Shown: positions 1-64,000 of the stretch, one piece after another | How the letters are laid out: each line of letters opens with the position of its first letter | Position numbering within the stretch: the stretch's first letter is position 1 | Assembly (NCBI GenBank): GCA_035485115.1 | Contig: DATHOG010000003.1 | Span: 3,755 to 67,754 of the forward strand | From: Candidatus Sulfotelmatobacter sp. | GTDB taxonomy: Bacteria > Verrucomicrobiota > Verrucomicrobiia > Limisphaerales > UBA11358 | Direction of reading: 5' to 3' | DNA length: 64,000 nucleotides | Translations under genes and position numbers: made by a program | Notes under the pieces: generated by a model | The model's database searches: none | What the model was told of the DNA's origin: nothing | The model's input: only the letters and a program-made list of their open reading frames with translations

Positions 1-570
1 TCCGGCAGCACGCCGATGAACCGACGCAAGGATGCCTTCCTCGCCGCTGCGAAAATGAGTTCAGAAATTTATAAGATCGCCGAACTCAGCGGCAATGGCG
101 TTTGCACGATTGGTTCCTGCACGACCAGGCCGGGCATTGTCACGAGCGTCGTCGAAGAATGCCGGATCACCTTGGACCAGCGCCATTTGGATTCCACTAA
201 ACTTGCAACCATGCTGGCCGGGGCCAAAGCTGCCAGCGAAAAATTTGCCCGCGAAGGTAATGTGAAAGTTTCGTGGGAGCGCCTCTGGCAGATCGCTCCG
301 CGTCCGTTCAATGACGAATTGATTTCATTCTGTGACGAGTCCATCCGGGAGACCTGCGGGAAATCGCATCGTCTGCCGAGCGGGCCGCTGCATGATGCAG
401 CGGAAGTTGCGGCGGCGGGAATTCCCACTGTGATGATGTTCGTCCAAAGTTTGCATGGCATCAGCCACAACAAGATTGAGGACACCAAGGAGGAACATCT
501 GGAACTGTGCGTCACCGCCTTTGACCGGCTGGCGGAAAAAACGATGCACTGGATCCATTCGCGTCGTTGA
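1..570 (+). CDS. C-terminal part of an M20-family amidohydrolase (allantoate amidohydrolase / N-carbamoyl-L-amino-acid hydrolase type); 5' end lies outside the window
   Basis: Frame 1 is open from base 1. The C-terminal block SGPLHDAAEVAAAGIPTVMMFVQSLHGISHNKIEDT resembles the conserved end of hydantoinase/carbamoylase-type amidases. Confidence 0.7.
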   Translation, partial: SGSTPMNRRKDAFLAAAKMSSEIYKIAELSGNGVCTIGSCTTRPGIVTSVVEECRITLDQRHLDSTKLATMLAGAKAASEKFAREGNVKVSWERLWQIAPRPFNDELISFCDESIRETCGKSHRLPSGPLHDAAEVAAAGIPTVMMFVQSLHGISHNKIEDTKEEHLELCVTAFDRLAEKTMHWIHSRR

Positions 571-673
571 GGGTGAAAAGGCAAAATATTGTACCACTCA
601 CTCTATCCCCCCCGTTCGGGGGGCTGGCCCAAGGCGTGAGATCTGGTAATGATTTAGTTTCCGGTCCGCCTTC

Positions 674-709
674 TTTGCGAAATTTGGCAATGCAAATGTC
701 GTTCGCAAA
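674..709. promoter_or_regulatory. Inverted repeat TTTGCGAA-N20-TTCGCAAA upstream of the GlcNAc operon; possible operator
   Basis: 8-bp perfect inverted arms at 674-681 and 702-709, about 120 bp upstream of the MFS start codon. No regulator gene is seen nearby. Confidence 0.2.
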
Positions 710-826
710 TTGACGCCGCGCACCGGCGTGGCTAGGATTCTCCCACCGACTTCCCGTCGATGGCATCGCACGGCGTCAGGTGCAAGGTGAATCGTATTCG
801 AGACGGCTGTAACACGGCTGCATTTT

Positions 827-2650
827 ATGAGCGAACAAATTTTGTCTGAAAACCAGTCCGCCAAAGCCGGCTACAACCGTTTCCTGCTGTTCGTGGCCGG
901 CCTGGGCGGGCTCCTGTTTGGCATCGATGTGGGCATTGTCTCCGGGGCGCTCCCATATTTGGAAGACACGTTCAAGGATGCAGCAACCAATACAACACTT
1001 ACTTCCAATCAAACTTCTTTCATCGTCGCGGCATTCTATCTGGGCGGAGTTTTTTCAACCCTTTTTGCAGGGATGCTCTCCGACTTGCTCGGGCGTAAAA
1101 CGATGATGGTTTTCAGTGGCATCCTATTTTCCATCAGCGTTCCCATCATCGCCTTGTCCCACAGCTACAACGCCCTGATCCTGGGCCGGATCTTGCAGGG
1201 ATGCAGCGGCGGGTTGATGGGCATCTCGGTCCCGCTATATCTGGCCGAATGTTTGAGCGCCGGCACACGCGGCAAGGGCACGGGTGTTTTCCAGTGGCTC
1301 CTTACGTTGGGCATTTTCGCTGCCGCGATCATCGGGTTTGTTTTCAGTGGAAAAGTGGACGCGGTGGCCAAGCTTGGCGATGCGCAAAGGCTCTTTGCGC
1401 TGAAAGATGCCGCCTGGCGCGGGATTTTTTGGGCGACGCTGGCACCGGGAATCGTTTTTGTTTTATTGGCTTTCATGGTTTCGGAATCGCCGCGCTGGCT
1501 TTTCCGCAAGGGAAAAAAAGATGCCGCCCGTACCGCGCTGTTGCGGTCGCGCACGGAAAGCCAGGCGGAGATCGAATTACGCGAGATGGAGGAAACCGCC
1601 GCCGCGGATAAAAATAAATCCTCGCAAGCGCTGGCAAACGATTCGCTCTTCCAGCGTAAATACATCCTGCCTTTCGTGCTGGCGTGCATCATCCTCGCTT
1701 GCAACCAGGCCACGGGTATCAACTCGGTCATCGGTTACAACACCACGATCTTTATCCAGGCCGGTCTCGGAGATTATGGGGCGCATGTCGGCGGCGTGAT
1801 ACAGACGGGCGTTAATTTTCTCGCGACCATTGTGGCCATCGCGCTGGTGGACAAAAGGGGTAGAAAATTTTTGCTCTCGCTCGGCCGCGCGGGGGTCATC
1901 ATTTCAATGCTCGCCGTCGGAATGGTTTTCAAAAAGGCCGAAGCTCAACGCGTGGATGTGAAGGACTTCGTGCAAACGATGGTCGTCGCCACCAACCAGA
2001 CGGCACAGATCACATTCGACGGCATCACCGAGGCGATGAATCGCACCGCCCTGCAGCCGGTCAAAACCGATTCCCGGCCGTGCACGCTGGTCGTGATCTA
2101 TTCCTACGGCGATTTTCGTGCCGCGTCCAAAGTCATCCGCTCCGACGATACGAATTCCAGTATTTCCATCGAGCGGGCGAGCTGCGTTCCCGCCGGGACC
2201 AGTGCGCTCACGAAAATTGCCACAACGATACAACATCCCTTCAGTGATCTGGGAAAATCCCGCACCGCGCCGTTAAAGATCGAGCATGCCATCATCACGC
2301 CCGTGCCGAGCGAGGCGAACGGCTGGCTTACGGCGATTTTGATCTACTGTTTCATGGCATCGTTCGCCGTCGGGCCGGGCGTGTGCGTCTGGCTGGCGCT
2401 GTCCGAGTTGATGCCCACGCGCATCCGCAGCAACGGCATGAGCTTCGCGCTGCTCATCAACATCGCCATTTCCACGACCATCGCGGCGATGTTTCTGCCG
2501 ACCGTGGGTGAATACGGTTACTCGGCCATGTTCTTCGTTTTCGCCGGCTGTACCGTGGTCTATTTTGTGACCGCAACTTTTTTCCTGCCGGAGACGAAGG
2601 GAAAAACTTTGGAAGAGATCGAAGAGCATTTTGAGGGTAAACATCGATGA
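827..2650 (+). CDS. MFS sugar-porter family transporter with a ~130 aa insertion in the TM9-TM10 loop
   Basis: Sugar-porter motifs are present: GRKTMM after TM2, PESPRWL, the QATGIN region and PETKGKTLEEIE at the C-terminus. At 607 aa it is longer than the typical ~460-480 aa. Confidence 0.85.
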   Translation: MSEQILSENQSAKAGYNRFLLFVAGLGGLLFGIDVGIVSGALPYLEDTFKDAATNTTLTSNQTSFIVAAFYLGGVFSTLFAGMLSDLLGRKTMMVFSGILFSISVPIIALSHSYNALILGRILQGCSGGLMGISVPLYLAECLSAGTRGKGTGVFQWLLTLGIFAAAIIGFVFSGKVDAVAKLGDAQRLFALKDAAWRGIFWATLAPGIVFVLLAFMVSESPRWLFRKGKKDAARTALLRSRTESQAEIELREMEETAAADKNKSSQALANDSLFQRKYILPFVLACIILACNQATGINSVIGYNTTIFIQAGLGDYGAHVGGVIQTGVNFLATIVAIALVDKRGRKFLLSLGRAGVIISMLAVGMVFKKAEAQRVDVKDFVQTMVVATNQTAQITFDGITEAMNRTALQPVKTDSRPCTLVVIYSYGDFRAASKVIRSDDTNSSISIERASCVPAGTSALTKIATTIQHPFSDLGKSRTAPLKIEHAIITPVPSEANGWLTAILIYCFMASFAVGPGVCVWLALSELMPTRIRSNGMSFALLINIAISTTIAAMFLPTVGEYGYSAMFFVFAGCTVVYFVTATFFLPETKGKTLEEIEEHFEGKHR

Positions 2651-4299
2651 AATTTATTTTGAAAACCATTTATTGTATCGCGGTTTTTTCTGCGGGTTGC
2701 GCGCTGGCCGGCGCCGCGGATGAAATTAACGTCATACCGCAGCCGCAAAGCGTGAAGATGCTGGCCGGCGAATTTGAGCTGACGCCGGAAACCAAAATCA
2801 CCTTCACCGAAGGCAAGTCGGAGGCAAATTTGCTCGCCGCTACGCTGCGAAAATCCACCGGCTATAAATTGCCCGTGAAGCCGGATACCGGTTCGCCGGC
2901 CGCGAGCGAAATAACTATTTTGGTGGACAGCAACCTGCTCGCAACGCTTGGAAGCGAGGGCTATGAACTATCTATCAGGCGGAATTGGATCAACATCACC
3001 GCCCCGACGACCGCGGGTCTGTTTTACGGCTCGCAAACGGTGCTGCAACTACTTCCGCCGGAAATCTTTTCAACGAACGTCGTGAAGGATTTCGATTGGA
3101 AAGTCCCTTGCGCCGATATTTCCGATTCCCCGCGTTTCGGCTGGCGCGGTTTCATGCTCGATGTCAGCCGTCATTTTTTCACGAAGGTGGAAGTTGAAAA
3201 GACTCTCGATTTGATGGCGCTCTACAAGTTGAACACGTTCCACTGGCATCTTGTGGATGACCAGGGCTGGCGCATCCAGATCAAAAAGTATCCGAAGCTC
3301 ACCTCGGTCGGCGCCTGGCGCAAGGGGGTCGATTGGGGGTTTCCCTCGAATTCCGCGACGGCGTACGACAAGCATGGACGGTACGGCGGTTTTTACACGC
3401 AGAAGGAAATCCGCGAGGTCGTGGCCTACGCCGCCGCGCGGCACATCACGATCGTTCCCGAGATCGAGATGCCCGGCCATTCGACCGCGGCGCTTGCGGC
3501 CTATCCGCAGTACAGTTGCACCGGCGGACCGTTTGACACCGACCACGATACCAGCGGCATGCACGGCATTTTCGACGTGAGCAATGAGGCGACTTACGTT
3601 TTTCTCGGCAATGTTTTGCGCGAGGTTTCAAAATTGTTCCCCGGCAAATTCATCCATATCGGCGGCGACGAAGTGCCGAAGGACACGTGGCACAATTCGC
3701 CCGCGTGCCAGGCGTTGATGAAAGCCCGGGGTTTGAAGAATGAAAAAGAGTTGCAGGCGTATTTTACGGCACGCATCGAGAAGATCGTCAACGGTTACGG
3801 CAAAAACATCATCGGCTGGAGCGAGATCCGCGAGGGCGGCCTGACGCCGAGCGCGGCGCTTATGGATTGGATCGGCGGCGGGGCGGAATCTGCCTCGAGC
3901 GGCCACGATGTCGTGATGACGCCGACCAAGTACTGTTACTTTGACCATTACCAATCCACCAATCGTGCCATCGAGCCCAAGGCCATCGGCTACAAAGAGG
4001 CAAAACCTTCTGTCCTGACGCTGGAAAAAGTTTATGAATTTGATCCCATCCCGACCAACGTGCCGGCGGAATATCAATCTCGTATTCTCGGCGGCCAGGC
4101 AAACCTGTGGGCGGAATACGTTCCCAATTTTCGTCACGCCGAATACATGATGTTTCCGCGCCTTGGCGCGCTGGCCGAGGCCGACTGGTCTCCCAAGGAC
4201 ACTCGCGACTGGGATAATTTCAAAGCTCGTACCGCCGTCAATGAGAAGCGTCTCGATGCGATGGGCGTGAATTATCGTCCGCTTTCGACACCTCAGTGA
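2647..4299 (+). CDS. Secreted GH20 beta-N-acetylhexosaminidase
   Basis: Signal peptide, then GH20 blocks GWRGFMLDVSRHFF, HWHLVDDQGWR, PEIEMPGHS and HIGGDEV. The ATGA start overlaps the MFS stop. Confidence 0.9.
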   Translation: MKFILKTIYCIAVFSAGCALAGAADEINVIPQPQSVKMLAGEFELTPETKITFTEGKSEANLLAATLRKSTGYKLPVKPDTGSPAASEITILVDSNLLATLGSEGYELSIRRNWINITAPTTAGLFYGSQTVLQLLPPEIFSTNVVKDFDWKVPCADISDSPRFGWRGFMLDVSRHFFTKVEVEKTLDLMALYKLNTFHWHLVDDQGWRIQIKKYPKLTSVGAWRKGVDWGFPSNSATAYDKHGRYGGFYTQKEIREVVAYAAARHITIVPEIEMPGHSTAALAAYPQYSCTGGPFDTDHDTSGMHGIFDVSNEATYVFLGNVLREVSKLFPGKFIHIGGDEVPKDTWHNSPACQALMKARGLKNEKELQAYFTARIEKIVNGYGKNIIGWSEIREGGLTPSAALMDWIGGGAESASSGHDVVMTPTKYCYFDHYQSTNRAIEPKAIGYKEAKPSVLTLEKVYEFDPIPTNVPAEYQSRILGGQANLWAEYVPNFRHAEYMMFPRLGALAEADWSPKDTRDWDNFKARTAVNEKRLDAMGVNYRPLSTPQ

Positions 4300-4300
4300 A

Positions 4301-5677
4301 ATGAATTCGATCATGGAAAAGTTCCCCGCGCCGCTGGATGAAAATTTTCAACCGGCGGTGTTGTTCAATCGCAACTACGTCGCAGCCGCCAAAAAATCCG
4401 GGCGCGCCGTGCCGCTGGTCATCGGGCTGGAGCGCGAAAACAAACTGGTCTCACGCTTCGAAACGGCGGTGATGCCGGATGCCGACGCGGTGACCTTGCG
4501 CTATGTCGAAAGGCTGGTGAAATTTTTGTTGTGGGCCTGGGGCGGCGGAAAACTCTACATCGGCGGACCAAAAAAAATCGGCATGGCCATCGCCAAAATC
4601 TATTCGCCGCGTGGCGCGCGAAAGTTTGACTTTGAGATGATGACGCTCGCCTACGCGAAAAAGTTTTCCGTCGTGGTCACCACGCCGGAAAAGGTCCCGG
4701 TGGCGAAGGAATCCAAGATCGCGGCGGGCGGGCATCTCAAAGGCTGCCGCATCGGTTTTGATCTTGGCGCGAGCGACTACAAATTTTCCGCCGTGATCGA
4801 TGGCAACGCCGTTTATACCGACGAGGTGCCGTGGGATCCGAAGACCCAGGCAAATCCTGAATATCATTATCATCACATCGTCAGCGGCCTGCATCGCGCG
4901 GCGGCGTATCTGCCGCGCGTGGATGCCATCGGCGGCAGTTCCGCGGGTATCATCGTGGACAACGAAATCCGCGTGGCGTCACTGCTGCGCGCGATTCCAA
5001 AAAAAGATTTTCCGCGTGCGGCCAAGGTTTTCAAACGCATCCAGCGCGAGTGGAATGTGCCGGTGCAGGTGATGAATGACGGTGACGTGACCGCGCTCGC
5101 GGGAGCGTTGTCGCTTGGCGCCAGCGGCATGCTCGGCATCGCCATGGGTTCGAGCCAGGCGGCGGGATTCATGGACAAGCACGGGCGGATTCCCGGATGG
5201 CTGAATGAACTCGCATTCGTGCCCGTGGACATGAATCCGGAGGCGGCGGAGGACGAATGGTCTCGTGACCGGGGCACAGGCGTGATGTATTTCTCGCAGC
5301 AGGCCGTGAACAAGCTTTTGCGGGCCGCAAAGATTACGCTGCCGGAAAAAATGGGTTTGCCGGAGCGCCTGAAGGAAGTCCAAAATCTTATGGCCAAGGG
5401 TGACGACCGCGCCGCGCGGATTTACGAAACGGTCGGCATCTATCTCGGCTGTGCGCTGGCGCAATATACGGAATTTTATGACTATCAGTCGGCGCTGATT
5501 CTTGGCCGGGTGACGACCGGCAAGGGCGGCGATATCGTGATCGCCAAGGCGCACGAAGTTTTGAAGAAGCATTTCCCGGAGGTCGCGCGCAAGATCGAGA
5601 TCCGCGTGCCGGACGAAAAGTCTCGGCGCGTCGGTCAGGCGGTGGCGGCGGCGAGTCTGCCGGCCATTAGAAAATAA
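4301..5677 (+). CDS. ROK-like / ASKHA-fold sugar kinase (putative GlcNAc or GlcN kinase) with a long N-terminal extension
   Basis: GFDLGASDYKF (DxGxT-like phosphate-1 motif) and GIAMGSSQAAGF (ROK-like glycine-rich block). It lacks the ROK zinc motif. Operon context is with GH20 and nagB. Confidence 0.55.
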   Translation: MNSIMEKFPAPLDENFQPAVLFNRNYVAAAKKSGRAVPLVIGLERENKLVSRFETAVMPDADAVTLRYVERLVKFLLWAWGGGKLYIGGPKKIGMAIAKIYSPRGARKFDFEMMTLAYAKKFSVVVTTPEKVPVAKESKIAAGGHLKGCRIGFDLGASDYKFSAVIDGNAVYTDEVPWDPKTQANPEYHYHHIVSGLHRAAAYLPRVDAIGGSSAGIIVDNEIRVASLLRAIPKKDFPRAAKVFKRIQREWNVPVQVMNDGDVTALAGALSLGASGMLGIAMGSSQAAGFMDKHGRIPGWLNELAFVPVDMNPEAAEDEWSRDRGTGVMYFSQQAVNKLLRAAKITLPEKMGLPERLKEVQNLMAKGDDRAARIYETVGIYLGCALAQYTEFYDYQSALILGRVTTGKGGDIVIAKAHEVLKKHFPEVARKIEIRVPDEKSRRVGQAVAAASLPAIRK

Positions 5678-5678
5678 A

Positions 5679-6536
5679 ATGAAATTCCAGAATCCAACGG
5701 CGGAAATCTACATTCCCGACGGCAAATCCGTTGCTCCGGCCTTGCGGAGGGTGACGCATCTGGGCGTCGGCGCGCATCAAGACGACCTGGAGTTCAAGGC
5801 GTTCCACGGAATTTTGGAGGGCAAGGCCGGCAAATCAAAATGGTTCGGCGGCGTGACCTGCACGAACGGCGCGGGCAGCGCCCGCACCGGCAAGTACAGG
5901 AAATTTTCCGATGACCAGATGATGGCGGTCCGCCGCAAGGAGCAGAACCAGGCGGCAAAACTGGGCGGCTATGGCGCGATGATCCAGTTGGATTATCCGA
6001 GCGGTGCGGTAAAAAGCGCGACGGATGTCTCGTTGAAGGAAGATCTGAAGCAAATTTTTTCGGCGACGAAAACGGAGGTGGTTTACACGCACAATCTGGC
6101 CGACAAACACGACACACACATCGGCGTGGTGGTGGCCGTGATCCAGGCATTGCGCGAACTGCCGAAAAGCAAACTGCCGAAACGCGTCGTCGGCTGCGAG
6201 GTTTGGCGCAACCTTGACTGGCTCGCCGACCCGAAGAAAGTGGTGATGGACGTAAGCGGTCATGACCGGCTGGCGGCGAAGATGAACGGCATGTTCGATT
6301 CGCAAATCGCCGGCGGCAAGCGTTATGATCTGGCGACGCTGGGACGGCGTTCCGCCAACGCAACGTTCTTTGATTCGCATTCCACGGACAAGGCGACACA
6401 GGTGATCTTTGGCATGGACCTGACGCCGCTGATCCAGAATCCCGCGCTCGATCTCGCTGATTTCACGGCCGGCTTCATCGAGGAGTTCCGCGATGACGTG
6501 AAATCAAAGGTGAACAAGCGTCTTGGAAAGATTTAA
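5679..6536 (+). CDS. PIG-L / LmbE-family N-deacetylase
   Basis: HLGVGAHQDDLEF matches the (A/P)H(P)DD metal-binding signature of the PIG-L family. It starts 1 nt after the kinase stop. Confidence 0.7.
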   Translation: MKFQNPTAEIYIPDGKSVAPALRRVTHLGVGAHQDDLEFKAFHGILEGKAGKSKWFGGVTCTNGAGSARTGKYRKFSDDQMMAVRRKEQNQAAKLGGYGAMIQLDYPSGAVKSATDVSLKEDLKQIFSATKTEVVYTHNLADKHDTHIGVVVAVIQALRELPKSKLPKRVVGCEVWRNLDWLADPKKVVMDVSGHDRLAAKMNGMFDSQIAGGKRYDLATLGRRSANATFFDSHSTDKATQVIFGMDLTPLIQNPALDLADFTAGFIEEFRDDVKSKVNKRLGKI

Positions 6537-6539
6537 TCC

Positions 6540-7310
6540 ATGGAAATCATCATTCAACCCACGGCGGAGGCGGCGACAAAAATCGCCTCCCGGCTTGTCG
6601 CGAAGCTGATCAATGAAAAGCCCGCCGCCGTGCTCGGCCTGGCCACCGGCGGCACGATGGAAAATCTTTACCGCGAACTCGTCGCCCAGAAACTCAACTG
6701 GAGCAAGCTGACGACGTTCAATCTGGACGAATACGTGGGCCTGTCGCCGCAGCACCCGCAATCGTATCACAGCTTCATGTGGGAAAACCTTTTCCGCCAT
6801 GTGAACATCGCGATCAAAAGCGTGAATATTCCCGACGGGCTCGCGAAGGATATTCCTGCCGCCTGCGAAAATTACGAGCGCAAGATTTCAGCCGCCAGTG
6901 GGCTCGACATCCAGCTTCTCGGCATCGGCACGGACGGGCATATCGGTTTCAACGAACCGACGTCTTCATTTGCCTCACGCACGCGCATCAAGACGCTCAC
7001 GCCGCAGACGCTGGCGGACAACGCGCGATTTTTCGGCAATGAGTCCGCCGTGCCGCATCATGTCATCACCATGGGCATCGGCACGATTTTGGAATCACGC
7101 CATTGCGTGCTGCTGGCGTTCGGCAAAAACAAGGCCCACGCCGTCGCCGGCATGGTCGAGGGTGCCATCACGGCGATGAATCCGGCGAGCGCGCTGCAAT
7201 GGCATCCCAAGGTGACGGTTTTTCTCGACGAGGCCTCGGCATCCGAATTGAAGATGCAGGAGTATTATCGCTGGGTTTACGACCAAAAACCGGACTGGCA
7301 GAAGATTTAG
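6540..7310 (+). CDS. nagB: Glucosamine-6-phosphate deaminase
   Basis: GLATGGTMENLY and LLGIGTDGHIGFNEP signature blocks; 256 aa. Confidence 0.92.
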   Translation: MEIIIQPTAEAATKIASRLVAKLINEKPAAVLGLATGGTMENLYRELVAQKLNWSKLTTFNLDEYVGLSPQHPQSYHSFMWENLFRHVNIAIKSVNIPDGLAKDIPAACENYERKISAASGLDIQLLGIGTDGHIGFNEPTSSFASRTRIKTLTPQTLADNARFFGNESAVPHHVITMGIGTILESRHCVLLAFGKNKAHAVAGMVEGAITAMNPASALQWHPKVTVFLDEASASELKMQEYYRWVYDQKPDWQKI

Positions 7311-7464
7311 GTGCTTTTATTCGGTTCTTCGCTGTTTTTGCTGGAATGCCTGATAGGAACTAAACCGTCCGGAGTTGCCTTATTTAAACTTCAAGCGAAC
7401 AACTACAATTTGCGCAGAACCTTCCATCAATGAACTATTATAATATTATAACCGGTAATAAAAA

Positions 7465-7510
7465 CACATACCCGCATTGATGCCGTGCAATGCGGGTATG
7501 TGAATTTTAT
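7465..7510. terminator. Strong hairpin, probably an intrinsic terminator (T-run on the minus strand, weaker on plus)
   Basis: The 15-bp stem cacatacccgcattg / caatgcgggtatgtg (7465-7479 / 7488-7502) is followed on the minus strand by TTTTTATTA and on the plus strand by AATTTTA. It lies between convergent nagB and the epimerase gene. Confidence 0.55.
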
Positions 7511-7693
7511 AGATTGCCGACTGGTTTGTCGAGTCAGTAATGCGACGGATGTAATGCGATGGGTGGCATCGCGGACAATACAGGCGATGACTCAATGAAG
7601 TCCGTCTGCTGGAAACCCGCCGGAACGCCATTTTTCAGTCCTTACAGAATGGCTTTGTAAAACCATCGCTCCACCGAAAACAGCGGGAACCTT

Positions 7694-8671
7694 TTATTCT
7701 GCCGTAATGCGGATGATTTCCTGCAATTTCGTCCGCGGTTTGAAGTTCACAAAGCGTTCCAGTTTTTCCACGCGTGGTTTGCGACGGCGCATGTCATCGA
7801 AACCGGGCGCGTAGGCCTGATCGTACGGGATCAATTCAATCTTTGACCGGGACCCGAGGGTTTTGACCACGAGTTTTGCCAATTCCAGGATGGACACTTC
7901 CTCCGTGCCGCCGATGTTGAAGATTTCACCGCGCGCCTTTTGGTTTTTTTGCAGACGCACAAGTGATTCCACCACGTCATGAACGAGGCAAAAGCAGCGC
8001 GACTGTTTGCCGTCACCGAACACCCTGAGGGGTTTGCCGGCCCTGGCCGAGGCGATGAATCGCGGCAGCACCATGCCATAACTGCCGGTTTGGCGCGGGC
8101 CGACGGTGTTGAACAACCGCGCGATGATGACCGGCAGGTTCTTTTCGCGCGCACAGGCCAGCGCCAGAAACTCGTCCGTGAGTTTCGCGTTGGCGTAACT
8201 CCAGCGCGATTGTGTCGGCGGGCCGATGAGCAGGTCATCCTCCTCGGAGAATTCCGCCTTGGCACTTTTGCCATAAACCTCCGAGGTCGAGGTTAGCAGG
8301 ATCGGCGTGGAATTGGCCACGGCGGCGCGAAGCAAAATTTCCGTCTCATGAAAGCTGGATTCCAAAACATGCAGCGCTGATTTGACGACCAGTTCCACGC
8401 CGACGGTTGCGGCGAGGTGAAAGATGAATTCCGCATTTTTCGCGAGCGCGGGTAGATTTTTGCATTTGGAAATTTTTGATCGGATGATCTTCAGTCGCGG
8501 GTTTTCCCGAAAGGTGCGCAAATTGTCCATGCTGCCGGTTGAAAAATCATCAATAATGATAACGCTTTTGCCGTCGTTCAATAAACGCTCAACGAGATGG
8601 GAGCCGATAAATCCAGCGCCGCCGGTTACCAGGACAAATGAGGATGGAGAAATGATGGTTGATGATTTCAC
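7694..8671 (-). CDS. SDR-family NAD-dependent nucleotide-sugar epimerase/dehydratase (UDP-glucuronate decarboxylase-like)
   Basis: VLVTGGAGFIGSHLVERLL Rossmann motif, YANAKLTDE (YxxxK) and a GDGKQSRCF block. Confidence 0.85.
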   Translation of the reverse strand: MKSSTIISPSSFVLVTGGAGFIGSHLVERLLNDGKSVIIIDDFSTGSMDNLRTFRENPRLKIIRSKISKCKNLPALAKNAEFIFHLAATVGVELVVKSALHVLESSFHETEILLRAAVANSTPILLTSTSEVYGKSAKAEFSEEDDLLIGPPTQSRWSYANAKLTDEFLALACAREKNLPVIIARLFNTVGPRQTGSYGMVLPRFIASARAGKPLRVFGDGKQSRCFCLVHDVVESLVRLQKNQKARGEIFNIGGTEEVSILELAKLVVKTLGSRSKIELIPYDQAYAPGFDDMRRRKPRVEKLERFVNFKPRTKLQEIIRITAE

Positions 8672-9822
8672 GGGGCGTTGGTGACGGCGGATTTTAGACT
8701 TTGGACCCTGGCTTCGGCCAGTGCATTTGCGACGGCTTCCGCAAGCTTTTGACGGAACCCGGCGTCTTCAACTTTTTTCGCTTCCGCCGGATTCGACAAA
8801 AAGCCGCCTTCAATCAGGATGGCCGGGTGGCGGTTACCGTGCAACACGCCCATGAACCGTGCGCGGCGCACACCGCGGTCGTCCTCGCCGCTGGCGCGTA
8901 GCACGGCGGCGTGCAGGCGCATCGCGAGCTGGAAATTTTCCTCGTCAAAGGCGTTGTTGGGAAACCACTGCGGCGTGAAATCAGGATTGCCGCGCGTGAG
9001 CGTCGAGGGCATGCCTTGCGGCGTGAGACAGTAGGTTTCGAGGCCGTTTTCCTTTTTGTCCGGCGCGGCGGAATTGAAATGGAGGCTGACAAACAGATCC
9101 GCGTGACGGGCTTCCGCGAACGCGACGCGGTTGGACAGCGACACGTCAAAGTCAGTGGTGCGGGTAAGGTAAACCGTCCAGCCGTTCGTTTCCAAAAGCG
9201 GTTTCAGACGTCGCGCCCAATCCAGAGTAAGGTCTTTTTCCAATTGATGGTCATTCACGGCAATCGTACCTGCGTTGGCACCGCCATGGCCCGGGTCGAT
9301 GACAATGACGCGGTTCGTGCCGGGAAAAGCCAATGGCGGGTCGGTGAGCAGCGGTTCGAAATTTTTTCTCAAGTCGAGGCCGTGGACGGCAACCTGTCCG
9401 TCAATGAACTCCGGCGCGAAGCCCAGATGGAACGTGACGCCATTCCAGGTGGCTTCGCGGCTGCCGATGGCGAGCACGAGGACGCCCTGTCTGGAACTCA
9501 CCGAATAGGTTGTGAGCGGCGATTTAGTGAGGAGCAATGGCTCCGAAAGTTTTTGTTCCGCAGTCCAGTTATTGAGCGACGTGTAAGCGTAAATGATCGG
9601 GGGCTTGGAAGGCCTTGGCGGCGGCAGATTCGTGCGGACCATCGGGGCATTGGTTTTTGCGACCGTCGGGATCGGTTGCCAGGGCACGTTTGTTTTCAGC
9701 AGGGGCACGGAATTCGTCAATGACCATTCCTGCGGCGGCGGCTCGGTCGGCGATTCGCAGCCCGCGACAAAAAACAGCAACGCGAGGCTGAAAAGGATTC
9801 CGGCGGATTTGAACACGCGCAT
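8668..9822 (-). CDS. N-acetylmuramoyl-L-alanine amidase (Amidase_3) lipoprotein
   Basis: Lipobox LFFVAGC, then VIDPGHGGANAGT, LFVSLHFNSA and ILIEGGFLSNPAEAKK blocks. Its stop overlaps the epimerase start by 4 nt. Confidence 0.85.
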   Translation of the reverse strand: MRVFKSAGILFSLALLFFVAGCESPTEPPPQEWSLTNSVPLLKTNVPWQPIPTVAKTNAPMVRTNLPPPRPSKPPIIYAYTSLNNWTAEQKLSEPLLLTKSPLTTYSVSSRQGVLVLAIGSREATWNGVTFHLGFAPEFIDGQVAVHGLDLRKNFEPLLTDPPLAFPGTNRVIVIDPGHGGANAGTIAVNDHQLEKDLTLDWARRLKPLLETNGWTVYLTRTTDFDVSLSNRVAFAEARHADLFVSLHFNSAAPDKKENGLETYCLTPQGMPSTLTRGNPDFTPQWFPNNAFDEENFQLAMRLHAAVLRASGEDDRGVRRARFMGVLHGNRHPAILIEGGFLSNPAEAKKVEDAGFRQKLAEAVANALAEARVQSLKSAVTNAP

Positions 9823-9868
9823 ATTCTGCGGAAGGAAAAATTGTACTCAAGCAGTTTTGAGTCGCAGC

Positions 9869-10960
9869 TTAACGCACCTCATACTTTACGCGGATAAAAC
9901 GGGGGCAATACAGTTGTGCATGGCTCATCACTTCGGGCGGATCCATCGAATTGGAGGCGTAGCTGATCAGCAATTCATTCGTCCCGCCCAGTTCGGGATG
10001 GGCCTTGGCGGCGTAACAAAAAACCTTCGGCGTGATTTTTATCTCGGGACATTGATAGATCATCGCCGGCGCGCTCCATGGTCCTTCAGGCGCATTGGCC
10101 GTTCGCATGACGATTTTCCCCCAGATACCGTCCATATAAACAAAAACAAATTTTTTCACCAGCGGCTGCCAGGAAACCGAACCTTCCGGTGGTGCATCGG
10201 TAAACGGCGACGTGGTTTTCTCAAAATCACCGGTCCAGCCGTCCTTGGTGTAAAATTCCCACGCGGTGAAGTCGTCCAGTCGATTTTCCGGCACGCGTGC
10301 CAGCAACAGACTTTTGGGCGCACTTGTATTTTTCGGGTTGGTGTAGCCGTAGACATAGATAAAACCACCGCTCTGCAGGATGGCGCTCCCGAAGCTGGCC
10401 GGTTCACCGTTGGGCGCCGTCAGGAACGGCAGTTTTTTCTTTTTGATCTTCCAGCGGGCGGGCGGATCGTCCGGATTGGCCACGGTGGCCAGCCATGTTC
10501 CCACGCTGTGAAATCCCCAGACGGAATTGCCCGTCCACTGCATTTGCAGCATGAAGAAAAACAGGCCGCGGTCGAGACGCACGCCGTCCAGCAGCCAGAA
10601 ATCCGTTTTGCCATCGGGCGATTTCATGAACGATTCCGGCGCGCCTTTTTTATTGGTTGGATAATAAAAATCCGGCGCTTCCCCGGAACGCTGGATGGCG
10701 ATCGAGCTGTGGATCATCCGTGCATGGACTCGTTGGCCGTCGCTCACCTGGCCGTCAAAGGTGTCGCCGAACAGCCAGAAGGTTTTGTCGGCGGCCAGCG
10801 GAATGGAATACGCCACATCCGCGCCGATCCAGCCGTTCGTCCGCTCGAAATATTGGTTCCACTGCGGGACTGGCTCCACGTGCATGGACAGCCCTGCGGC
10901 GGAGGCGCAAAGCGCCACCAACCAGGGCATAAATCCAAGGGCGTAAAAAAAACTTTTCAT
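9869..10960 (-). CDS. Secreted hypothetical protein, possibly a beta-propeller glycosidase-like fold (DUF4185-like, uncertain)
   Basis: Signal peptide. The NGWIGADVAYSIPL...TFWLFGDTF block is reminiscent of DUF4185-type proteins, but the family assignment is from memory only. Confidence 0.45.
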   Translation of the reverse strand: MKSFFYALGFMPWLVALCASAAGLSMHVEPVPQWNQYFERTNGWIGADVAYSIPLAADKTFWLFGDTFDGQVSDGQRVHARMIHSSIAIQRSGEAPDFYYPTNKKGAPESFMKSPDGKTDFWLLDGVRLDRGLFFFMLQMQWTGNSVWGFHSVGTWLATVANPDDPPARWKIKKKKLPFLTAPNGEPASFGSAILQSGGFIYVYGYTNPKNTSAPKSLLLARVPENRLDDFTAWEFYTKDGWTGDFEKTTSPFTDAPPEGSVSWQPLVKKFVFVYMDGIWGKIVMRTANAPEGPWSAPAMIYQCPEIKITPKVFCYAAKAHPELGGTNELLISYASNSMDPPEVMSHAQLYCPRFIRVKYEVR

Positions 10961-11049
10961 CCGGCGAGCCTAGGGCATCCGGCGAACGTAGACAATTTGA
11001 TTCATCGGTGCGGCTTGTTTGCCGGACGAGATTGCGGCATTATGTTCGC

Positions 11050-11607
11050 GTGAAAATTCTCGTCGCCATCACCGGCGCGACCGGCGCAATTTACGCGCAG
11101 CGGCTGCTGGACAACCTGAAGCCGGCCGAACACGAAATCCACGTCGTGTTCAGCAACTACGCGCACCAGGTCATCGCCACCGAGCTGCCGGAAGGAATAA
11201 AGCTGCCTGCCGGCGCCCAGACGCACAGCCTGAAGAGCATGAACGCACCGTTTGCCAGCGGTTCGAATCCGCCGGATGTCATGGTGGTGATTCCCTGCAC
11301 GATGGGCACGATGGGCCGCATCGCCCACGGATATAGCGAGGATGTCCTCTTGCGCGCGGCGGACGTAGTGTTGAAGGAAAAAAAGAAATTGATCCTTGTG
11401 CCGCGGGAAACGCCGTTGAGCCTGATCCACGTCAAAAATATGGAGCTGCTGCTGCTGGCCGGGGCGACGATCATGCCGGCGAATCCGAGTTTTTATTCCG
11501 GTGTGAAAACAATTGTTGAACTGGCGGACACAGTGGTCGCCCGAGTGCTGGACCACATGGGGATCGAAAACAAACTCGCCCCGCGCTGGGCGCAAGAGCC
11601 GGAATGA
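11050..11607 (+). CDS. ubiX: Flavin prenyltransferase UbiX
   Basis: VKILVAITGATGAIY N-terminus (GTG start at 11050 preferred over the upstream ATG at 11008) and a PCTMGTMGRIAHG block. Confidence 0.88.
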   Translation: MKILVAITGATGAIYAQRLLDNLKPAEHEIHVVFSNYAHQVIATELPEGIKLPAGAQTHSLKSMNAPFASGSNPPDVMVVIPCTMGTMGRIAHGYSEDVLLRAADVVLKEKKKLILVPRETPLSLIHVKNMELLLLAGATIMPANPSFYSGVKTIVELADTVVARVLDHMGIENKLAPRWAQEPE

Positions 11608-12062
11608 AAATCCTTCGTTTCACGGAAGATTTGTCGCTGGAAGAACGGTTTGAGCTGGGGCGGCTGCATCAGGCCGCGGCGGACGGCGACATCGGCGAGA
11701 TCCGGCGATTGTTGCAGACCGAGCACAAAAAACTGCTCAACGTTTTTGACGAGTTGAGCCTGACGCCGCTGATGCGCGCCGCAATGAACGATCATATCGC
11801 GGCGGTGAAGCTGCTGGTCGCCGCCGGCTCGGATGTGAATGCACACGATGACCGGCGTATCGGCAACACCGCCATCAACGAAGTGGCCGGCGACGGTTCG
11901 TTTGAGATGGTCGAGGCGCTGCTGGAAGCGGGCGCGGATCCGACCATCCGCGGCTGGATGAACCTGAACGCGCTCGACCGCGCGCGACACCGCACCAGCC
12001 GGCCGGCGATTTATGCGCTGCTGGCGGCGTCGGCGGAAAAGTTTAAGAAGAAAAAAAGATGA
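11604..12062 (+). CDS. Ankyrin-repeat protein (about 3 repeats)
   Basis: TPLMRAAMNDHIAAVKLLVAAGSDVNAHD and following ANK-like repeats. ATGA overlaps at both ends with ubiX and the ubiA-like gene. Confidence 0.8.
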   Translation: MKILRFTEDLSLEERFELGRLHQAAADGDIGEIRRLLQTEHKKLLNVFDELSLTPLMRAAMNDHIAAVKLLVAAGSDVNAHDDRRIGNTAINEVAGDGSFEMVEALLEAGADPTIRGWMNLNALDRARHRTSRPAIYALLAASAEKFKKKKR

Positions 12063-12961
12063 TCTCGACGATCCAAAAATGGGGAAGCTTCGTGCGTTTT
12101 TCGCACACCGTTTTCGCACTGCCGTTCGCGCTGGCGGCCATGCTCGTGGCCGCGCGGGATAATCGCGGCTGGCCGGGCTGGAAGGTTTTCGGACTCATTC
12201 TGGCGGCGATGGTTTGCGCGCGAACCTGCGCGATGGCGTTCAACCGCATCGTGGACCGCAAATTCGATGCGCTGAATCCGCGCACCAAAAACCGTCATCT
12301 GCCGGCGGGACAAATTTCATTGGCCAGCGCGATATCCTTGTGCGCGATTTCGGCGGCGGGCGTGGTTGCGGCCAGTTATTTCTTAAATCCGATCTGTTTC
12401 TGGCTTTCGCCCGTGGCTTTGGTGGTGATCTGTTTCTATTCGCTCACGAAACGGTTCACGGATTATACGCATGTTTTTCTCGGCATCGCGCTTGCGCTCG
12501 CGCCGGTCGGTGCATGGCTGGCGGTGCGCGGGACGGAGGTTACGACGATGGAAATTGTGCAGATGGTGCTGCTCGCTTCCTCGGTGATTTTGTGGCTCGT
12601 CGGGTTTGACATCATCTACGCGCTGCAGGATTACGAATTCGACAAATCGCAGGGTTTGCGGTCGCTCGTCGTCGCGTGGGGGCCGCAAAATGCGCTGGCG
12701 GCTTCGTTTCTTGCGCACCTGATCATGTGCGGACTATTGCTGGCGTTTGGAGTGTTTGCGTTCGGCCCGCGTTGTTTCGCGTATCTCATCGGCTGGTTCA
12801 TCATTGTTGGCTGCCTTGTGCTCGAACATTGGATAGCGCGGCGGCGGAGTTTGAACTGGATCAACCTCGCGTTTTTTCGGTTAAACGCGCTGGTGGGGGT
12901 CATTTTTCTCGTGATCGTGGCGGCGGAGGTGATTTTCCAGGGCCCCTTCAAATTTCGTTAG
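12059..12961 (+). CDS. UbiA-family aromatic polyprenyltransferase (4-hydroxybenzoate polyprenyltransferase-related; MqnP-like)
   Basis: About 8-9 TM segments, the first Asp-rich motif NRIVDRKFDALNPRTKNRHLP, and pairing with ubiX. Confidence 0.85.
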   Translation: MISTIQKWGSFVRFSHTVFALPFALAAMLVAARDNRGWPGWKVFGLILAAMVCARTCAMAFNRIVDRKFDALNPRTKNRHLPAGQISLASAISLCAISAAGVVAASYFLNPICFWLSPVALVVICFYSLTKRFTDYTHVFLGIALALAPVGAWLAVRGTEVTTMEIVQMVLLASSVILWLVGFDIIYALQDYEFDKSQGLRSLVVAWGPQNALAASFLAHLIMCGLLLAFGVFAFGPRCFAYLIGWFIIVGCLVLEHWIARRRSLNWINLAFFRLNALVGVIFLVIVAAEVIFQGPFKFR

Positions 12962-13002
12962 AAATATTGTAACACTTCGCCGGTTTTGCTTCTGAAGAGG
13001 GT

Positions 13003-13938
13003 ATGGACACGGTAAAAATAGATTCGCCAATGCCCGAACCCAACAAATGCCCGCAATGCGGCACGCCGGTGGCGTCCGGTGCGCTGGCCGGGCTTTGCCC
13101 TGCGTGCCTGCTCAAAGCGGGGACGTCGGAGGACACGGTGACCGATGCAAAACAAGGTGCCTTCACGCCCCCGTCCGTCGCGGAACTCGCCGCTAAATTT
13201 CCCCGGCTTGAGATCCTCGAACTCATCGGCAAGGGCGGCATGGGGGCGGTTTACAAGGCGCGGCAACGGCAACTGGACCGGATCGTGGCGCTGAAAATCC
13301 TTCCGCCGGGCATCGGCGATGATCCGGCGTTCGCGGAACGCTTTGCGCGCGAGGCGAAGGCGCTGGCGAAATTAAATCATCCCAACATCGTCACGCTGTA
13401 TGAATTTGGCGACGCGGGCGGGCAGTTTTATTTTCTGATGGAATTTGTGGACGGCGTTAATCTGCGCCAATTGCTCCACGCCGGACGAATCTCGCCGCGC
13501 GAGGCGCTGGCCATCGTGCCGCAGATCTGCGACGCGCTGCAATTCGCGCATGACCAGGGCATCGTGCACCGGGACATCAAGCCGGAGAATATTTTGCTCG
13601 ACCGGCGCGGGCGCGTGAAGGTGGCGGATTTCGGTCTCGCCAAAATCATGGGAGGTGAAGGTGACGAGCCGGTGGCGGCCGGACAGGTTGCCACCGGTTC
13701 AATCGCGTTGACGGATGCGGGCAAGATGATGGGCACGCCGCAATACATGTCGCCGGAGCAGAAGGAAAATCCGGGCGAGGTGGACCATCGCGCGGACATC
13801 TACGCGCTGGGAGTGGTGTTTTACCAGATGCTCACGGGTGAACTGCCGGGCAAGAAACTTGAGGCGCCGTCCAGGAAAGTTTCGATCGATGTGCGGCTGG
13901 ATGAAATCGTTTTGCGCGCGCTGGAGCAGAAGCCGTAA
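13003..13938 (+). CDS. Ser/Thr protein kinase catalytic domain with an N-terminal zinc-ribbon-like CPQCG...CPAC; ends at an in-frame TAA
   Basis: GKGGMGAVYKA, HRDIKPENILL, DFGLA and GTPQYMSPE. The ORF stops inside the conserved C-terminal kinase motif. Confidence 0.85.
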   Translation: MDTVKIDSPMPEPNKCPQCGTPVASGALAGLCPACLLKAGTSEDTVTDAKQGAFTPPSVAELAAKFPRLEILELIGKGGMGAVYKARQRQLDRIVALKILPPGIGDDPAFAERFAREAKALAKLNHPNIVTLYEFGDAGGQFYFLMEFVDGVNLRQLLHAGRISPREALAIVPQICDALQFAHDQGIVHRDIKPENILLDRRGRVKVADFGLAKIMGGEGDEPVAAGQVATGSIALTDAGKMMGTPQYMSPEQKENPGEVDHRADIYALGVVFYQMLTGELPGKKLEAPSRKVSIDVRLDEIVLRALEQKP

Positions 13939-15552
13939 ATGCGTTTTCAACAGGCGAATGTTTTAAAAACGCAGGTGGAGACGATTGCCCAGGATGAAAA
14001 AGCGGAATCCGCCTCCGCGGAGCTGCGGCGCGACAAGAGCGGAAAGCGGAAAGTGGAAAATGAGCCGTATTTCTGGCGGTCGGTTGTGAAGATTGGCATA
14101 TGGGCGGCGATTATCGTCATCGCGGTAACCATGGCGATGCTTGCGATAAAAAGTAATCACCTTCCTCCAACCGTGGTGCTGACGCAGGCGGAGTTCCTTG
14201 ATAAATTTCAAGCGAACGAAATCGCACACGCGAAAATCAATATTGGTGGTCAGGCATCTGCGTTTACTCCGGTTACCGGCACTTATTTCAAAACTGACAA
14301 GGACGGGAAGGTAACGAAAGAGGAAGTTCCGTTCACCGTGCCAAACGCCTTTTTTACGCAGAAAATGCTGGATGCACTGTTGGTTTCCGGCAAAGTCGAA
14401 GTGGGTTCATCAAACACGTCACGGGAGATGATCATATGGAGTATCGCGCCTTTCCTCATTTTAGGTATTTTAGGTATTGGCACGGTGCTGCTACTCGGTT
14501 TCATCTTCGTCTTTATCATCCGCCGCGTCTGGCGGGCGACCCAGTTACCGTCGGGAGATGCAAGCGTTCCGCCGACCTCTAATCCCAAACGGGTCAACAA
14601 GAAAACCGTCTGGCTACTTGGCGTTTGTTGGTCGACCGTACTTTTAATCGGAGTATTCCAGTTGTGGAACAAGCATAAATTGGATGCGGAAATCAAGGCC
14701 TTGGAACAAAGCCCAGCCGCGGCGGAGGGTAACACTCCATTGCTCGCTACGCAGCCGCTGGTCGTGGCTGAAACAAATCCTGTTTCAAAAACGCACGATA
14801 TTGAACCGTCCGACCTGCGCGAGGCGCAGGCGAAACTGGCGGAGTTACGCGTGGATTATCCCGACAATAATCTGGTCGTTCAAAGGCAGCTCGTGCGTAT
14901 CAAGGAGCTTGAGCGCTTGTCGAAGGAGGAGCCCGGCATACCTGCCGATTTGCGCGCGGCCAAAACGGATCTGGCGGTCAGCCGGGTGGATTATTCTGAT
15001 AGCAGTCTTGTGGTTCAACGTCTGCTCGCCCGGATCGATGCGTTGGAAAAAATCGGGCACGACCAGCCGGGTGCTTCTGCGGAATTGCGTACAGCCGTGG
15101 CGCGGCGGGCCGAGTTGCTGGTGGATTATTCGCCGCAAAATCTCCTCGTGCAGGAAGTGGATGCGCAAACCAAAGTGTTGGAACAAGGTTCAACAGCCCC
15201 GGAGGGTGACAATCCATTGCTTGCCGCACAGCCGCCGGTCGTGGTCGAGACGTTTCCCGTTTCCGGCGCGCGTAATGTTGAGCCAGGAGAAACGGAAATC
15301 CGCGTGCGTTTCAGCCGGCCGATGATGGATGGCTCCTGGAGCTGGTCAACGGCGTGGGAAGATTCCACGCCGGAATTCATCGGTGATCCGCATTATGACA
15401 ATGACGGCCGGACGTGTGTGGTGAAAGTGAAACTGGAGGCGGGGAAGACATATGCCTTCTGGTTGAACTCGGACAAGTTTTCCAATTTCAAGGATGCCGC
15501 CGGCCGGCCGGCCGTGCCATATCTGCTGACTTTTACCACAAAACAAAAATAG
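13939..15552 (+). CDS. Membrane protein: 3 TM, FtsH-ext-like loop, three 45-aa repeats, C-terminal SbsA/Big_5-like Ig domain. Probably the detached C-terminal half of the kinase
   Basis: Same frame as the kinase, with the ATG directly after the TAA. It starts with RFQQANVLKTQVE, the usual continuation of PVC-type kinases. TM segments lie near aa 50-70, 170-195 and 225-245. Confidence 0.7.
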   Translation: MRFQQANVLKTQVETIAQDEKAESASAELRRDKSGKRKVENEPYFWRSVVKIGIWAAIIVIAVTMAMLAIKSNHLPPTVVLTQAEFLDKFQANEIAHAKINIGGQASAFTPVTGTYFKTDKDGKVTKEEVPFTVPNAFFTQKMLDALLVSGKVEVGSSNTSREMIIWSIAPFLILGILGIGTVLLLGFIFVFIIRRVWRATQLPSGDASVPPTSNPKRVNKKTVWLLGVCWSTVLLIGVFQLWNKHKLDAEIKALEQSPAAAEGNTPLLATQPLVVAETNPVSKTHDIEPSDLREAQAKLAELRVDYPDNNLVVQRQLVRIKELERLSKEEPGIPADLRAAKTDLAVSRVDYSDSSLVVQRLLARIDALEKIGHDQPGASAELRTAVARRAELLVDYSPQNLLVQEVDAQTKVLEQGSTAPEGDNPLLAAQPPVVVETFPVSGARNVEPGETEIRVRFSRPMMDGSWSWSTAWEDSTPEFIGDPHYDNDGRTCVVKVKLEAGKTYAFWLNSDKFSNFKDAAGRPAVPYLLTFTTKQK

Positions 15553-15564
15553 GAAGGAACTCGT

Positions 15565-18405
15565 ATGAAAATAAAACTATTGCCGTTGCTGTGCGCCGTA
15601 TTTGTCGCGCTCGCCGTACGGGCGGAGGATTCAGATACCATCGGCCAGAAATATTTCCCGGGCGGCGATTTGATTGAAATCAAGTCGGTGGAACGCTCGC
15701 CTGATTCCATGGTGGTCAAGGGTGAATACAATCTGGTCAGCCAGGACAGTGCGTTGCTGGCGCTATACATCACGGCCACGAACAGCGCGCAGGCAATCAC
15801 CCGCACCGGGGAGAACCAAACCATCAACATCGCCAAAGGCCACGGTGAATTTGAACTGATCCATCCTCACCCGGTTCCCGGCCTGCCGCATGTCTCGATG
15901 TATGGTGGCGACCACCATCCGTTCGCGACGGTTTATTTCGGCACCAAAGAAGAGGCGGCGGCGGAGGGTAATATGAATTTGAGCTCCGTCGCACCGGCAC
16001 ACGACATTGATTCCGCGCCACCGGTGGTCATCAAGACCATTCCGGAAGCGGGCAGAAATGACGTTTCGCCGGGCGAATACGAGGTCCAGGTCACCTTCAG
16101 CAAGGACATGGCCGACCAATCCTGGAGCTGGAGCACGGCGTGGGAAAATTCTGCGCCGGAGATGATCGGCAGGCCGCATTACGAGCCGGATCACCGGACG
16201 TGTATAGTAAAAGTGAAGCTGGAGCCGGGCACGACGTACGGCTGGTGGTTGAACAGCCAGAAATTTCACGGCTTCCGCGACACACAAGGCCATGCTGCCG
16301 TGCCATATTTGATGTCTTTTGGAACCGCCGGGGAAATGCAAACGGCCAAAGTTGAAAACGAAGCGGCTCAAGCAAGCACGCCAGAAAATTTGAAAACCGG
16401 GCTGGTCGGCCTGTGGTCAGGTGAAGACAGTACGATTGATTCCGTCAGTGGCAGCAAGGCAGTGAATGAAAACGTCACCTACACGGATGGCATGGTAGGA
16501 CGGGCATTCGCCTTCAGCCCGGATAAATTCACCTATGGCACCTATACGGGGGTTAAAGTGACCGACCGGCCTGAATTTGAACTGACCAAGGCAATGACGA
16601 TCACCGGCTGGATCCGGGTGCGCGGCACCGGGTACATGATTTTTTGGCGAGGGGATAACCGTCCCGGGTTGGACCCATATTCCCTTTCGATGCAAGGCAA
16701 CCACGATCTGCGTTTCACAATCTGCAATGAGAACGGGTTAAGCGCCATGGTGGACGCGGATATTCCTTATGATGAATGGATTCATATCGCAGCGACGCTG
16801 GATCGCAACACCGGTTACTCCAGATTGCGGCTCTACACCAATGCCGTGCTGGCGGCAGAGGCGAAGACCGACCTCCGGCCTTTCGGCGAATTGCAATCCG
16901 GCGCGTCGCCGGGTGTCGGCATCGGCAATGTCAACGACGGTGGAAATACTTTTCCGTTCCTTGGCGACATTGATGAACTTGCACTTTACAATCGCGGATT
17001 GTCGGCGGACGAGGTTCGGACGCTTTATAATCGTCGCGATCAGTTGGAGCCTGACGTGTCTGCAGCGCAAAAAGATCCCGCAATTCCGGTAGATTTGAGC
17101 TCCGAATACACGACGACCGCATCCCAGTTTGATCAACTCACTGATTTTCCCGCGTGGAAAAGTGTTCCCAGAGGAACGCAAGTGTTTGATCAGGTGCCGC
17201 TTCAAATTGGCGGAATGTTTTGCCTCTGGGGCGAGGGCTGCGCACAAGGAAAGCCGCCGTTTGTTTTCCCGGAAGCAACCACAGGTATCCGAATAAACCG
17301 GAAATTTGAAACTCTTTACATCTATCACGGATCGTTTTACGCGTCACCCGAAGGAACTCCGGTTTGCGATGTGGTGTTCCATTACGAAGACGGTTCGACC
17401 GTGACCAACCAGATGCTTTATGGCGAAGACTTTTTGGACTGGCGTGCGAATGTCAAAGGCGGCACGCCCATCAGTCCGGCCGGATCAAATTCCAGGCTGG
17501 CCTGGGTCGGCGGCTCTTTCTCGCCCGGTAAAATCGAGCCAGTGTGTTTTTGTCTGACGGCGATTGAAAATCCCCGCCCGCAACTGCCGGTCGTATCCGT
17601 GGACTTGTATTCCCGCAAGAGCCGGACCGCTGCCGTGATCATGGCCATGACCACCGGCCCGTCAGGATTGATACAGGAGAAAAGCGCGGTGCGGCCGGAA
17701 AGTGCAAACAATTTTGGTCCGAAGTCCGCCGCGCAGGCCTGGCTGGCGCTGATGGATGCGGGCGATTATCCGCAGAGCTGGGAAACGGCGGCGGATAGCT
17801 TTCACACGGCCGTCACCAAGAATGACTGGGTGAAGCTGTCCCAAAAAGTCCGCGAGCCGCTCGGCAAGTTGATCTCGCGCAAAGAAATTTCAACGCAGAC
17901 CAATGCCAGCATGCCGGGACTGCCGGACGGTTTGTATTTTATCGCGCAACTGGAGACATCGTTCGCCGCGCTGCCCGGCGCGGTGGAAACGGTCACGCTG
18001 GCCCGGCAAACGGACGGCCAGTGGAAGGTCATTTCCTACCTGATCCGCCCGCGCACGGCGGAACAAACGGCGGCGGTGACGGCGGCGCAGGCCTGGCTCG
18101 CGGGGATTGACGCGGGAAATTATGCGCAGAGCTGGACGGATGCGGCGGAATTTTTTCAAGGCGCGATCACGCAGGACAAGTGGGTGGCCGCCATGGAATC
18201 CGTCCGCAAGCCGCTCGGCAAAATGGCGGTTCGCACGGTGGATTCGGAAGAAACGAAAACGGAATTGCCCGGTGCGCCGGACGGCAAATATGTCGTCATG
18301 CAATTTAAGACCGCCTATGCTGACAAAAGTTCCGCGACAGAAACCGTGACGGTCGAACAGGACAAAGACGGAAATTGGAAGGCTGACGGTTATTATATCA
18401 AGTGA
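15565..18405 (+). CDS. Large secreted multidomain protein: Big_5/SbsA-like Ig domain, LamG (Laminin_G_3) domain, unknown middle region, two C-terminal DUF4019-like repeats
   Basis: Signal peptide MKIKLLPLLCAVFVALAVRA. The Ig domain is paralogous to the C-terminus of the previous ORF. LamG hallmarks are LVGLWSGED...DELALYNRGLSADEV. AAQAWLALMDAGDYPQSW and AAQAWLAGIDAGNYAQSW are duplicated modules. Confidence 0.75.
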   Translation: MKIKLLPLLCAVFVALAVRAEDSDTIGQKYFPGGDLIEIKSVERSPDSMVVKGEYNLVSQDSALLALYITATNSAQAITRTGENQTINIAKGHGEFELIHPHPVPGLPHVSMYGGDHHPFATVYFGTKEEAAAEGNMNLSSVAPAHDIDSAPPVVIKTIPEAGRNDVSPGEYEVQVTFSKDMADQSWSWSTAWENSAPEMIGRPHYEPDHRTCIVKVKLEPGTTYGWWLNSQKFHGFRDTQGHAAVPYLMSFGTAGEMQTAKVENEAAQASTPENLKTGLVGLWSGEDSTIDSVSGSKAVNENVTYTDGMVGRAFAFSPDKFTYGTYTGVKVTDRPEFELTKAMTITGWIRVRGTGYMIFWRGDNRPGLDPYSLSMQGNHDLRFTICNENGLSAMVDADIPYDEWIHIAATLDRNTGYSRLRLYTNAVLAAEAKTDLRPFGELQSGASPGVGIGNVNDGGNTFPFLGDIDELALYNRGLSADEVRTLYNRRDQLEPDVSAAQKDPAIPVDLSSEYTTTASQFDQLTDFPAWKSVPRGTQVFDQVPLQIGGMFCLWGEGCAQGKPPFVFPEATTGIRINRKFETLYIYHGSFYASPEGTPVCDVVFHYEDGSTVTNQMLYGEDFLDWRANVKGGTPISPAGSNSRLAWVGGSFSPGKIEPVCFCLTAIENPRPQLPVVSVDLYSRKSRTAAVIMAMTTGPSGLIQEKSAVRPESANNFGPKSAAQAWLALMDAGDYPQSWETAADSFHTAVTKNDWVKLSQKVREPLGKLISRKEISTQTNASMPGLPDGLYFIAQLETSFAALPGAVETVTLARQTDGQWKVISYLIRPRTAEQTAAVTAAQAWLAGIDAGNYAQSWTDAAEFFQGAITQDKWVAAMESVRKPLGKMAVRTVDSEETKTELPGAPDGKYVVMQFKTAYADKSSATETVTVEQDKDGNWKADGYYIK

Positions 18406-18480
18406 TGGCAGGTGCCATCCTGGATGACGTGGGCCGGCACTTTTAGATTTGTATGGCTCTATGTGCCCGGGAGTTGTCTA

Positions 18481-19257
18481 ATGAAATACATGAAAACGCC
18501 GACGATGACGGGATTCGTTGCCGGGCATCGTCGCGCTTTCACCCTGATTGAACTGCTGGTGGTGATCGCGATCATCGCCATATTGGCGGCGATGTTGATG
18601 CCGGCATTGACCAAGGCCAAAAACCAGGCGGGCAAGGCCACCGACTTGAATAATTTCAAGGAGATCATGGTGGCCGTCCAAACGTATGCCTCGGATGATG
18701 GTGACGTGATGCCGTCGGCGAATTGGGACAACAATCTTGGAACGCTGCCCGGCTGGCTGTACACGCCCGGCGGCGGCACGAATTTCGACATCACCACGGG
18801 CCAGCTCTGGCCGGCGTTGCGCAACGTAAAAGTTTACATCTGCCCCAACGACGATGTCCAGATGATGCATTGGTCAAACATCAAGCAACGCGACATGCAG
18901 CGCGCGCAACAATTATCATCCTACGCGATGAACGGCGGGGTGGTGGGTTACAGCCGTAATTTCGCCTGGACCCATCCACCGGCCAAAACCAGCCAGATGC
19001 AATCATCGGACTGCCTCTTTTGGGAAACGGATGAGACGGAACCTTTTTATTTCAACGACGGGGCAAATTATCCGCCGGAAGGTGTCAGCGGCCGGCACCT
19101 GGCCGGTGGCGTGCAGGCGGCCATGGACAGCTCCGTCACGTACATCAAGCTTGCCCAGTGGTACGACACTGACATGGTGAGTCCCACCCGCGATCGCCTC
19201 TGGTGCAACCCGAATTCACCGGATGGCCGTGCCTCGGCGAGTTATCCGGGACCCTAA
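18481..19257 (+). CDS. Prepilin-type N-terminal cleavage/methylation domain protein (DUF1559-like pseudopilin)
   Basis: GHRRAFTLIELLVVIAIIAILAAMLMPAL, the classic type IV pilin-like leader plus hydrophobic helix. The start at ATG 18481 is preferred over 18412. Confidence 0.85.
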   Translation: MKYMKTPTMTGFVAGHRRAFTLIELLVVIAIIAILAAMLMPALTKAKNQAGKATDLNNFKEIMVAVQTYASDDGDVMPSANWDNNLGTLPGWLYTPGGGTNFDITTGQLWPALRNVKVYICPNDDVQMMHWSNIKQRDMQRAQQLSSYAMNGGVVGYSRNFAWTHPPAKTSQMQSSDCLFWETDETEPFYFNDGANYPPEGVSGRHLAGGVQAAMDSSVTYIKLAQWYDTDMVSPTRDRLWCNPNSPDGRASASYPGP

Positions 19258-19260
19258 ACC

Positions 19261-19740
19261 ATGCGTCTTTTTGTCATCGTCATTTTATGCGCGTTGCTGG
19301 CGGCGGGCGGGGTCTATTGGCTGCGCGGGCCAACGCATCCACCGATGGTCAACGCCGGGCTTTACGAAAACGACATGGTGGCAGGGCTGGTCCGAAGGCT
19401 TTTGACAAAATTGGCACCGCCGCTGCCATCGGTTTGTTTTTTGGCGTTCGGCGACGGCACCACGCCGCCCGACCCCAGGTTTATCGCCCGTTTCGCCGGC
19501 TGTAATCCGCCGGTGCGCAGCTGCGGTTCCGCAGCCATGCCGCCAATCAACCAATTTTTTGATACTCGAACCGGCAGGCGGGGACTGGTCATCCACATTG
19601 TCCGCTTCAAGGAAATCAAGCCCGGCATCTTCGAGGTGCAGGTCAGTTTCTCCAACCTGACGCCGGGGCATGACCAGTTCATATACCATGTGACGGAATT
19701 AAGCGGTGATTGGGTCGTCATGAGTTGCACCGCCGCTTAA
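19261..19740 (+). CDS. Hypothetical membrane-anchored protein
   Basis: N-terminal TM MRLFVIVILCALLAAGGVYWL. Tightly packed in the operon, 3 nt after the previous stop. No recognisable domain. Confidence 0.5.
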   Translation: MRLFVIVILCALLAAGGVYWLRGPTHPPMVNAGLYENDMVAGLVRRLLTKLAPPLPSVCFLAFGDGTTPPDPRFIARFAGCNPPVRSCGSAAMPPINQFFDTRTGRRGLVIHIVRFKEIKPGIFEVQVSFSNLTPGHDQFIYHVTELSGDWVVMSCTAA

Positions 19741-19761
19741 CCCGCCTGAGAATTTTGCGAA

Positions 19762-20502
19762 ATGACCTCCAACTGCTCCACCTCCCGTGAACCGGGCGAT
19801 ATCTTCGCCACGACGCATTGGACGGTCGTGCTGGCGGCGGGCAAAAGCAGTTCGCCCGATGCACAGCGCGCGCTCGAGGAACTTTGCCATACGTACTGGT
19901 TTCCGCTCTACGCCTACGTGCGCCGGCGCGGGCATGGCCGGGAGGACGCAGAGGATTTGACGCAGACTTTTTTTACGAAGCTGCTCGATAAAAATTCATT
20001 CGCCGGCCTCGACGGTGAAAAAGGGAAATTCCGCGCGTGGTTGCTGGCGGCGTTGAAACATTTCCTGGCGAACGAACGGGACAAGGCGCGGGCGCAAAAG
20101 CGCGGCGGCGGCGAGGCGCATCTATCGCTTGATTGGGAGACGGCGGACTCGAAGTTTCAAGTCGCGGACGATAAAGGCTCGAACCCGGAAAAAAATTTCG
20201 ACCGCGAATGGGCGCTGGCGCTGCTGGCCCGGGTCATCCAGCGGCTGCAAAAGGAATGCGAGGCGGAGGGCAGGGCGCGGCTGTTCGAGCAGTTGAAAAA
20301 TTTTCTTACGGCCGGGAAGGGCGATTCGGCATACGCGGAGATTGCCGGCGCGCTGGGGATGGAGGAGGGGGCGGTGCGCGTGGCCGTGCACCGGCTGCGG
20401 AAACGCTACCGGCAGTTGTTGCGGGACGAGATCACGAACACGTTGAGCGACGCGGCGATGGTGGATGAGGAGATGCGCGCGCTGTTCGGGGCGTTTGGCT
20501 AG
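19762..20502 (+). CDS. ECF-type RNA polymerase sigma-70 factor (PVC-type, kinase-associated)
   Basis: TTHWTVVLAAG...ALEELCHTYWFPLYAYVRRRG N-terminus is typical of planctomycete/verrucomicrobial ECF sigmas. The region 4 helix-turn-helix is YAEIAGALGMEEGAVRVAVHRLRKRY. Confidence 0.85.
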   Translation: MTSNCSTSREPGDIFATTHWTVVLAAGKSSSPDAQRALEELCHTYWFPLYAYVRRRGHGREDAEDLTQTFFTKLLDKNSFAGLDGEKGKFRAWLLAALKHFLANERDKARAQKRGGGEAHLSLDWETADSKFQVADDKGSNPEKNFDREWALALLARVIQRLQKECEAEGRARLFEQLKNFLTAGKGDSAYAEIAGALGMEEGAVRVAVHRLRKRYRQLLRDEITNTLSDAAMVDEEMRALFGAFG

Positions 20503-20512
20503 AAGATGGATA

Positions 20513-20639
20513 AGCTCCAAGCACCAAGAACCAAGCTCCAGAGAACATCCAAATTTCAATCACCAAAACCATCGCGCGTGCCGTTTGGAGCTTTTGGCTT
20601 GGGGTTTCTCTGGATGTTGGATGTTGGTGCTTGGTGCTT
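20513..20639. repeat. Imperfect inverted repeat of a CCAAGCACCAA...TCCAGAGAA unit (hairpin after the sigma-factor gene)
   Basis: Left arm is about 20513-20553. The right arm at about 20585-20639 is its approximate reverse complement, roughly three quarters identical by eye. Confidence 0.6.
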
Positions 20640-20746
20640 TATTTTCCTGGAATAGTGCGATGGTCCCGCATGCGGGACGGGTCTGCGGCACGGTTTTTCG
20701 GATAATTATGACAGCGTTGCGATTTTGTGAGAGGCGCGTGCTTCTA

Positions 20747-20936
20747 CTCGTGCCGGAGGCACAACCGGAAATTAGCCAGACACGTAAGTGTCTGGTATCG
20801 CGGAAAAGACAATCCGTCCTGAAAGGACGGTGGAAAGATGGAACATTTACCGGCGTCCCTTCAGGACGCAACTTTGTGGGTGCGGCCACCAGACACTACG
20901 TGTCTGGCTAATTTCCGTTGTCGCTCCGCGACCAAA
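20747..20936 (-). mobile_element. MITE-like palindromic element, copy A (inverted relative to copy B at 25861-26065)
   Basis: Terminal inverted repeats are GGAAATTAGCCAGACAC-NNNN-GTGTCTGG (20767-20795) and CCAGACAC-NNNN-GTGTCTGGCTAATTTCC (20889-20916). There are inner GTCCTGA..GGAC hairpins. The outer flanks match copy B in reverse orientation. Confidence 0.7.
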
Positions 20937-20994
20937 CACGGCGTGGCGCTTCGCTTCACACCATGGAATAAACGGACGCCGGTTTCACCAAGCT

Positions 20995-21201
20995 CTACAT
21001 CTTGGTCTTGATGCCGCAGGCGCGGGCGAGGCACCAGCCGGCAATGGCTTCAAAGATGGCGAACAGCCCGGCTACGACCAAGATCAACCCCCACAAGGTA
21101 ATGTCCCCGGCGACAATGATGCCCGCCACAAGGCACAGCCCGCCGATGACGCCACGGGCGATGCGTCCGTTCTTCTGGATGTTGCGGCGGAAGAAACTCA
21201 C
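20995..21201 (-). CDS. DUF2892 (YgaP C-terminal-like) small membrane protein
   Basis: At 68 aa, RIARGVIGGLCLVAGIIVAG...LVVAGLFAIFEAIAGWCLARACG is the typical two-TM DUF2892 pattern. Confidence 0.8.
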   Translation of the reverse strand: MSFFRRNIQKNGRIARGVIGGLCLVAGIIVAGDITLWGLILVVAGLFAIFEAIAGWCLARACGIKTKM

Positions 21202-21257
21202 GGCGGAAATCTAGCACGGAAATTTTCCGTGGCAAGAGCGCGGCGGCGCGTAGTGGG

Positions 21258-21408
21258 CCAATTTGGTAGGGACGGCGCGCTGCGCCGTCCGCGCCCGTAT
21301 CCCGGGCGCAATCCCGCATGCGGGATGGTAAGACCGCGTTTTGCCCATCCCTTCCGGCGGCTTTACCGCCGGGGACAGCGCAGCGCGCTGTCCCTACCAA
21401 CCAAATTG
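21258..21408. repeat. Palindromic element with ~33-bp terminal inverted repeats CAATTTGGTAGGGAC[GA]GCGCGCTGCGC[CT]GTCC
   Basis: 21258-21290 and 21373-21408 are reverse complements; each arm is itself a hairpin. The interior has an ATCCCGCATGCGGGAT palindrome. Confidence 0.65.
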
Positions 21409-21473
21409 ACCCGCTACCAACATTGGTGGATTTCCTTTACGAAGTGAGGCGGCGACGCGAGAATGGACGCGTG

Positions 21474-21875
21474 ATGAGACGCGCGCTGCAACGATTTGCC
21501 CTGGCCTGCCTGCCGATGATGTTCGCCTTTTCCCTTTTCGCCACCACCAATTCACCCGCGCCGGCCGACACAAACTTTATGGACCCTTCCATCACCGATG
21601 ACGGCGCGTCGACCAAAATGTTGAACGATGTGTTAAAAAAGAACGGCGTTAGCACGGAGAGCATGCTGGACGAACATTTTTTGTTTGCCTCGGTGATCTG
21701 GGGCGGAGTGGCGGGCGGCTATCTGTTTTTCGCGCGCAAGCAGCGGGAAGTCACGCCGTTCATCGGCGGGGTGGCAATGATGGCGGCGTCGTTCCTGATC
21801 ACGTCGTGGTTTTGGATGACGCTCGCATCCATCGGCATCATGGTGGGGGTCTACTGGCAGATGAAACGAGAGTAG
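21474..21875 (+). CDS. Hypothetical secreted/membrane protein
   Basis: Start at ATG 21474 gives the signal-like MRRALQRFALACLPMMFAFSLFA. There are 3 predicted TM segments in the C-terminal half. The upstream part of the 185-aa ORF overlaps the repeat element. Confidence 0.5.
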   Translation: MRRALQRFALACLPMMFAFSLFATTNSPAPADTNFMDPSITDDGASTKMLNDVLKKNGVSTESMLDEHFLFASVIWGGVAGGYLFFARKQREVTPFIGGVAMMAASFLITSWFWMTLASIGIMVGVYWQMKRE

Positions 21876-22182
21876 AGTTGTTAAAATAAATTGCAGCCGT
21901 GATGGTTATCACGCCATCTCCCTCCCCATGGACCCAAAGATGGTGTGACGCTCGCCCTCATCCCGGCCTTCTCCCCCAGGGAGAAGGGGAAACGTTCGCA
22001 GCGTCTTGGCGAATTGGAGATGGTCGGCAGTGCGAACGATATTTTCGGCGGGACGCCGAAAATCACTCGCGGGACGCGGGTGCTACATCTGGAAAATGGG
22101 AGATTTCCGGCTCGCGGTAACGGTGGGGAACTCGAACGTGCCGGGTGGTTCAGGGGTTCAAAGCGCGAATGTTTCGGGGAAT

Positions 22183-22339
22183 TCTCACCCTGACCCTCTC
22201 CCGCTGGGAGAGGGAACTACCATGTTTGGTTTTTCTCTCTTTGAGTACGGTGTCCTCCAATCCAGCCGCAGGTTTTCGTATGAAGCTGGGAGCGTTTCTC
22301 CCTCGCCCAGCGGGAGAGGGCCGGGGTGAGGGAGAAAAT
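22183..22339 (+). repeat. ~155-bp interspersed repeat (CCCTCTCCCGCTGGGAGAGGG-bounded), plus-orientation copy
   Basis: Near-identical to the reverse complement of 63823-63976. A diverged partial copy lies at about 21915-22010. Both ends carry the palindrome CTCTCCCGCTGGGAGAG. Confidence 0.75.
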
Positions 22340-22384
22340 TGACGGGAAAGAACGACTATAAGTTTTTTAAACCGCTATAAAACT

Positions 22385-22921
22385 TCAAAACGACCAGTTC
22401 AGGATGGGAAAGCCGGTCGCGAGCTTGTTCGGGAATTCCTGGAACCAGGGGTTGTTCATCGCCACGTTGATGAAACCAAGCTGCACCCCGTGCAGTTCGG
22501 TCGCGTAATTGATCACGCCCGCCTGCAACCCGGAAAAATCCCCCGCGTAGTTCACGTAGCCATATTGCAGGCCGGTGCCTTTCTGCAGGATGACGTTGAC
22601 GTCGCCGTCCTGGATGCCGGTGAAGGTGTTCGCGCAATAATTCACCGCGCCCCATTGGAGGCCCGTATAATTTTCCGAGTAGTTCACGATGCCGAGGCTC
22701 ACACCGTAGCTGTCACCGGTGTTGCCGTTCACGAAGCCGAGTTCGAGGCTGGACTGGGGGTTTTCGTTCCAGATGCCGAAGGAGAGGCCGTTCACCTGGG
22801 TGGTGCGCGGGAACAGGGCAATGTCCGGCACGAGCGAAAGTTGAATCGGCGTGCTATCTGCCGCCGCGCCGGTGAAGGCCGCGAGGGTCCCGCCCAAAGC
22901 TAAAAGAGATATTTTTGTCAT
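22385..22921 (-). CDS. Secreted repeat protein with about 7-8 copies of a G[LV]Q.G.[VI]N[YV] unit
   Basis: Signal peptide MTKISLLALGGTLAAFTGAAA. Periodic units GLQWGAVNY, GIQDGDVNV, GLQYGYVNY, GLQAGVINY and GVQLGFINV. Confidence 0.7.
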   Translation of the reverse strand: MTKISLLALGGTLAAFTGAAADSTPIQLSLVPDIALFPRTTQVNGLSFGIWNENPQSSLELGFVNGNTGDSYGVSLGIVNYSENYTGLQWGAVNYCANTFTGIQDGDVNVILQKGTGLQYGYVNYAGDFSGLQAGVINYATELHGVQLGFINVAMNNPWFQEFPNKLATGFPILNWSF

Positions 22922-23020
22922 ACGGCGGGAATGTGACCCTTATTTTTGCGTCCGTCAAAATTTTTTATACAGGGCACGAAATGGAGCAGGGGGGTGCCGG
23001 CTCCGGCGCGGTGTCAGGCG

Positions 23021-23335
23021 CTATAGGATGTATGTGAAGCCAGACGCCAGGGCATAGAGCAAAACACCCAGTATCAGACCGGCACCCGGCAGCCACACCA
23101 AACGCCAGCACCTGAAGCTGATGTCTCCGAAAAGAGCGAGCACGCCGATGATGCCAGCGACTAAAAACGCACCATGCCAGGTCGAGGTCACTGCGCCGGC
23201 TCTGAATTCTGAAATCCACGAAATCCAGGGATACGGAGCGGAATAGGCTGCGTAACAGAGGCAGAAGGCCAAGCCAGGGACGACCAAGCTCAACCAAGAT
23301 AAGAATGTCAGGAATCCAGCTTTTGAACTTTTCAT
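23021..23335 (-). CDS. Cassette ORF: small 3-TM membrane protein, unknown function
   Basis: 104 aa, hydrophobic. The ATG lies 3 nt after GTTAAGC (23345-23339, minus strand). Confidence 0.55.
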   Translation of the reverse strand: MKSSKAGFLTFLSWLSLVVPGLAFCLCYAAYSAPYPWISWISEFRAGAVTSTWHGAFLVAGIIGVLALFGDISFRCWRLVWLPGAGLILGVLLYALASGFTYIL

Positions 23336-23338
23336 AGT

Positions 23339-23442
23339 GCTTAACGATTCAACCCCGCGACTGTGCCGATAGGTCGGGACCGACTCGCGGCGTGGATTGC
23401 CACCGCAGCAACTGCGGCGGTTAGATGCTCGGCGACTTAGGC
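23339..23442 (-). repeat. attC-like site (104 bp)
   Basis: On the minus strand, GCCTAAG (23442-23436, contains the TAA stop of the upstream ORF) ... GTTAAGC (23345-23339). It shares the block CGCGGCGTGGATTGC...GGCGGTT...CTCGGCGACTT with 27087-27183. Confidence 0.5.
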
Positions 23443-23730
23443 CGCAGAGTCATCTGGTTTTTTAAAAATCTCCCTCAATGCCCAGACAAATATGACCATG
23501 CCGAATAGTAAAATCATGACTGCGCTGCCTCTATGCGAAATATAATCAATGTCGAACCAGGCAGCAGGATAATCAATGCGTATCGCATCTGAATCACTAC
23601 TCGGAACCACATCGAATACGGTCTCCGTAGTCCGCTGCGATACGAACCAAATACGAGCACCCAAATCGGCCAGCAAGACACCCATAAAAGCCAGCACTGT
23701 CATCAATATGATTTTGAATGAGCGCAACAT
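23437..23730 (-). CDS. Cassette ORF: small 2-TM membrane protein, unknown function
   Basis: 97 aa. The ATG lies 4 nt after GTTAGGC (23741-23735, minus strand), and the stop is inside the attC-like box. Confidence 0.55.
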   Translation of the reverse strand: MLRSFKIILMTVLAFMGVLLADLGARIWFVSQRTTETVFDVVPSSDSDAIRIDYPAAWFDIDYISHRGSAVMILLFGMVIFVWALREIFKKPDDSAA

Positions 23731-23788
23731 AGCCGCCTAACAGTATTATCATGCCGCACGGCGCGGCGCGAATTTTTTCATGAATTTG

Positions 23789-23817
23789 ACTCTATTTCCG
23801 TCTTTCCATTTTGTCCA
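23789..23817 (-). promoter_or_regulatory. Conserved promoter-like module TGGACA-N17-TAGAGT, copy 1
   Basis: On the minus strand, TGGACA (23817-23812), a 17-nt spacer, then TAGAGT (23794-23789), about 59 nt upstream of the ATG at 23730. It is nearly identical to 27556-27584. Confidence 0.35.
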
Positions 23818-23862
23818 GACCTATTTGGGTCGGTGGCGGTGTGGAACATGAAATCGGGGAAA

Positions 23863-24027
23863 AACCGCAGGCGGTTTTCATTGGCGCGGTCAGGAAGATT
23901 GGAGACAGGCAAGATGCCTGTCCTACGGCGGTCAGGTCTTTCGTTGCTCCAGGACGTTTATATGCCGCCCCTGAACGGGGGTCCGAGCCGGGCGGGCGTT
24001 TCAGATGGCGCGGACTAATGTCCGCGG
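23863..24027. repeat. Interspersed repeat (ACAGGCAAGATGCCTGT hairpin family), copy 1
   Basis: Aligns over most of its length with 25655-25851 (TTTTCATTGGCGCGGTCAGGAAGATTGGAGACAGGCAAGATGCCTGT...CTCCAGGACGTTTATATGCCGC...GGCGCGGACT[AC]ATGTCCGC). Confidence 0.75.
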
Positions 24028-24067
24028 CTACTGGATGAAATAGCCGGTGACTGGTCAGACGGAATGG

Positions 24068-24667
24068 TTATTTTTTAATATTTCGACGGGCTTGGGCCAG
24101 CGCTTGTGTGACGGTGTCTTCCTCGACTGCAATATAACGCAGGTCGGCTTCTTTCTCCCGCTTGACCTCGCTGGCGGCGTCTGAGGTGAAATATTCCATT
24201 CCGTCCGGCGACCAATAATGGCAGCTTCTGAGTGTTCCATGGTCATACAATCGCACGGTTCTTTTTGTCCCTGAAGGATAGTAAGCCGTAACCGTCCCGT
24301 CATAAACGCCGTCGAGAAAAGTGCCCTCGGTATTCAGGCGGCCACTCGCGAACGGGTAAGCTAGCGGACCATACCACATCTGAACCGGCCCGTTCCGCAC
24401 TCCATCCCGATATGACCATCTCAAGAGCGGGAGCCGGGCTCCCTGGGAACTATAAGATGTCCAAGTGCCATCCATTTTACCGGCGACGAGCGTCCCATCG
24501 AGCATCAACCGGCCCAATTCATCGTAAATTTTGCAAGGGCCGCTGGGCGAAGACTCTGAAGAGGCCAGTTCGATCGTCCAGTTGCTGGCGTTATTCAAGA
24601 CCGGGACGGTCATGCAACCGGCAAGCGCCAGGGCAAGAAGAACAAGAGCGAGGTTCAGGGCTTTCAT
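24068..24667 (-). CDS. Lipoprotein with MORN-variant / YwqK-type repeats
   Basis: Lipobox LALAGC. Repeats include GKMDGTWTSY, RDGVRNGPVQMWY and DGVYDGTVTAYYPSG. Confidence 0.65.
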   Translation of the reverse strand: MKALNLALVLLALALAGCMTVPVLNNASNWTIELASSESSPSGPCKIYDELGRLMLDGTLVAGKMDGTWTSYSSQGARLPLLRWSYRDGVRNGPVQMWYGPLAYPFASGRLNTEGTFLDGVYDGTVTAYYPSGTKRTVRLYDHGTLRSCHYWSPDGMEYFTSDAASEVKREKEADLRYIAVEEDTVTQALAQARRNIKK

Positions 24668-24710
24668 AAATGGTCGAAGGCGATGCCGCCGAACGATTGA
24701 TGTTCAATTC

Positions 24711-25349
24711 TCATGGTTTCGTCAAAACTGGATGGGCGGCCGGTGTTGGCTTAAGCGCGGTGTTAGTCTGCTGGTCAAACTGGAAGCCATCGAGAAAAAC
24801 CTGAAGGTCATGCTCGGCACTGGACACAGTGTTCGTAAACTCTTGGGGATCCGCCGACACAATTTCGATGCTACGAACAATCCAATAGTAATTTGTCCCG
24901 CGGCGTGTGACACAGTTTGCGGCGAGAATTTTGGATGGAATATAACCTGTCTGGAACCAGGCGACAGAACCCTGCCAAACGTTGGTATGTTGTGATAAAA
25001 CACGGTAGTCGCGAACGAAGTTGTTGCGCGTGTGTTGTGCGACATGAATCTCCCATGCGGCTTGGAGCGTAGACGCCGGAGCAGGTAAAACAAATGGATA
25101 GACGTTATAGTCGGCACCGGGCCAGTCGCCGATCACACTGAGAGATAAATTCCCGTGCGAGCGGGTTAAAAATAAATCGGTCTCTGGAACCTGGACGGAA
25201 AATCCATCGCCGTGAATCCTGGTGCCCCATTGGACTGTCTTTGCATCCTCGATGCTCAAGCGGATTGATTCACTCACAAGACTGCAACCTGACCACGGAA
25301 TCAACAACGCGACGAACAAAACTGAGCGAATATAGCTAATGTTTTTCAT
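24711..25349 (-). CDS. Cassette ORF: lipoprotein of unknown function
   Basis: Start at ATG 25349 gives MKNISYIRSVLFVALLIPWSGC (lipobox). GTTAGGC (25371-25365, minus strand) lies 15 nt upstream. Confidence 0.55.
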   Translation of the reverse strand: MKNISYIRSVLFVALLIPWSGCSLVSESIRLSIEDAKTVQWGTRIHGDGFSVQVPETDLFLTRSHGNLSLSVIGDWPGADYNVYPFVLPAPASTLQAAWEIHVAQHTRNNFVRDYRVLSQHTNVWQGSVAWFQTGYIPSKILAANCVTRRGTNYYWIVRSIEIVSADPQEFTNTVSSAEHDLQVFLDGFQFDQQTNTALKPTPAAHPVLTKP

Positions 25350-25364
25350 GGTGACGCGATCGTG

Positions 25365-25460
25365 GCCTAACGGGAAAAAAAGCCAACGCTGATCCGTCTT
25401 CGCCAAGGCTACGGCGTGGCAAGCGGATGGGTGGCTCCGCGAACTCGATAATCGTTATAG
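25365..25460 (-). repeat. attC-like site (96 bp, degenerate inverse core)
   Basis: GTTAGGC end at 25371-25365. It shares ACGGCGTGGC and GGTGGCTCCGCGAACTCGATA with the 27087-27183 site. The far end reads CTATAAC instead of RYYYAAC. Confidence 0.4.
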
Positions 25461-25654
25461 AACTTAAACTGTCCATAAACTAAAGGGGCAGACCATCGCT
25501 TGAATGCCCGTCACATTTTGAATGATTTGGCGTGTCGTCTTCATACCCGTTACTTTAACGCGCTATCTACCAACACCGGTAATTGAAATTATATGTCGCC
25601 CGATTGAAATTTTCGATATCCGCCGCCTAATGAAGAAATGCCGCGACTGCGGGA

Positions 25655-25851
25655 ACCGCAGCCGGTTTTCATTGGCGCGGTCAGGAAGATTGGAGACAGG
25701 CAAGATGCCTGTTCTACGGCTGCCATCTCTTTCGTCGCTCCAGGACGTTTATATGCCGCTCCTGAACGGGGCTTGAACTGATTTCTGGTCGGTATCTATA
25801 AATATTTCGCGCCTACGGCGCTTTTTCAAATGGCGCGGACTCATGTCCGCC
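25655..25851. repeat. Interspersed repeat (ACAGGCAAGATGCCTGT hairpin family), copy 2
   Basis: See 23863-24027. Confidence 0.75.
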
Positions 25852-25860
25852 GAATTTCCT

Positions 25861-26065
25861 TTTGGTCGCGGAGCGACATTGGAAATTAGCCAGACACGTT
25901 GTGTCTGGGTTTGATTCGCAAATGTGATTCGTCCTGACGGGACGATGGAAATGTGTGTTGGAATTGGGGTTGAATGTTTCCGCCGTCCCGTCAGGACGGA
26001 TTTTCATTGGCCGCGTACCAGACACTGCGTGTCTGGCTAATTTCCGGTTGTGCCTCCAGCACGAG
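25861..26065 (+). mobile_element. MITE-like palindromic element, copy B
   Basis: Terminal inverted repeats at 25881-25908 and 26018-26047 are the same as in copy A. The outer flanks TTTGGTCGCGGAGCGACA and GGTTGTGCCTCCAGCACGAG match the copy A flanks in reverse complement. Confidence 0.7.
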
Positions 26066-26227
26066 CAAGGCGACACGCCGTCCCTCCCGCCGAGGATTTC
26101 GTTTGCACAAAATGGAGCCTCCTTACGTCGGCTGCTACAGCTAAAAAAGTTCGCCGGTTGGCAGCGCAGTCCAAAGTGTTGTAGTCCACGAAATGTAAAT
26201 TTTAACAGGCCATTTGCTCATCTCAAA

Positions 26228-26629
26228 TCAAGATGTCAGACGATGCGCAATTTTTTGAACGGTCGAACCTATTTCCACGAAAATGAAAAGCAGCACGGTG
26301 CCGGTCGCATACATCCTCCAACTGACAAATCGCTTAACCGGACCAAGCCCTAACACAACATATCGCCAAACCATTGATCCGATCCCGCGCAATTGAAAAG
26401 TGATGGCCAGGACCAAAATATCAAAAAATGACGAGTCGCCGAGGATGCCCAAGGCGTAAAACTCCGGGGTGATGACAATGAAGATCGCCACCACCAGCGC
26501 CACCAAACCAATCAATAACTGCCACGTGGTGAAGCGATGAATCCAGGCGGGCCGGTATTTGTCCGGCAAAATGCCCAGTGCGAAGGCAAAGAGAGCCAGT
26601 CCGAAGAGGATGTCGGGTGATATGGGCAT
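26228..26629 (-). CDS. Cassette ORF: 4-TM membrane protein, unknown function
   Basis: 133 aa. The ATG lies 1 nt after GTTAGGC (26637-26631, minus strand). Confidence 0.55.
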   Translation of the reverse strand: MPISPDILFGLALFAFALGILPDKYRPAWIHRFTTWQLLIGLVALVVAIFIVITPEFYALGILGDSSFFDILVLAITFQLRGIGSMVWRYVVLGLGPVKRFVSWRMYATGTVLLFIFVEIGSTVQKIAHRLTS

Positions 26630-26630
26630 G

Positions 26631-26715
26631 GCCTAACGGTCAAAAGCTGGGCGAAGCCGGTGAAATTGTCAATCGCGACGAGAGCGGCGTTAGCTTTGGT
26701 GACGATTGGTTAGGG
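26631..26715 (-). repeat. attC-like site (85 bp, sequence-distinct from the others)
   Basis: On the minus strand, CCCTAAC (26715-26709, includes the TAA stop of the upstream ORF) ... GTTAGGC (26637-26631). Internal complementary arms lie around AAAGCT / AGCTTT. Confidence 0.5.
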
Positions 26716-27081
26716 CGCATTTGTCGGAATAATGAATACAACATTAATTCCGTTGCTTTGGATGAACGCTCTCTGTAACTCACCGTTGCCTCCCCACCGC
26801 CCGTCACGAGCTAGCTCGCGTGCGCGATAGCTCAAATGCAAACTCGTGCCATCTGACAAACCATAACATCTGTCCCAGCCGGTAATGGCTCCAACTCCCA
26901 TCGCGTTTATCAAACCATTCGTCGCAAGCTGGCTCGACGCCCGCTCTTCCCACATGCCAACTTTAAGACGAGACGCGGCTCTAACTGCCTCCGCCTGTGT
27001 AACTGCGTTGGTGTAATAGACCTGCCCAAATGCAAGCGCTGTAAACACAAACAAACTCAGAAATAGGACGACGGCTCTCAT
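26710..27081 (-). CDS. Cassette ORF: small secreted protein, unknown function
   Basis: Start at ATG 27081 gives the signal peptide MRAVVLFLSLFVFTALAFG. The longer 145-aa ORF would run into the attC-like site. Confidence 0.55.
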   Translation of the reverse strand: MRAVVLFLSLFVFTALAFGQVYYTNAVTQAEAVRAASRLKVGMWEERASSQLATNGLINAMGVGAITGWDRCYGLSDGTSLHLSYRARELARDGRWGGNGELQRAFIQSNGINVVFIIPTNAP

Positions 27082-27086
27082 ATGCG

Positions 27087-27183
27087 CCCTAACGACGAAA
27101 GCTGAGCCACCGCCGATTCGCGGCGTGGCTTGCAACCGCAACGCCAACGGCGGTTGGCTCCGGCGACTTGATAGGGGTTAGGC
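27087..27183 (-). repeat. attC-like site (97 bp)
   Basis: On the minus strand, GCCTAAC (27183-27177, includes the TAA stop) ... GTTAGGG (27093-27087). The inner stem gagccaccgcc (27104-27114) pairs with ggcggTtggctc (27149-27160), leaving one bulged base. Confidence 0.55.
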
Positions 27184-27492
27184 CACGGCTTCATAAACAC
27201 TCAATCTCTCTGCATCAATCTCCAGAACAGCGTCATCCTCCTCGTCGGAATTGGCAAACACAAAACGTCGGAATGGTGGCTGACCCTGCATTTCACTAAG
27301 TGCATAGAGCAACATCCCCTCTGGTCTGCTCGAAGTGACAGCACCAACTTTGGCAAACTCTACGACGAAAATCTTCCCGCTCGCACCACGAACTCGCACA
27401 CGAACTGAATCATCGGCGCGCTCAACGGCCAGGATCGAACCATCATGGAAATCTCGGTCGCCGACATAACCGATGAATGATGTATCGCTCAT
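27178..27492 (-). CDS. Cassette ORF: small acidic cytoplasmic protein, unknown function (immunity-protein-like size and charge)
   Basis: 104 aa, no TM or signal peptide. The ATG lies 11 nt after GTTAGGC (27510-27504, minus strand). Confidence 0.55.
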   Translation of the reverse strand: MSDTSFIGYVGDRDFHDGSILAVERADDSVRVRVRGASGKIFVVEFAKVGAVTSSRPEGMLLYALSEMQGQPPFRRFVFANSDEEDDAVLEIDAERLSVYEAVA

Positions 27493-27555
27493 GGTGTGAA
27501 GTGGCCTAACAAGGAATCAGTCGCATGGTTGCGGTCCTATTTTCCCGTTTTTTCG

Positions 27556-27584
27556 ACTCTATTTCTGGCGTTCCATTTTGTCCA
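27556..27584 (-). promoter_or_regulatory. Conserved promoter-like module TGGACA-N17-TAGAGT, copy 2
   Basis: On the minus strand, TGGACA (27584-27579), a 17-nt spacer, then TAGAGT (27561-27556), about 64 nt upstream of the ATG at 27492. Confidence 0.35.
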
Positions 27585-28419
27585 GACGAATTTGGGGCCG
27601 CAATCCGAATGAAGAATTATGAATGAAGAATCAGAAGTTGAACGGCGCGGGGCGATTCGGAGTGGGAAGGCACCAACCCGGGGCGCAGTCAAAAACCGGA
27701 GTATTTTGATCGCAGGCGCGATAGTTAACAAAACCCACTTTATTGTTGACAATGTTTACATACTTGGCTACGTTTGCGGTGGCGAAAACGGATTCCGGTT
27801 TTCGGGGTTCGGGTTGTTCTTTGACATAGCCGGCGAAGCCGGTCTTAACGGAAAAAAGGCCATGGCGCGAGGCGCGAGGCGTTGGGCGCGGGGTGGATTG
27901 TCGCGAATCGACAATCCGCCCGCCCGCTTCGAGCCGTACTAACCTGATGCGGAGTCCGAGCCGGACGGGCGATATCTGAAGGCAGAAGCCAGAATGCAGA
28001 ATGCTGAAGTGTCCAAAAATATGAAAATTACGAAACGAACCCAATTATTTTAAGAAAAAGTCAATGAAAGTGCATAAGTGTCCAAAAAAACGAACCCAAA
28101 TAAAGCCACCGGCGAGGCCGGTCTTACCATTTTCAGGCCACTGAATCCGACCCGCCTACTCCCGCGTGCGGGATTCGGCGCGGCAAGCCGAATCCGACTA
28201 AACCGGACCAAATCAGGGTAAATCAAGGTAAATCAAACCTGAAATGGGTGATGAGTTGAAGCGGCTCGGCAACGGTTTTTCGCTTGCGAAAACAGGCGCT
28301 TTTTTAATAAGAATTATAACGGTCAGAAGTATGTCCGGGTCATTTTCTGACGTGGCATTAGTAACGGGCGACACATTGGCCGGGCGAGCCGATCATCATC
28401 ACAACCAACCAACAATATA

Positions 28420-29946
28420 ATGAACAAAGGACGACGTGTGACCGGGATGCCACTGCTTTTAAAAAGAGTTGTCCTGTCAATTTTAGCCGTGATGCTGGCC
28501 GGGCGGGCGCAGGCGCAATACTATGCCATCCTGAAAAGTTTCAGTCCCGGCGCCATCAATGGGGTCACGGGCGCTTATACGAATGCCGATGGCATCGATA
28601 CGGTCGCGGAGGTGCTGATCTCCGGGCAAACGCTCTACGGGGTGGCGAGCGGCGGCGGGACGAACGGGAGCGGAACCGTTTTTAAACTGAACTTCGACGG
28701 AACCGGCTTCAAGGTGCTCCATCATTTCTCCCTGGCCAAGACGAACGCGAGCGACGTCGCTACCAACGCGGACGGATCGGGGCCGCAAGGCCGGTTGTTT
28801 TTGCAAAACGCCACACTTTACGGGACGGCGGCTTACGGCGGTCTTTATGGCGATGGCACGGTTTTTCGCGTGGATACGAACGGCAATAATTTTACCGTGA
28901 TCAAATTTTTTCAGAACAGCCCGGACGGCGCGTATCCTTACACTGGTGTTTTATTGCCGGACCCTGACGTGGTCATCGGTGAAACTTCCTTGGGCGGCAG
29001 CGGCGGCGGCCTTGGCACCCTCTTCCGGATGGACACAAACGGTAATAATTATGCCATCATCCATGAGTTCAATTCCTACCCGACCAACGGCGTCCAGCCG
29101 TGGGGGACGCTGGTGCAATCGGGCACGAACGTTTACGGAACGACCTATGCCGGCGGGACGAACCTCACCGGCACGATCTTCAGGGTGAACACCAACGGCA
29201 GCAGTTTTGAGGTGCTGAAAAGTTTTTCCGCCCTGGTGCTCAACACCAATAGCGACGGCGCGTATCCGCGAGCCGGGCTGATTTTGTCCAGCAATCTGCT
29301 TTATGGCACGACCTTTTCCGGCGGAGTTTTCAGCAACGGCGTGGTTTTTCGTATCAACACCGACGGCTCGGGCTTCACCAATCTCCACAGTCTGGCCGCC
29401 ACGACGGGCTCCTTCGGCAGCCAGTACAATCTCGAAGGTGCGAATCCGGCCGGGCGGCTCGTGCTGGCAGGCAGCACGCTGTATGGGACCACCCGGGACG
29501 GCAGCGCCGGTGAAGGCAATATCTTTTCGGTGAACACGGATGGCAGCGACTATTATTATTTGCGCGCGTTTGGCGCGACCATCCCTTACGACGGGAGCGT
29601 GTCCATGGCGGGGTTGACGCTGTCAGGCGCGATGCTTTTCGGGACGACCGAATTCGGCGGGACGAACGACACCGGCACGGTGTTCGCCTTTCGATGGGAC
29701 AACATACCGCCGGTGAGCATCGCGCGGACGGGAACCAATGTCGTTCTGACATGGCCCACGGACACGCAATACAATTCAAACAGTTTCAATTTCGTATTGC
29801 AATCCACTCCCCAACTCTCGGCAAATCCGTCGTGGAGCGACGTAACGAACCCGCCAACATTCAACCCGTTCATCGGCACCGCCATCAACGTGGTGACGAA
29901 TCCCGCGGCGGGCGCGAAGTTCTACCGTCTAAGTTCGTATTATTGA
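28420..29946 (+). CDS. Secreted GloVer (Gloeobacter/Verrucomicrobium-type) tandem-repeat protein
   Basis: Signal peptide, then about 8 repeats of TLYGTT..GG..G.GTVFR.NTDGS.F..LH.F. C-terminal beta-sandwich-like tail ending in KFYRL. Confidence 0.8.
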   Translation: MNKGRRVTGMPLLLKRVVLSILAVMLAGRAQAQYYAILKSFSPGAINGVTGAYTNADGIDTVAEVLISGQTLYGVASGGGTNGSGTVFKLNFDGTGFKVLHHFSLAKTNASDVATNADGSGPQGRLFLQNATLYGTAAYGGLYGDGTVFRVDTNGNNFTVIKFFQNSPDGAYPYTGVLLPDPDVVIGETSLGGSGGGLGTLFRMDTNGNNYAIIHEFNSYPTNGVQPWGTLVQSGTNVYGTTYAGGTNLTGTIFRVNTNGSSFEVLKSFSALVLNTNSDGAYPRAGLILSSNLLYGTTFSGGVFSNGVVFRINTDGSGFTNLHSLAATTGSFGSQYNLEGANPAGRLVLAGSTLYGTTRDGSAGEGNIFSVNTDGSDYYYLRAFGATIPYDGSVSMAGLTLSGAMLFGTTEFGGTNDTGTVFAFRWDNIPPVSIARTGTNVVLTWPTDTQYNSNSFNFVLQSTPQLSANPSWSDVTNPPTFNPFIGTAINVVTNPAAGAKFYRLSSYY

Positions 29947-30089
29947 AGCGAGGGGATGAGGATGACGATGAGGAGGATTCCCCCGTATCCCCAACTCCGC
30001 ACTTTTCAAGACGGTCACATAATATTATGCTTCCGTTTCAATTTTGAGCTTCGCAGGGGAATTCATCAGCGCGGCTTCAGAAAATTTAC

Positions 30090-31307
30090 ATGGCATTGAT
30101 TGTTCAAAAATATGGCGGCACGTCGGTCGGCAACACCGACCGCATCAAGAATGTGGCCCGGCGCGTGGCGGAATACCGCAAGCGCGGGGACCAGGTGGTG
30201 GTGGTGGTGTCGGCAATGAGCGGGGTGACGGACGGCTTGATCAAGCTGGCGAAGGACCTCGCCCCGTTGCCGAGCGAACGCGAGATGGACATGCTGCTGG
30301 CCACGGGCGAACAGCAGACCATTGCGTTGACGGCGATCGCCCTGCACCAAATTGACGTGCCGGCAGTCTCGATGACCGGCGCGCAGGCGGGCATCGTGAC
30401 GGACGGCGTCCATACGAAGGCCAAGATCCATAATATCACGCCGAAGCAGGTCCATGAACAATTGGACGCGGGCAAGGTGGTGATCGTCGCCGGTTTCCAA
30501 GGCGAGACGAGCGCGGGCCAGATCACGACGCTGGGGCGTGGCGGTTCGGATTTGACGGCGATCGCGCTGGCGGCGGCGTTAAAGGCAGACCTGTGCCAGA
30601 TTTACACGGACGTGGACGGCGTTTATACGACGGACCCGCGGATCGTGCCGAACGCCAAAAAATTGCAAGAGATCTCCTATGACGAGATGCTGGAACTCGC
30701 CAGCCTCGGGGCGAAGGTGATGCAAAGCCGGTCGGTGGAATTCGCCAAAAAATTTGGCGTCGTGTTTGAAGTCCGCAGCAGTTTAAATGACAACCCCGGA
30801 ACGATTGTGAAAGAAGAAACGAAAAGCATGGAAGGCGTGGTCGTGCGCGGTGTCGCGCTCGACAAAAATCAGGCGAAGGTCACGCTCGTGGGCGTGCCGG
30901 ACAAACCCGGGGTGGCCGCGAAAATTTTCAAGGCGCTCGGCGATGCGACCGTGAACGTGGACATGATCATCCAGAACATCAGCCACGGCACCGGCACGCC
31001 GGCGACGGACATCTCCTTTACCGCTGACAAGCCGGACCTGCTGAAGGCGCAAAAGGTGATCGAAGGCCTGCAGAAGGAAATCGGCTACAAGCAGGTGATC
31101 ACGGCCGAAAAAATCGGGAAACTTTCGATTGTCGGCGTGGGCATGAAATCGCACACTGGCGTGGCGGGCAAGCTGTTTGAAACGCTCGCGAACGAAGGCG
31201 TGAACATCGACATGATCTCGACCAGCGAAATAAAAATTTCCGTCGTCATTGACCTCGCAAAAGGCGAGCAGGCGGTGAAAGCCGTCCATGCGGCCTTCAT
31301 CGGATGA
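30090..31307 (+). CDS. lysC: Aspartate kinase
   Basis: [15 protein letters not shown]-terminus, 405 aa, two C-terminal ACT-like regions. Confidence 0.93.
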
Positions 31308-31326
31308 TGCACTTTTTCAGAAAACC

Positions 31327-34137
31327 ATGAGCACACACAACCTTTTCGATACGTTGCAGCAGTTTCAACTGGGCAACGGCCAGACGGCCAAGTTTTATTC
31401 ACTGCCCGCGCTTGAAAAAGCCGGGGTCGGCCCGGTCTCGAAACTGCCGGTTTCCATCCGGCTGGTGCTGGAATCCGTCCTGCGTAACTGCGACGGCAAA
31501 AAAGTGAGCGAGGCGAACGTGAAGGAACTCGCGAACTGGAAGGCCGTGGAATCGCGCACGGCGGAAATCCCGTTCGTGGTCGCGCGAATCGTGCTGCAGG
31601 ATTTCACCGGGGTGCCGTTACTGGTGGACCTGGCGGCGATGCGCAGCGCGGTGGCCAAGCTCGGCAAAAACCCGAAGATCATCGAACCGCTGGTGCCGGT
31701 GGACCTGGTGGTGGACCATTCGGTGCAGGTGGATTTCGCAGGCGGCGCGGATTCGATGGCGAAGAACCTGGATCTGGAATTCACGCGCAACCGCGAGCGT
31801 TATCAATTTTTGAAATGGGGCATGCAGGCATTTGACACCTTCAAGGTCGTGCCGCCGGGCATCGGCATCGTGCACCAGGTGAATCTGGAATATCTCGCGA
31901 AGGGCGTGCTGGAAGCGGACGGCGTTTATTATCCCGATACGCTGGTGGGCACGGATTCGCACACGACGATGATCAACGGTTTGGGCATCGTCGGCTGGGG
32001 CGTCGGCGGCATCGAAGCGGAAGCGGGCATGCTCGGCCAGCCGGTTTATTTTTTAACGCCGGATGTGGTGGGCGTGCACATGACGGGCGCCATCCGCGAA
32101 GGCGTGACGGCCACGGACGTGGCGCTGACCGTCACGCAGATGCTGCGCAAGGCGAAGGTGGTGGGCAAGTTCGTGGAATTTTTCGGCCCCGGCGCGGCGG
32201 CATTGCCGCTGGTGGACCGCGCGACCATCGCGAACATGGCGCCCGAATACGGCGCCACGATGGGCTTCTTCCCGATCGACGCCGAATGCACGAATTACCT
32301 GCGCGCGACGGGCCGCAGCGACGAAGCGGTGAAGACTTACGAAAATTATTACAAGGCGCAAGAACTCTGGGGCATTCCGAAGAAAGGTGACATCACGTAT
32401 TCGCAGGAGCTTGAACTCGACCTGAGTTCGGTGCTGCCGAGCGTGGCCGGCCCGAAGCGTCCGCAAGACCGCATCGAGTTGCCGAAGTTGAAAAACGAAT
32501 TCATCACCGCGTTTTCAAAACCGATCACCGAGAACGGTTTCGGCATGAAGCCGGAGGAATTGTTGCGCGTGGTGCATGTTTCCGCCGGCGGCGCAATTCA
32601 TCCCGGCGGCGGCGACCAGCAGGCCGGCAATCATCACAGCGAACGCGAAATGGCGGCGGAACATCCGACCCCCGACCCGATCCATTCCCGCGCAAAAACT
32701 TTGAAGGGCGATGTGCGCAACGGCTCGGTGTTGATCGCGGCGATCACGAGCTGCACGAACACGAGCAATCCCAGCGTGATGCTCGCGGCGGGCTTGCTCG
32801 CGAAAAAGGCGGTGGAGAAAGGATTGACGGTCAATTCAACCGTGAAAGCTTCGCTCGCGCCCGGCTCGCGCGTGGTGAGTGATTATCTGAATGCCACCGG
32901 CCTCCAGCCGTATCTGGACAAGCTCGGTTTCAATCTCGTCGGTTATGGTTGCACGACGTGCATCGGCAACTCGGGTCCGCTGCATCCGGCGATCGAGGAC
33001 GCGGTGGTGAAAAACAACCTGGTCGCGGCGAGCGTGCTTTCGGGCAACCGTAATTTTGAAGCGCGCGTGCACCAGAACATCAAGGCGAATTTCCTGATGT
33101 CGCCGCCGCTCGTCGTGGCGTTTGCGCTGGCGGGCCGCGTGGACATCGACCTCGCCAACGAGCCGCTGGGCACGGGCAAGGACGGCAAGCCGGTTCATCT
33201 GCGCGAAATCTGGCCGAGCCTGCGCGAGATCCGCGACCTGATGCAGGCCGCGTTGCAGCCGGAGATTTTCCGCAAGCTCTACAAGGATTTCGCCGCGCAA
33301 AATCCGAAGTGGAACGAAATTTCCTCGAGCACCGGAAACATCTACGAGTGGGACCGCAAGTCCACGTATATCCAGGAGCCGCCGTTCTTCGAGAATTTTT
33401 CACTGACGCCCGGGAGCATCAAGCCGATCAACGGCGCCCGTGCGCTTGGCATTTTCGGCGACAGTGTGACGACGGATCATATTTCGCCCGCCGGGTCGTT
33501 CAAGACAACGACGCCCGCCGGAAAATATCTCATCGAGAATGGCGTGGCGGCCGAGGATTTCAACAGCTACGGCTCGCGCCGCGGCAACGACCGCGTGATG
33601 ACGCGCGGGACGTTCGCCAATGTGCGCATCAAAAACCTGATGGTGCCCGGCGTGGAGGGCGGCGTGACAAAAATGCAGCCGTCGGGCGAACAGGTTTCAA
33701 TTTACGACGCTTCGATGAAATATCAGGGTGAAAAAATTCCGCTGGTGATCATTGCCGGCCAGGAATATGGCACGGGTTCCTCGCGCGATTGGGCGGCGAA
33801 AGGCACGAACCTGCTCGGGGTGAAGGCGGTCGTGGCGCAGAGCTTCGAGCGCATCCACCGCAGCAACCTCGTCGGCATGGGCGTGCTGCCGTTGCAGTTC
33901 AAGGAGGGCGTGAACGCGCATACCTTGAAGCTCGACGGCACGGAGACCTACGACATCGTGGGCCTTGATGCGAACATCAAGCCGCAGCAGGATTTGACAC
34001 TCAAGATCACGCGCAAGGACGGCAGTGCGGAAAATATTCCGGTGAAGTGCCGCATCGATACGCCGATCGAGATCGACTATTACCAGCACGGCGGCATTTT
34101 GCCTTTCGTGTTGCGGCAGCTGGTGGCGAAGGTTTGA
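31327..34137 (+). CDS. acnA: Aconitate hydratase A
   Basis: Start at ATG 31327 ([10 protein letters not shown]). [13 protein letters not shown] and the Fe-S ligand blocks SCTNTSNP and [10 protein letters not shown] are present. Confidence 0.93.
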
Positions 34138-34144
34138 AATTGGT

Positions 34145-34216
34145 GGAGCGCCGAGCCTTTGCTCGGCAGGGTAACGTCACATTTCAAATACCTGCCGAGC
34201 AAAGGCTCGGCGCTCC
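34145..34216. repeat. 26-bp perfect inverted repeat (REP/terminator-like) after acnA
   Basis: GGAGCGCCGAGCCTTTGCTCGGCAGG (34145-34170) and its exact reverse complement (34191-34216). The CCGAGCAAAGGCTCGG sub-hairpin recurs at about 55253-55275. Confidence 0.6.
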
Positions 34217-34301
34217 AAAGCAGCAAGGTTTGACCGGTCTGATAGTTTAAACCGAAACCTCCTTGCCGGGGAGGCTTCACACCGGCGGCACGGTGCGCAA
34301 A

Positions 34302-34613
34302 TCATCTTTTTGTTTTCACATCCCGATCGTGAATGAACAGGACGAGTGCGAAAAAGATCGCGCTGACGACGTTTACCGGAATCAGCAAACCCCAGCCGCG
34401 GTAATATTCAGCGTGTCCTGCGCGCCAGGAAAAATATACCAGGGCGGCGACGAGCGCCGACCAGAAGATTTGAAGCCCGATGCCGAAGAACATACGCCGG
34501 TTGGTCGGCGCGCTTTTGGTCATGAATAAAAAATAAAACGTCGGAATGAATAATGCGCCGAAGGAGATGAGTGTGCCGATGATCTGCATATTACTTTTGG
34601 TCTTTTTCGCCAC
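34302..34613 (-). CDS. Small 3-TM membrane protein, unknown function, last gene of the fluoride-riboswitch operon
   Basis: 103 aa, hydrophobic. Its start overlaps the 3' end of the DUF190 gene by 23 nt. Confidence 0.5.
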   Translation of the reverse strand: MAKKTKSNMQIIGTLISFGALFIPTFYFLFMTKSAPTNRRMFFGIGLQIFWSALVAALVYFSWRAGHAEYYRGWGLLIPVNVVSAIFFALVLFIHDRDVKTKR

Positions 34614-34938
34614 CGCGATAATGCAGCACCTTGACTTTTTCGAGCGTCACCAATCCGCCGCCGATCATCGGGTCGAGCTTCGGCAGAAACGAATTTATGT
34701 TTTCCTCGCTGTCCACGATTTCAATGACCAGGGGCAGGTCCTGGGAAAGCCGGATGATCTTTGAGGTGTGCACGAGGCTGGATTTGCCGAAACCCATCGG
34801 CCCGCGCAACACGGTTGCGCCCGCGAGGTGCGCCTCGCGCGCGGCGAGTACGATGGCCTCATAAAGCGGCTTGTGCTGCCAGCGGTCGCTTTCGCCGATG
34901 AAAATCCGCAGCAGGAGGGCTTCAGTGGGAATTTGCAT
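34591..34938 (-). CDS. DUF190 (PII-like) protein commonly linked to crcB
   Basis: LLRIFIGESDRWQHKPLYEAIV...ATVLRGPMGFG is the typical DUF190 pattern. It starts 3 nt downstream of crcB. Confidence 0.8.
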   Translation of the reverse strand: MQIPTEALLLRIFIGESDRWQHKPLYEAIVLAAREAHLAGATVLRGPMGFGKSSLVHTSKIIRLSQDLPLVIEIVDSEENINSFLPKLDPMIGGGLVTLEKVKVLHYRGGEKDQK

Positions 34939-34941
34939 AAT

Positions 34942-35364
34942 TTATTTCACGGGGTTGAAAACATTGCCGAGCAGGAAACCGAGCCACACGGCCACCATGC
35001 ACAGTACCACGGATAAAAGAATATTGCCGCCAGCGTAAAGATATTCGCCATCACGCAGCAGATTAAGCGTCTGCAAACTGAAGGAGGAAAAAGTGGTGTA
35101 GCCGCCGCAGATGCCGGTCATGACGAGCTGGGAGGCGAACACGCGCGATTGCGGATCCATCCGTCCTTCCGGCAACGTCAACGCGGCAAAGATACCGATC
35201 AGAAACGAACCGGAGACGTTAATGATGAGCGTACCGAGCGGAAAGGTTGCGGCGGCGGACGGGAATTTATCATGGACAAAACCTCCCATCCAGTAGCGGG
35301 CAATACTGCCAAGCGCGCCGCCGAGGGCGACCCATAGATACGGCCAAAGATTTGCGATGTTCAT
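34942..35364 (-). CDS. crcB: Fluoride ion channel CrcB/FluC
   Basis: 140 aa, 4 TM. GGALGSIARYWM, GTLIINVSGSFLIG and GGYTTFSSF blocks. Confidence 0.9.
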   Translation of the reverse strand: MNIANLWPYLWVALGGALGSIARYWMGGFVHDKFPSAAATFPLGTLIINVSGSFLIGIFAALTLPEGRMDPQSRVFASQLVMTGICGGYTTFSSFSLQTLNLLRDGEYLYAGGNILLSVVLCMVAVWLGFLLGNVFNPVK

Positions 35365-35408
35365 GATTTTACGCTGTTAATTTTGGCCGGCAACACGCCG
35401 GCCGTTTT

Positions 35409-35471
35409 GCGTAGGAGTCATCAGCGCTGAACATCAGGCGGTTTTCCATGCGGATGGCAGACTCCATTGCC
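35409..35471 (-). promoter_or_regulatory. Fluoride riboswitch (crcB RNA motif)
   Basis: Minus-strand RNA is GGCAAUGGAGUCUGCCAUCCGCAUGGAAAACCGCCUGAUGUUCAGCGCUGAUGACUCCUACGC. It has the conserved GGnnAUGGnGUnCnCC, AAACCGCC and GCUGAUGAnnCCUAC elements, and the pseudoknot pairing GGAGUC / GACUCC. It lies 44 nt upstream of crcB. Confidence 0.85.
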
Positions 35472-35569
35472 AAAAAATGTTTAACAATTTCCACGTTAAA
35501 TGGCAACGCTTTCTTGACTAGCCCGCCGGCCAAATTAACATGAGGGTTCGTTACTTTCGTAAAATCTAA

Positions 35570-36871
<1,302 letters not shown>

Positions 36872-36885
36872 TGCGTTCATAATTC

Positions 36886-36928
36886 AAAAACCGGAAGCAA
36901 AGAAATTTGCTTCCGGTTTATTATTTTC
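36886..36928. terminator. Bidirectional intrinsic terminator between convergent eno and the 36944 gene
   Basis: AAAAA-CCGGAAGCA-aagaaattt-TGCTTCCGG-TTTATTATTTT. A 9-bp stem flanked by an A-run and a T-run. Confidence 0.75.
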
Positions 36929-36943
36929 AAACTGTGCCGTACG

Positions 36944-37324
36944 TCACCTGGTATCTAACGCCTTGTTCAACTGCTCGATGGCATCGTTCACATGCTTCAA
37001 CGGCTTGCCGCTCAGGTTGCCTTGTGCCTGCTGCAACAACCCAAGCGCCGCGCGCACCTGCAGGTCCGATGTCCCCTGCGGTTCATGGCCCTTGCCGTGA
37101 CCGCTGATGTCCGTGCCCATTTCCTTGAGACCAAGTTTGATCTGTTCCATCGCCTTGCCCCGGTGTCCGTTGTAGTCGTGGTCCGCCTGCGCCAGCGTGG
37201 CATACGCGTCATCCAGGAGTGCGGCGTCGGGGTTCGCCTGCGCCTGTGCCCGGGTGGCCAGACCGAGCGCCAGCAACAAGGTCAACAACACGGCCGGAAT
37301 CCGAATTGAGAATTTTACATTCAT
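36944..37324 (-). CDS. Small secreted helical protein, unknown function
   Basis: Signal peptide MNVKFSIRIPAVLLTLLLALGLATRAQA (an alternative start is at 37348). Two similar helical halves. Confidence 0.5.
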   Translation of the reverse strand: MNVKFSIRIPAVLLTLLLALGLATRAQAQANPDAALLDDAYATLAQADHDYNGHRGKAMEQIKLGLKEMGTDISGHGKGHEPQGTSDLQVRAALGLLQQAQGNLSGKPLKHVNDAIEQLNKALDTR

Positions 37325-37392
37325 AGTTTTTATTATTGGTTTCGCCAACGATTTTAATATGGCACATGTTTCAAAAAATTATCAAATTATTT

Positions 37393-38184
37393 TTAATGCC
37401 CCGCCTTCCTCGCCGCGCGCTGCGGGAAAATCAAGATGCAGGCGATGATGAAGGCGATCAACGCGGCGGATGCCGTGAACCGGCTCAGGTTCAATCCGCC
37501 CTCGGAAACCGGCTTGTCAAAATAATCGCCCAGCACCGCGCCCAGCGGACGCGTCAGCACGAATGCCGACCAGAACAACGCCGTCCGGTTGATTTTCGTG
37601 AAGAAATACAACCCCGCAACGATCGCCAGCAGGATGCCAAAGAGCATCGTGGAATTGAGAAAGCCGAACCCTTCCGTATCCGCCGTCCAGTCGCCCAGCG
37701 CCGTGCCCAGCGTCTGCGAAAACATGATCGTCACCCAGTAAAACATCTCCGCCTTCGGTGAGCTCACCGTATTGATGGAGACCGAGCCGAGCGTGCGATG
37801 CCAAACGAGCAGCGACGTGATGAGCAAAACCAACAACAACGACGAGCCGCCGGCATAACCGATGTGCAACGAGCGGTCGCAAAAATCCGCCAGCGTCGTC
37901 CCCACCGTTGTTGTCGCGAGAATCGTCGCCCAATATAAGAATGGATGAAATTTCGCCGCGTTAATCTGCGCAAACACAAAACCTATAAACAATGCCGCGA
38001 AGATTCCCGTGCTCAGGAGGTAACCGAGATTCAGGGACATCGAGACGGCGTCCCCGCCGGTTTCGCCCAGGGTCGTCGCCGCGATTTTGATCAGCCAGAA
38101 TACAAACGTGACTTCCGGCACCTTGCTCAGGGCATTTTCATCCGCGGCGGTTGTCGGCATGGCGCGTTTTTTATTTTCCGACAA
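37393..38184 (-). CDS. Polytopic membrane protein (COG4705-like uncharacterised membrane-anchored protein)
   Basis: VPEVTFVFWLIKIAATTLGETGGDAVS block repeated in the second half (MFYWVTIMFSQTLGTALGDW). An alternative start at 38160 would remove the 14-nt overlap with the upstream gene. Confidence 0.65.
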   Translation of the reverse strand: MSENKKRAMPTTAADENALSKVPEVTFVFWLIKIAATTLGETGGDAVSMSLNLGYLLSTGIFAALFIGFVFAQINAAKFHPFLYWATILATTTVGTTLADFCDRSLHIGYAGGSSLLLVLLITSLLVWHRTLGSVSINTVSSPKAEMFYWVTIMFSQTLGTALGDWTADTEGFGFLNSTMLFGILLAIVAGLYFFTKINRTALFWSAFVLTRPLGAVLGDYFDKPVSEGGLNLSRFTASAALIAFIIACILIFPQRAARKAGH

Positions 38185-39235
38185 ACATCACGTCCAGCAT
38201 CCCCGGCCCGGTAAAATGCCGGCTGCGCGGTGCGCCGCCCGGTTGGTTGGTTGTGCCGGTGGTCGAAGCCATCGCCGGAGCCGCGTTCGTCTGTGGCGGA
38301 CGCTCGACGGTGATCAGCACGATGCGATTATTCTTCGTATCCAGCGAACTCGTGCGCGCGCCCGTTTTTGTTTTTACCGTCTGTTCCACCGCAAAATCCG
38401 TCGGGCTGCTTTCCTTGATGATCGTCAACGTGCCGTCCCGCTGCGAACTGAACGCCTCCATCGTGTTCGGGTTGAAACCGCCGCTGTCCGTGCCGTTGCC
38501 GATTGGCAACGTCGCCAGAACCTTTCCATTGTCCGCGTTCACCACCACGCACACGCTGGGTTCGGCGCACATCGCAAACAGGATATGATTCTTCACGTCC
38601 AGGCCGAGACCGCCCGGATCACCGGCGGTATCGCCCAGATCAATTTTGCTCACGAGCTTCATCGATTTGGCATCGATCACCGCGATCTTTTTTTCGTCCT
38701 CGATGTCGGCAAAGACTTTTCCCTGCCCGTCCGCCTGTGCCTGCTCGATCGCGCCGCCGATGTCGATCGAGCCCGCCACCGCTCCGTCCTTCGGGTCGAT
38801 GATCGTCACGCTGGGCGAGGCGTGGCTTAAGATAAATATTTTTCCCGTGGCCGGCTCATAAATGATCCCATCCGGCCGGCTTTTGACACCGTCGATATCC
38901 TTGATCTTCTGCAACGTCTCCGTATCGAACAGGCTCGGCGGGTTGCCGCTCACCACGCCATGATGGGTGTTGGGATCCACCGCCACGCCATGACCCCCGG
39001 CGTTCGTCACCGTGCCGATGTATTTATGCGAATCCAGGTCGAAGACCAGCGTGTTGCCGCCGCGCGGCACGTACACCCGGCGCCCGTCATTGTCGACATA
39101 GACATAATCCGTGCCGCCGCTGCCCATCAACTGCGTCGTATCGAGAACGCGATAACCGTCATCGGCCTGCACAGTGAGATTGAACGCCAGCAAACCAAGG
39201 CCGGCCACAGAAAGCATTTTTGAGGATAATTTCAT
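38171..39235 (-). CDS. Secreted YncE/YVTN-like beta-propeller protein
   Basis: Signal peptide. Repeated blade pattern (G..GVAVDP, IIYEPATGKIFIL, IDIGG, GLGLDVKNHILF). Confidence 0.7.
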   Translation of the reverse strand: MKLSSKMLSVAGLGLLAFNLTVQADDGYRVLDTTQLMGSGGTDYVYVDNDGRRVYVPRGGNTLVFDLDSHKYIGTVTNAGGHGVAVDPNTHHGVVSGNPPSLFDTETLQKIKDIDGVKSRPDGIIYEPATGKIFILSHASPSVTIIDPKDGAVAGSIDIGGAIEQAQADGQGKVFADIEDEKKIAVIDAKSMKLVSKIDLGDTAGDPGGLGLDVKNHILFAMCAEPSVCVVVNADNGKVLATLPIGNGTDSGGFNPNTMEAFSSQRDGTLTIIKESSPTDFAVEQTVKTKTGARTSSLDTKNNRIVLITVERPPQTNAAPAMASTTGTTNQPGGAPRSRHFTGPGMLDVMFVGK

Positions 39236-39488
39236 GACCGTGAAAATACGTTCCGGTTCCTTTCAAACAAGAACATTTGCATGAAAAAATCGTCATCTTG
39301 GGTGCAAAAATGAAATGGATTAAATACGGTCATTGTAAAACATCACCGTCCCGAAACGAGAAAGCCATCGGCCATCGCGTCGAGGGTGATGATTTTTGCG
39401 GCTCGACAGGTTTTAGTTGTCGCAGTATGAATGTCTTCATGATGTCTGTTTTTGTCTGTTTATGCAGGGCGTGACCATTGACGAACCC

Positions 39489-39902
39489 ATGAAAATTCCC
39501 GGTCTCAGACCTTCCGCCGCGCAACTTGGCGGCCTCGTTTTCTTCGGGCGGATGCTTGACAAGATTCGATTGCACGCACAAGGCAGGCTCCCGGTCGATT
39601 ACAATCGTGGCACTGGTTTCGATGGCCGGGTTTGCCGGTTTTTACACGTCGAATATCCCTCGCTCGTTGAACGTGTCCTGGCCGGCGTCAGCGACGAGGA
39701 GATTTTGACTTGGTGTTTCGCCCATGGACGGAAACCGGGCGACGAGGAGATTTTTATCTTCAATTCGTTTCTCACCAAGCGCGGCTGGCACGATGACGGC
39801 AGCGCGGAGCTGGAGACCATGAAGCGCAACCGTGGTTTTGCCAACCGCGCGGACATCCAGACATTTTTCGATTTTCACAAGGCAGATGAGGAACTAGATT
39901 GA
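39489..39902 (+). CDS. DUF5069 domain protein
   Basis: Start at ATG 39489 (MKIPGLRPS). LGGLVFFGRMLDKIRLHAQGRLP is the typical DUF5069 N-terminal block. Confidence 0.65.
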   Translation: MKIPGLRPSAAQLGGLVFFGRMLDKIRLHAQGRLPVDYNRGTGFDGRVCRFLHVEYPSLVERVLAGVSDEEILTWCFAHGRKPGDEEIFIFNSFLTKRGWHDDGSAELETMKRNRGFANRADIQTFFDFHKADEELD

Positions 39903-39978
39903 ATGGGCGTCGATCCCAATCATTGATACAAGAGGTTTTTTCCCGCTTTAATTCCGCCATTCCTCTCTTCCTTATTAT

Positions 39979-40812
39979 TTACTCCCCAATCTTTTCAACC
40001 TTCACCGTTACCTCCATCGTCCGCTCCGTCGTTCCCTTGTAGGTCCCGCAAATCGGCGGCACATCGGCATAGTCGCGACCGACGGCGATCTTCACATAAG
40101 TCTCGTCCGGCTTGCAATTGTGTGTCGGGTCCAGCGGTTGCCAGCCTTGTCCGGGGATGAATACCTCCGTCCACGCGTGCGTTGCGCTGGCGATCTCCGT
40201 CGCAAGATAACCGCTGACATAGACCGCGGGAATTTTTAGCGAACGACACAGGCTCAACATCACATGCGCGAAGTCCTGGCAGACCCCCCGCTGTTGCGCG
40301 AGCGCATCCCGCGCATGCGTGTGGACCTGCGTCGAACGGCTTTCGTAGGCGATATGCGAATGGACGAACGCCATCAGTTTCAAAGTCTGCTGCCAGACGT
40401 CCCGTTCGTCGCCGATGGCATCCACCGCCAGCCGCCAGATTTCCGGCGTCGTCTCCACGAAACGGCTCTCATGCAAAAAATCAAAGGCGCGCCCAAAGGA
40501 CAGCGCCTCCGGCAGGCGCTCGACACCGGCGGGCCGCGCATCCATGGGCAGTCCGTCAATCTTGTGCGTGGTCACGCGCAAGTTGCTCTCCACCGTCAGC
40601 GTGGAATGCGCCTCGGGCAGTTCAAAATAGTGGACCACGTTGCTGTTGAAATCGTGGTAATGCTTCAACCGGGTGACCGGTACAACCTTGATGAGAAACG
40701 AATCCACCGTCTGCTGCTTGTTGGAAAGCGGCTGTAAATGCAGCTCGTTCCGGCTCTCGCGCACCGGTGCGGCGTAGGCGTAATGCGTGCGATGTAGAAT
40801 GTCCCACTTCAT
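39979..40812 (-). CDS. Transglutaminase-like cysteine peptidase-fold protein (Bact_transglu_N + TGc)
   Basis: RGVCQDFAHVMLSLCRSL (catalytic Cys) and THAWTEVFIPGQGWQPLDPT (His, Asp). Confidence 0.85.
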   Translation of the reverse strand: MKWDILHRTHYAYAAPVRESRNELHLQPLSNKQQTVDSFLIKVVPVTRLKHYHDFNSNVVHYFELPEAHSTLTVESNLRVTTHKIDGLPMDARPAGVERLPEALSFGRAFDFLHESRFVETTPEIWRLAVDAIGDERDVWQQTLKLMAFVHSHIAYESRSTQVHTHARDALAQQRGVCQDFAHVMLSLCRSLKIPAVYVSGYLATEIASATHAWTEVFIPGQGWQPLDPTHNCKPDETYVKIAVGRDYADVPPICGTYKGTTERTMEVTVKVEKIGE

Positions 40813-40813
40813 T

Positions 40814-41689
40814 TTATTCCAGGGGTTCCACGTCCACCGAAACCCTCAACTGATGCGCGCCGCCGCCCGTGATGATGCCCGCGACCGGGCTGACGTCCGA
40901 GAAGTCACGACCGAACGCAACCGTGATATGTTCCTCGCCCGGACGCACGTTATTTGTCGGGTCAAAATCAACCCAGCCCGTGCCCGGGCAAAAAATTGAA
41001 AACCACGCATGGCTCGCATCCGCGCCCACCAGCCGCGGTTTGCCCTCCGGCGGACGCGTGCGCAGGTAGCCGCTGACGTAACGCGCCGGCAAACCCAGCG
41101 AACGCAGGCAGGCGATGCCCAGATGCGCGAAGTCCTGGCACACCCCGCGGCGTTTTTCCAAAACCTCCTCCAACGGCGTCGCCACGGTCGTCGCCTTCGG
41201 GTCATATTTGAAATCTTCAAAGATCCGCCGCGTCAGATCCGCCGCGCCGATGAGAAGCGGCGTGCCGGTCTTAAAACTTTCCGCCGCATAATCCGCCAGT
41301 TCCCGGGACGCGCGGATGTGTGGCGAATCAAAGACGAATTGATACGCCTCCACCACCTCCGGCGACACCGGATCGCGAAACATCTTCGCGACGTCCTCCC
41401 ACGCGATCGGGTTTTCCGGCGCGGCCGGCTTGCGCGCGGCCACCGTCACGCGGCTGTGGGTGATGATCTCCAGCTTGTTGTGGATTTCCTGGATGGCGAA
41501 CACGCAAAGCCGGTTACCGAAATAATCCGTGCGCGTCTTGCTCAAGGCCGGTTCCGGAAAAATCTTCAATGTGAATTTTTCGCATGACTGCCCCGCCAGC
41601 AGACGCGGTTCCAGACGCGTGACATGGTGCGACACCGTCACCGGCGCGGCGTATTCGTACAACGTGCGATGGGTGATGAGGTAATTCAT
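40814..41689 (-). CDS. Transglutaminase-like protein (Bact_transglu_N + TGc), second paralogue
   Basis: Start at ATG 41689 (MNYLITHRTLYEY) overlaps the upstream stop as ATGA. RGVCQDFAHLGIACLRSL and SHAWFSIFCPGTGWVDFDPT. Confidence 0.85.
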   Translation of the reverse strand: MNYLITHRTLYEYAAPVTVSHHVTRLEPRLLAGQSCEKFTLKIFPEPALSKTRTDYFGNRLCVFAIQEIHNKLEIITHSRVTVAARKPAAPENPIAWEDVAKMFRDPVSPEVVEAYQFVFDSPHIRASRELADYAAESFKTGTPLLIGAADLTRRIFEDFKYDPKATTVATPLEEVLEKRRGVCQDFAHLGIACLRSLGLPARYVSGYLRTRPPEGKPRLVGADASHAWFSIFCPGTGWVDFDPTNNVRPGEEHITVAFGRDFSDVSPVAGIITGGGAHQLRVSVDVEPLE

Positions 41690-44367
41690 TCTTCCGCCCC
41701 CCGTCCGGTTCTCGAAATGGACGAATGCGCAAAATAACTCGCTGCGATCGCGTCCGAAAGCTTGGGTAGCGTCGCCAGCGTCTCGCGGATCACCGCGGCG
41801 ACGTTGCTCTTCGCCCACGAACCGTTTTCCGCGAGCTCGCGCGCATCCGCTTTGCTCAACTGCGCCACGCATTTTTGCAGGATGTTTTTGCCCGATCCGG
41901 CGGCCTCCTCGCGTTCCTTCGGCAGCTTGTCGAAATGTTTGGCGAGCTGGTTGATTTGAAACAGCACCGAGCGCGGATTTTTGTCGTCCAGCAGCACCAG
42001 GTCAAAAACCGCCGGCACGCTCGCCAGCAGGCTGTAACGCGAACGGAACGTGATGCTGCTGTCCACGACTTCGAGCACGGCCTCGAGCATGCTGGGGTTT
42101 TCCGGGTCCGGTGAGCGCAACGTGGCGTCGAGCAGGGTGCCGATGTAGATCGCGCGCTCGATGCGCAGGCCCATGTCCAGAAAACGCCACGCCTGCGCGC
42201 GGGTCATGTTTTCACGCGCGAGACCATGGAACGCCGCGAGACCCATGAGTGTTTCGTTCAACACCACGGCCGCCTCGCCCGCCAGCATCACGGAATGTAA
42301 CCGTGAAACCGTTTTGTCAAAAGTGGTGGTGTCATCTTCAGCGTTCGATGAGGTTTTTGGCAAACTTGGCCGCGCCGCCTCGTCGCTGCCGCCGAGCCGG
42401 TCATTGAGCTGGCTCAAGACGCGCCACATGTCGTTCGAGGTGCGGTCGCGCACGAGCGTTGCGAGCCGTTGCAATTGGTCGGCGGTGTTGCGCAAACTGC
42501 CGGCGCGCTCCGGATCAAAGATCGCCGCGAGCAGTTCCGCTTCGAACGCCTCGGCATTCTGGCGGAGCTCCGGTTTCGCGGAGATGCCCGGCAGTTGCCC
42601 CTGCGTTTCGAGCGTTTGCAACAATGGCGCGACCAGCGTTTGCGCGCCACCGGCGCGTTCGGGGTTGAAACGCAACAGCGCGCTGCGCAACAACCGCGCC
42701 GTGGCGTCCGCGCGTTCAGAATAACGGCCCAGCCAGAAAAAATTGTCCGCCAGGCGCGATGGCAGATTGTTTCCCGTGCGGCGCAGCTCGATGTTTTGCG
42801 TGCCGCCGTGCAGCAACGTGAATTCCTCCACCGGCGTTTCCGAAATGATCCAGGTGTCCTTGCTGCTGCCGCCGCTCTGCATGGAAATGAATTTCCCGCC
42901 CGTGTCCGGCGCGACACGTGTGAGCCCGCCGGGCATCACGCGGTAGCCATTTTCGGTGGCCACGAGAAACGCGCGCAGCCCGACCGGCTTCGCGACCAGG
43001 CCGTCCTTTTCCAACGACGGCGCAGTGGAAAGGGCGACCCGTTCCTGCGCCACGAACAGGTCCGGGTCGAATTCAATCTGCCGTTTCAGCGCCGCCAGTT
43101 CGGCCTCGCTCAATTTTTTTTCCGGATCGGGCATCCGCAAATGCGAGCGGAACGCCGGTTTGACGACGAGTTCATCCAGCCGTTCAAAAACATGTTCGCG
43201 CGCCTTCTTCTGTCCGCACCACCAGGTCGCGACCGACGGCAGCTTCAATTCCTCGCCCAGGATATGCCGGCACAACCCGGGCAGAAACGACATGAATGCG
43301 GGGCTTTGCACCAGACCCGAGCCGAGCGCATTGGCGATGACGACATTCCCCGCGCGGACAGCCTCGACCAGGCCCGGCACACCGAGGATCGAGTCATTGC
43401 GCAATTCCAGCGGGTCGCAAAAATCATCGTCCACGCGGCGTAAAATCACATCCACCCGTTCGAGTCCGGAAAGGGTCTTGAGGAAGACATGGTTGTCACG
43501 CACAGACAGATCCTGACCCTCCACCAGCATGTAGCCGAGGTAACGTGCCAGATATGCCTGCTCAAAATACGTCTCGTTGTGCGGGCCTGGTGTGAGCATC
43601 ACCACGCGCGATTTCTCCAACGGCCGCGGGGCGATTTGCGCCAGGGCGTTCTGTACGTCGCGAAAAAATCCCGCGAGCCGGTTAATGTTATTGTCGCGGA
43701 ACGATTCGGAAAAAATGCGCGAAGTCACCAGCCGGTTCGCCAGCGCGTAGCCCGCACCGGTCGGGATCTGTGTACGATCGGAAACCACCCACCAGCGCCC
43801 GTCAGGCGAACGTGCGAGGTCGGCGGCGTAAAAATTCAGGAAGACGTCGTTCGGAATCTTGATTCCGTGGCAGGGACGCAGGAAGTCCGGCTGCGCAAAG
43901 ACCAGCGCGGGCGAAAGCCAGCGCGTGTGAAGCAGTTTTTGTTCGCCGTAACTGTCGGCCAGAATCTTGTTCAGCAACGTTGCGCGCTGGATGAGTCCCT
44001 TTTCGAGCGTATTCCACTCGTTGGGCGAAATGACCAGCGGCACCGGGTCCAGTTGCCACGGACGTTCGACGCCGCGAGGATCGCTGTACACGTGATAAGT
44101 GATGCCTTGCTCGTGGACGAGGCGGTCACTGGCGTCCGCGCGGCGGTGCAATTCCGCCATGCCCAGTTCATCCATGGTGCTGAGAATCTTCGCGTAATGT
44201 GCCCGCGGTTTGCCATCGGCGGCGATGAACTCATCAAAAGACGATTCGCGCCGCTGATAATTTTTCAGCAGCGCGGCGGGGGACGGTTTAGGCTCGACGG
44301 ACGTCTCGTTCATCGCGTCACGTGACTGTAACATTGCCTGTCGTTGCTTGCGAGCTTCTTCAGACAT
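41686..44367 (-). CDS. Fusion of a circularly permuted type-2 ATP-grasp domain and an alpha-E domain
   Basis: At 893 aa, the N-terminal ~500 aa is collinear with the stand-alone ATP-grasp at 48934-50409 (for example VMLTPGPHNETYFEQAYLARYLG vs [23 protein letters not shown]). The C-terminal part carries FFWLGRYSERA, like the stand-alone alpha-E LFWMSRYVERA. Confidence 0.85.
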   Translation of the reverse strand: MSEEARKQRQAMLQSRDAMNETSVEPKPSPAALLKNYQRRESSFDEFIAADGKPRAHYAKILSTMDELGMAELHRRADASDRLVHEQGITYHVYSDPRGVERPWQLDPVPLVISPNEWNTLEKGLIQRATLLNKILADSYGEQKLLHTRWLSPALVFAQPDFLRPCHGIKIPNDVFLNFYAADLARSPDGRWWVVSDRTQIPTGAGYALANRLVTSRIFSESFRDNNINRLAGFFRDVQNALAQIAPRPLEKSRVVMLTPGPHNETYFEQAYLARYLGYMLVEGQDLSVRDNHVFLKTLSGLERVDVILRRVDDDFCDPLELRNDSILGVPGLVEAVRAGNVVIANALGSGLVQSPAFMSFLPGLCRHILGEELKLPSVATWWCGQKKAREHVFERLDELVVKPAFRSHLRMPDPEKKLSEAELAALKRQIEFDPDLFVAQERVALSTAPSLEKDGLVAKPVGLRAFLVATENGYRVMPGGLTRVAPDTGGKFISMQSGGSSKDTWIISETPVEEFTLLHGGTQNIELRRTGNNLPSRLADNFFWLGRYSERADATARLLRSALLRFNPERAGGAQTLVAPLLQTLETQGQLPGISAKPELRQNAEAFEAELLAAIFDPERAGSLRNTADQLQRLATLVRDRTSNDMWRVLSQLNDRLGGSDEAARPSLPKTSSNAEDDTTTFDKTVSRLHSVMLAGEAAVVLNETLMGLAAFHGLARENMTRAQAWRFLDMGLRIERAIYIGTLLDATLRSPDPENPSMLEAVLEVVDSSITFRSRYSLLASVPAVFDLVLLDDKNPRSVLFQINQLAKHFDKLPKEREEAAGSGKNILQKCVAQLSKADARELAENGSWAKSNVAAVIRETLATLPKLSDAIAASYFAHSSISRTGRGAEE

Positions 44368-47300
44368 TTCTCAAGTCGAGCGTGAACGGAAATTCCGGAT
44401 TTATCTTTGCGGGTGCGACCGTACATTTTCCCTGTGAATGACCATTACGGAAGAAACGGGAAAGGCGGCGCGACTCGGCCTCGTAGGAATTCACCGGAAA
44501 CGTGTCATAACTTCTGCCGCCCGGATGCGCCACATGATAGGTGCAGCCACCCAGGCTGCGACCGTTCCACGTGTCCACCACATCGAATACCAGCGGCGCC
44601 TGGATGCCGATGGTCGGCTGCAAACATTCGGGCGGATGCCACGCGCGATACCGGACGCCCGCCACAAATTCGCCGTTCGTGCCGGTCGGATGCAGCGGAA
44701 TACGATGGCCACCGACGGTGACCGCAAAGCGGTCGCTCGTGAGCCCCTGGGCCTTGATCTGGAGCCGTTCCACCGAGCTGTCCACGTAACGCACCGTGCT
44801 TCCGCCGCCCGGCTCCTCGCCGAGGACGTGCCACGGTTCGAGCGCCGTGCGGAGTTCGAGCTGGAGGTCGCGTTGCGTCAAGTCGCCAATGAACGGGAAA
44901 CGGAACTCGAAATGCGGCGCGAACCAGTCGAATTCAAACGGATAACCGGCATCGCGCAGATCGCGGATTACATCCTTGAAATTCGTCTCGCAGAAATGCG
45001 GCAGCATCCAGCGGTCGTGGATATCCGTGCCCCAGCGTACGAGGTTGTTCTGGTATGGCTCCTTCCAAAATTTGGAGACCAGGCCGCGTAGCAACAAATG
45101 TTGGGCCAGGCTCATGCGCGAGTGCGGCGGCATTTCAAACGCGCGCATTTCGACCAGCCCCAGCCGGCCGGTGCTGCTCTCCGGGGCATAGAGTTTATCA
45201 ATCGAAAACTCGGACCGATGCGTGTTGCCGCTGGAATCAATCAACAGGTTGCGGAACAAACGGTCGCACAGCCACGGCGGCGTATAGCCTAAATTTTTGG
45301 TGTTGCGTTCCAGTTCCTTGAACGCGACTTCCAGTTCGTAAAGCGAATCGTTGCGCGCCTCGTCAATGCGCGGCGCCTGCGACGTCGGCCCGATGAACAG
45401 GCCGCTGAACAGCCAGCTCAACGACGGATGATTTTGCCAGTAGGAGAGCAAGGAACGCAGCAGATCGGGCCGCCGCAAAACCGGCGAGTCCTGCGGCGTC
45501 TCGCCGCCGATGATGATGTGATTGCCGCCGCCCGTGCCGGTGTGCCGGCCATCCAGCATGAATTTTTCCGTGCCAAGGCGGGTGAGGTGCGCCTCTTCGT
45601 AAAGCACCGTCGTCCGTTCAACGAGTTCATCCCAGGACTTGCTGGGGTGCAGGTTCACCTCGATGACGCCGGGGTCCGGCGTGACGGCCAGCTTGTTGAT
45701 GCGCGGATCGCGCGGCGGGGTTTCACCCTCGATGATGACCGGCGTACCCATTTCGGTGACGGCGGTCTCGATGCCGGCGATGAGATCCAAATAATCCTCC
45801 GTCGTCTCCACCGGCGGCATGAACACATGCAACCGCCCTTCGCGCGGTTCCACGCACAAGGCGGTGCGGATGATCCACGGCGCGCTCTGGCCTTGGGCCG
45901 GACGACGATTCGGATCGTAATCCGTTGCTGGCGGCAACGGCGGCAGTTCCACGCGTCTTTCCTCTTCCACATTGCCCAGCCGTTGGGCGCGCTGGCCCGG
46001 ACCGTAGCCGGCGGGCACCGGTGCGCCGCCTTTGCGCCGGATAAAATGCTGGCCGGAGCTTTCCGGATTGCGAGGCTGGTATGGAAACTCCTTCGGCAAT
46101 TCAGGCAGATTTGGATTCGACGGGTCTTCCTGGTGAATCCACGGAAATTCTTTCTCCGCGACCCACGGGATGGAATCAAGCGGCAGGCGCAGGCCCATCG
46201 CAGAATCACCCGGGATGAGCCAGAGCGTGTCGTCATCGCGCAAAAACCACGCGCCGGACATCCACCCGGCCTGGTTGCCATACTGCGCGCGTTTTATCGG
46301 CAGCGTATAACCGACGGCTTCGCCCGGACCTTCTTGAAAAATCCGCGTAATCCGGTCGCGTTCCAGTTTATTTTTGAGATTGGTTTTTTCCGGCGTGACG
46401 TTGGACGGCAGACGGCGTTCCTTCCAGGTGTAATAAAACGCGTCTTCATAGCCGGGCATCATGTATTTCGGATCCGCGCCGATCACGCGGGAAATCCGTT
46501 CCAGCAACGCCTTCGCATCCTTCGCGGCGTGACCATAGTCCTTCGATTCATCGGCGATGAGCGAATCGTCCTTCCAGATCGGCACGCCGTCCTTGCGCCA
46601 GTAACATCCGAGCGCCCAGCGCGGCAGTTGTTCGCCGGGATACCATTTGCCCTGGCCGTAATGCAATAGCGAGCCGGGTGCAAATTTGCTGCGCAGGCGC
46701 TTGATAAGGTTACCGGAAAGTACGCGCTTTTCGTGCGAGGCGGCGGTGAAATTCCATTCCGGACCATCCCGATCGTCCACGGAGACAAACGTCGGCTCGC
46801 CACCCATCGTCAGGCGCACGTCACCGCGTTTTAAATCGGCATCGATCGCATGGCCGAGCGACTCGATTTTGTTCCATTGCGCGTCGGTGTAGGGCAGGGT
46901 GACCCGCGGCGATTCGTGGATGCGCGTGACGCGCATTTCGTGCGCGAATTCACATTCGCACTCGTCCACCAGACCGTTGATGGGCGCGGCACCCGTAGGA
47001 TCGGGCGCGCAAGCCAGCGGAATGTGGCCCTCACCGGCAAACAGGCCGGAGGTCGGGTCCAGCCCGATCCAGCCCGCGCCGGGCAGATAAACTTCCGTCC
47101 ATGCATGCAGATCGGTGAAATCTTTTTCCGCACCGCTCGGCCCATCCAGCGATTTCACGTCGGGTTTGAGCTGGATCAGATAACCGCTGACGAACCGCGA
47201 CGCGAGACCACAATGCCGGAGCACCTGGCAAAACAGCCACGCGGAATCGCGGCAGGAACCGTTGCCCTTTTCCAGGGATTCCTCCGGCGTCTGCACGCCG

Positions 47301-47851
47301 GGCTCCATGCGGATGGTGTATTTGATGTCCCGCCAGATCTTCTGGTTAATGGCGACGAGAAAATCGATCGTGCGCGGCTTCTTTTCAAATGGAACTTCCT
47401 GCCGCTGGCTGTTGGTGAGCCTTTTCGTCTCGCCGAGGATCTCCTTGCGGACGGCGGCGAGGTATTTCATGAACTGCGGCGTCAGCCAGCATTTTTTTTG
47501 GAAGGGCGCGAGTTCATGTTTGAGCGCCGGGTCGTATTCGAACGGATAACGCTCCGCGTCCGGTTCGAGGAAAAAGTCAAACGGGTTCAGCACCGACATT
47601 TCGGCGACCAGATCGACCTCGACGATAAATTCCCGGGTCTGGTCGGGAAACGTCAGCCGCGCCAGATAATTCGACTGCGGGTCCTGCTGCCAGTTGATGA
47701 AGTGTTTTTCCGGCGTGATTTTGAGCGAATAGGAGAGGATGCGCGTCCGCGAATGTGGCGCGGGCCGCAGCCGCACAGTTTGCGGGCCCAGCGTGATTAG
47801 ACGGTCATACTTGTATTGCGTCTTATGATGCAGCGCGACTTGAATTGACAT
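44360..47851 (-). CDS. Large transglutaminase-family protein (Bact_transglu_N + TGc + DUF2126 putative amidoligase region)
   Basis: 1163 aa. GSCRDSAWLFCQVLRHCGL (Cys) and DLHAWTEVYLPGAGWIGLDPT (His, Asp), followed by a long C-terminal extension typical of DUF2126 proteins. Confidence 0.8.
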   Translation of the reverse strand: MSIQVALHHKTQYKYDRLITLGPQTVRLRPAPHSRTRILSYSLKITPEKHFINWQQDPQSNYLARLTFPDQTREFIVEVDLVAEMSVLNPFDFFLEPDAERYPFEYDPALKHELAPFQKKCWLTPQFMKYLAAVRKEILGETKRLTNSQRQEVPFEKKPRTIDFLVAINQKIWRDIKYTIRMEPGVQTPEESLEKGNGSCRDSAWLFCQVLRHCGLASRFVSGYLIQLKPDVKSLDGPSGAEKDFTDLHAWTEVYLPGAGWIGLDPTSGLFAGEGHIPLACAPDPTGAAPINGLVDECECEFAHEMRVTRIHESPRVTLPYTDAQWNKIESLGHAIDADLKRGDVRLTMGGEPTFVSVDDRDGPEWNFTAASHEKRVLSGNLIKRLRSKFAPGSLLHYGQGKWYPGEQLPRWALGCYWRKDGVPIWKDDSLIADESKDYGHAAKDAKALLERISRVIGADPKYMMPGYEDAFYYTWKERRLPSNVTPEKTNLKNKLERDRITRIFQEGPGEAVGYTLPIKRAQYGNQAGWMSGAWFLRDDDTLWLIPGDSAMGLRLPLDSIPWVAEKEFPWIHQEDPSNPNLPELPKEFPYQPRNPESSGQHFIRRKGGAPVPAGYGPGQRAQRLGNVEEERRVELPPLPPATDYDPNRRPAQGQSAPWIIRTALCVEPREGRLHVFMPPVETTEDYLDLIAGIETAVTEMGTPVIIEGETPPRDPRINKLAVTPDPGVIEVNLHPSKSWDELVERTTVLYEEAHLTRLGTEKFMLDGRHTGTGGGNHIIIGGETPQDSPVLRRPDLLRSLLSYWQNHPSLSWLFSGLFIGPTSQAPRIDEARNDSLYELEVAFKELERNTKNLGYTPPWLCDRLFRNLLIDSSGNTHRSEFSIDKLYAPESSTGRLGLVEMRAFEMPPHSRMSLAQHLLLRGLVSKFWKEPYQNNLVRWGTDIHDRWMLPHFCETNFKDVIRDLRDAGYPFEFDWFAPHFEFRFPFIGDLTQRDLQLELRTALEPWHVLGEEPGGGSTVRYVDSSVERLQIKAQGLTSDRFAVTVGGHRIPLHPTGTNGEFVAGVRYRAWHPPECLQPTIGIQAPLVFDVVDTWNGRSLGGCTYHVAHPGGRSYDTFPVNSYEAESRRLSRFFRNGHSQGKCTVAPAKINPEFPFTLDLRNV

Positions 47852-47854
47852 CGT

Positions 47855-48904
47855 TCAGGGGTGGGTGACAAGCGTTGACGGGCGTAGTGACTGCTGCTGT
47901 TGTTCCTCCTGCTGGACGAACTGCACCTCGCTGTCGAGGTCGAACGACTGGAAAATGTAGGCATTGAACAGCGCCTCGCCGACACTGTTCAATTTCAACT
48001 GGACCTGGTCCAGGTAGCCATGCAGGCCGATTTCAAAAACCTCCTCAATGGTGATGAATTGCAATTCGGCCGCGAGCCGGCCGCAAAGTTTTTCGGCATC
48101 GTTGCCAAAGCGGTTCACCGGCACGCCGGAGATATGGCGTAACGACTCGTTCAGGCGCTCGACACAGAAGCGGATGGAGCGGGGAAAATCCTCGTTGAGC
48201 AGGAGAAACTGCGCGACGTTATAGGGGTTGACCTCCGCGCCGTAAATCGCCTTGAAGACATCCCACGCGCTGCAGGAGCGCAGCACGGCGGACCATTCCA
48301 GCGCATCGGTCTGGCTGACGGATTTCGGCAGGCCGCGTTCGGGCAGCGTGTGATGCCGCAGGTCGAGGATGCGCGAGGTCTTGTCGGCGCGTTCCATGAA
48401 ACGGCCGGCCTCGCTGAACCACCAGCCTTCGTTGTGGCTGTGCGTCGCATAGCTCAAGCCGAGCAGTTGGATTGAACTCGCCTTGACCTGGTTAAAAAAA
48501 TCCGTCGGGCTTTCCGTCCAGACAATGCGTGCCTCGGGTGAGAGGATAAACAGATAAAGGCGGTTCAATTCCTCCCACGTTTCAATGGTGATCTGGTCGC
48601 GGATCATCCGGGCGTTTTCCCGCGCGGAACAAATCGAAGAGACGATCGAATTCGAGTTATCCTGGTTGAACACCATGAAGTCCGCCACCGCCGAGGCCGT
48701 GGCCTGGTTGTGCTGCTTGGCGAATGATTCCTCGTCGCCGGTGGTCTGGACGATGGGCATCCAGTGTTTGCGCAGCGTCTCGTCGTCAAGGCTGCGGTAA
48801 TCAAGCAGGAGCTGGAGGTTCACATCGAGCAGGCGCGCGACGTTTTCGGCGCGCTCGACATAGCGCGACATCCAGAACAGGGAATTGGCAACGCGGGAAA
48901 GCAT
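47855..48904 (-). CDS. Alpha-E domain protein
   Basis: MLSRVANSLFWMSRYVERAENVARLLDV is the canonical alpha-E N-terminus; 349 aa. Confidence 0.85.
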   Translation of the reverse strand: MLSRVANSLFWMSRYVERAENVARLLDVNLQLLLDYRSLDDETLRKHWMPIVQTTGDEESFAKQHNQATASAVADFMVFNQDNSNSIVSSICSARENARMIRDQITIETWEELNRLYLFILSPEARIVWTESPTDFFNQVKASSIQLLGLSYATHSHNEGWWFSEAGRFMERADKTSRILDLRHHTLPERGLPKSVSQTDALEWSAVLRSCSAWDVFKAIYGAEVNPYNVAQFLLLNEDFPRSIRFCVERLNESLRHISGVPVNRFGNDAEKLCGRLAAELQFITIEEVFEIGLHGYLDQVQLKLNSVGEALFNAYIFQSFDLDSEVQFVQQEEQQQQSLRPSTLVTHP

Positions 48905-48933
48905 TTATGATTAATGATGGGTGATTGGTGATT

Positions 48934-50409
48934 TCACTTATCGCCGTACAATACCCAGGTATCCTTGCTGCCGCCGCCCTGGGATGAATTGACCACCAGG
49001 GATCCTTTGCGCAACGCGACGCGCGTCAGGCCGCCGGGAATGATGACCGTCTTTTCGCCGCACAAAATGAACGGACGCAAATCCACATGGCGCCCTTCGA
49101 AACCCTCCTCGCCGCAATACGTTGGATGCGTGGAAAGCGAAATCATGGGCTGGGCGATGTAATTGCGCGGATCGGCGATGATCAGCTGGCGGAATTTTTC
49201 GATTTCTTCCTTCGTCGCCTTCGGCCCCATCAACATGCCGTAGCCGCCGGATTCGTTCGCGGCCTTCACCACGAGCTTGCCGAGGTTTTCCAGCATGTAT
49301 TTTTTGTCCGCTTCCTCGCTGGCGAGATACGTCGGCACATTTGGCAGGATTGGCTCCTGATCCAGGTAATACTTGATCATGCGCGGGACGAAGTAATACA
49401 TCACCTTGTCGTCGGCGATGCCTGTGCCGATGGAATTGGCCAGCGAGACGTTGCCCGCGCGATACGCCCGCACCAGTCCCGGCACGCCGAGCATTGAATC
49501 ACGGCGGAAAACAGTCGGGTCGAGAAAATCATCATCGATGCGGCGATAAATCACATGGACAGGCTTCAAGCCCTTGGTCGTGCGCATGAAGACATGCTCT
49601 TCACGCACCACCAGGTCGCGGCCTTCAACGATTTCTATGCCCATCTGCCGCGCAAGATAGGTGTGCTCAAAGTAAGCGGAGTTGTACGCGCCCGGCGTGA
49701 GCAATGCAATGGTCGGTTCGGCAACACCGGCGGGCGCGATGTGCTGCAATGCCTTCAATAGTTCCTGCGGATAATGTTCGACCGGGCGCACGCCGGTTTT
49801 TTCAAAGACATTGCGAAACGTGCGCTTCATCGCCCGGCGGTTTTCCAGGACGTAGCTCACGCCGCTCGGGCACCGGCCGTTGTCCTCGAGCACCATGTAA
49901 TTGCCCTTGTCGTCGCGGATGAGGTCCGTTCCGCAGACATGGATGTAGATGTCCTTCGGCACGGCGAAGTTCACAAACTCGCGCCGGAAATGTTTTCCCG
50001 AGAGGACGTAGTGCGCGGGAATCGTGCCGTCATTGAGGATGCGCTGCTCGTGGTAGATGTCGTGCAGGAAAAGATTCAGCGCCGTCACGCGCTGGGTGAG
50101 GCCGCGCTCAATGGTTTCCCATTCGGCGGCGGGGATGATGCGCGGCACCATGTCGAACGGAAACACGCGCTCCGTTCCGCGCGAGTCGCCATAGACGTTG
50201 AAGGTCACGCCCTGCCGCAAAAACGCGAGGTCCACGGCGTTGCGTTTGGATTGATATTCGTTGCTGGAGATCTGGCAGAACGCCTTGTGGACTTTGTCGT
50301 AATGCTTCAGCGGCACGCCCTCGCGCCCGAACATTTCGTCGAAAAATCCCTGACGATCGCCGCCGCAAAGGTTGAGGCTTGCCAGTTCCGTTTTAGCCAC
50401 GCCGGTCAT
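48934..50409 (-). CDS. Circularly permuted type-2 ATP-grasp protein
   Basis: 491 aa. Blocks [20 protein letters not shown] and GGYGMLMGP...IAQP, with the C-terminal [13 protein letters not shown] typical of this family. Confidence 0.85.
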
Positions 50410-50545
50410 TTTGGTTCAGAGTTGTCGTTTCTATTGCGCGCCAATCCTGTATAAAAACAGTCATTGGCGGCGCACACAGCATTTAAGCAGCGGTTGTGCC
50501 AGTACCGGGCAAAGAAATCATTCGTTGCCAAAATGACCCGAAAAA

Positions 50546-51919
50546 TCAGGCGTGTCTTTGGATCAAATACGCCTTGAACTTCTCGTAGTCCGCGCCCATC
50601 CGGTCGAAATCTTCCGGCAATTTCAAGGACGCGAGCATGTTCGCCGGCACGTCCGGTTCCCAGCCGACCACCTTTTGCACTTCGCCGGGAAATTTCGCCG
50701 GGTTCGCGGTCTCCACGATGACCGCCGGGGTGTTGCCCAGCGGTTCCTGCGCGGTCCAGTCCAGCAATCCCTGCCACGCCACGGAACCATGCGGTTCGAG
50801 CAGCAGTTGGAACTGGTTCCAGAAATCCCGGATGCCCGCGACGGTGCGTTCGTCGGAAATGGACGAGGAAAAAATGTCGCGCCGCATCGCCTCGATGTTC
50901 GGCTGGATCAGGATTTTACCCGTCTCATCCATCTGGCCGCCGTAAACCGAGACCAGCCGCGCCAAGTTGCTCGGATGGCCGACGTTCATCGCGTTGGACA
51001 ACGAATTGCGCGATGGCGAAATTTTTTGATAATCACCGCTTCCGAGAAATTTCGGGAAGGCGTCATTGGCGTTCACCGCCGCGACAATTTTTCTCACCGG
51101 CAAACCCATCTCGCGCGCCACAATCGCGCCCATCATGTCGCCGAAGTTGCCGCTCGGCACGGAAAACACCACCGGCTCCCCTGCCTGCGCCACCCGTGAT
51201 GCGGCATAGAAATAATAAACGCTCTGCGGCAACAGGCGTCCGATGTTGATGGAGTTAGCGGACGATAGCGGGATGTGGTTCAGGTCCGCGTCGGCGAACG
51301 CGCGTTTCACCATCGCCTGGCAGTCGTCAAACTTGCCGTCGATGGCCACGGTGCGGATGTTGTCCTTGAGCGTGGTCATCAGTTTACGCTGGCTCTCGCT
51401 CACTTCCGCGAGGGGAAACAGCACGATGACCCGCACGCCGGGAATTTTATGGAACGCATGGGCGACCGCCGAACCGGTGTCGCCGCTGGTCGCGGTGAGG
51501 ATCGTGACCTGCCGGTTGTCTTCGCGCAAAAATTTGCCGAACAATCGCGCCATCATCTGCGCGGCAAAATCCTTGAACGACGCCGTCGGGCCCTGGTCCA
51601 GGCGCATCAGGAACGTGCGGAAGTTCACGACCTCCAGCGGCACGGGAAAGTTGTACGCCTCGGCGCAAAACTTCGCGAGTTCCGCCGGCGGCACGATGCC
51701 CTCGGTGAACTTGGACAGCACCCGGAACGCGATCTCGTGATACGGCAGGCGGGAGAACGCCGCGAGTTCGTTGAACGTGAAGCGCGGAAATTGTTTCGGA
51801 AAATACAGGCCGCGATCCGGTGCCTGGCCTTGTAACAACGCCTCGCGCAGATTGACGGCGGGCGACTGGCCGTTCGTGGAATGAAATTGAATCTGGGACA
51901 TCTTACTTGAAATTTTCAA
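50546..51919 (-). CDS. thrC: Threonine synthase
   Basis: PLP-lysine block GPTASFKDFAAQ and TATSGDTGSA; 457 aa. Overlaps the hom 3' end by 17 nt. Confidence 0.9.
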   Translation of the reverse strand: MKISSKMSQIQFHSTNGQSPAVNLREALLQGQAPDRGLYFPKQFPRFTFNELAAFSRLPYHEIAFRVLSKFTEGIVPPAELAKFCAEAYNFPVPLEVVNFRTFLMRLDQGPTASFKDFAAQMMARLFGKFLREDNRQVTILTATSGDTGSAVAHAFHKIPGVRVIVLFPLAEVSESQRKLMTTLKDNIRTVAIDGKFDDCQAMVKRAFADADLNHIPLSSANSINIGRLLPQSVYYFYAASRVAQAGEPVVFSVPSGNFGDMMGAIVAREMGLPVRKIVAAVNANDAFPKFLGSGDYQKISPSRNSLSNAMNVGHPSNLARLVSVYGGQMDETGKILIQPNIEAMRRDIFSSSISDERTVAGIRDFWNQFQLLLEPHGSVAWQGLLDWTAQEPLGNTPAVIVETANPAKFPGEVQKVVGWEPDVPANMLASLKLPEDFDRMGADYEKFKAYLIQRHA

Positions 51920-53207
51920 CGCGGAACATGACCGGTTGGCCTTTGACGGCGGGCAATTTGGCGATCTGGCCGAGTGCGCGTTTCACCGCGCCGTTCGTCG
52001 CATAGTGCAGCATGAAGATCAGCGGCACGCTGGCGCCTTCGTGGCCTTCCGGCTGGATGACGGACGATATGCCGATGTGGGACTGGCCGAAAATGGTCGC
52101 AATCCTCGCGAGCACGCCGGGCTTGTCCACCACGTTGAGGCGGACGAAATATTGCGAGACAACTTCATCGATCGGCGCGACACAGCCGGCACATTCGTGC
52201 GGCACGAAGGCGGGCAGTCGGTTCTTCGCGCCGCTTTTCAGATCGAGCACCGCATCGCCGATGTCGCTCAAGACCGCACTGGCCGTGGCGTCCTTGCCCG
52301 CGCCGCGACCGTAAAATAGCGAATCGCCCACGACATCACCGCGCACGAATACGGCATTGAACACGCCGTTCACGCTGGCCAGCACGTGCGAATTTGGCAC
52401 GAGGGTCGGATAAACAGAAACTTGGATGCGCCCGTTGCCCTCCAGTTTTTTCACCGTGCCAAGCAGCTTGATGGTGTAACCAAGTTCACCGGCAAATTTG
52501 ATGTCCAGCGCGGAAACCGGGCGGATGCCTTCGACGTGGATTTTCTTCGGATTGACCCAGAAACCATGCGCGAGCGACGCGAGGATGCCGGTCTTGTGCG
52601 CGGCATCGTGGCCATCGATGTCCAGGTCGGGCGGCGTTTCGGCATAACCGAGTTTCTGCGCGTCCGCGAGCACTTCGTCGAGATCCGCGCCTTCCAGCTT
52701 CATCCGTGTGAGGATGTAATTGCAGGTGCCGTTGACGATTCCGTAAAGCGCATTGATGCGGTTGCCGACAAAACCTTCGCGCAACGCCTTGATGATGGGA
52801 ATGCCACCGCAGACGCTCGCCTCGTAATAAAGATTGGTGCCGTATTTTTGCGCGGCGGCGAAAAGTTCCTCGCCATGGGCGGAGAGCAACGCCTTGTTCG
52901 CCGTGATGACCGGCTTGCCGAGCTTCAGCGCGGCCAGGATCGCCTCGCGCGCCACGCCCGTGCCGCCGATGAGCTCGGCGACGACCTGGATGTGGGGATC
53001 AAAAACCACTTCGCGCCAGTCGGTCGTCAGCAATTTGGCGGGAATCTTCGTGGCCCGTTTCTTTTTCAAATCGCGCACGGCGACGCGTTCGATGGATACG
53101 CGGGTGCCCAGGCGCGAGGCCACCAGCGAACCGTTGCGCTGGAGCGCTTCGTAAACGCCGCTGCCGACCGTGCCGCCGCCGATGATGCCGAGTTTGACCT
53201 GCTGCAT
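51903..53207 (-). CDS. hom: Homoserine dehydrogenase with a C-terminal ACT domain
   Basis: Start at ATG 53207 (MQQVKLGIIGGGTVGSGV). NAD-binding N-terminus and ITANKALLS block. The upstream 84 codons of the ORF lie in intergenic repeat sequence. Confidence 0.9.
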   Translation of the reverse strand: MQQVKLGIIGGGTVGSGVYEALQRNGSLVASRLGTRVSIERVAVRDLKKKRATKIPAKLLTTDWREVVFDPHIQVVAELIGGTGVAREAILAALKLGKPVITANKALLSAHGEELFAAAQKYGTNLYYEASVCGGIPIIKALREGFVGNRINALYGIVNGTCNYILTRMKLEGADLDEVLADAQKLGYAETPPDLDIDGHDAAHKTGILASLAHGFWVNPKKIHVEGIRPVSALDIKFAGELGYTIKLLGTVKKLEGNGRIQVSVYPTLVPNSHVLASVNGVFNAVFVRGDVVGDSLFYGRGAGKDATASAVLSDIGDAVLDLKSGAKNRLPAFVPHECAGCVAPIDEVVSQYFVRLNVVDKPGVLARIATIFGQSHIGISSVIQPEGHEGASVPLIFMLHYATNGAVKRALGQIAKLPAVKGQPVMFRVENFK

Positions 53208-53436
53208 AGTTACACCGGCAGGTTGCCGTGAAAAAGAGCAGGGGACAATCCAATTTTGGTTCCGCGACGTTTTCAGTGGGCAACTGGATTTGACGTTTCC
53301 ATGGCAGGCAAGGGGACAATTCTCCCCATCATATTCCGCCGTCGCCGATCTGAATTGAAAATCCGCGCCAAGCGGGCAGGGCGGAGAGTCTATGCTGACG
53401 AGATGGCGGAGATGGCTCGCGGTTGTTTGGATGGCC

Positions 53437-53655
53437 GATGGGTAATCGCCAATAGGCAATAGGTAATCGCCGATGGCAAATCGCCGATAGCCGAGTCAAT
53501 CGCCAATCGCCAAGTCAGCAATCAAACCGGATGAGCATCACGCGTTGGTTATGGATTTTGGCGCGGATGATTTCCCGCGCCAGTTGCAATCGCATAGCCG
53601 ATGGGCAATTGCCGATAGATAATCGCCAATAGGTAATCGCCAATCGCCGATTGGC
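53437..53655. repeat. Arrays of degenerate ATCGCC[AG]AT[AG]G units (downstream flank of the four-helix-bundle gene)
   Basis: Two clusters (about 53437-53525 and 53590-53655), each with 5 or more units such as TAATCGCCAATAGG, AATCGCCGATGG and AATCGCCAATCGCC. Confidence 0.7.
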
Positions 53656-54197
53656 TATTCTTCGTCCGGCTTCAATTCGCCACGGGCGATGCGGGCTTCG
53701 GTTGATTTATAAAGCGGATGTTCCGGCTTCAAGTTGCGCAAAAAGATCAGGCGAAAATCTTTGGCCTTCTGCGCGGACTCACGTCTTTCCTTTACCTCGC
53801 CGGTCAGGTACCGCTTGCCTTGCACGGGCGAACTGTCAATGGATGCGGTCCACGCTGTCAATTGCCGGGCACAGGACTCGGCCATCGCGCGAATTTCCTG
53901 CAAGTGCCGCACAATGGGTTTGAGTTTTGGCCGGTCCTTGACCACGGCCATCATGGAACGCACCTCGCCCGCGCTGCCGCGTGCGATGGCGAGAAACATG
54001 TTAAGTTCATTCGTCGTCACGCGCTCGAATCCTTCCGCGATGTTGTTTGAGACGGAGAGCGCGGCGCGATCCAATTGATTGCGGAAGCCTGGCGTGAGCG
54101 GCACGTTTGGCCCTTCCAGCAGGTCAAGCACGCGGTTGTAGAGCCGCGCCGCCTCCTGCCACACCGGCAGCTCTTCAAACTTTTGATACTTCGCCAT
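53655..54197 (-). CDS. Four-helix-bundle protein (23S rRNA intervening-sequence protein / Avd-like family)
   Basis: LPVWQEAARLYNRVLDL...RNQLDRAALSVSNNIAEGFER...FLAIARGSAGEVRS is the hallmark pattern of this family. Confidence 0.85.
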   Translation of the reverse strand: MAKYQKFEELPVWQEAARLYNRVLDLLEGPNVPLTPGFRNQLDRAALSVSNNIAEGFERVTTNELNMFLAIARGSAGEVRSMMAVVKDRPKLKPIVRHLQEIRAMAESCARQLTAWTASIDSSPVQGKRYLTGEVKERRESAQKAKDFRLIFLRNLKPEHPLYKSTEARIARGELKPDEE

Positions 54198-54235
54198 ATT
54201 GGGTGTTTTTTTGGTTAAGTTTTCACTGAACGAAA

Positions 54236-54390
54236 ATAATCGCCAATAGCCGATAGTCCATCGCCAATGTGGCGGTTATGACCGGCTTCCATATGGTGCG
54301 GGAGATAACAATCGCCGATAGCCGATAGTCGATCGCCAAAATAAAAGTCCGGGCGGAGCACAAGCAGTTCGGCGATTGGCGATTGCCCAT
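54236..54390. repeat. ATCGCC[AG]AT unit clusters (upstream flank of the four-helix-bundle gene), including an inverted copy
   Basis: AATAATCGCCAATAGCCGATAGTCCATCGCCAAT (54236-), CAATCGCCGATAGCCGATAGTCGATCGCC (54308-) and the inverted GGCGATTGGCGATTGCCC (54371-54388). Confidence 0.7.
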
Positions 54391-54875
54391 GATTCTTCGC
54401 TGTCCTTAATTTTTCATCGATAGCCCATGTGCTGGAATTTCGACCTTGCTGACGCGGCGTTGGCAGATGCGATTCATAATTTTCCCCGGATGGGTATGTT
54501 AGTCTTTCACACCCAAGTTTCCGTTTTGTGAACCAGAGAAGTTTTAGCCTCAATTGGAACGGACATCCAGAAATATTTACCAAACTGGAAAGGGAGCGGA
54601 AATGGGCCAAACCTGACCAATGGATATTTTGTCCCTCGTCCCTCGAATAAGCGAGCAGGGCGGCATTTATGTTTGGGACGGCGGTCCGAGCCGGACAGGC
54701 GACCGAGCCGTCCCTCCCGCCAATGATTTGAGCCGGCTGACGTCGGCGACCATTTCTTTACGGTGAGTTATCAAACAGACTGCCGCCGAGATTTTGCCGG
54801 TGTTCGGGGAATTCTGCCGACTGCAAGCCGGCAGCACTTTGCCGGCTGTCGGCAAAAAGCTGTCTACTATATTTC

Positions 54876-54905
54876 TTGACAAAGTAAACACTGTTATCAT
54901 ATTAT
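54876..54905 (+). promoter_or_regulatory. Orphan sigma-70-like promoter (TTGACA-N18-TATTAT)
   Basis: TTGACA at 54876-54881 and TATTAT at 54900-54905. No plus-strand ORF follows it. Confidence 0.3.
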
Positions 54906-55358
54906 TAAAGCGGTAGAGTTGAGATTTGGGGTGATCCGTCCCGCCTGCGGGACGCGGCGGGGGTATTGTTCTTTGACATAGCCACTAAGTGGCAGATAGG
55001 AGCTGGCATGTGACGCCGGGCGTGGGTCTGAATGTCTTGAATTGAACCGTTCAGCCCCCGCCCTGGCTGCAAGCTGGTCTTGCCATATCCGAGTGTGCCG
55101 GTTTTTGGAATGTGCTCTTAAATGCGCATATTTGCGGATAATTGCGCTTAACGCGGATAATGGTTGCTGGTTGAAAGTTGCAGGTGCCAAAAAGGCCAGA
55201 AATCGTGCCGAATCAAGGTAAATCAAGGTAAATCAAACCAAAAAATAGTACTGGCCGAGCAAAGGCTCGGTGCTTCCCCCTTCGCTAAAGCTACGGAGGA
55301 CAGGCCGACGCCGGCAAGCTGGGTCAAGGTTGGTCAAACATAGTCAAAGTTCAATGGT

Positions 55359-58300
55359 TCAGTTCATCGCTTCCGTTGACAAAGGCAGCCGGGATACGAA
55401 CACGACATAGGCCAGGGCGGTTGTCACCGATGGATCATCGGTGTTCGATCCCAGTGTGAGGCTTTCGTCCGTTTTCGCGCGGTGCTGGTAGATGGTCATC
55501 GCGTGGCCGTTCACCTTCAGCGTCATCCCCGTGCGCCTGAATTTTTGCTCGAGCCACGTGGGCAGCGGCAGGCGGTCGTCATGCGCCACGCTCACGACCG
55601 TGCCGCCCTTCACCGCGAGTTGCATCAAGTCAACCGCGCTATAAATACTGTCGCCATTTGCGCCCTGCACCCAATCCGCGCCGACCAGCGCCGGCGGCAG
55701 ACCGGCAAAGGGCGTATCCCGGTCCACAAAAATGTTCCGTCCATCCGTTGCGTTCTGTTCCACATGAACGATGGTCGTCGGGCCGGAATAGGAAAACGAA
55801 ACGATATAACGTCCCGCACCGGCGGACGGCTGGCCGTCGCCGGTGGCAGCCGGTTCCTCGCTGACCCGGAGAAAATCCGGTCTGGCCAGGGTCACTTCCG
55901 GCAACGGCGGATTTTTGGTTTCAATCCCGTTTTGGATCCCGACCGGGTGTGAGGCGATGGCAACGCTCGCGGGTTTCAGTCCGGGACAGCTCGCCGAAAT
56001 CGCGACCGTTCCCGGCTGCAAGGTTGACCGCACGGCAATCCGGTTGATGCCGCACTCCAGATCAAGGAACGGATTGTTGATGGACCCGGGCTGGCCGCTG
56101 TTGTAACCGCCGCGCCAGATGGCCGGGCCGCTGCAATCAAAATCCACGCGTTGCTGGAATGTCGGCACGCGCCGGCCTTGCGCGTCCACGGCCTCCACAT
56201 CCACCAACGCCACGTCCGAACCGTCGGCTTCAAAATTTTCCGGGCCGATCACCGGTGTCAGCCGCAGCGCGACCGCTTCGCCGGCGGTTTGGATGGAGTT
56301 TGTCGCCACCGCCTCGCCGTGATAACTGGCAACGGCTTCGATTTCCCCGGCTTCAAACGCGACGTTTTCAAATGTGAATAAAAAACGGTCGGAGACTTTG
56401 CCATGACCAAGCGATTTGCCGTTCACGAACAGTTCCACGTCGCCGCAGTTGGACGCGACATAAACCGTCTTCTTCGTGCCCGCGGGATAATTCCAGTGGC
56501 CGATGATGTGAACCTGCGGATCGTCGCGGAACATCGCCTGGACGACATAATAGGCTTCCTTCGGCAGCCGCACGCCGTCCACCTCGCCGCTCGCGCGGGA
56601 AACTTCCGTGGTGTTGCGGCCACCGCTGGTCGAGTCGGAAAAAATCCAGTTCGCGCCGCCGGAATGGTTCGCCGCAAATGTTTTGTGCACATATTGCACC
56701 ACTTCATTCACCGCGTACTCCTCCGAGTCCACGTTATAGGTCTGCCCCGCCTCCAGCGCGTTGTAATTGGTGTTCGGCGGCGTGAACTCGTCCCAGACGC
56801 GGCGCGGTGATTCTTCGCGATCGTATTCGCCCTCGACCACCGGCAGGCTGCTGATTTCGCGCCCGCCCTCCGTGCCGATGCACACATCCATGTATTTTCC
56901 GGTGATCGCATTCGCGCGGCGATGCGCATAAGCGCGGCCGCCGTGCGGATCGAACTCGTCCATGTAGCCGCGCAATTGCCGGGCGTGTTCCTCGGTGACC
57001 TTTTGGTTGCCGCCTTCCCAGATCATGATGGAAGGATTGTTGCGATAATAAATAAGGGCGTCCCGGAAGGCGTCCGCGCGGATCTGCCATGCCGCACCGA
57101 CGGTGTCCGACTCGCCATCCACGCCCGGTTGCTCGACCATCAGGCCGAGCATATCGCAACTCGCGATCTGCGCCGGGCCGGCCGCGCAATGTCCCCAACG
57201 CACCCAGTTCGCGCCGGCCTGTTTCATCAGATCCAGGGTGTAAAAGTGCAGCCAGTCCGGTTGCGCATCACCGAGGCCGGGCCATTCATCCACCGGCTTC
57301 TGTCCCCAGCCATGCAGACGAAGATGCTTGCCGTTGATGGCAAAGCCGGTGTTGGCATCCCAATTGACCGTCCGGATGCCGAAAGGAACTTCCTGCGAAT
57401 CAATCTCCTTGCCGTCAATGCTCAACGAAATTTTTGCGCGGTACAGATAAGGAAAATCCGGCTGCCACAGGTTCGGGTTTGGAACGGTCACGGCGATGTT
57501 CGCTTTCACCAAGGCGGTGGAGGCGATTTTCATCACAGGTGAAACCCGGCCGGTGGACACCACCTTGCCATCGTGATCCAGGATCTGCACGGAGACATCA
57601 ACCTCTTCGTTCGAAATACGGTCGTTCTGTATCGGTATTTCGACGTTCACCTTCGCCGATTTGTCCGAAACGTCCGTCGGGTAGATGTAAGGCCCCTCGG
57701 TCTGCAAAAAATCGTATAGCGGCAGTGTGATATGCAGCGGGTCGGTCACGTACAGCTTTACATCACGATAAATACCGCCCATCGCCGGGTGCCATTGCGG
57801 ATTGTTCCATGGGATCTGGTCGGCGCGGATGGCGTTCACGTCATCGGGGATGATCTTGTTAACTTTCGTTTCGAATTCACCCAGCGTGTCGCTCATGAGT
57901 CCGGTTTCCTTGGCACCAGGCATCGGGTTGATCATGAACCGGTTGTCGCACATCACGGCGAGCACGTTTGTGGCGCCGATCTTGAGATATGAAGTCAGGT
58001 CAAAGCCGAACGGGATGAAACCATTTTTGCAAATGCCCAGCCTTTGGCCGTTCAGAAAAACTTCGCCGAACTGCCGCACGGCTTGAAATTCGATAAAAAC
58101 TTTTTGCCCGCTCCAGCTTTCCGGCGCGACGAAGGTTTTGCGGTACCACGTCCGGCCGCTCCACTGGTTTTCCTCGCCGCGCAATCCGGGCAGCTCGAAA
58201 TTGTTGAACGTGTCGGTGTCGTTGAACGTGTGCGGCGTGGAAACGGTGTTCCACCCCTCGTCGTTGAAGCTTTCAGCGAAGGCATTCGTCGGGTCGGTTT

Positions 58301-58436
58301 TCGTGAAACGCCAGTCGGGATTGAAATTGAGTTCCTGCCGCCCGCCGTCGGCGCGTACCGTCAGCGTCGCGAGGCTCAACGTGAACAAAACGGCGAGCCG
58401 GACGAGACGGCGCCCGGATGGTCTGCGGACAGTCAT
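55359..58436 (-). CDS. Secreted GH2-family glycoside hydrolase-like protein with a long C-terminal extension
   Basis: Start at ATG 58436 gives the signal peptide MTVRRPSGRRLVRLAVLFTLSLATLTVRA. GH2 N-terminal blocks NFNPDWRF, WYRKTF and FLNG. The TIM-barrel block reads NNPSIMIWEGGNQ. Confidence 0.78.
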   Translation of the reverse strand: MTVRRPSGRRLVRLAVLFTLSLATLTVRADGGRQELNFNPDWRFTKTDPTNAFAESFNDEGWNTVSTPHTFNDTDTFNNFELPGLRGEENQWSGRTWYRKTFVAPESWSGQKVFIEFQAVRQFGEVFLNGQRLGICKNGFIPFGFDLTSYLKIGATNVLAVMCDNRFMINPMPGAKETGLMSDTLGEFETKVNKIIPDDVNAIRADQIPWNNPQWHPAMGGIYRDVKLYVTDPLHITLPLYDFLQTEGPYIYPTDVSDKSAKVNVEIPIQNDRISNEEVDVSVQILDHDGKVVSTGRVSPVMKIASTALVKANIAVTVPNPNLWQPDFPYLYRAKISLSIDGKEIDSQEVPFGIRTVNWDANTGFAINGKHLRLHGWGQKPVDEWPGLGDAQPDWLHFYTLDLMKQAGANWVRWGHCAAGPAQIASCDMLGLMVEQPGVDGESDTVGAAWQIRADAFRDALIYYRNNPSIMIWEGGNQKVTEEHARQLRGYMDEFDPHGGRAYAHRRANAITGKYMDVCIGTEGGREISSLPVVEGEYDREESPRRVWDEFTPPNTNYNALEAGQTYNVDSEEYAVNEVVQYVHKTFAANHSGGANWIFSDSTSGGRNTTEVSRASGEVDGVRLPKEAYYVVQAMFRDDPQVHIIGHWNYPAGTKKTVYVASNCGDVELFVNGKSLGHGKVSDRFLFTFENVAFEAGEIEAVASYHGEAVATNSIQTAGEAVALRLTPVIGPENFEADGSDVALVDVEAVDAQGRRVPTFQQRVDFDCSGPAIWRGGYNSGQPGSINNPFLDLECGINRIAVRSTLQPGTVAISASCPGLKPASVAIASHPVGIQNGIETKNPPLPEVTLARPDFLRVSEEPAATGDGQPSAGAGRYIVSFSYSGPTTIVHVEQNATDGRNIFVDRDTPFAGLPPALVGADWVQGANGDSIYSAVDLMQLAVKGGTVVSVAHDDRLPLPTWLEQKFRRTGMTLKVNGHAMTIYQHRAKTDESLTLGSNTDDPSVTTALAYVVFVSRLPLSTEAMN

Positions 58437-58545
58437 GGATTCATAATTGTGCCCCGAAAACCCCGCCGCCGAAATAGAACGTTTGTCCACCCTTGAAATT
58501 CCTTAACCCTGTAACTTCGTCGGTCGCGTTCCGGTCTTAAACAAG

Positions 58546-59790
58546 ATGATTCCCCATATTTCCTTGTCCGGACAGGACAAACGGAGCGGATTTCTGCCGG
58601 TTGCCTTTGCGCTGCTATTGGCTTTTTCCACCCGGGCCGCCGAATTGCCAAAGGTGTTTTGCGACGATGCCAGGGTTCTCGCTGCCAATAAATCCGCGCT
58701 GGCCAATGGCGATGCCGGGTTGCAACCCGCCCTGAAGCACCTGTTAAAAGACGCCGATTCACGGCTGAACGAAAAGCCGCATTCGGTGATGGATAAAGAG
58801 CAGGTCCCGTCCAGCGGCGATAAACATGATTTCATGAGCCAGGCGCCGTATTTCTGGCGCGACACGAATTCCCCGGACGGCAAATACATCCGGCGCGACG
58901 GCGAGCGCAATCCCGAATCCAACACGGATTCCGATTCCGGCCATTTCCAGAAAACCTGCGCCGATGCGCACACGCTTGCGCTCGCTTATTATTTTTCCGG
59001 CGATGAAAAATACGCGGCGAAGGCGACGGTGTTGATCCGCGTCTGGTTTCTGGATCCGGAAACGAAGATGAATCCGAATTTTAATTTCGGGCAGGGAATC
59101 CCCGGCGAGACCGAAGGCCGTTCCGCCGGACTCATCAGCGCCCGCGGTCTGGTGCAGCTCGTGGATGCCATCGGATTGATCGGGAGTTCAAAATCATGGA
59201 CCGCGGACGACCAGAAAGGCATGACCGCCTGGTTCACGGAATGGCTGAACTGGCTCACGACGAGTAAAATCGGGCGGGGCGAACTGGACGCAAAGAACAA
59301 CCACGGCAGCTGGTGTGAAGCCCAGGCGGCGAGCATCGCATTGTTCCTCGGCAAAACGGACATGGCGCGCGACATCATCTCGCAGGCGCGCGAACGCCGC
59401 GTGGCCAGGCAGATCGAACCGGACGGACGTCAGCCGTTCGAACTTATGCGCACGACCAGTTTCGGTTACAGCCTGTTCAACCTGCGCGCGTTGATGGAAC
59501 TGGCGAGCATCGGGCAAAATCTCGATGTGGATCTGTGGCATTATGAGACCAGGGATGGCCGGAGCATCCGGAAGGCGACGGAATTCATGGCGCGGTATGC
59601 CGACCCGAAATCAAAGTGGCCCTATCAACAAATCCACCCGGCGAACCGCGATGATCTGGCGGAAGCGCTGGCGCGTGCCGCCGCCGAATTTCCCGACAGC
59701 CAGGCGGTCCGGGATGGACTCACATTTTTCAAACCGGAAAGCCTGGCCGGAAACCCCTCGCGTTTGTGTTTTAAAACTGCGGTTCCCTGA
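58546..59790 (+). CDS. Secreted alginate-lyase-family (alpha/alpha-toroid polysaccharide lyase) protein
   Basis: Signal peptide. Blocks DKHDFMSQAPYFW, WFLDPETKMNPNFNFGQ and NNHGSWCEAQ are typical of the Alginate_lyase domain. Confidence 0.65.
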   Translation: MIPHISLSGQDKRSGFLPVAFALLLAFSTRAAELPKVFCDDARVLAANKSALANGDAGLQPALKHLLKDADSRLNEKPHSVMDKEQVPSSGDKHDFMSQAPYFWRDTNSPDGKYIRRDGERNPESNTDSDSGHFQKTCADAHTLALAYYFSGDEKYAAKATVLIRVWFLDPETKMNPNFNFGQGIPGETEGRSAGLISARGLVQLVDAIGLIGSSKSWTADDQKGMTAWFTEWLNWLTTSKIGRGELDAKNNHGSWCEAQAASIALFLGKTDMARDIISQARERRVARQIEPDGRQPFELMRTTSFGYSLFNLRALMELASIGQNLDVDLWHYETRDGRSIRKATEFMARYADPKSKWPYQQIHPANRDDLAEALARAAAEFPDSQAVRDGLTFFKPESLAGNPSRLCFKTAVP

Positions 59791-59812
59791 TTGCGGAGCC
59801 GCTCGCAATTTT

Positions 59813-60439
59813 TCAACGGCCCAGGAATTTCACCACGGCCTCGGTGCGGGACTGGACGTGGAGTTTTTCGTAAACGGTGTGCAGGTGCGCGCGGACCGTG
59901 CTCAGGCTGATGCCAAGCTGGTCGGCGATCTCCTTGTAGAGAAAACCTTTCGCGAGCAGCGCGAGAATCTCATGTTCGCGCTTGGTGAGTTTATCCACTT
60001 CCGACTGGGGTTTTTTGATCTGCTGGAAATGGGTGACGACCTTGCGTGCGATCTGCATGGACATCGGCGCGCCGCCGGCATGGACCTGTTCGATGGCGGA
60101 AATCAGTTCCGCCGGCGGCAGGTTCTTGAGCAGGTAACCGCTCGCACCCTTGCGGAGCGAATCAAAGATCAGATCGCCTTCCTCATAGGTCGTGAGCATC
60201 AACACATGCGTCTTTGGCAGCTTTTCCTTGATCTGGTGGACGCACTCGATGCCGTTCATCTTCGGCAGGTTGATGTCCATGAGCACCACGTCCGGCGCAT
60301 TGCCGGGGATTTTTTCAACGGCATCCTCGCCGTTGGCATGCGCGCTCACGAAACGCAGCGAGGGGGCGCGGTCAAGCAGCTCCGTGAGGCTCTCGCGCGT
60401 GCCGCGGCTGTCTTCAACGATGGAAACACTGATTCGCAT
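59813..60439 (-). CDS. NarL/LuxR-family response regulator
   Basis: Start at ATG 60439 (MRISVSIVEDS). The phospho-acceptor context is DVVLMDINLPKMNG. The C-terminal helix-turn-helix is LTKREHEILALLAKGFLYKEIADQLGISLSTV. Confidence 0.9.
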   Translation of the reverse strand: MRISVSIVEDSRGTRESLTELLDRAPSLRFVSAHANGEDAVEKIPGNAPDVVLMDINLPKMNGIECVHQIKEKLPKTHVLMLTTYEEGDLIFDSLRKGASGYLLKNLPPAELISAIEQVHAGGAPMSMQIARKVVTHFQQIKKPQSEVDKLTKREHEILALLAKGFLYKEIADQLGISLSTVRAHLHTVYEKLHVQSRTEAVVKFLGR

Positions 60440-60519
60440 GTCAGGCTTCCGTGATTTTGGTTCAATGTGCTTGTTCATGCAATAGGATGAATGTTCGACT
60501 CGATTCAGTTTGAAAAAAT

Positions 60520-63500
60520 TCAATCGTTGTTCCGCCATGGCAGGCGGACGGTGACAATCGTGCCGCTGCCGACGCGCCCTTGGATGGTGCAGTCGCCGCC
60601 GACTTCGGCCATGCGCTGCTTCATGTTGCGCAGGCCGTCGGACAAGGCGTTGTCCGGCGCGTCGGTAAAACCGCAGCCATTGTCCTCGATGACGATTTTC
60701 AGCGCCGTCTCATCGACGAGGACGCGCAGATGGACTTCCGTGGCGTTCGCATGTTTGAAGATGTTGTGCAGGGCCTCCTTCACCACGAGAAAAAGATTGT
60801 GGCGCAGGTCCGTGGACAATTCGCGCGCCGGAATGCTCTCGGGAAAATCCAGCCGGCAGCGGATGCCCACGGTGCGCAGATAATCCACGGCGTACTGGCC
60901 CGCATAATCAAGCAGGTGCGCGAGGGTGTCGTTGCGGGGGTTGACGGCCCAGACGATTTCATCGAGCGCCTTCACGGCCTGCCGGGCGGTGGCGGAAATT
61001 GTCCGGATGCGGTCGCCGACGAGCTTCGGTTCTTCCCGGTCCTGGTTCGCCAGTTCGCCGAGGTAGGCGATTTGCGTCAGGTTCGCGCCCAGATCATCGT
61101 GGATATCCTTGGCGATGCGGGCGCGCTCACGCTGTAATGCCGCCTGTTGTTCCAACACGCGCAACTGCGCCCGCAGGCGGCGGAACGAAACGTAGCGCAC
61201 CACCGCGATGATCGACAAGGTGAACGCCAGCACGACCAGCGACCGGAACCAGAAGGTCTGCCAGAAAAATGGCGTGACCGTCAGCGCGATGGTGGCGGTG
61301 TTCTGGCTCCAGTCGCCGTCGCCGTTGCACGCCGCCACCTCGAAATCATAATCGCCGTAGCCGAGCGTCTGGATGATCACCGCCCGGGCGTCGTTTGGCT
61401 CGGATTCCGTCCAGCTGCTCTCGACCCCGTCCAGCCGGTGACGGAAACGGACGTTTTCCGGAGCGCTGAAATCGAAGGCGGTGAACTCGAACCGGACGCT
61501 GCGGTGATCCGGCGGCAGTTTCAACCGGGTCGCGCCTCGTCGCGCCTCGGGAATCGCCTGGAACGATGGTTCGGGCGGCAGCACGCCATTATATTGCGCC
61601 ACCACGCGGTCGTCCACGAGCACACGCGTGAGCAGCGAGGCGGGCGGGGAATTATGTTCGTAGATCCTTTCGGGGTCGATGACGGCGAGCGCGGTCTGCA
61701 TGGGGATCCACAGCCGGCCGTCGCGCCCGCGCAGCACGTCGGGCGAATCACCGAAGGTCGCTTGCAAGCTCGGCAGGCCTTCGCCCTTGCCATAATGGAT
61801 GGAGCGCACCTTGGAGATTTTTCCCGCCTCACAATCTTCAAAATCCTCCAGGCGCACCTTGAACAATCCGCGGTTTGCGCCGAACCACAACCAGCCCTGG
61901 TCGTCGGCGACGATGTGGGAGACATAATTGTCGAACAGACCCTGGCCGGAATCGATTTCGGTGTAGCGGCCAGCCTTCAACCGGCCCACGCCGGCGCCGG
62001 CGTAGCCGATCCACAGCGCGCCATCCGGCGTCGCGTACAGGCAACGGATGGAGGTCATGGTTTCGCTCTTGCGCGGCGTGACTTCGGTGATGTCGTCACC
62101 GTGGATGCGGAACAGGTTGCCCCGGGAGCTGGCGGCCCAGATGTTGCCGGCGGTGTCCTCGATCATCGCGCGGAAGATGCGGATGTTCACCGGGAACGGG
62201 AATTTTTTTACCTTGCCGGCGTGAAGGCACAGGATGGCATTGGGTGTTTCCTGGCCCGCCCACAGGTCGCCGGACCGGCTGATGAGCAAGGTGTGGAGCG
62301 TCTGGTTGCGAAATGATTCCGCGCCGGGGAAGTCGATGAATTTGCCGTCATGCCAGCAGAACAAACCCTGGTTGTGCGTCCCGATCCAGATGCGGTTTTG
62401 CGGGTCGGCGGTCACGCAGGTCACATTGCTCGGCCAGTCGCTGCCCGGGTTGTAGAACGGCTGCCAGTGGTCGTTGATTTTTTGGACCAGCACGCCGTTT
62501 TGGGTCGTGGCCCAGACGATGCCGTTCGTGTCTTCGCAGATGGATTCGATGGAAGAGAACGGCAGCCCCGCCGATTCGTCGTCGAGCGTGATGGCGCGTG
62601 GCCGGATGCGGTTCAACCCGCCGCCAAAAGTTCCCGCCCAGATGCTGCCCTCGCGGTCCTCGATCAGGCTCAGGATGGCGCCGTGGCTGGTGGCCACGGT
62701 CTGGAAGCCGTCATCGGTGTGATGATACAGGCCGTTGTAGGTGGTGCCGATCCAGACATCGCCATCCTTGTCCTCCAGCATGGTCGTGGCCACCGTGCCG
62801 CTGTTGTCCGGATGAAACTCGCCGTAGTCCAGGACGTTGCCTGCCTCGTCACACTTCAAAAGCTGGTGGCCGCAGCAGGCCCACACGCCGCCCTCGGAAG
62901 CGGCCGTGAGCCGCATCGGTTGCGGGTTTAATTTTTGCACGACCCGAAAAATGCCGTTGGTGACGATGCCGATTTCGCCTTCCTTGGCCCACCAGACCCG
63001 TCCGCCGCCGTCCGTCGCCAGTGCACAGATGTCCAGGCCCTCGGGCAATCCGTCGTTCGTCCTCAATTGGGAAACCTGGTCGCCCCGGATGCGATAAACC
63101 AGTCCGCCGCGATACGACAACAACGTGGTTCCATCCGCTCCTTCCGCGATGCCGTTCGGAATCAAATTGGTCACTTCGTTGACAAACGCGCGTGAATTCG
63201 TTCCCGCGAGCCGCACGAGCGCGCCACGGTCCATGGCCAGCCAGAGCGCGCCGTGACGTCCGCGCTGCATGGTGATGATGCCATGATTCGGCAGCGCGAT
63301 AAGGTTGGTGAGCGAAACGTTTTCGAAACGGATGCCGTCGAAGCGCGCGAGCCCTGTCGGTGTGCCGATCCAAAGATAGCCTTCTTCCGTTTGCGCGAGG
63401 CCGTTGACCGTGTTATCCGGCAGGCCTTCCTCGGTCTGCCACCAGCGCGCGAGCCATTCCGTGTCGCGCTCGACCGCCGCCGGCGCGTTGCCGGCAAAAA

Positions 63501-63552
63501 ACAACACGCCCGCGCACAACGCGAGAAGTCGGCAGACGTTTTTCATGGGCAC
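60520..63552 (-). CDS. Sensor histidine kinase with periplasmic two-component-regulator propeller repeats + Y_Y_Y domain, 1 TM, HisKA_3 and HATPase_c
   Basis: Signal peptide. Many repeats of the W(I/V)GT..GL type. TM is FWFRSLVVLAFTLSIIAVV. H-box is RIAKDIHDDLGANL. ATPase G-box is EDNGCGF. Confidence 0.88.
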   Translation of the reverse strand: MPMKNVCRLLALCAGVLFFAGNAPAAVERDTEWLARWWQTEEGLPDNTVNGLAQTEEGYLWIGTPTGLARFDGIRFENVSLTNLIALPNHGIITMQRGRHGALWLAMDRGALVRLAGTNSRAFVNEVTNLIPNGIAEGADGTTLLSYRGGLVYRIRGDQVSQLRTNDGLPEGLDICALATDGGGRVWWAKEGEIGIVTNGIFRVVQKLNPQPMRLTAASEGGVWACCGHQLLKCDEAGNVLDYGEFHPDNSGTVATTMLEDKDGDVWIGTTYNGLYHHTDDGFQTVATSHGAILSLIEDREGSIWAGTFGGGLNRIRPRAITLDDESAGLPFSSIESICEDTNGIVWATTQNGVLVQKINDHWQPFYNPGSDWPSNVTCVTADPQNRIWIGTHNQGLFCWHDGKFIDFPGAESFRNQTLHTLLISRSGDLWAGQETPNAILCLHAGKVKKFPFPVNIRIFRAMIEDTAGNIWAASSRGNLFRIHGDDITEVTPRKSETMTSIRCLYATPDGALWIGYAGAGVGRLKAGRYTEIDSGQGLFDNYVSHIVADDQGWLWFGANRGLFKVRLEDFEDCEAGKISKVRSIHYGKGEGLPSLQATFGDSPDVLRGRDGRLWIPMQTALAVIDPERIYEHNSPPASLLTRVLVDDRVVAQYNGVLPPEPSFQAIPEARRGATRLKLPPDHRSVRFEFTAFDFSAPENVRFRHRLDGVESSWTESEPNDARAVIIQTLGYGDYDFEVAACNGDGDWSQNTATIALTVTPFFWQTFWFRSLVVLAFTLSIIAVVRYVSFRRLRAQLRVLEQQAALQRERARIAKDIHDDLGANLTQIAYLGELANQDREEPKLVGDRIRTISATARQAVKALDEIVWAVNPRNDTLAHLLDYAGQYAVDYLRTVGIRCRLDFPESIPARELSTDLRHNLFLVVKEALHNIFKHANATEVHLRVLVDETALKIVIEDNGCGFTDAPDNALSDGLRNMKQRMAEVGGDCTIQGRVGSGTIVTVRLPWRNND

Positions 63553-63822
63553 AAATTGATGATAACTTGCCCGCTTGTCGAAGCAAGCGGCCGGCGTTCA
63601 ATCAGTCCGTACCCCGCTTCATTCGATTTCCGGCGGGCCTTGGATCTTCCGGACGTCGCCAGAAATACATGGGGTCGTTTCTTTTAATGGAATGAGTCCA
63701 TGTTGACGACGCGCGGCCCGCGGTCAAGGTTTCCAATCCTGAACGTTTGTTCAATGGTTGCCACGGGCGGCCCGCCTAAACTAGAGCGATTCAAGAAAAC
63801 TTGTAGTCATATGCTTTCGCCC

Positions 63823-63976
63823 ATTTTCTCCCTCACCCCGGCCCTCTCCCGCTGGGAGAGGGTGAAACGCTCTCTGCTTCATACGAAAACGAGCGGCTGG
63901 ATTGGAATGTGTCGCACTCAAAAAAGAAAAAGCAAACATAACTGTTCCCTCTCCCAGCGGGAGAGGGTGAGGGAGA
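63823..63976 (-). repeat. ~155-bp interspersed repeat, minus-orientation copy
   Basis: Its reverse complement aligns with 22183-22339 along its whole length with few mismatches. Confidence 0.75.
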
Positions 63977-64000
63977 TGGCATGGCAACCATCTCGGCTAT

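Follow-up and report, generated by a model that had tools for sequence, protein, structure and literature searches.

A gene for a Hanks-type receptor Ser/Thr kinase in an uncultured member of the Verrucomicrobia is divided into two open reading frames by a single in-frame TAA codon, which stands in place of a conserved glutamate codon and is directly followed by ATG (Table 1; coordinates are those of the window, i.e. the whole 64,000-nucleotide stretch of contig DATHOG010000003.1 that was analyzed). Comparison with related loci leads us to favor, with moderate confidence, a recent gene fission, or a pseudogene in the making, that would have uncoupled phosphorylation from ligand sensing. The split is an ordinary lineage-specific gene disruption and not a new kind of system or mechanism, and the disruption of one among many paralogous kinases is unsurprising. 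It offers a clean, datable case in which one base change beside an existing Met codon made a pair of potentially co-translated genes out of a single multidomain one, and the split kinase may represent a first step of gene fission.

Table 1. Features of the split kinase locus and its flanking genes
Feature	Coordinates	Strand	Evidence
Co-directional upstream genes: ubiX-like flavoprotein, ankyrin-repeat gene, ubiA-like prenyltransferase	11008..12961	+	Pfam; synteny anchor for positional orthologues
Upstream ORF, truncated Hanks-type Ser/Thr kinase, 311 aa, N-terminal CxxC...CxxC and catalytic domain, TAA end	13003..13938	+	ORF list; Pkinase 175 bits (aa 70-285); PknB 1mru_A E = 4.8e-52
Pfam-recognized kinase catalytic part, aa 70-285; GKGGMG, VALK, HRDIKPEN, DFG, SPE intact	13210..13857	+	Pfam; translation; 152 invariant columns all kept
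TAA nonsense codon in place of conserved Glu (GAA), subdomain XI	13936..13938	+	68 relatives; L115; PknB alignment
ATG abutting the stop; formerly internal Met codon, now start of the sensor half	13939..13941	+	L115 GAA ATG; Met in 1/68 relatives
Detached kinase-domain end MRFQQANVLKTQVETIA: invariant subdomain-XI Arg and last fold helix, now N-terminus of the downstream protein	13939..13989	+	PknB alignment; invariant residues
Downstream ORF, membrane/sensor half, 537 aa	13939..15552	+	ORF list; Pfam; identical product on two other assemblies
Hydrophobic segment 1, putative TM1	14068..14163	+	Kyte-Doolittle, window 19
FtsH_ext-like extracytoplasmic domain, aa 55-157	14101..14409	+	PF06480; FtsH proteins 39-56% identity
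Hydrophobic segment 2, putative TM2, long	14422..14541	+	Kyte-Doolittle
Hydrophobic segment 3, putative TM3	14602..14667	+	Kyte-Doolittle
Three tandem repeats, 42, 45 and 41 aa, diverged in DNA	14803..15186	+	Pairwise z = 11-20 vs shuffles
Big_5 bacterial Ig-like domain, C-terminal	15229..15540	+	PF13205 40.3 bits; 0 private substitutions, 87 sequences
Next gene, 946 aa, Big_5, LamG-like and two DUF4019	15565..18405	+	ORF list; Pfam

The two ORFs share a common frame (13939 − 13003 = 936 = 312 codons), and the protein sequence across the junction reads ...VLRALEQKP-stop-MRFQQANVLKTQVETIA. Coordinates and junction sequence agree with the original prediction that same-frame ORFs are separated only by TAA and then ATG, a stop-start distance (TAAATG) of 0 nt. 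The stop lies outside any homopolymer or repeat.

The upstream half matches Pkinase (PF00069) at 175.1 bits, relative to a Pfam cut-off of 31.7, and all of the Hanks catalytic motifs (GKGGMG of the Gly-rich loop, VALK, REAKAL with the αC Glu, HRDIKPEN, DFG, and SPE with the APE-type Glu) are present, each in invariant columns. The Pfam Pkinase model stops short of the junction, even with the stop replaced in the read-through sequence. The read-through sequence aligns with positions 13–286 of PknB (1mru_A, E = 4.8e-52), and in this alignment the stop corresponds to the Glu of NPENRYQ and residue 2 of the downstream ORF to its Arg. This Arg (+2 past the stop) is invariant among 20 sequences, as are Gln+4, Lys+10, and Glu+14. 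The PknB alignment and the invariant residues place the cut inside the catalytic fold rather than at a domain boundary; the fold is not complete in one chain, since its subdomain-XI Arg belongs to the downstream ORF. A conserved APE-Glu/Arg ion pair joins the activation segment to the αH-αI loop (PMC2823524). In the AF2 model of the homologue P0186, pLDDT falls below 50 at the junction (residues 227–285), and the cut was therefore placed in the structure by the sequence alignment with PknB only.

The downstream half matches FtsH_ext (PF06480, 28.6 bits, cut-off 25.5) and Big_5 (PF13205, 40.3 bits, cut-off 23.6). Together with three hydrophobic segments and repeats of 41–45 aa, these Pfam matches corroborate the TM segments, FtsH-ext-like loop, three repeats, and Ig-like domain described earlier from the sequence. 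The repeats are seen at the protein level only, where repeat-versus-repeat alignment scores lie 11–20 sd over shuffled controls, and were undetected by TRF on DNA. In NCBI the two products are separate proteins, HTB82081.1 and HTB82082.1, of which the second is named “FtsH/Yme1/Tma family metallopeptidase.” This name is a misnomer, because the protein has only FtsH_ext and Big_5 and no ATPase or peptidase domain; the two records are halves of one receptor kinase.

The next gene starts 12 nt after the sensor ORF, with no convincing terminator in the gap; it is probably co-transcribed with the sensor half and would face polarity were that half untranslated. Fused kinases have some of this gene’s modules in their sensor tails.

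A stop is present at the junction site in none of 68 related loci, and the motif is continuous in all of them, the junction residue being Glu in 47, Gly in 11, Ala in 7, Asp in 2, and Arg in 1. GAA is the commonest codon, occurring at 33 of the 47 Glu loci. The closest proteins in a database of 5.8 billion, at 81–83% identity, all have Glu-Leu at the site, and no relatives at 83–100% identity were found in the genome, metagenome, and protein collections. UbiA is encoded upstream of the kinase at 27 loci, and UbiX too at 25, with 67–86% identity to the window proteins; the window kinase is itself directly 3′ of ubiX/ubiA, on the same strand. The positional orthologues that cover the site with ubiA upstream (n = 25, 23 with ubiX too) are all single ORFs, whereas the window and its near-clone L001 carry the TAA. 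These comparisons, together with the invariant residues beyond the stop, show that the two ORFs are no unrelated pair with a stop between them by chance; they also uphold the proposal that a normally continuous PVC-type kinase was split by a GAA to TAA change at a conserved Glu, and none of the 25 positional orthologues shows the consistent two-gene boundary that would speak against it.

Several apparent cases of a separate kinase or sensor gene among the relatives were rejected. P0010, a candidate stand-alone sensor gene (89% coverage, no kinase domain), begins at base 11 of its contig, and P0039 and P0057 are fragments too. The 305-aa P0172/L159, considered as a second truncated orthologue, results from a 1-nt frameshift, and the remainder continues as ALEKKPELRYQQ; the frameshift is probably an assembly error, because the adjoining amidase gene on that contig is also split.

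Across the junction, L115 and the window are identical at 36 of 37 nt, synonymous sites included, and the sole difference is G/T (GAA ATG in L115, TAA ATG in the window). One transversion thus created the stop when the ATG was already present, and with ATG as the next codon the mutation gave the abutting stop-start at once. An ATG that arose later to compensate for the stop was rejected, since L115 has GAA ATG with identical flanks. The order of events is read from L115, the NJ tree alone being insufficient for this purpose. The sequence comparisons show a single-step G-to-T origin, with the stop confined to one uncultured verrucomicrobial population. Met at +1 is found in 1 of the 68 relatives, and a stop exactly before a Met is a mild coincidence (roughly 2–5%), a hint that the mutation needed translation of the downstream part in order to survive. 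If so, calling the gene a “pseudogene” may understate the importance of the pieces.

The gene is one for a Hanks-type transmembrane receptor Ser/Thr kinase, which related Verrucomicrobia encode in a single ORF just 3′ of ubiX-ubiA, and in this population the transversion turned the subdomain-XI Glu codon into TAA. Ribosomes ending at the TAA would probably reinitiate at the adjoining ATG, so that the membrane/sensor protein would continue to be produced, now as a chain of its own, and its ongoing translation would protect the co-directional genes 3′ of it from polarity. The kinase piece would no longer be covalently coupled to the sensor and would be detached from the membrane; it is probably destabilized, because the invariant Arg, the last fold helix, and the membrane anchor would all be lost. 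Termination-reinitiation requires overlaps or very short distances, as shown by experiment (PMC10666635), and many of the window’s own genes meet in abutting or overlapping stops and starts, with SD-like motifs being rare. At the junction, GGAG is located 12 nt 5′ of the ATG at 13939, with no good SD at optimal spacing. Termination-reinitiation at TAAATG is a plausible route to the downstream half.

The gene may instead be dead, with the downstream half translated poorly or not at all, the products without a role, and decay pending. We regard this as unlikely, although it accounts for several observations: the split is unique among the 68 relatives, the cut falls within the catalytic fold, and the GGAG is not well spaced from the ATG. 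Paralogous kinases are also numerous (7,791 database proteins at E ≤ 1e-60, and dozens of related loci), so these genomes can probably do without one of them. However, reinitiation does work at abutting junctions of the TAAATG type, which native pairs in the window use, and the genes beginning 12 nt past the sensor ORF would suffer polarity from 1.6 kb of untranslated RNA. Moreover, no secondary lesions are present in the 2.5 kb, both ORFs being intact. The kinase half has 0 private substitutions at 152 otherwise invariant columns (26 sequences), and Big_5 likewise has 0 at its otherwise invariant columns (87 sequences). The gene thus carries a disabling mutation that intact orthologues lack, but shows no sign of relaxed constraint. 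By this sequence evidence the split event is young, and the suggestion of a recent pseudogene holds in the sense of a recent disabling mutation. The lack of decay in either half implies either a very young event or halves that are still constrained, and it fits a very recent event and continued purifying selection equally well.

It is improbable that the two pieces form a functional kinase, in which the coupled chains would associate again without a covalent bond and signaling would be kept, the sensor’s N-terminal helix (MRFQQANVLKTQVETIA, with the invariant Arg) docking on the C-lobe of the 311-aa protein. The exact abutment and the strong ATG start would suit such an arrangement, every conserved residue is kept in both halves, the segment that was cut off forms a distinct helix-like unit that is conserved, and the split recurs in three assemblies and two haplotypes. 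In addition, subunits of complexes are overrepresented among gene pairs that overlap or lie close together (PMC10666635). The arrangement is, however, found in 0 of 68 relatives, and hence there is no sign of its maintenance over time; the ATG is older than the stop and owes nothing to selection for a split gene, and a very young mutation, whether neutral or deleterious, would give the same pattern. We know of no kinase whose C-lobe is rebuilt by a separate 17-residue helix. The further idea of a two-chain Hanks kinase caught at birth, with fixed-ratio synthesis via TAAATG reinitiation, reassembly through the subdomain-XI helix, and signaling kept, is a long shot; if it were true, association of the two chains would constitute a new regulatory step.

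A sequencing or assembly artefact, with GAA as the true codon and an intact gene, is very unlikely, even though a one-base difference would suffice and all observations are metagenome assemblies of one population. The TAA is real. The same TAAATG junction occurs in two other assemblies, ENA ERZ27253678 (contig k141_4935912), in which the TAA is identical, and JGI 3300050821, where the match is known from gene calls of 311 and 537 aa; in each, the exact 537-aa product is encoded beside an abutting 311-aa kinase gene. The ENA contig differs from the window by 4 other SNPs in 13.6 kb, and the kinase half in both ENA and JGI carries a D7G variant, indicating at least two haplotypes with the stop. 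No intact allele was found among the 5.8 billion proteins, and the site, as noted, offers no homopolymer or repeat at which an error might be expected. With the stop present in three assemblies and in two or more haplotypes, the sequencing-error option of the original prediction is unlikely. The three assemblies represent one population (99.97% identity), perhaps from related samples; the stop may accordingly fall short of fixation, and the population could retain a minor allele that is intact.

Programmed stop-codon readthrough or recoding to a full-length 849-aa kinase, also raised originally, can be set aside as the least probable explanation: the halves are in frame and fully conserved and the stop replaces a sense codon within a domain, but TAA is a normal stop here (it ends 12 of 32 long window ORFs, 9 of these with the same TAAA context), UAA is the least leaky bacterial stop codon, the stop is absent from all relatives, and there is neither a tRNA or suppressor gene in the window, nor a significant RNA fold around the stop or 3′ of it (z = −1.35), nor an Rfam element at the locus, nor any codon reassignment.

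The positional orthologues of uncultured Verrucomicrobia (for example, L133, L080, L100, and L002; proteins P0186 and P0059) have the same ubiX-ubiA-kinase synteny, 81–85% identity in the kinase region, and the junction motif ALEKxPELRYQQ. They differ in that none is interrupted, the site being occupied by Glu, Gly, Ala, or Asp, and in their extracytoplasmic tails, which vary widely (124 to 1338 aa past the junction); the FtsH_ext-like part of the window sensor is common only to L098 and L100 among them. PknB of M. tuberculosis (PDB 1MRU) is similar to the ancestral protein with respect to its alignable catalytic domain and its order of cytoplasmic kinase, membrane span, and extracytoplasmic sensor. 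In contrast, PknB has PASTA repeats and one hydrophobic segment, where the window protein has an FtsH_ext-like domain, three 41–45-aa repeats, Big_5, and three hydrophobic segments, and NPENRYQ of PknB becomes QKP-stop-MRFQ, with the chain interrupted at the Glu position, two residues ahead of the invariant Arg. The sensor half also resembles the N-terminal region of FtsH (TM-FtsH_ext-TM), genuine FtsH proteins matching its residues ~50–200 at 39–56% identity, but it has neither the AAA+ ATPase (PF00004) nor the M41 peptidase (PF01434) of FtsH in Pfam searches.

Translationally coupled gene pairs (Huber et al., 2019, 2023; PMC6728339, PMC10666635) are likewise co-directional, with stops and starts that overlap or abut, and the zero distance at the split kinase resembles that of native window pairs. 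Those pairs are conserved two-gene arrangements, whereas the split kinase has the proximity (0 nt) but not the conservation (0/68 relatives), being a novelty of one population made by a nonsense mutation within a domain. Bacterial pseudogenes and split genes made by nonsense mutations are similar in that one substitution disables the gene relative to intact orthologues in one lineage only. The present case differs from them in showing no secondary decay as yet and in having an in-frame ATG right after the stop, from which the 3′ part may still be expressed.

A receptor kinase has been split into the kinase and sensor halves by a nonsense mutation that is real, young and lineage-specific, in agreement with the overall interpretation of the original prediction. 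The two ORFs (311 and 537 aa) share a frame and are separated solely by a TAA directly followed by ATG; the protein sequence across the junction reads ...VLRALEQKP*MRFQQANVLKTQVETIA, and both ORFs are otherwise intact. Pfam gives a Pkinase match (175 bits) for the kinase half, and an FtsH_ext-like domain and C-terminal Big_5 Ig-like domain for the sensor half, in which three hydrophobic segments and three repeats of 41-45 aa (alignment scores 11-20 sd over shuffles) were also recognised. Every feature described for the halves is present. The three-repeat block is flanked on both sides by a duplicated leader, EQxxxAxEGxxPLLAxQPxVVxETxP, which suggests that the block arose by internal duplication at the Big_5 domain start. 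N-terminal to the kinase domain, a CxxC...CxxC motif (KCPQCG...LCPACLLK), nearly invariant across the family and with no Pfam match, resembles a zinc-ribbon-like element.

Coordinates of features at the split kinase locus and elsewhere in the window
Feature	Position	Strand	Remark
Kinase half	13003-13938	+	311 aa
HTB82081.1	13030-13938		kinase half, separate protein at NCBI
CxxC...CxxC motif	13048-13116
Stop codon TAA	13936-13938
Sensor half, HTB82082.1	13939-15552	+	NCBI 'ATP-dependent metallopeptidase FtsH/Yme1/Tma family protein'
TM-FtsH_ext-TM module	14101-14541
Leader, first copy	14704-14781		aa 256-281
Leader, second copy	15178-15255		aa 414-439
Next gene	15565-18405		946 aa
Next gene, N-terminal module	15640-15999		aa 26-145
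Next gene, Big_5	16018-16326
DUF190-like ORF	34591-34938	-	small
CrcB-like ORF	34942-35364	-	140 aa, directly downstream of riboswitch
Fluoride riboswitch	35405-35480	-	Rfam RF01734, 45.8 bits
ORF overlapping riboswitch	35369-36880	-	503 aa
Enolase-like ORF	35579-36871	+
Differences from ENA contig (L001)	13022, 8970, 8974, 9412		only four in 13.6 kb

Genome and metagenome collection scans gave 157 loci, in 68 of which (window and near-clone excluded; some mutual near-duplicates) the junction motif was located. None of the 68 has a stop at this site, which encodes Glu in 47 (33 GAA, 14 GAG), Gly in 11, Ala in seven, Asp in two and Arg in one, bearing out the proposed GAA to TAA change at a conserved Glu codon of a normally continuous kinase. 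The kinase lies downstream of ubiA in 27 loci, and of ubiX too in 25; this common gene order, together with 67-86% protein identity, identifies them as positional orthologues. Orthologues consistently encoding two genes were not found, all 25 positional orthologues that cover the junction being single ORFs, and a search of 5.8 billion database proteins likewise gave Glu-Leu at the junction of the nearest non-self matches (81-83% identity). Catalytic domains are very similar among positional orthologues (loci L079-L133; 81-85%), but the extracytoplasmic tails are wholly different, ranging from 124 to 1338 aa post-junction; the locus appears to have a domain-shuffling hotspot at its sensor end. 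One positional orthologue (L159 6001-7045; ENA ERZ25039590 contig_56254) has a 1-nt frameshift approximately 20 codons upstream of the junction and an adjacent amidase gene also in two pieces; these breaks are probably indel errors of long-read assembly, not biology.

Met at the codon after the stop occurs in a single relative, locus L115, which also matches the window in having the rare Gln at -3 and Phe at +3; for a stop to fall immediately before so rare a Met (1 of 68 relatives) is mildly coincidental. The window and L115 nucleotides, GCGCTGGAGCAGAAGCCG[G/T]AAATGCGTTTTCAACAGG, agree in 36 of 37 positions, also at synonymous sites, the only mismatch being the stop-making G/T; other relatives differ at many positions. 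L115 ranks first in identity among 69 loci around the junction and 45th of 70 just upstream, implying that it is a mosaic or distant relative, not a sister genome. The simplest history is one G-to-T transversion on a background already having ATG; the GAA-ATG allele, which exists in L115, rules out the ATG as a later compensatory change. A neighbor-joining tree places the window beside L133 (Glu-Leu), although the tree alone does not fix the order of events.

With the stop bridged in silico, the kinase aligns to the M. tuberculosis PknB kinase domain (1mru_A, chain positions 13-286, E = 4.8e-52), window QKP*MRFQ falling on PknB NPENRYQ with the stop at the Glu position. The invariant subdomain-XI Arg, which pairs ionically with the APE-motif Glu (PMC2823524), is now residue 2 of the sensor-half ORF; the APE motif reads SPE in the kinase half. 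This alignment, the ion pair, and conservation continuing past the stop (Arg+2, Gln+4, Lys+10 and Glu+14 invariant in 20 aligned family members) place the cut within the catalytic fold rather than between domains, and the split kinase does not have a complete catalytic domain on a single chain. The Pfam Pkinase model ends at approximately profile position 200 of 263, stop bridged or not, and the AlphaFold model of an 83%-identical homologue (P0186) is unreliable at the junction (residues 227-285, pLDDT below 50); hence the PknB sequence alignment and conservation are the basis of the placement.

The kinase half keeps 152/152 columns invariant across 26 positional orthologues and, at columns where all the other sequences agree, shows no private substitutions (0-11 in those sequences); the Big_5 domain likewise has none (87 sequences). 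Either the lesion is very recent or both halves are still under selection, which are indistinguishable because searches found no diverged genome with the split. Termination-reinitiation requires, by experiment, overlaps or very short distances (PMC10666635). Because the 0-nt stop-start distance suits reinitiation, and abutting or overlapping genes are frequent in the window and SD-like motifs scarce, ribosomes stopping at the TAA would probably reinitiate at the ATG and still make the sensor protein. The predicted product starts with the orphaned kinase helix, within a cytoplasmic N-terminal stretch of 53 residues; TM1, the FtsH_ext-like loop, TM2 and TM3 come next, then the repeats and Big_5. 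Its translation would shield from polarity the next gene, which begins 12 nt past the sensor half with no terminator signal in the gap. The 311-aa fragment, without the conserved Arg, final helix and membrane anchor, is no longer physically joined to the sensor and would be expected to lose stability. The coincidence of the stop with a rare Met suggests that the mutation survived since the 3' part remained translatable, so that a functional two-piece reading retains a low probability; a nascent two-chain kinase reassembling via the detached helix seems to us quite improbable. The nonsense split falls in an ordinary category, a gene disrupted by nonsense mutation, at an unusually early, undecayed stage.

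Sequencing or assembly error had also been considered. An ENA contig (ERZ27253678, 40 kb) and, from gene calls, a JGI contig (3300050821, 8.9 kb) encode the exact 537-aa product with a 311-aa kinase gene abutting it. Over 13,614 nt, 4 SNPs separate the ENA contig from the window, and the TAAATG is the same in both. One SNP (A/G at 13022) replaces Asp7 by Gly in the kinase half, at its non-conserved N-terminus; since D7G is common to the ENA and JGI copies and not in the window, the stop is on at least two haplotypes. The three stop-bearing assemblies represent one population, from samples that may be related. Two protein searches, one in the 5.8-billion-protein database, found no intact allele, and a random assembly error is an unlikely source of the stop. 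Programmed readthrough is unsupported: TAA terminates 12 of the window's 32 long ORFs (nine in the same TAAA context), no tRNA genes lie within the window, the RNA around the stop has no unusual structure (z = -1.35) and Rfam has no match at the locus.

In the next gene, the N-terminal module shares 54% identity with aa 581-699 of P0005, a segment inside the sensor tail of this fused kinase, and the Big_5 shares 66% with that of P0005, evidently reflecting module exchange between kinase tail and neighboring gene. Elsewhere in the window, the fluoride riboswitch, CrcB-like and DUF190-like order is the standard arrangement, and the 503-aa ORF is probably a shadow of the enolase-like ORF. The MAG with HTB82081.1-82082.1 carries the label Candidatus Sulfotelmatobacter sp., a genus of Acidobacteria, whereas syntenic relatives with named records are all labelled Verrucomicrobia (e.g. 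L002, Verrucomicrobiia, UbiX/UbiA 83-85% identical); the contig is probably mis-binned or the bin mis-classified.

Despite the NCBI name of the sensor half, Pfam finds only FtsH_ext-like and Big_5 domains in it, and no AAA+ or M41 domain, ruling out FtsH protease identity. Genuine FtsH proteases (P0099-P0118) have N-termini with 39-56% identity to the TM-FtsH_ext-TM module of the sensor half, suggesting that the kinase sensor gained an ftsH 5' segment; among relatives, the FtsH_ext module occurs only in L098 and L100 (45% identity). The split does not belong with conserved coupled gene pairs, and its stop is not a recoding site. Hanks-type receptor kinases are abundant in Planctomycetes-Verrucomicrobia genomes, and the window's receptor kinase resembles PknB-type kinases in its working but differs in its sensor.

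Follow-up and report, generated by a model that had tools for sequence, protein, structure and literature searches.

A six-gene ATP-grasp, alpha-E and transglutaminase-like operon of Candidatus Sulfotelmatobacter sp. as a typical verrucomicrobial version of a gene cluster widespread in bacteria

Gene organization and putative promoter of the operon

Here, an operon of six genes on the minus strand (50409..39979) of a 64-kb stretch of DNA from Candidatus Sulfotelmatobacter sp., hereafter the window, was analyzed (Table 1). The gene order, protein lengths and junctions given in a preliminary description made from the sequence alone were borne out by the list of open reading frames (48934-50409 through 39979-40812), and the HMM search for which it had called supported the assignments of ATP-grasp, Alpha-E, transglutaminase (TGase) and DUF2126 domains (Pfam). 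In the 5' to 3' direction, the first two junctions are gaps of 29 and 3 nt, the next two are overlaps of 8 nt and 4 nt (ATGA), and the last is a gap of 1 nt. The ATGA overlap between GE and T2 presupposes the 291-aa start of T2, i.e., the ATG at 41689 within a maximal reading frame of 352 aa (40814-41872); this start fits the Pfam match to Bact_transglu_N, which begins at residue 3, as well as the independent gene call of 289 aa in the closest relative. Since the junctions range from -8 to +29 nt and no promoter-like site was found within them, a single transcript is plausible and the six genes are presumably co-transcribed as one operon; read-through from thrC into the operon may also occur.

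Table 1. Position of the operon genes, their parts and the promoter-like box in the window.
Feature	Coordinates	Strand	Description
G1	48934..50409	-	stand-alone circularly permuted ATP-grasp ligase, 491 aa; Pfam CP_ATPgrasp_2
E1	47855..48904	-	stand-alone alpha-E protein, 349 aa; Pfam Alpha-E
TD, whole ORF	44360..47851	-	1163 aa; Bact_transglu_N + Transglut_core + DUF2126
TD N-terminal part, aa 1-295	46967..47851	-	Bact_transglu_N + transglutaminase core
TD C-terminal part, aa 296-1163	44360..46966	-	DUF2126
GE	41686..44367	-	ATP-grasp (~aa 1-525) fused to alpha-E (~aa 535-893), 893 aa
T2	40814..41689	-	small transglutaminase-like protein, 291 aa, T_a type
T3	39979..40812	-	second small transglutaminase-like protein, 277 aa, T_b type
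Sigma-54-type -24/-12 promoter-like box	50487..50501	-	TGGCACaaccgCTGC; thrC/G1 gap

The scan of the window's reading frames placed the operon among housekeeping genes, namely aspartokinase, aconitase, hom and thrC, and its GC content is continuous with the flanks. The coordinates leave no room for a small reading frame in the junctions, and no Pup-like small reading frame or other substrate gene was found in or beside the operon, where the 136-nt upstream and the approximately 76-nt downstream gaps were read and the ORF scan covered reading frames of 100 aa or more. The upstream gap contains the box TGGCACaaccgCTGC, with -24 GG and -12 GC elements at the proper spacing, which ends 77 nt before the ATG of G1 and is the only match on the operon strand in this gap, with a chance of about 0.007 on the right strand as calculated from the shuffle rate. 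The closest relative (locus L081) carries TGGCATaggcgTTGC, in which GG and TGC are kept and the spacer varies. Moreover, boxes with at most one mismatch were detected upstream of related clusters in 9 of 102 regions as compared to 0.7 expected, and in a Pseudomonas locus (L025) and in L070 a perfect match precedes the first gene by about 50 nt. Judged from these sequence matches, the operon is probably sigma-54-dependent; no Sigma54_activat domain or activator gene was found among the window's reading frames scanned. The enrichment of the box is in line with the published finding that nitrogen limitation induces the Anbu operon of Pseudomonas putida, PP_2685 to PP_2688 (PMC8050072, Table 2), an induction also ascribed to Hervas 2008 where PMC5666114 cites that work. 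By analogy, the operon of the window may respond to a nitrogen signal. The data on nitrogen limitation concern a distantly related organism and another type of cluster, the Anbu operon.

Domain architecture and conservation of the encoded proteins

The assignment to the circularly permuted ATP-grasp, alpha-E and TGase family proved correct: G1 matched CP_ATPgrasp_2 over its full length (E 6.7e-166), E1 matched Alpha-E (E 2.7e-95) and GE combines a full-length CP_ATPgrasp_2 match (E 9.5e-153) with Alpha-E (E 1.3e-67). Both G1 (E 2.4e-176) and GE (E 9.5e-88) are related to PDB entry 3N6X, and the solved relatives of the operon proteins identified in the PDB search are structural-genomics entries only. 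No hydrophobic segment was found in G1. The motif W-x-x-R-Y-x-E-R-A is present in both alpha-E domains, as WMSRYVERA at residue 11 of E1 and at residue 545 of GE, and E17 and R18 of alpha-E are invariant in 66 sequences. The AF2 model of E1 is all-alpha (pLDDT 86), and no fold relative of it was found in the PDB. GE shares 37% identity with G1 and 22% with E1, which indicates old paralogues, and the fusion of alpha-E to a ligase in GE argues, as a Rosetta-stone case, that the two proteins act together.

As described before, all three TGase domains possess the catalytic triad within the motifs G-x-C-[RQ]-D and HAW...D-P-T. In TD (PF08379, PF01841 and PF09899), these read GSCRDS and HAW...DPT with the triad Cys200/His249/Asp265; the three residues, together with many charged residues of DUF2126, are invariant in 65 homologues. 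The N-terminal part of TD matches 3ISR in Foldseek (E 4e-10), and the C-terminal part covers positions 1-826 of the 826 of the DUF2126 model (1310 bits, E 0). No sequence relative of DUF2126 was found in the PDB, profile search included. When the model of TD (pLDDT 70) was compared using Foldseek, chains of the glutamine synthetase (GS) family predominated after the TGase matches, with E values of 0.02-0.5, probabilities up to 0.96 and TM scores of about 0.25-0.30, the nearest including GmaS (9QUR), naphthylamine GS (8X6Z) and 4HPP. This fold evidence is weak but consistent, and the Rv2566 family was placed in the carboxylate-amine ligase superfamily by profile searches (PMC2588565). DUF2126 is thus probably a third ligase, a carboxylate-amine ligase of the glutamine synthetase type, so that the operon most likely encodes three ligases and the two counted previously are too few.

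TD appears to be under strong constraint, as homologues from different phyla share 55-60% identity with it over about 1100 aa; approximately 2,900 clusters at 50% identity match it at E<=1e-30, and the TGase-DUF2126 fusion was present in all 240 TD homologues among the matches listed. T2 and T3, both composed of Bact_transglu_N and Transglut_core with intact triad motifs, are 32% identical. In most loci with a sufficiently long downstream flank, the gene after the fusion gene is an orthologue of T2 (42-78% identity). The T_b type represented by T3 is an extra paralogue mostly limited to verrucomicrobial loci. It follows T_a in L002, L005-L009, L017, L021, L022 and L081 and directly TD in L004; a counterpart at 34% identity occurs in L070. 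Five of the six proteins have no model in NCBIfam release 20, and the sixth gave only a far-sub-threshold match to an unrelated TGase lipoprotein family.

Distribution of the cluster and comparison with described systems

The concatenation of a split and a fused module, which the preliminary description had implied to be peculiar, is common and not special to this genome: both modules lie on one strand in 25 of 53 related loci with full flanks, both junctions being tight in 14 of these, and such loci span Verrucomicrobiota, Acidobacteriota, Desulfobacterota, Planctomycetota and Betaproteobacteria. The arrangement is also seen in independent gene calls for L081-L084, and the closest relative (89% identity) displays the same hom-thrC neighborhood followed by the six-gene order G-E-TD-GE-T-T. 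At least five phyla share the order G-E-TD-GE-T, and in 45 of the 53 loci a fusion gene lies no more than 10 kb from TD, the window having the order TD-GE-T2. TD-GE-T occurs alone in 17 of the 53 loci, Pseudomonas included, and TD with only stand-alone G and E in seven. Pairing of the latter kind is seen in L075, L077 and L079, and divergently in L062, L067 and L073. Since TD pairs with either ligase form, sometimes beside an Anbu-like gene, the module boundary is looser than originally drawn. Anbu-like genes adjoin the cluster in L079, L077, L074 and L044 only, as determined by tblastn with the Anbu-like ORF of L079; the same search found none in the 64-kb window, in accordance with the absence noted earlier. 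The operon is typical of the verrucomicrobial form of a cluster that is widespread in bacteria and has been described by bioinformatics only; the window itself adds nothing unusual. The comparison does sharpen the targets, and the five-gene unit G-E-TD-GE-T is the obvious choice for experiments.

A neighborhood of circularly permuted ATP-grasp, alpha-E and TGase-like peptidase genes, with or without Anbu, was described by Valas & Bourne 2008 (PMC3235984) and by Iyer et al. 2009, the latter as cited in PMC3495828 and PMC5666114. As in that neighborhood, COG2308, COG2307 and COG1305 are represented in the window by G1, E1 and a TGase-fold gene, with an intact catalytic triad and ER motif. The encoded proteins are cytoplasmic, and the window contains two ATP-grasp ligases (CP_ATPgrasp_1/2, COG2308), each with an adjacent or fused alpha-E, and three TGases. 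By contrast, Anbu, which is frequent in such neighborhoods and not obligatory, is missing from the window, the 1163-aa TGase-DUF2126 protein follows alpha-E in place of a small TGase, and a second, fused ligase/alpha-E copy and two more TGases come after it. In Mycobacterium tuberculosis, Rv2566, Rv2567 and Rv2569c presumably encode, in this order, a TGase-ligase fusion, an ATP-grasp::alpha-E fusion and a small TGase, and the stand-alone set (Rv2411c region) is taken to lie away from this cluster. TD, GE and T2 match this set in domain architecture and gene order; in the window, a stand-alone G-E pair and an additional TGase are joined to it head-to-tail.

The cluster family is large and unusually well conserved, and its carriers include pathogens (Mycobacterium, Pseudomonas) and members of environmental phyla. 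Seventeen years after its first bioinformatic description, it has no product assigned. The earlier statement that the product is undefined holds: no product is reported in the searchable literature up to 2026, which consists of predictions and one negative assay. The published prediction is that of a peptide ligase whose peptide tags would be reversed by TGL peptidases (PMC3495828), and co-expression of Anbu with its operon partners yielded no new form (PMC5666114).

Proposed function and alternative explanations

Taken all together, we propose, at a probability of roughly 0.4, that this chromosomal, cytoplasmic and probably sigma-54-dependent operon encodes an enzyme machine for the ATP-dependent formation and the trimming of amide bonds. 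Two ATP-grasp ligases would each work with an alpha-E partner, either as the split pair G1 and E1 or as the fused GE, and the third ligase would be the glutamine-synthetase-like DUF2126 domain of TD. The ligases would activate carboxylates as acyl-phosphates, join them to amines and thereby add amino-acid or short-peptide units, probably of gamma-glutamyl type, to a cellular peptide or protein. The three Cys-His-Asp enzymes of the transglutaminase fold (the TD N-terminus, T2 and T3) would hydrolyze or transfer those linkages via an acyl-enzyme intermediate, and the system would probably be switched on by nutrient (nitrogen) limitation. These chemical steps and the substrate are predictions, and a multi-step pathway may reasonably be inferred; peptide or protein substrates are indicated by the Anbu-like peptidase genes that abut the cluster in four loci. 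In its working only, and with no membership claimed, the operon may be likened to pupylation by PafA and Dop: a GS-fold ligase could activate the gamma-carboxylate of glutamate, paired with an enzyme deamidating or cleaving at Gln/Glu, and TD would hold both activities in one chain. In contrast to pupylation, the window has no Pup-like gene, 20S proteasome or AAA ATPase, and the hydrolase has a papain/TGase fold instead of a GS fold.

Glutathione and glutathionylspermidine synthesis also combine two ligase folds with a thiol amidase (GshA; GshB or GspS; the Cys-His Gsp amidase), GshA belonging to the carboxylate-amine ligase superfamily and GshB and GspS to ATP-grasp. A small-molecule pathway of this kind is somewhat unlikely and the most serious alternative: DUF2126 and ATP-grasp would catalyze successive steps, in the manner of gamma-glutamylcysteine ligase and glutathione synthetase, the product being a gamma-glutamyl-amine or a gamma-glutamyl peptide similar to glutathione, and the TGase-fold enzymes would be amidases or transpeptidases, like the CHAP amidase of glutathionylspermidine synthetase/amidase, or hydrolases as in gamma-glutamylation pathways for the use of amines as nitrogen source. 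Exactly such a pathway was proposed for the Rv2566 family, based on the lack of a nearby Pup-like ORF (PMC2588565), and it is consistent with the missing substrate gene, the gamma-glutamyl-amine synthetases among the structures nearest to TD (9QUR, 8X6Z and 4HPP) and the name 'putative glutathionylspermidine synthase' under which 3N6X, the closest solved relative of G1, was deposited, an unverified structural-genomics label. Nitrogen-limitation induction and the correlation with urea genes in marine metagenomes (PMC3597751) would likewise fit nitrogen scavenging. However, the very large conserved proteins and the non-enzymatic-looking alpha-E partner, neither of which has a counterpart in glutathione or glutathionylspermidine synthesis, are unusual for a simple metabolite route, Anbu-type proteasome-like neighbors occur in some loci, and transporter or tailoring genes are not conserved alongside. 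Rv2411c and Rv2567 moreover failed to make GABA-trehalose, a narrow negative result as it concerns the one metabolite assayed.

It is improbable that the operon represents two independent neighboring systems, G1-E1 (with T3 or TD) and TD-GE-T2, with unrelated substrates. The paralogues are indeed old (37%, 22% and 32% identity), 17 of the 53 loci carry TD-GE-T alone and seven TD with just the stand-alone G/E, and in sister Verrucomicrobia the halves are split by unrelated same-strand PFK, PPi-PEPCK and PEP carboxylase genes; nevertheless, the tight-junction adjacency in 14 of 53 loci from at least five phyla, the 3-nt gap and the 8-nt overlap flanking TD in the window and the partnering of TD with either ligase form argue for a shared function. 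Anti-phage defense or mobile-element cargo, considered since many unknown multi-enzyme operons prove to be defense systems, is scarcely credible, as none of the six proteins has a PADLOC match, casual inspection of the scanned ORFs revealed no integrase or repeat features, the housekeeping context, the continuous GC content and the synteny conserved in the closest relative speak against it, and no evidence in its favor was found.

Regarding the proposed amide-bond machine, a special version, which we judge decidedly improbable, would make the stand-alone alpha-E protein the substrate or carrier and TD a single-chain analog of Dop and PafA acting on its tail. TGase-fold enzymes act on Gln/Lys side chains and ligases on Glu carboxylates; TD would then deamidate residues of the tail, or activate them, and link them to amines. 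If true, this would be a novel protein-conjugation system independent of Pup, which would occur widely among Gram-negative phyla and be induced when nitrogen is limiting. The alpha-E tail is a first candidate substrate: in many lineages the C-terminal tail is short, disordered and basic, then Gln-rich (KRxxQSQTQTQ, QKQKQE), and in E1 of the window it is the Gln/Glu-rich VQQEEQQQQ.

Gene organisation and domain content of the operon

The six consecutive minus-strand ORFs of the preliminary description, with their lengths and junctions, were recovered from the ORF list, and the junctions (+29, +3, -8, -4 with ATGA, and +1 nt) were exact when T2 was read from its 291-aa start; with this start Pfam coverage begins at residue 3, and the gene call in the closest relative (L081/L082) is 289 aa. 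Pfam matches agreed with the domains claimed for all six proteins, and the Cys-His-Asp triad motifs were present in all three TGase domains (G-x-C-[RQ]-D and HAW...DPT), the cysteines being C200 in TD, C184 in T2 and C178 in T3. Additionally, both alpha-E domains, stand-alone (E1) and fused (GE), carry a W-x-x-R-Y-x-E-R-A motif. Hydrophobic segments or signal-like N-termini were found in none of the six proteins, which points to a cytoplasmic system. The paralogues within the window are old, as judged from identities of 37% (G1 and GE), 22% (E1 and GE) and 32% (T2 and T3). An exact look-up of the TD sequence returned no identical record.

Features of the window and of related loci (L handles)
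Feature	Coordinates	Strand	Description
Aspartokinase	30090-31307		
Aconitase	31288-34137		
ORF	28420-29946	plus	~505 aa
ORF	35369-36880	minus	~505 aa
DUF5069 gene	39417-39902	convergent	downstream of operon
T3	39979-40812	minus	277 aa; Bact_transglu_N + Transglut_core
T2	40814-41872 (maximal ORF)	minus	291 aa from ATG at 41689; Bact_transglu_N + Transglut_core
GE	41686-44367	minus	893 aa; CP_ATPgrasp_2 (E 9.5e-153) + Alpha-E (E 1.3e-67)
TD	44360-47851	minus	1163 aa; Bact_transglu_N + Transglut_core + DUF2126 (1310 bits)
Pro/Gly-rich TD segment	45914-46069		TD residues ~595-646
E1	47855-48904	minus	349 aa; Alpha-E (E 2.7e-95)
Alpha-E tail	47855-47950		last ~30 codons; VQQEEQQQQ
G1	48934-50409	minus	491 aa; CP_ATPgrasp_2/1 (E 6.7e-166)
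Sigma-54-type candidate box	50487-50501	minus	upstream of G1
Threonine synthase (thrC)	50546-51919	minus	upstream of operon
Homoserine dehydrogenase (hom)	51903-53459	minus	upstream of operon
PF05635-family ORF	53655-54197	minus	180 aa; E 2.8e-19
Anbu-like ORF	L079:9152-9886		between alpha-E and TD
Anbu-like ORF	L077:9032-9757	minus	just upstream of TD
Anbu-like ORF	L074:19444-20145		after G-E
Anbu-like ORF	L044:19819-20520	minus	after T_a (T2 type)
Central-metabolism genes	L004, L005, L006, L008, L009, L015 (~6.3-10.0 kb); L006:5126-6517; L022:7241-9988; L084:17807-20987		

Gene order in related loci

A TD scan of one genome per GTDB species gave at least 599 matches, of which the best 80 loci were kept, a sample biased to TD proteins that share at least 55% identity with the query; ORFs were called in each locus and assigned by BLASTP against the domains of the window. 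Arrangements were counted in the 53 loci whose sequence extends at least 3 kb upstream and 4 kb or more downstream of TD. In 14 of these, TD is directly preceded by stand-alone G-E and directly followed by the GE fusion on the same strand (L011, L019, L027, L029, L031, L035, L036, L037, L039, L050, L058, L063, L069, L078); they come from Verrucomicrobiota, Dechloromonas, Acidobacteriota, Desulfobacterota, Planctomycetota and delta-type MAGs, and L039 belongs to the cultivable Planctomicrobium sp. SH661. Both modules lie on one strand with inserted genes in a further 11 (L005-L010, L017, L021, L022, L044, L059), and in a different order or orientation in three (L070, L074, L080). TD-GE-T only is present in 17/53, Pseudomonas L025 and L048 among them, TD with only stand-alone G/E in seven (L004, L062, L067, L073, L075, L077, L079), and TD alone in one (L064). 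The peculiarity implied for the concatenation of split and fused versions was not borne out: 25 of the 53 sampled loci carry both modules on one strand, and the joined arrangement is the commonest in the sample. Independent metagenome gene calls, with precomputed Pfam matches, confirmed the order G-E-TD-GE-T in L083 and L084 and the full order hom-thrC-G-E-TD-GE-T-T in L081/L082, whose TD shares 89% identity with that of the window. TD homologues at 80-89% identity are, where named, labelled Verrucomicrobiota or Limisphaerales. The T3 equivalent T_b follows T_a in verrucomicrobial-type loci, stands directly after TD in L004 and occurs once in L070 (34% identity).

TD does not depend on the fusion gene as a neighbour: in L075 and L079 it comes after stand-alone G-E with no fusion gene present, and it precedes G-E in L077 and is divergent from it in L062, L067 and L073. 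An Anbu-like ORF (244 aa, MTYCVA...), which matches Proteasome PF00227 and TIGR03634 below threshold, lies directly beside the TD-containing cluster in four loci (see table); the order G - alpha-E - Anbu-like - TD in L079 places TD at the small-TGase position of the classical Anbu operon. Alternatively, the widespread five-gene form may be viewed as two full G+E+T sets, the TGase of the first carrying DUF2126 and the G and E of the second being fused, to which the window adds one TGase. As to a nested insertion, with T3 as the displaced small TGase of the classical G-E-T triad, T2 and T3 gave equal scores with the triad-adjacent TGases of L070, L044 and L067. In sister Verrucomicrobia the alpha-E/TD junction, 3 nt in the window, is filled by same-strand central-metabolism genes, namely PPi-dependent PEP carboxykinase (1138 aa; PDB 6K31/8E1U, E 0; no match in the current Pfam scan), phosphofructokinase (PFK) and, in L022, PEP carboxylase; in L084, of a different lineage, a PPi-PEPCK gene comes directly after the last TGase. 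The repeated association with the PEP/oxaloacetate node may be functional or mere synteny.

The window holds a verrucomicrobial member of the COG2308/COG2307/COG1305(/Anbu) neighbourhood, joined to that of the Rv2566-type TGase-ligase set. Both neighbourhoods have previously been described bioinformatically, and the window is an ordinary, correctly annotated instance. The system behind it is interesting and unsolved, and it belongs to a large family, in which 2,871 clusters (50% identity) match TD at E<=1e-30. Many TD relatives of 750-850 aa in the representative search match only residues ~650-1162 and a shorter N-terminal part; these relatives may be DUF2126 variants that have lost either the TGase domain or the first half, or they may be fragments. 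That the product is undefined, as claimed earlier, agrees with the lack of functional characterisation in the searchable library, NCBIfam and PDB, and functional studies of DUF2126, related COGs, type 2 ATP-grasp or the Rv genes were not found in the searchable literature. The sole experimental mention met is a negative one, in which GABA-trehalose is not a product of Rv2411c and Rv2567. The TGase of an extracellular-vesicle paper was ruled out as an unrelated membrane TGase.

Candidate ligases, alpha-E and the putative substrate

Sequence relatives of TD in the PDB outside its TGase part were found neither with the single sequence nor with a 31-sequence profile. An AF2 model of TD (65-sequence alignment; mean pLDDT 69.9, pTM 0.66) was compared with the PDB by Foldseek: the top matches were TGase-fold proteins (3ISR, E 4e-10; TgpA, 6G49, 2e-4), and the next ~30 were glutamine synthetase (GS) family chains, between which some further TGase-fold chains (9CRN, TG2) ranked. 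The GS-family matches, which include the gamma-glutamyl-amine synthetases GmaS, naphthylamine GS and 4HPP, reached E 0.02-0.5 and probability up to 0.96 over ~280-300 aligned columns, with a TM of only 0.25-0.30, and provide weak but consistent fold evidence for a GS-like DUF2126. The invariant motifs GGEPTF, GVIEVN, GGGNHI, SQAPRxDEARND and VE(M/L)RAFE follow one another in what we take to be the order of the metal, ATP and phosphate motifs of GS. For a profile-profile comparison, a bona fide glutamine synthetase was sought in the loci and the window; none with the PROSITE ATP signature was found. Two ligases had been counted in the operon; the two ATP-grasp ligases stand, and with the predicted GS-like fold of DUF2126 the total would most likely be three. 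Between two highly conserved DUF2126 parts lies a Pro/Gly-rich segment of ~50 residues (pLDDT <50) that differs in length among homologues and has no conserved columns, probably a flexible linker or insertion within the ligase domain.

The AF2 model of alpha-E (66 sequences; pLDDT 86.3, pTM 0.77) is of high confidence and all-helical, and no structural relative was found in the PDB (best match E 0.3, TM 0.24); a weak match to the response-regulator chains 8TED/8P6F (E 0.018) was judged to be due to chance. The protein has many invariant charged residues, in three ER-type motifs (E17-R18, R95-E96, E171-R172-x-D-K). Stand-alone alpha-E ends in a low-confidence tail of 15-35 residues, in which many lineages have a basic stretch followed by a Gln-rich one (QSQTQTQ, QKQKQE, QQQQQ; alpha-E alignment), with 11.7% Gln in the tails as compared to 4.1% in the body; the fused GE proteins have no Gln-rich tail. 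As a lead only, the tail is a possible TGase or ligase substrate.

In the operon the domains of the ligases and thiol enzymes are intact, G is physically coupled to E and T to D by fusion (G::E, T::D), the genes are tightly spaced and conserved across phyla, and a sigma-54-like box is present. We propose that the ligases would form acyl-phosphates and then amide bonds, and that the TGase-fold enzymes would hydrolyse or transfer the linkages so made. The substrate would tentatively be a peptide or protein (probability about 0.4), because of the Anbu neighbours, the tag-and-reverse model published for this kind of system (PMC3495828) and the alpha-E tails. Rated close to this, though itself doubtful, is a glutathione-like or gamma-glutamyl-amine metabolite as product, with which PMC2588565 and the GS-family relatives from Foldseek are consistent. 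That the two operon halves are unrelated neighbours is unlikely, even with the genes that sister genomes insert between them in its favour. A defence role has no support, a PADLOC search having given no meaningful matches for the operon proteins. NCBIfam gave none either.

Upstream region and genomic surroundings

In the 136-nt gap between thrC and G1, the candidate box TGGCACaaccgCTGC departs at one position from the sigma-54 consensus TGGCAC-N5-TTGC. Such motifs are not rare in the whole window (5 matches against 6.6 expected); the chance of a same-strand match in this gap is ~0.007 from the shuffle rate. The box of L081 is TGGCATaggcgTTGC; its spacer differs, and the remaining gap is 91% identical to that of the window. 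A survey with fixed GG/GC of the 250 nt upstream of cluster-leading genes (102 regions) found boxes with at most one mismatch in 9 regions (0.7 expected) and with at most two in 26 (6.9 expected), all upstream of G or TD, with perfect matches in Pseudomonas L025 and L070. In P. putida grown with nitrate as compared to ammonium, PP_2688 (CP ATP-grasp) and PP_2685 (Anbu) were up 16- to 22-fold (PMC8050072), a passage of PMC5666114 citing Hervas 2008 gives Anbu as raised in nitrogen-limited P. putida, and in marine metagenomes these domains correlate with urea genes (PMC3597751). The literature thus offers partial support for the putative nitrogen-linked sigma-54 regulation; the NtrC-regulon literature examined does not mention these genes. 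The window ORFs scanned include no activator gene, no consensus sigma-70 site was found, and a terminator scan showed no excess and none in the operon junctions.

The wider window is ordinary chromosome with even GC content, the remaining genes including a sugar transporter, GH20, GlcNAc catabolism, aspartokinase, aconitase, GH2 and alginate lyase. Aspartate-family/TCA genes flank the cluster, aspartokinase overlapping the aconitase start by 20 nt; the hom-thrC linkage is common only to the closest relative and absent from the other 80 loci. At the thresholds applied, Pfam matched neither of two ORFs of ~505 aa, and the one at 35369-36880 overlaps an opposite-strand 430-aa ORF, so that either strand may be the coding one. 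Upstream of hom lies an ORF of the '23S rRNA intervening sequence protein' family, distant from any rRNA gene seen in the window.
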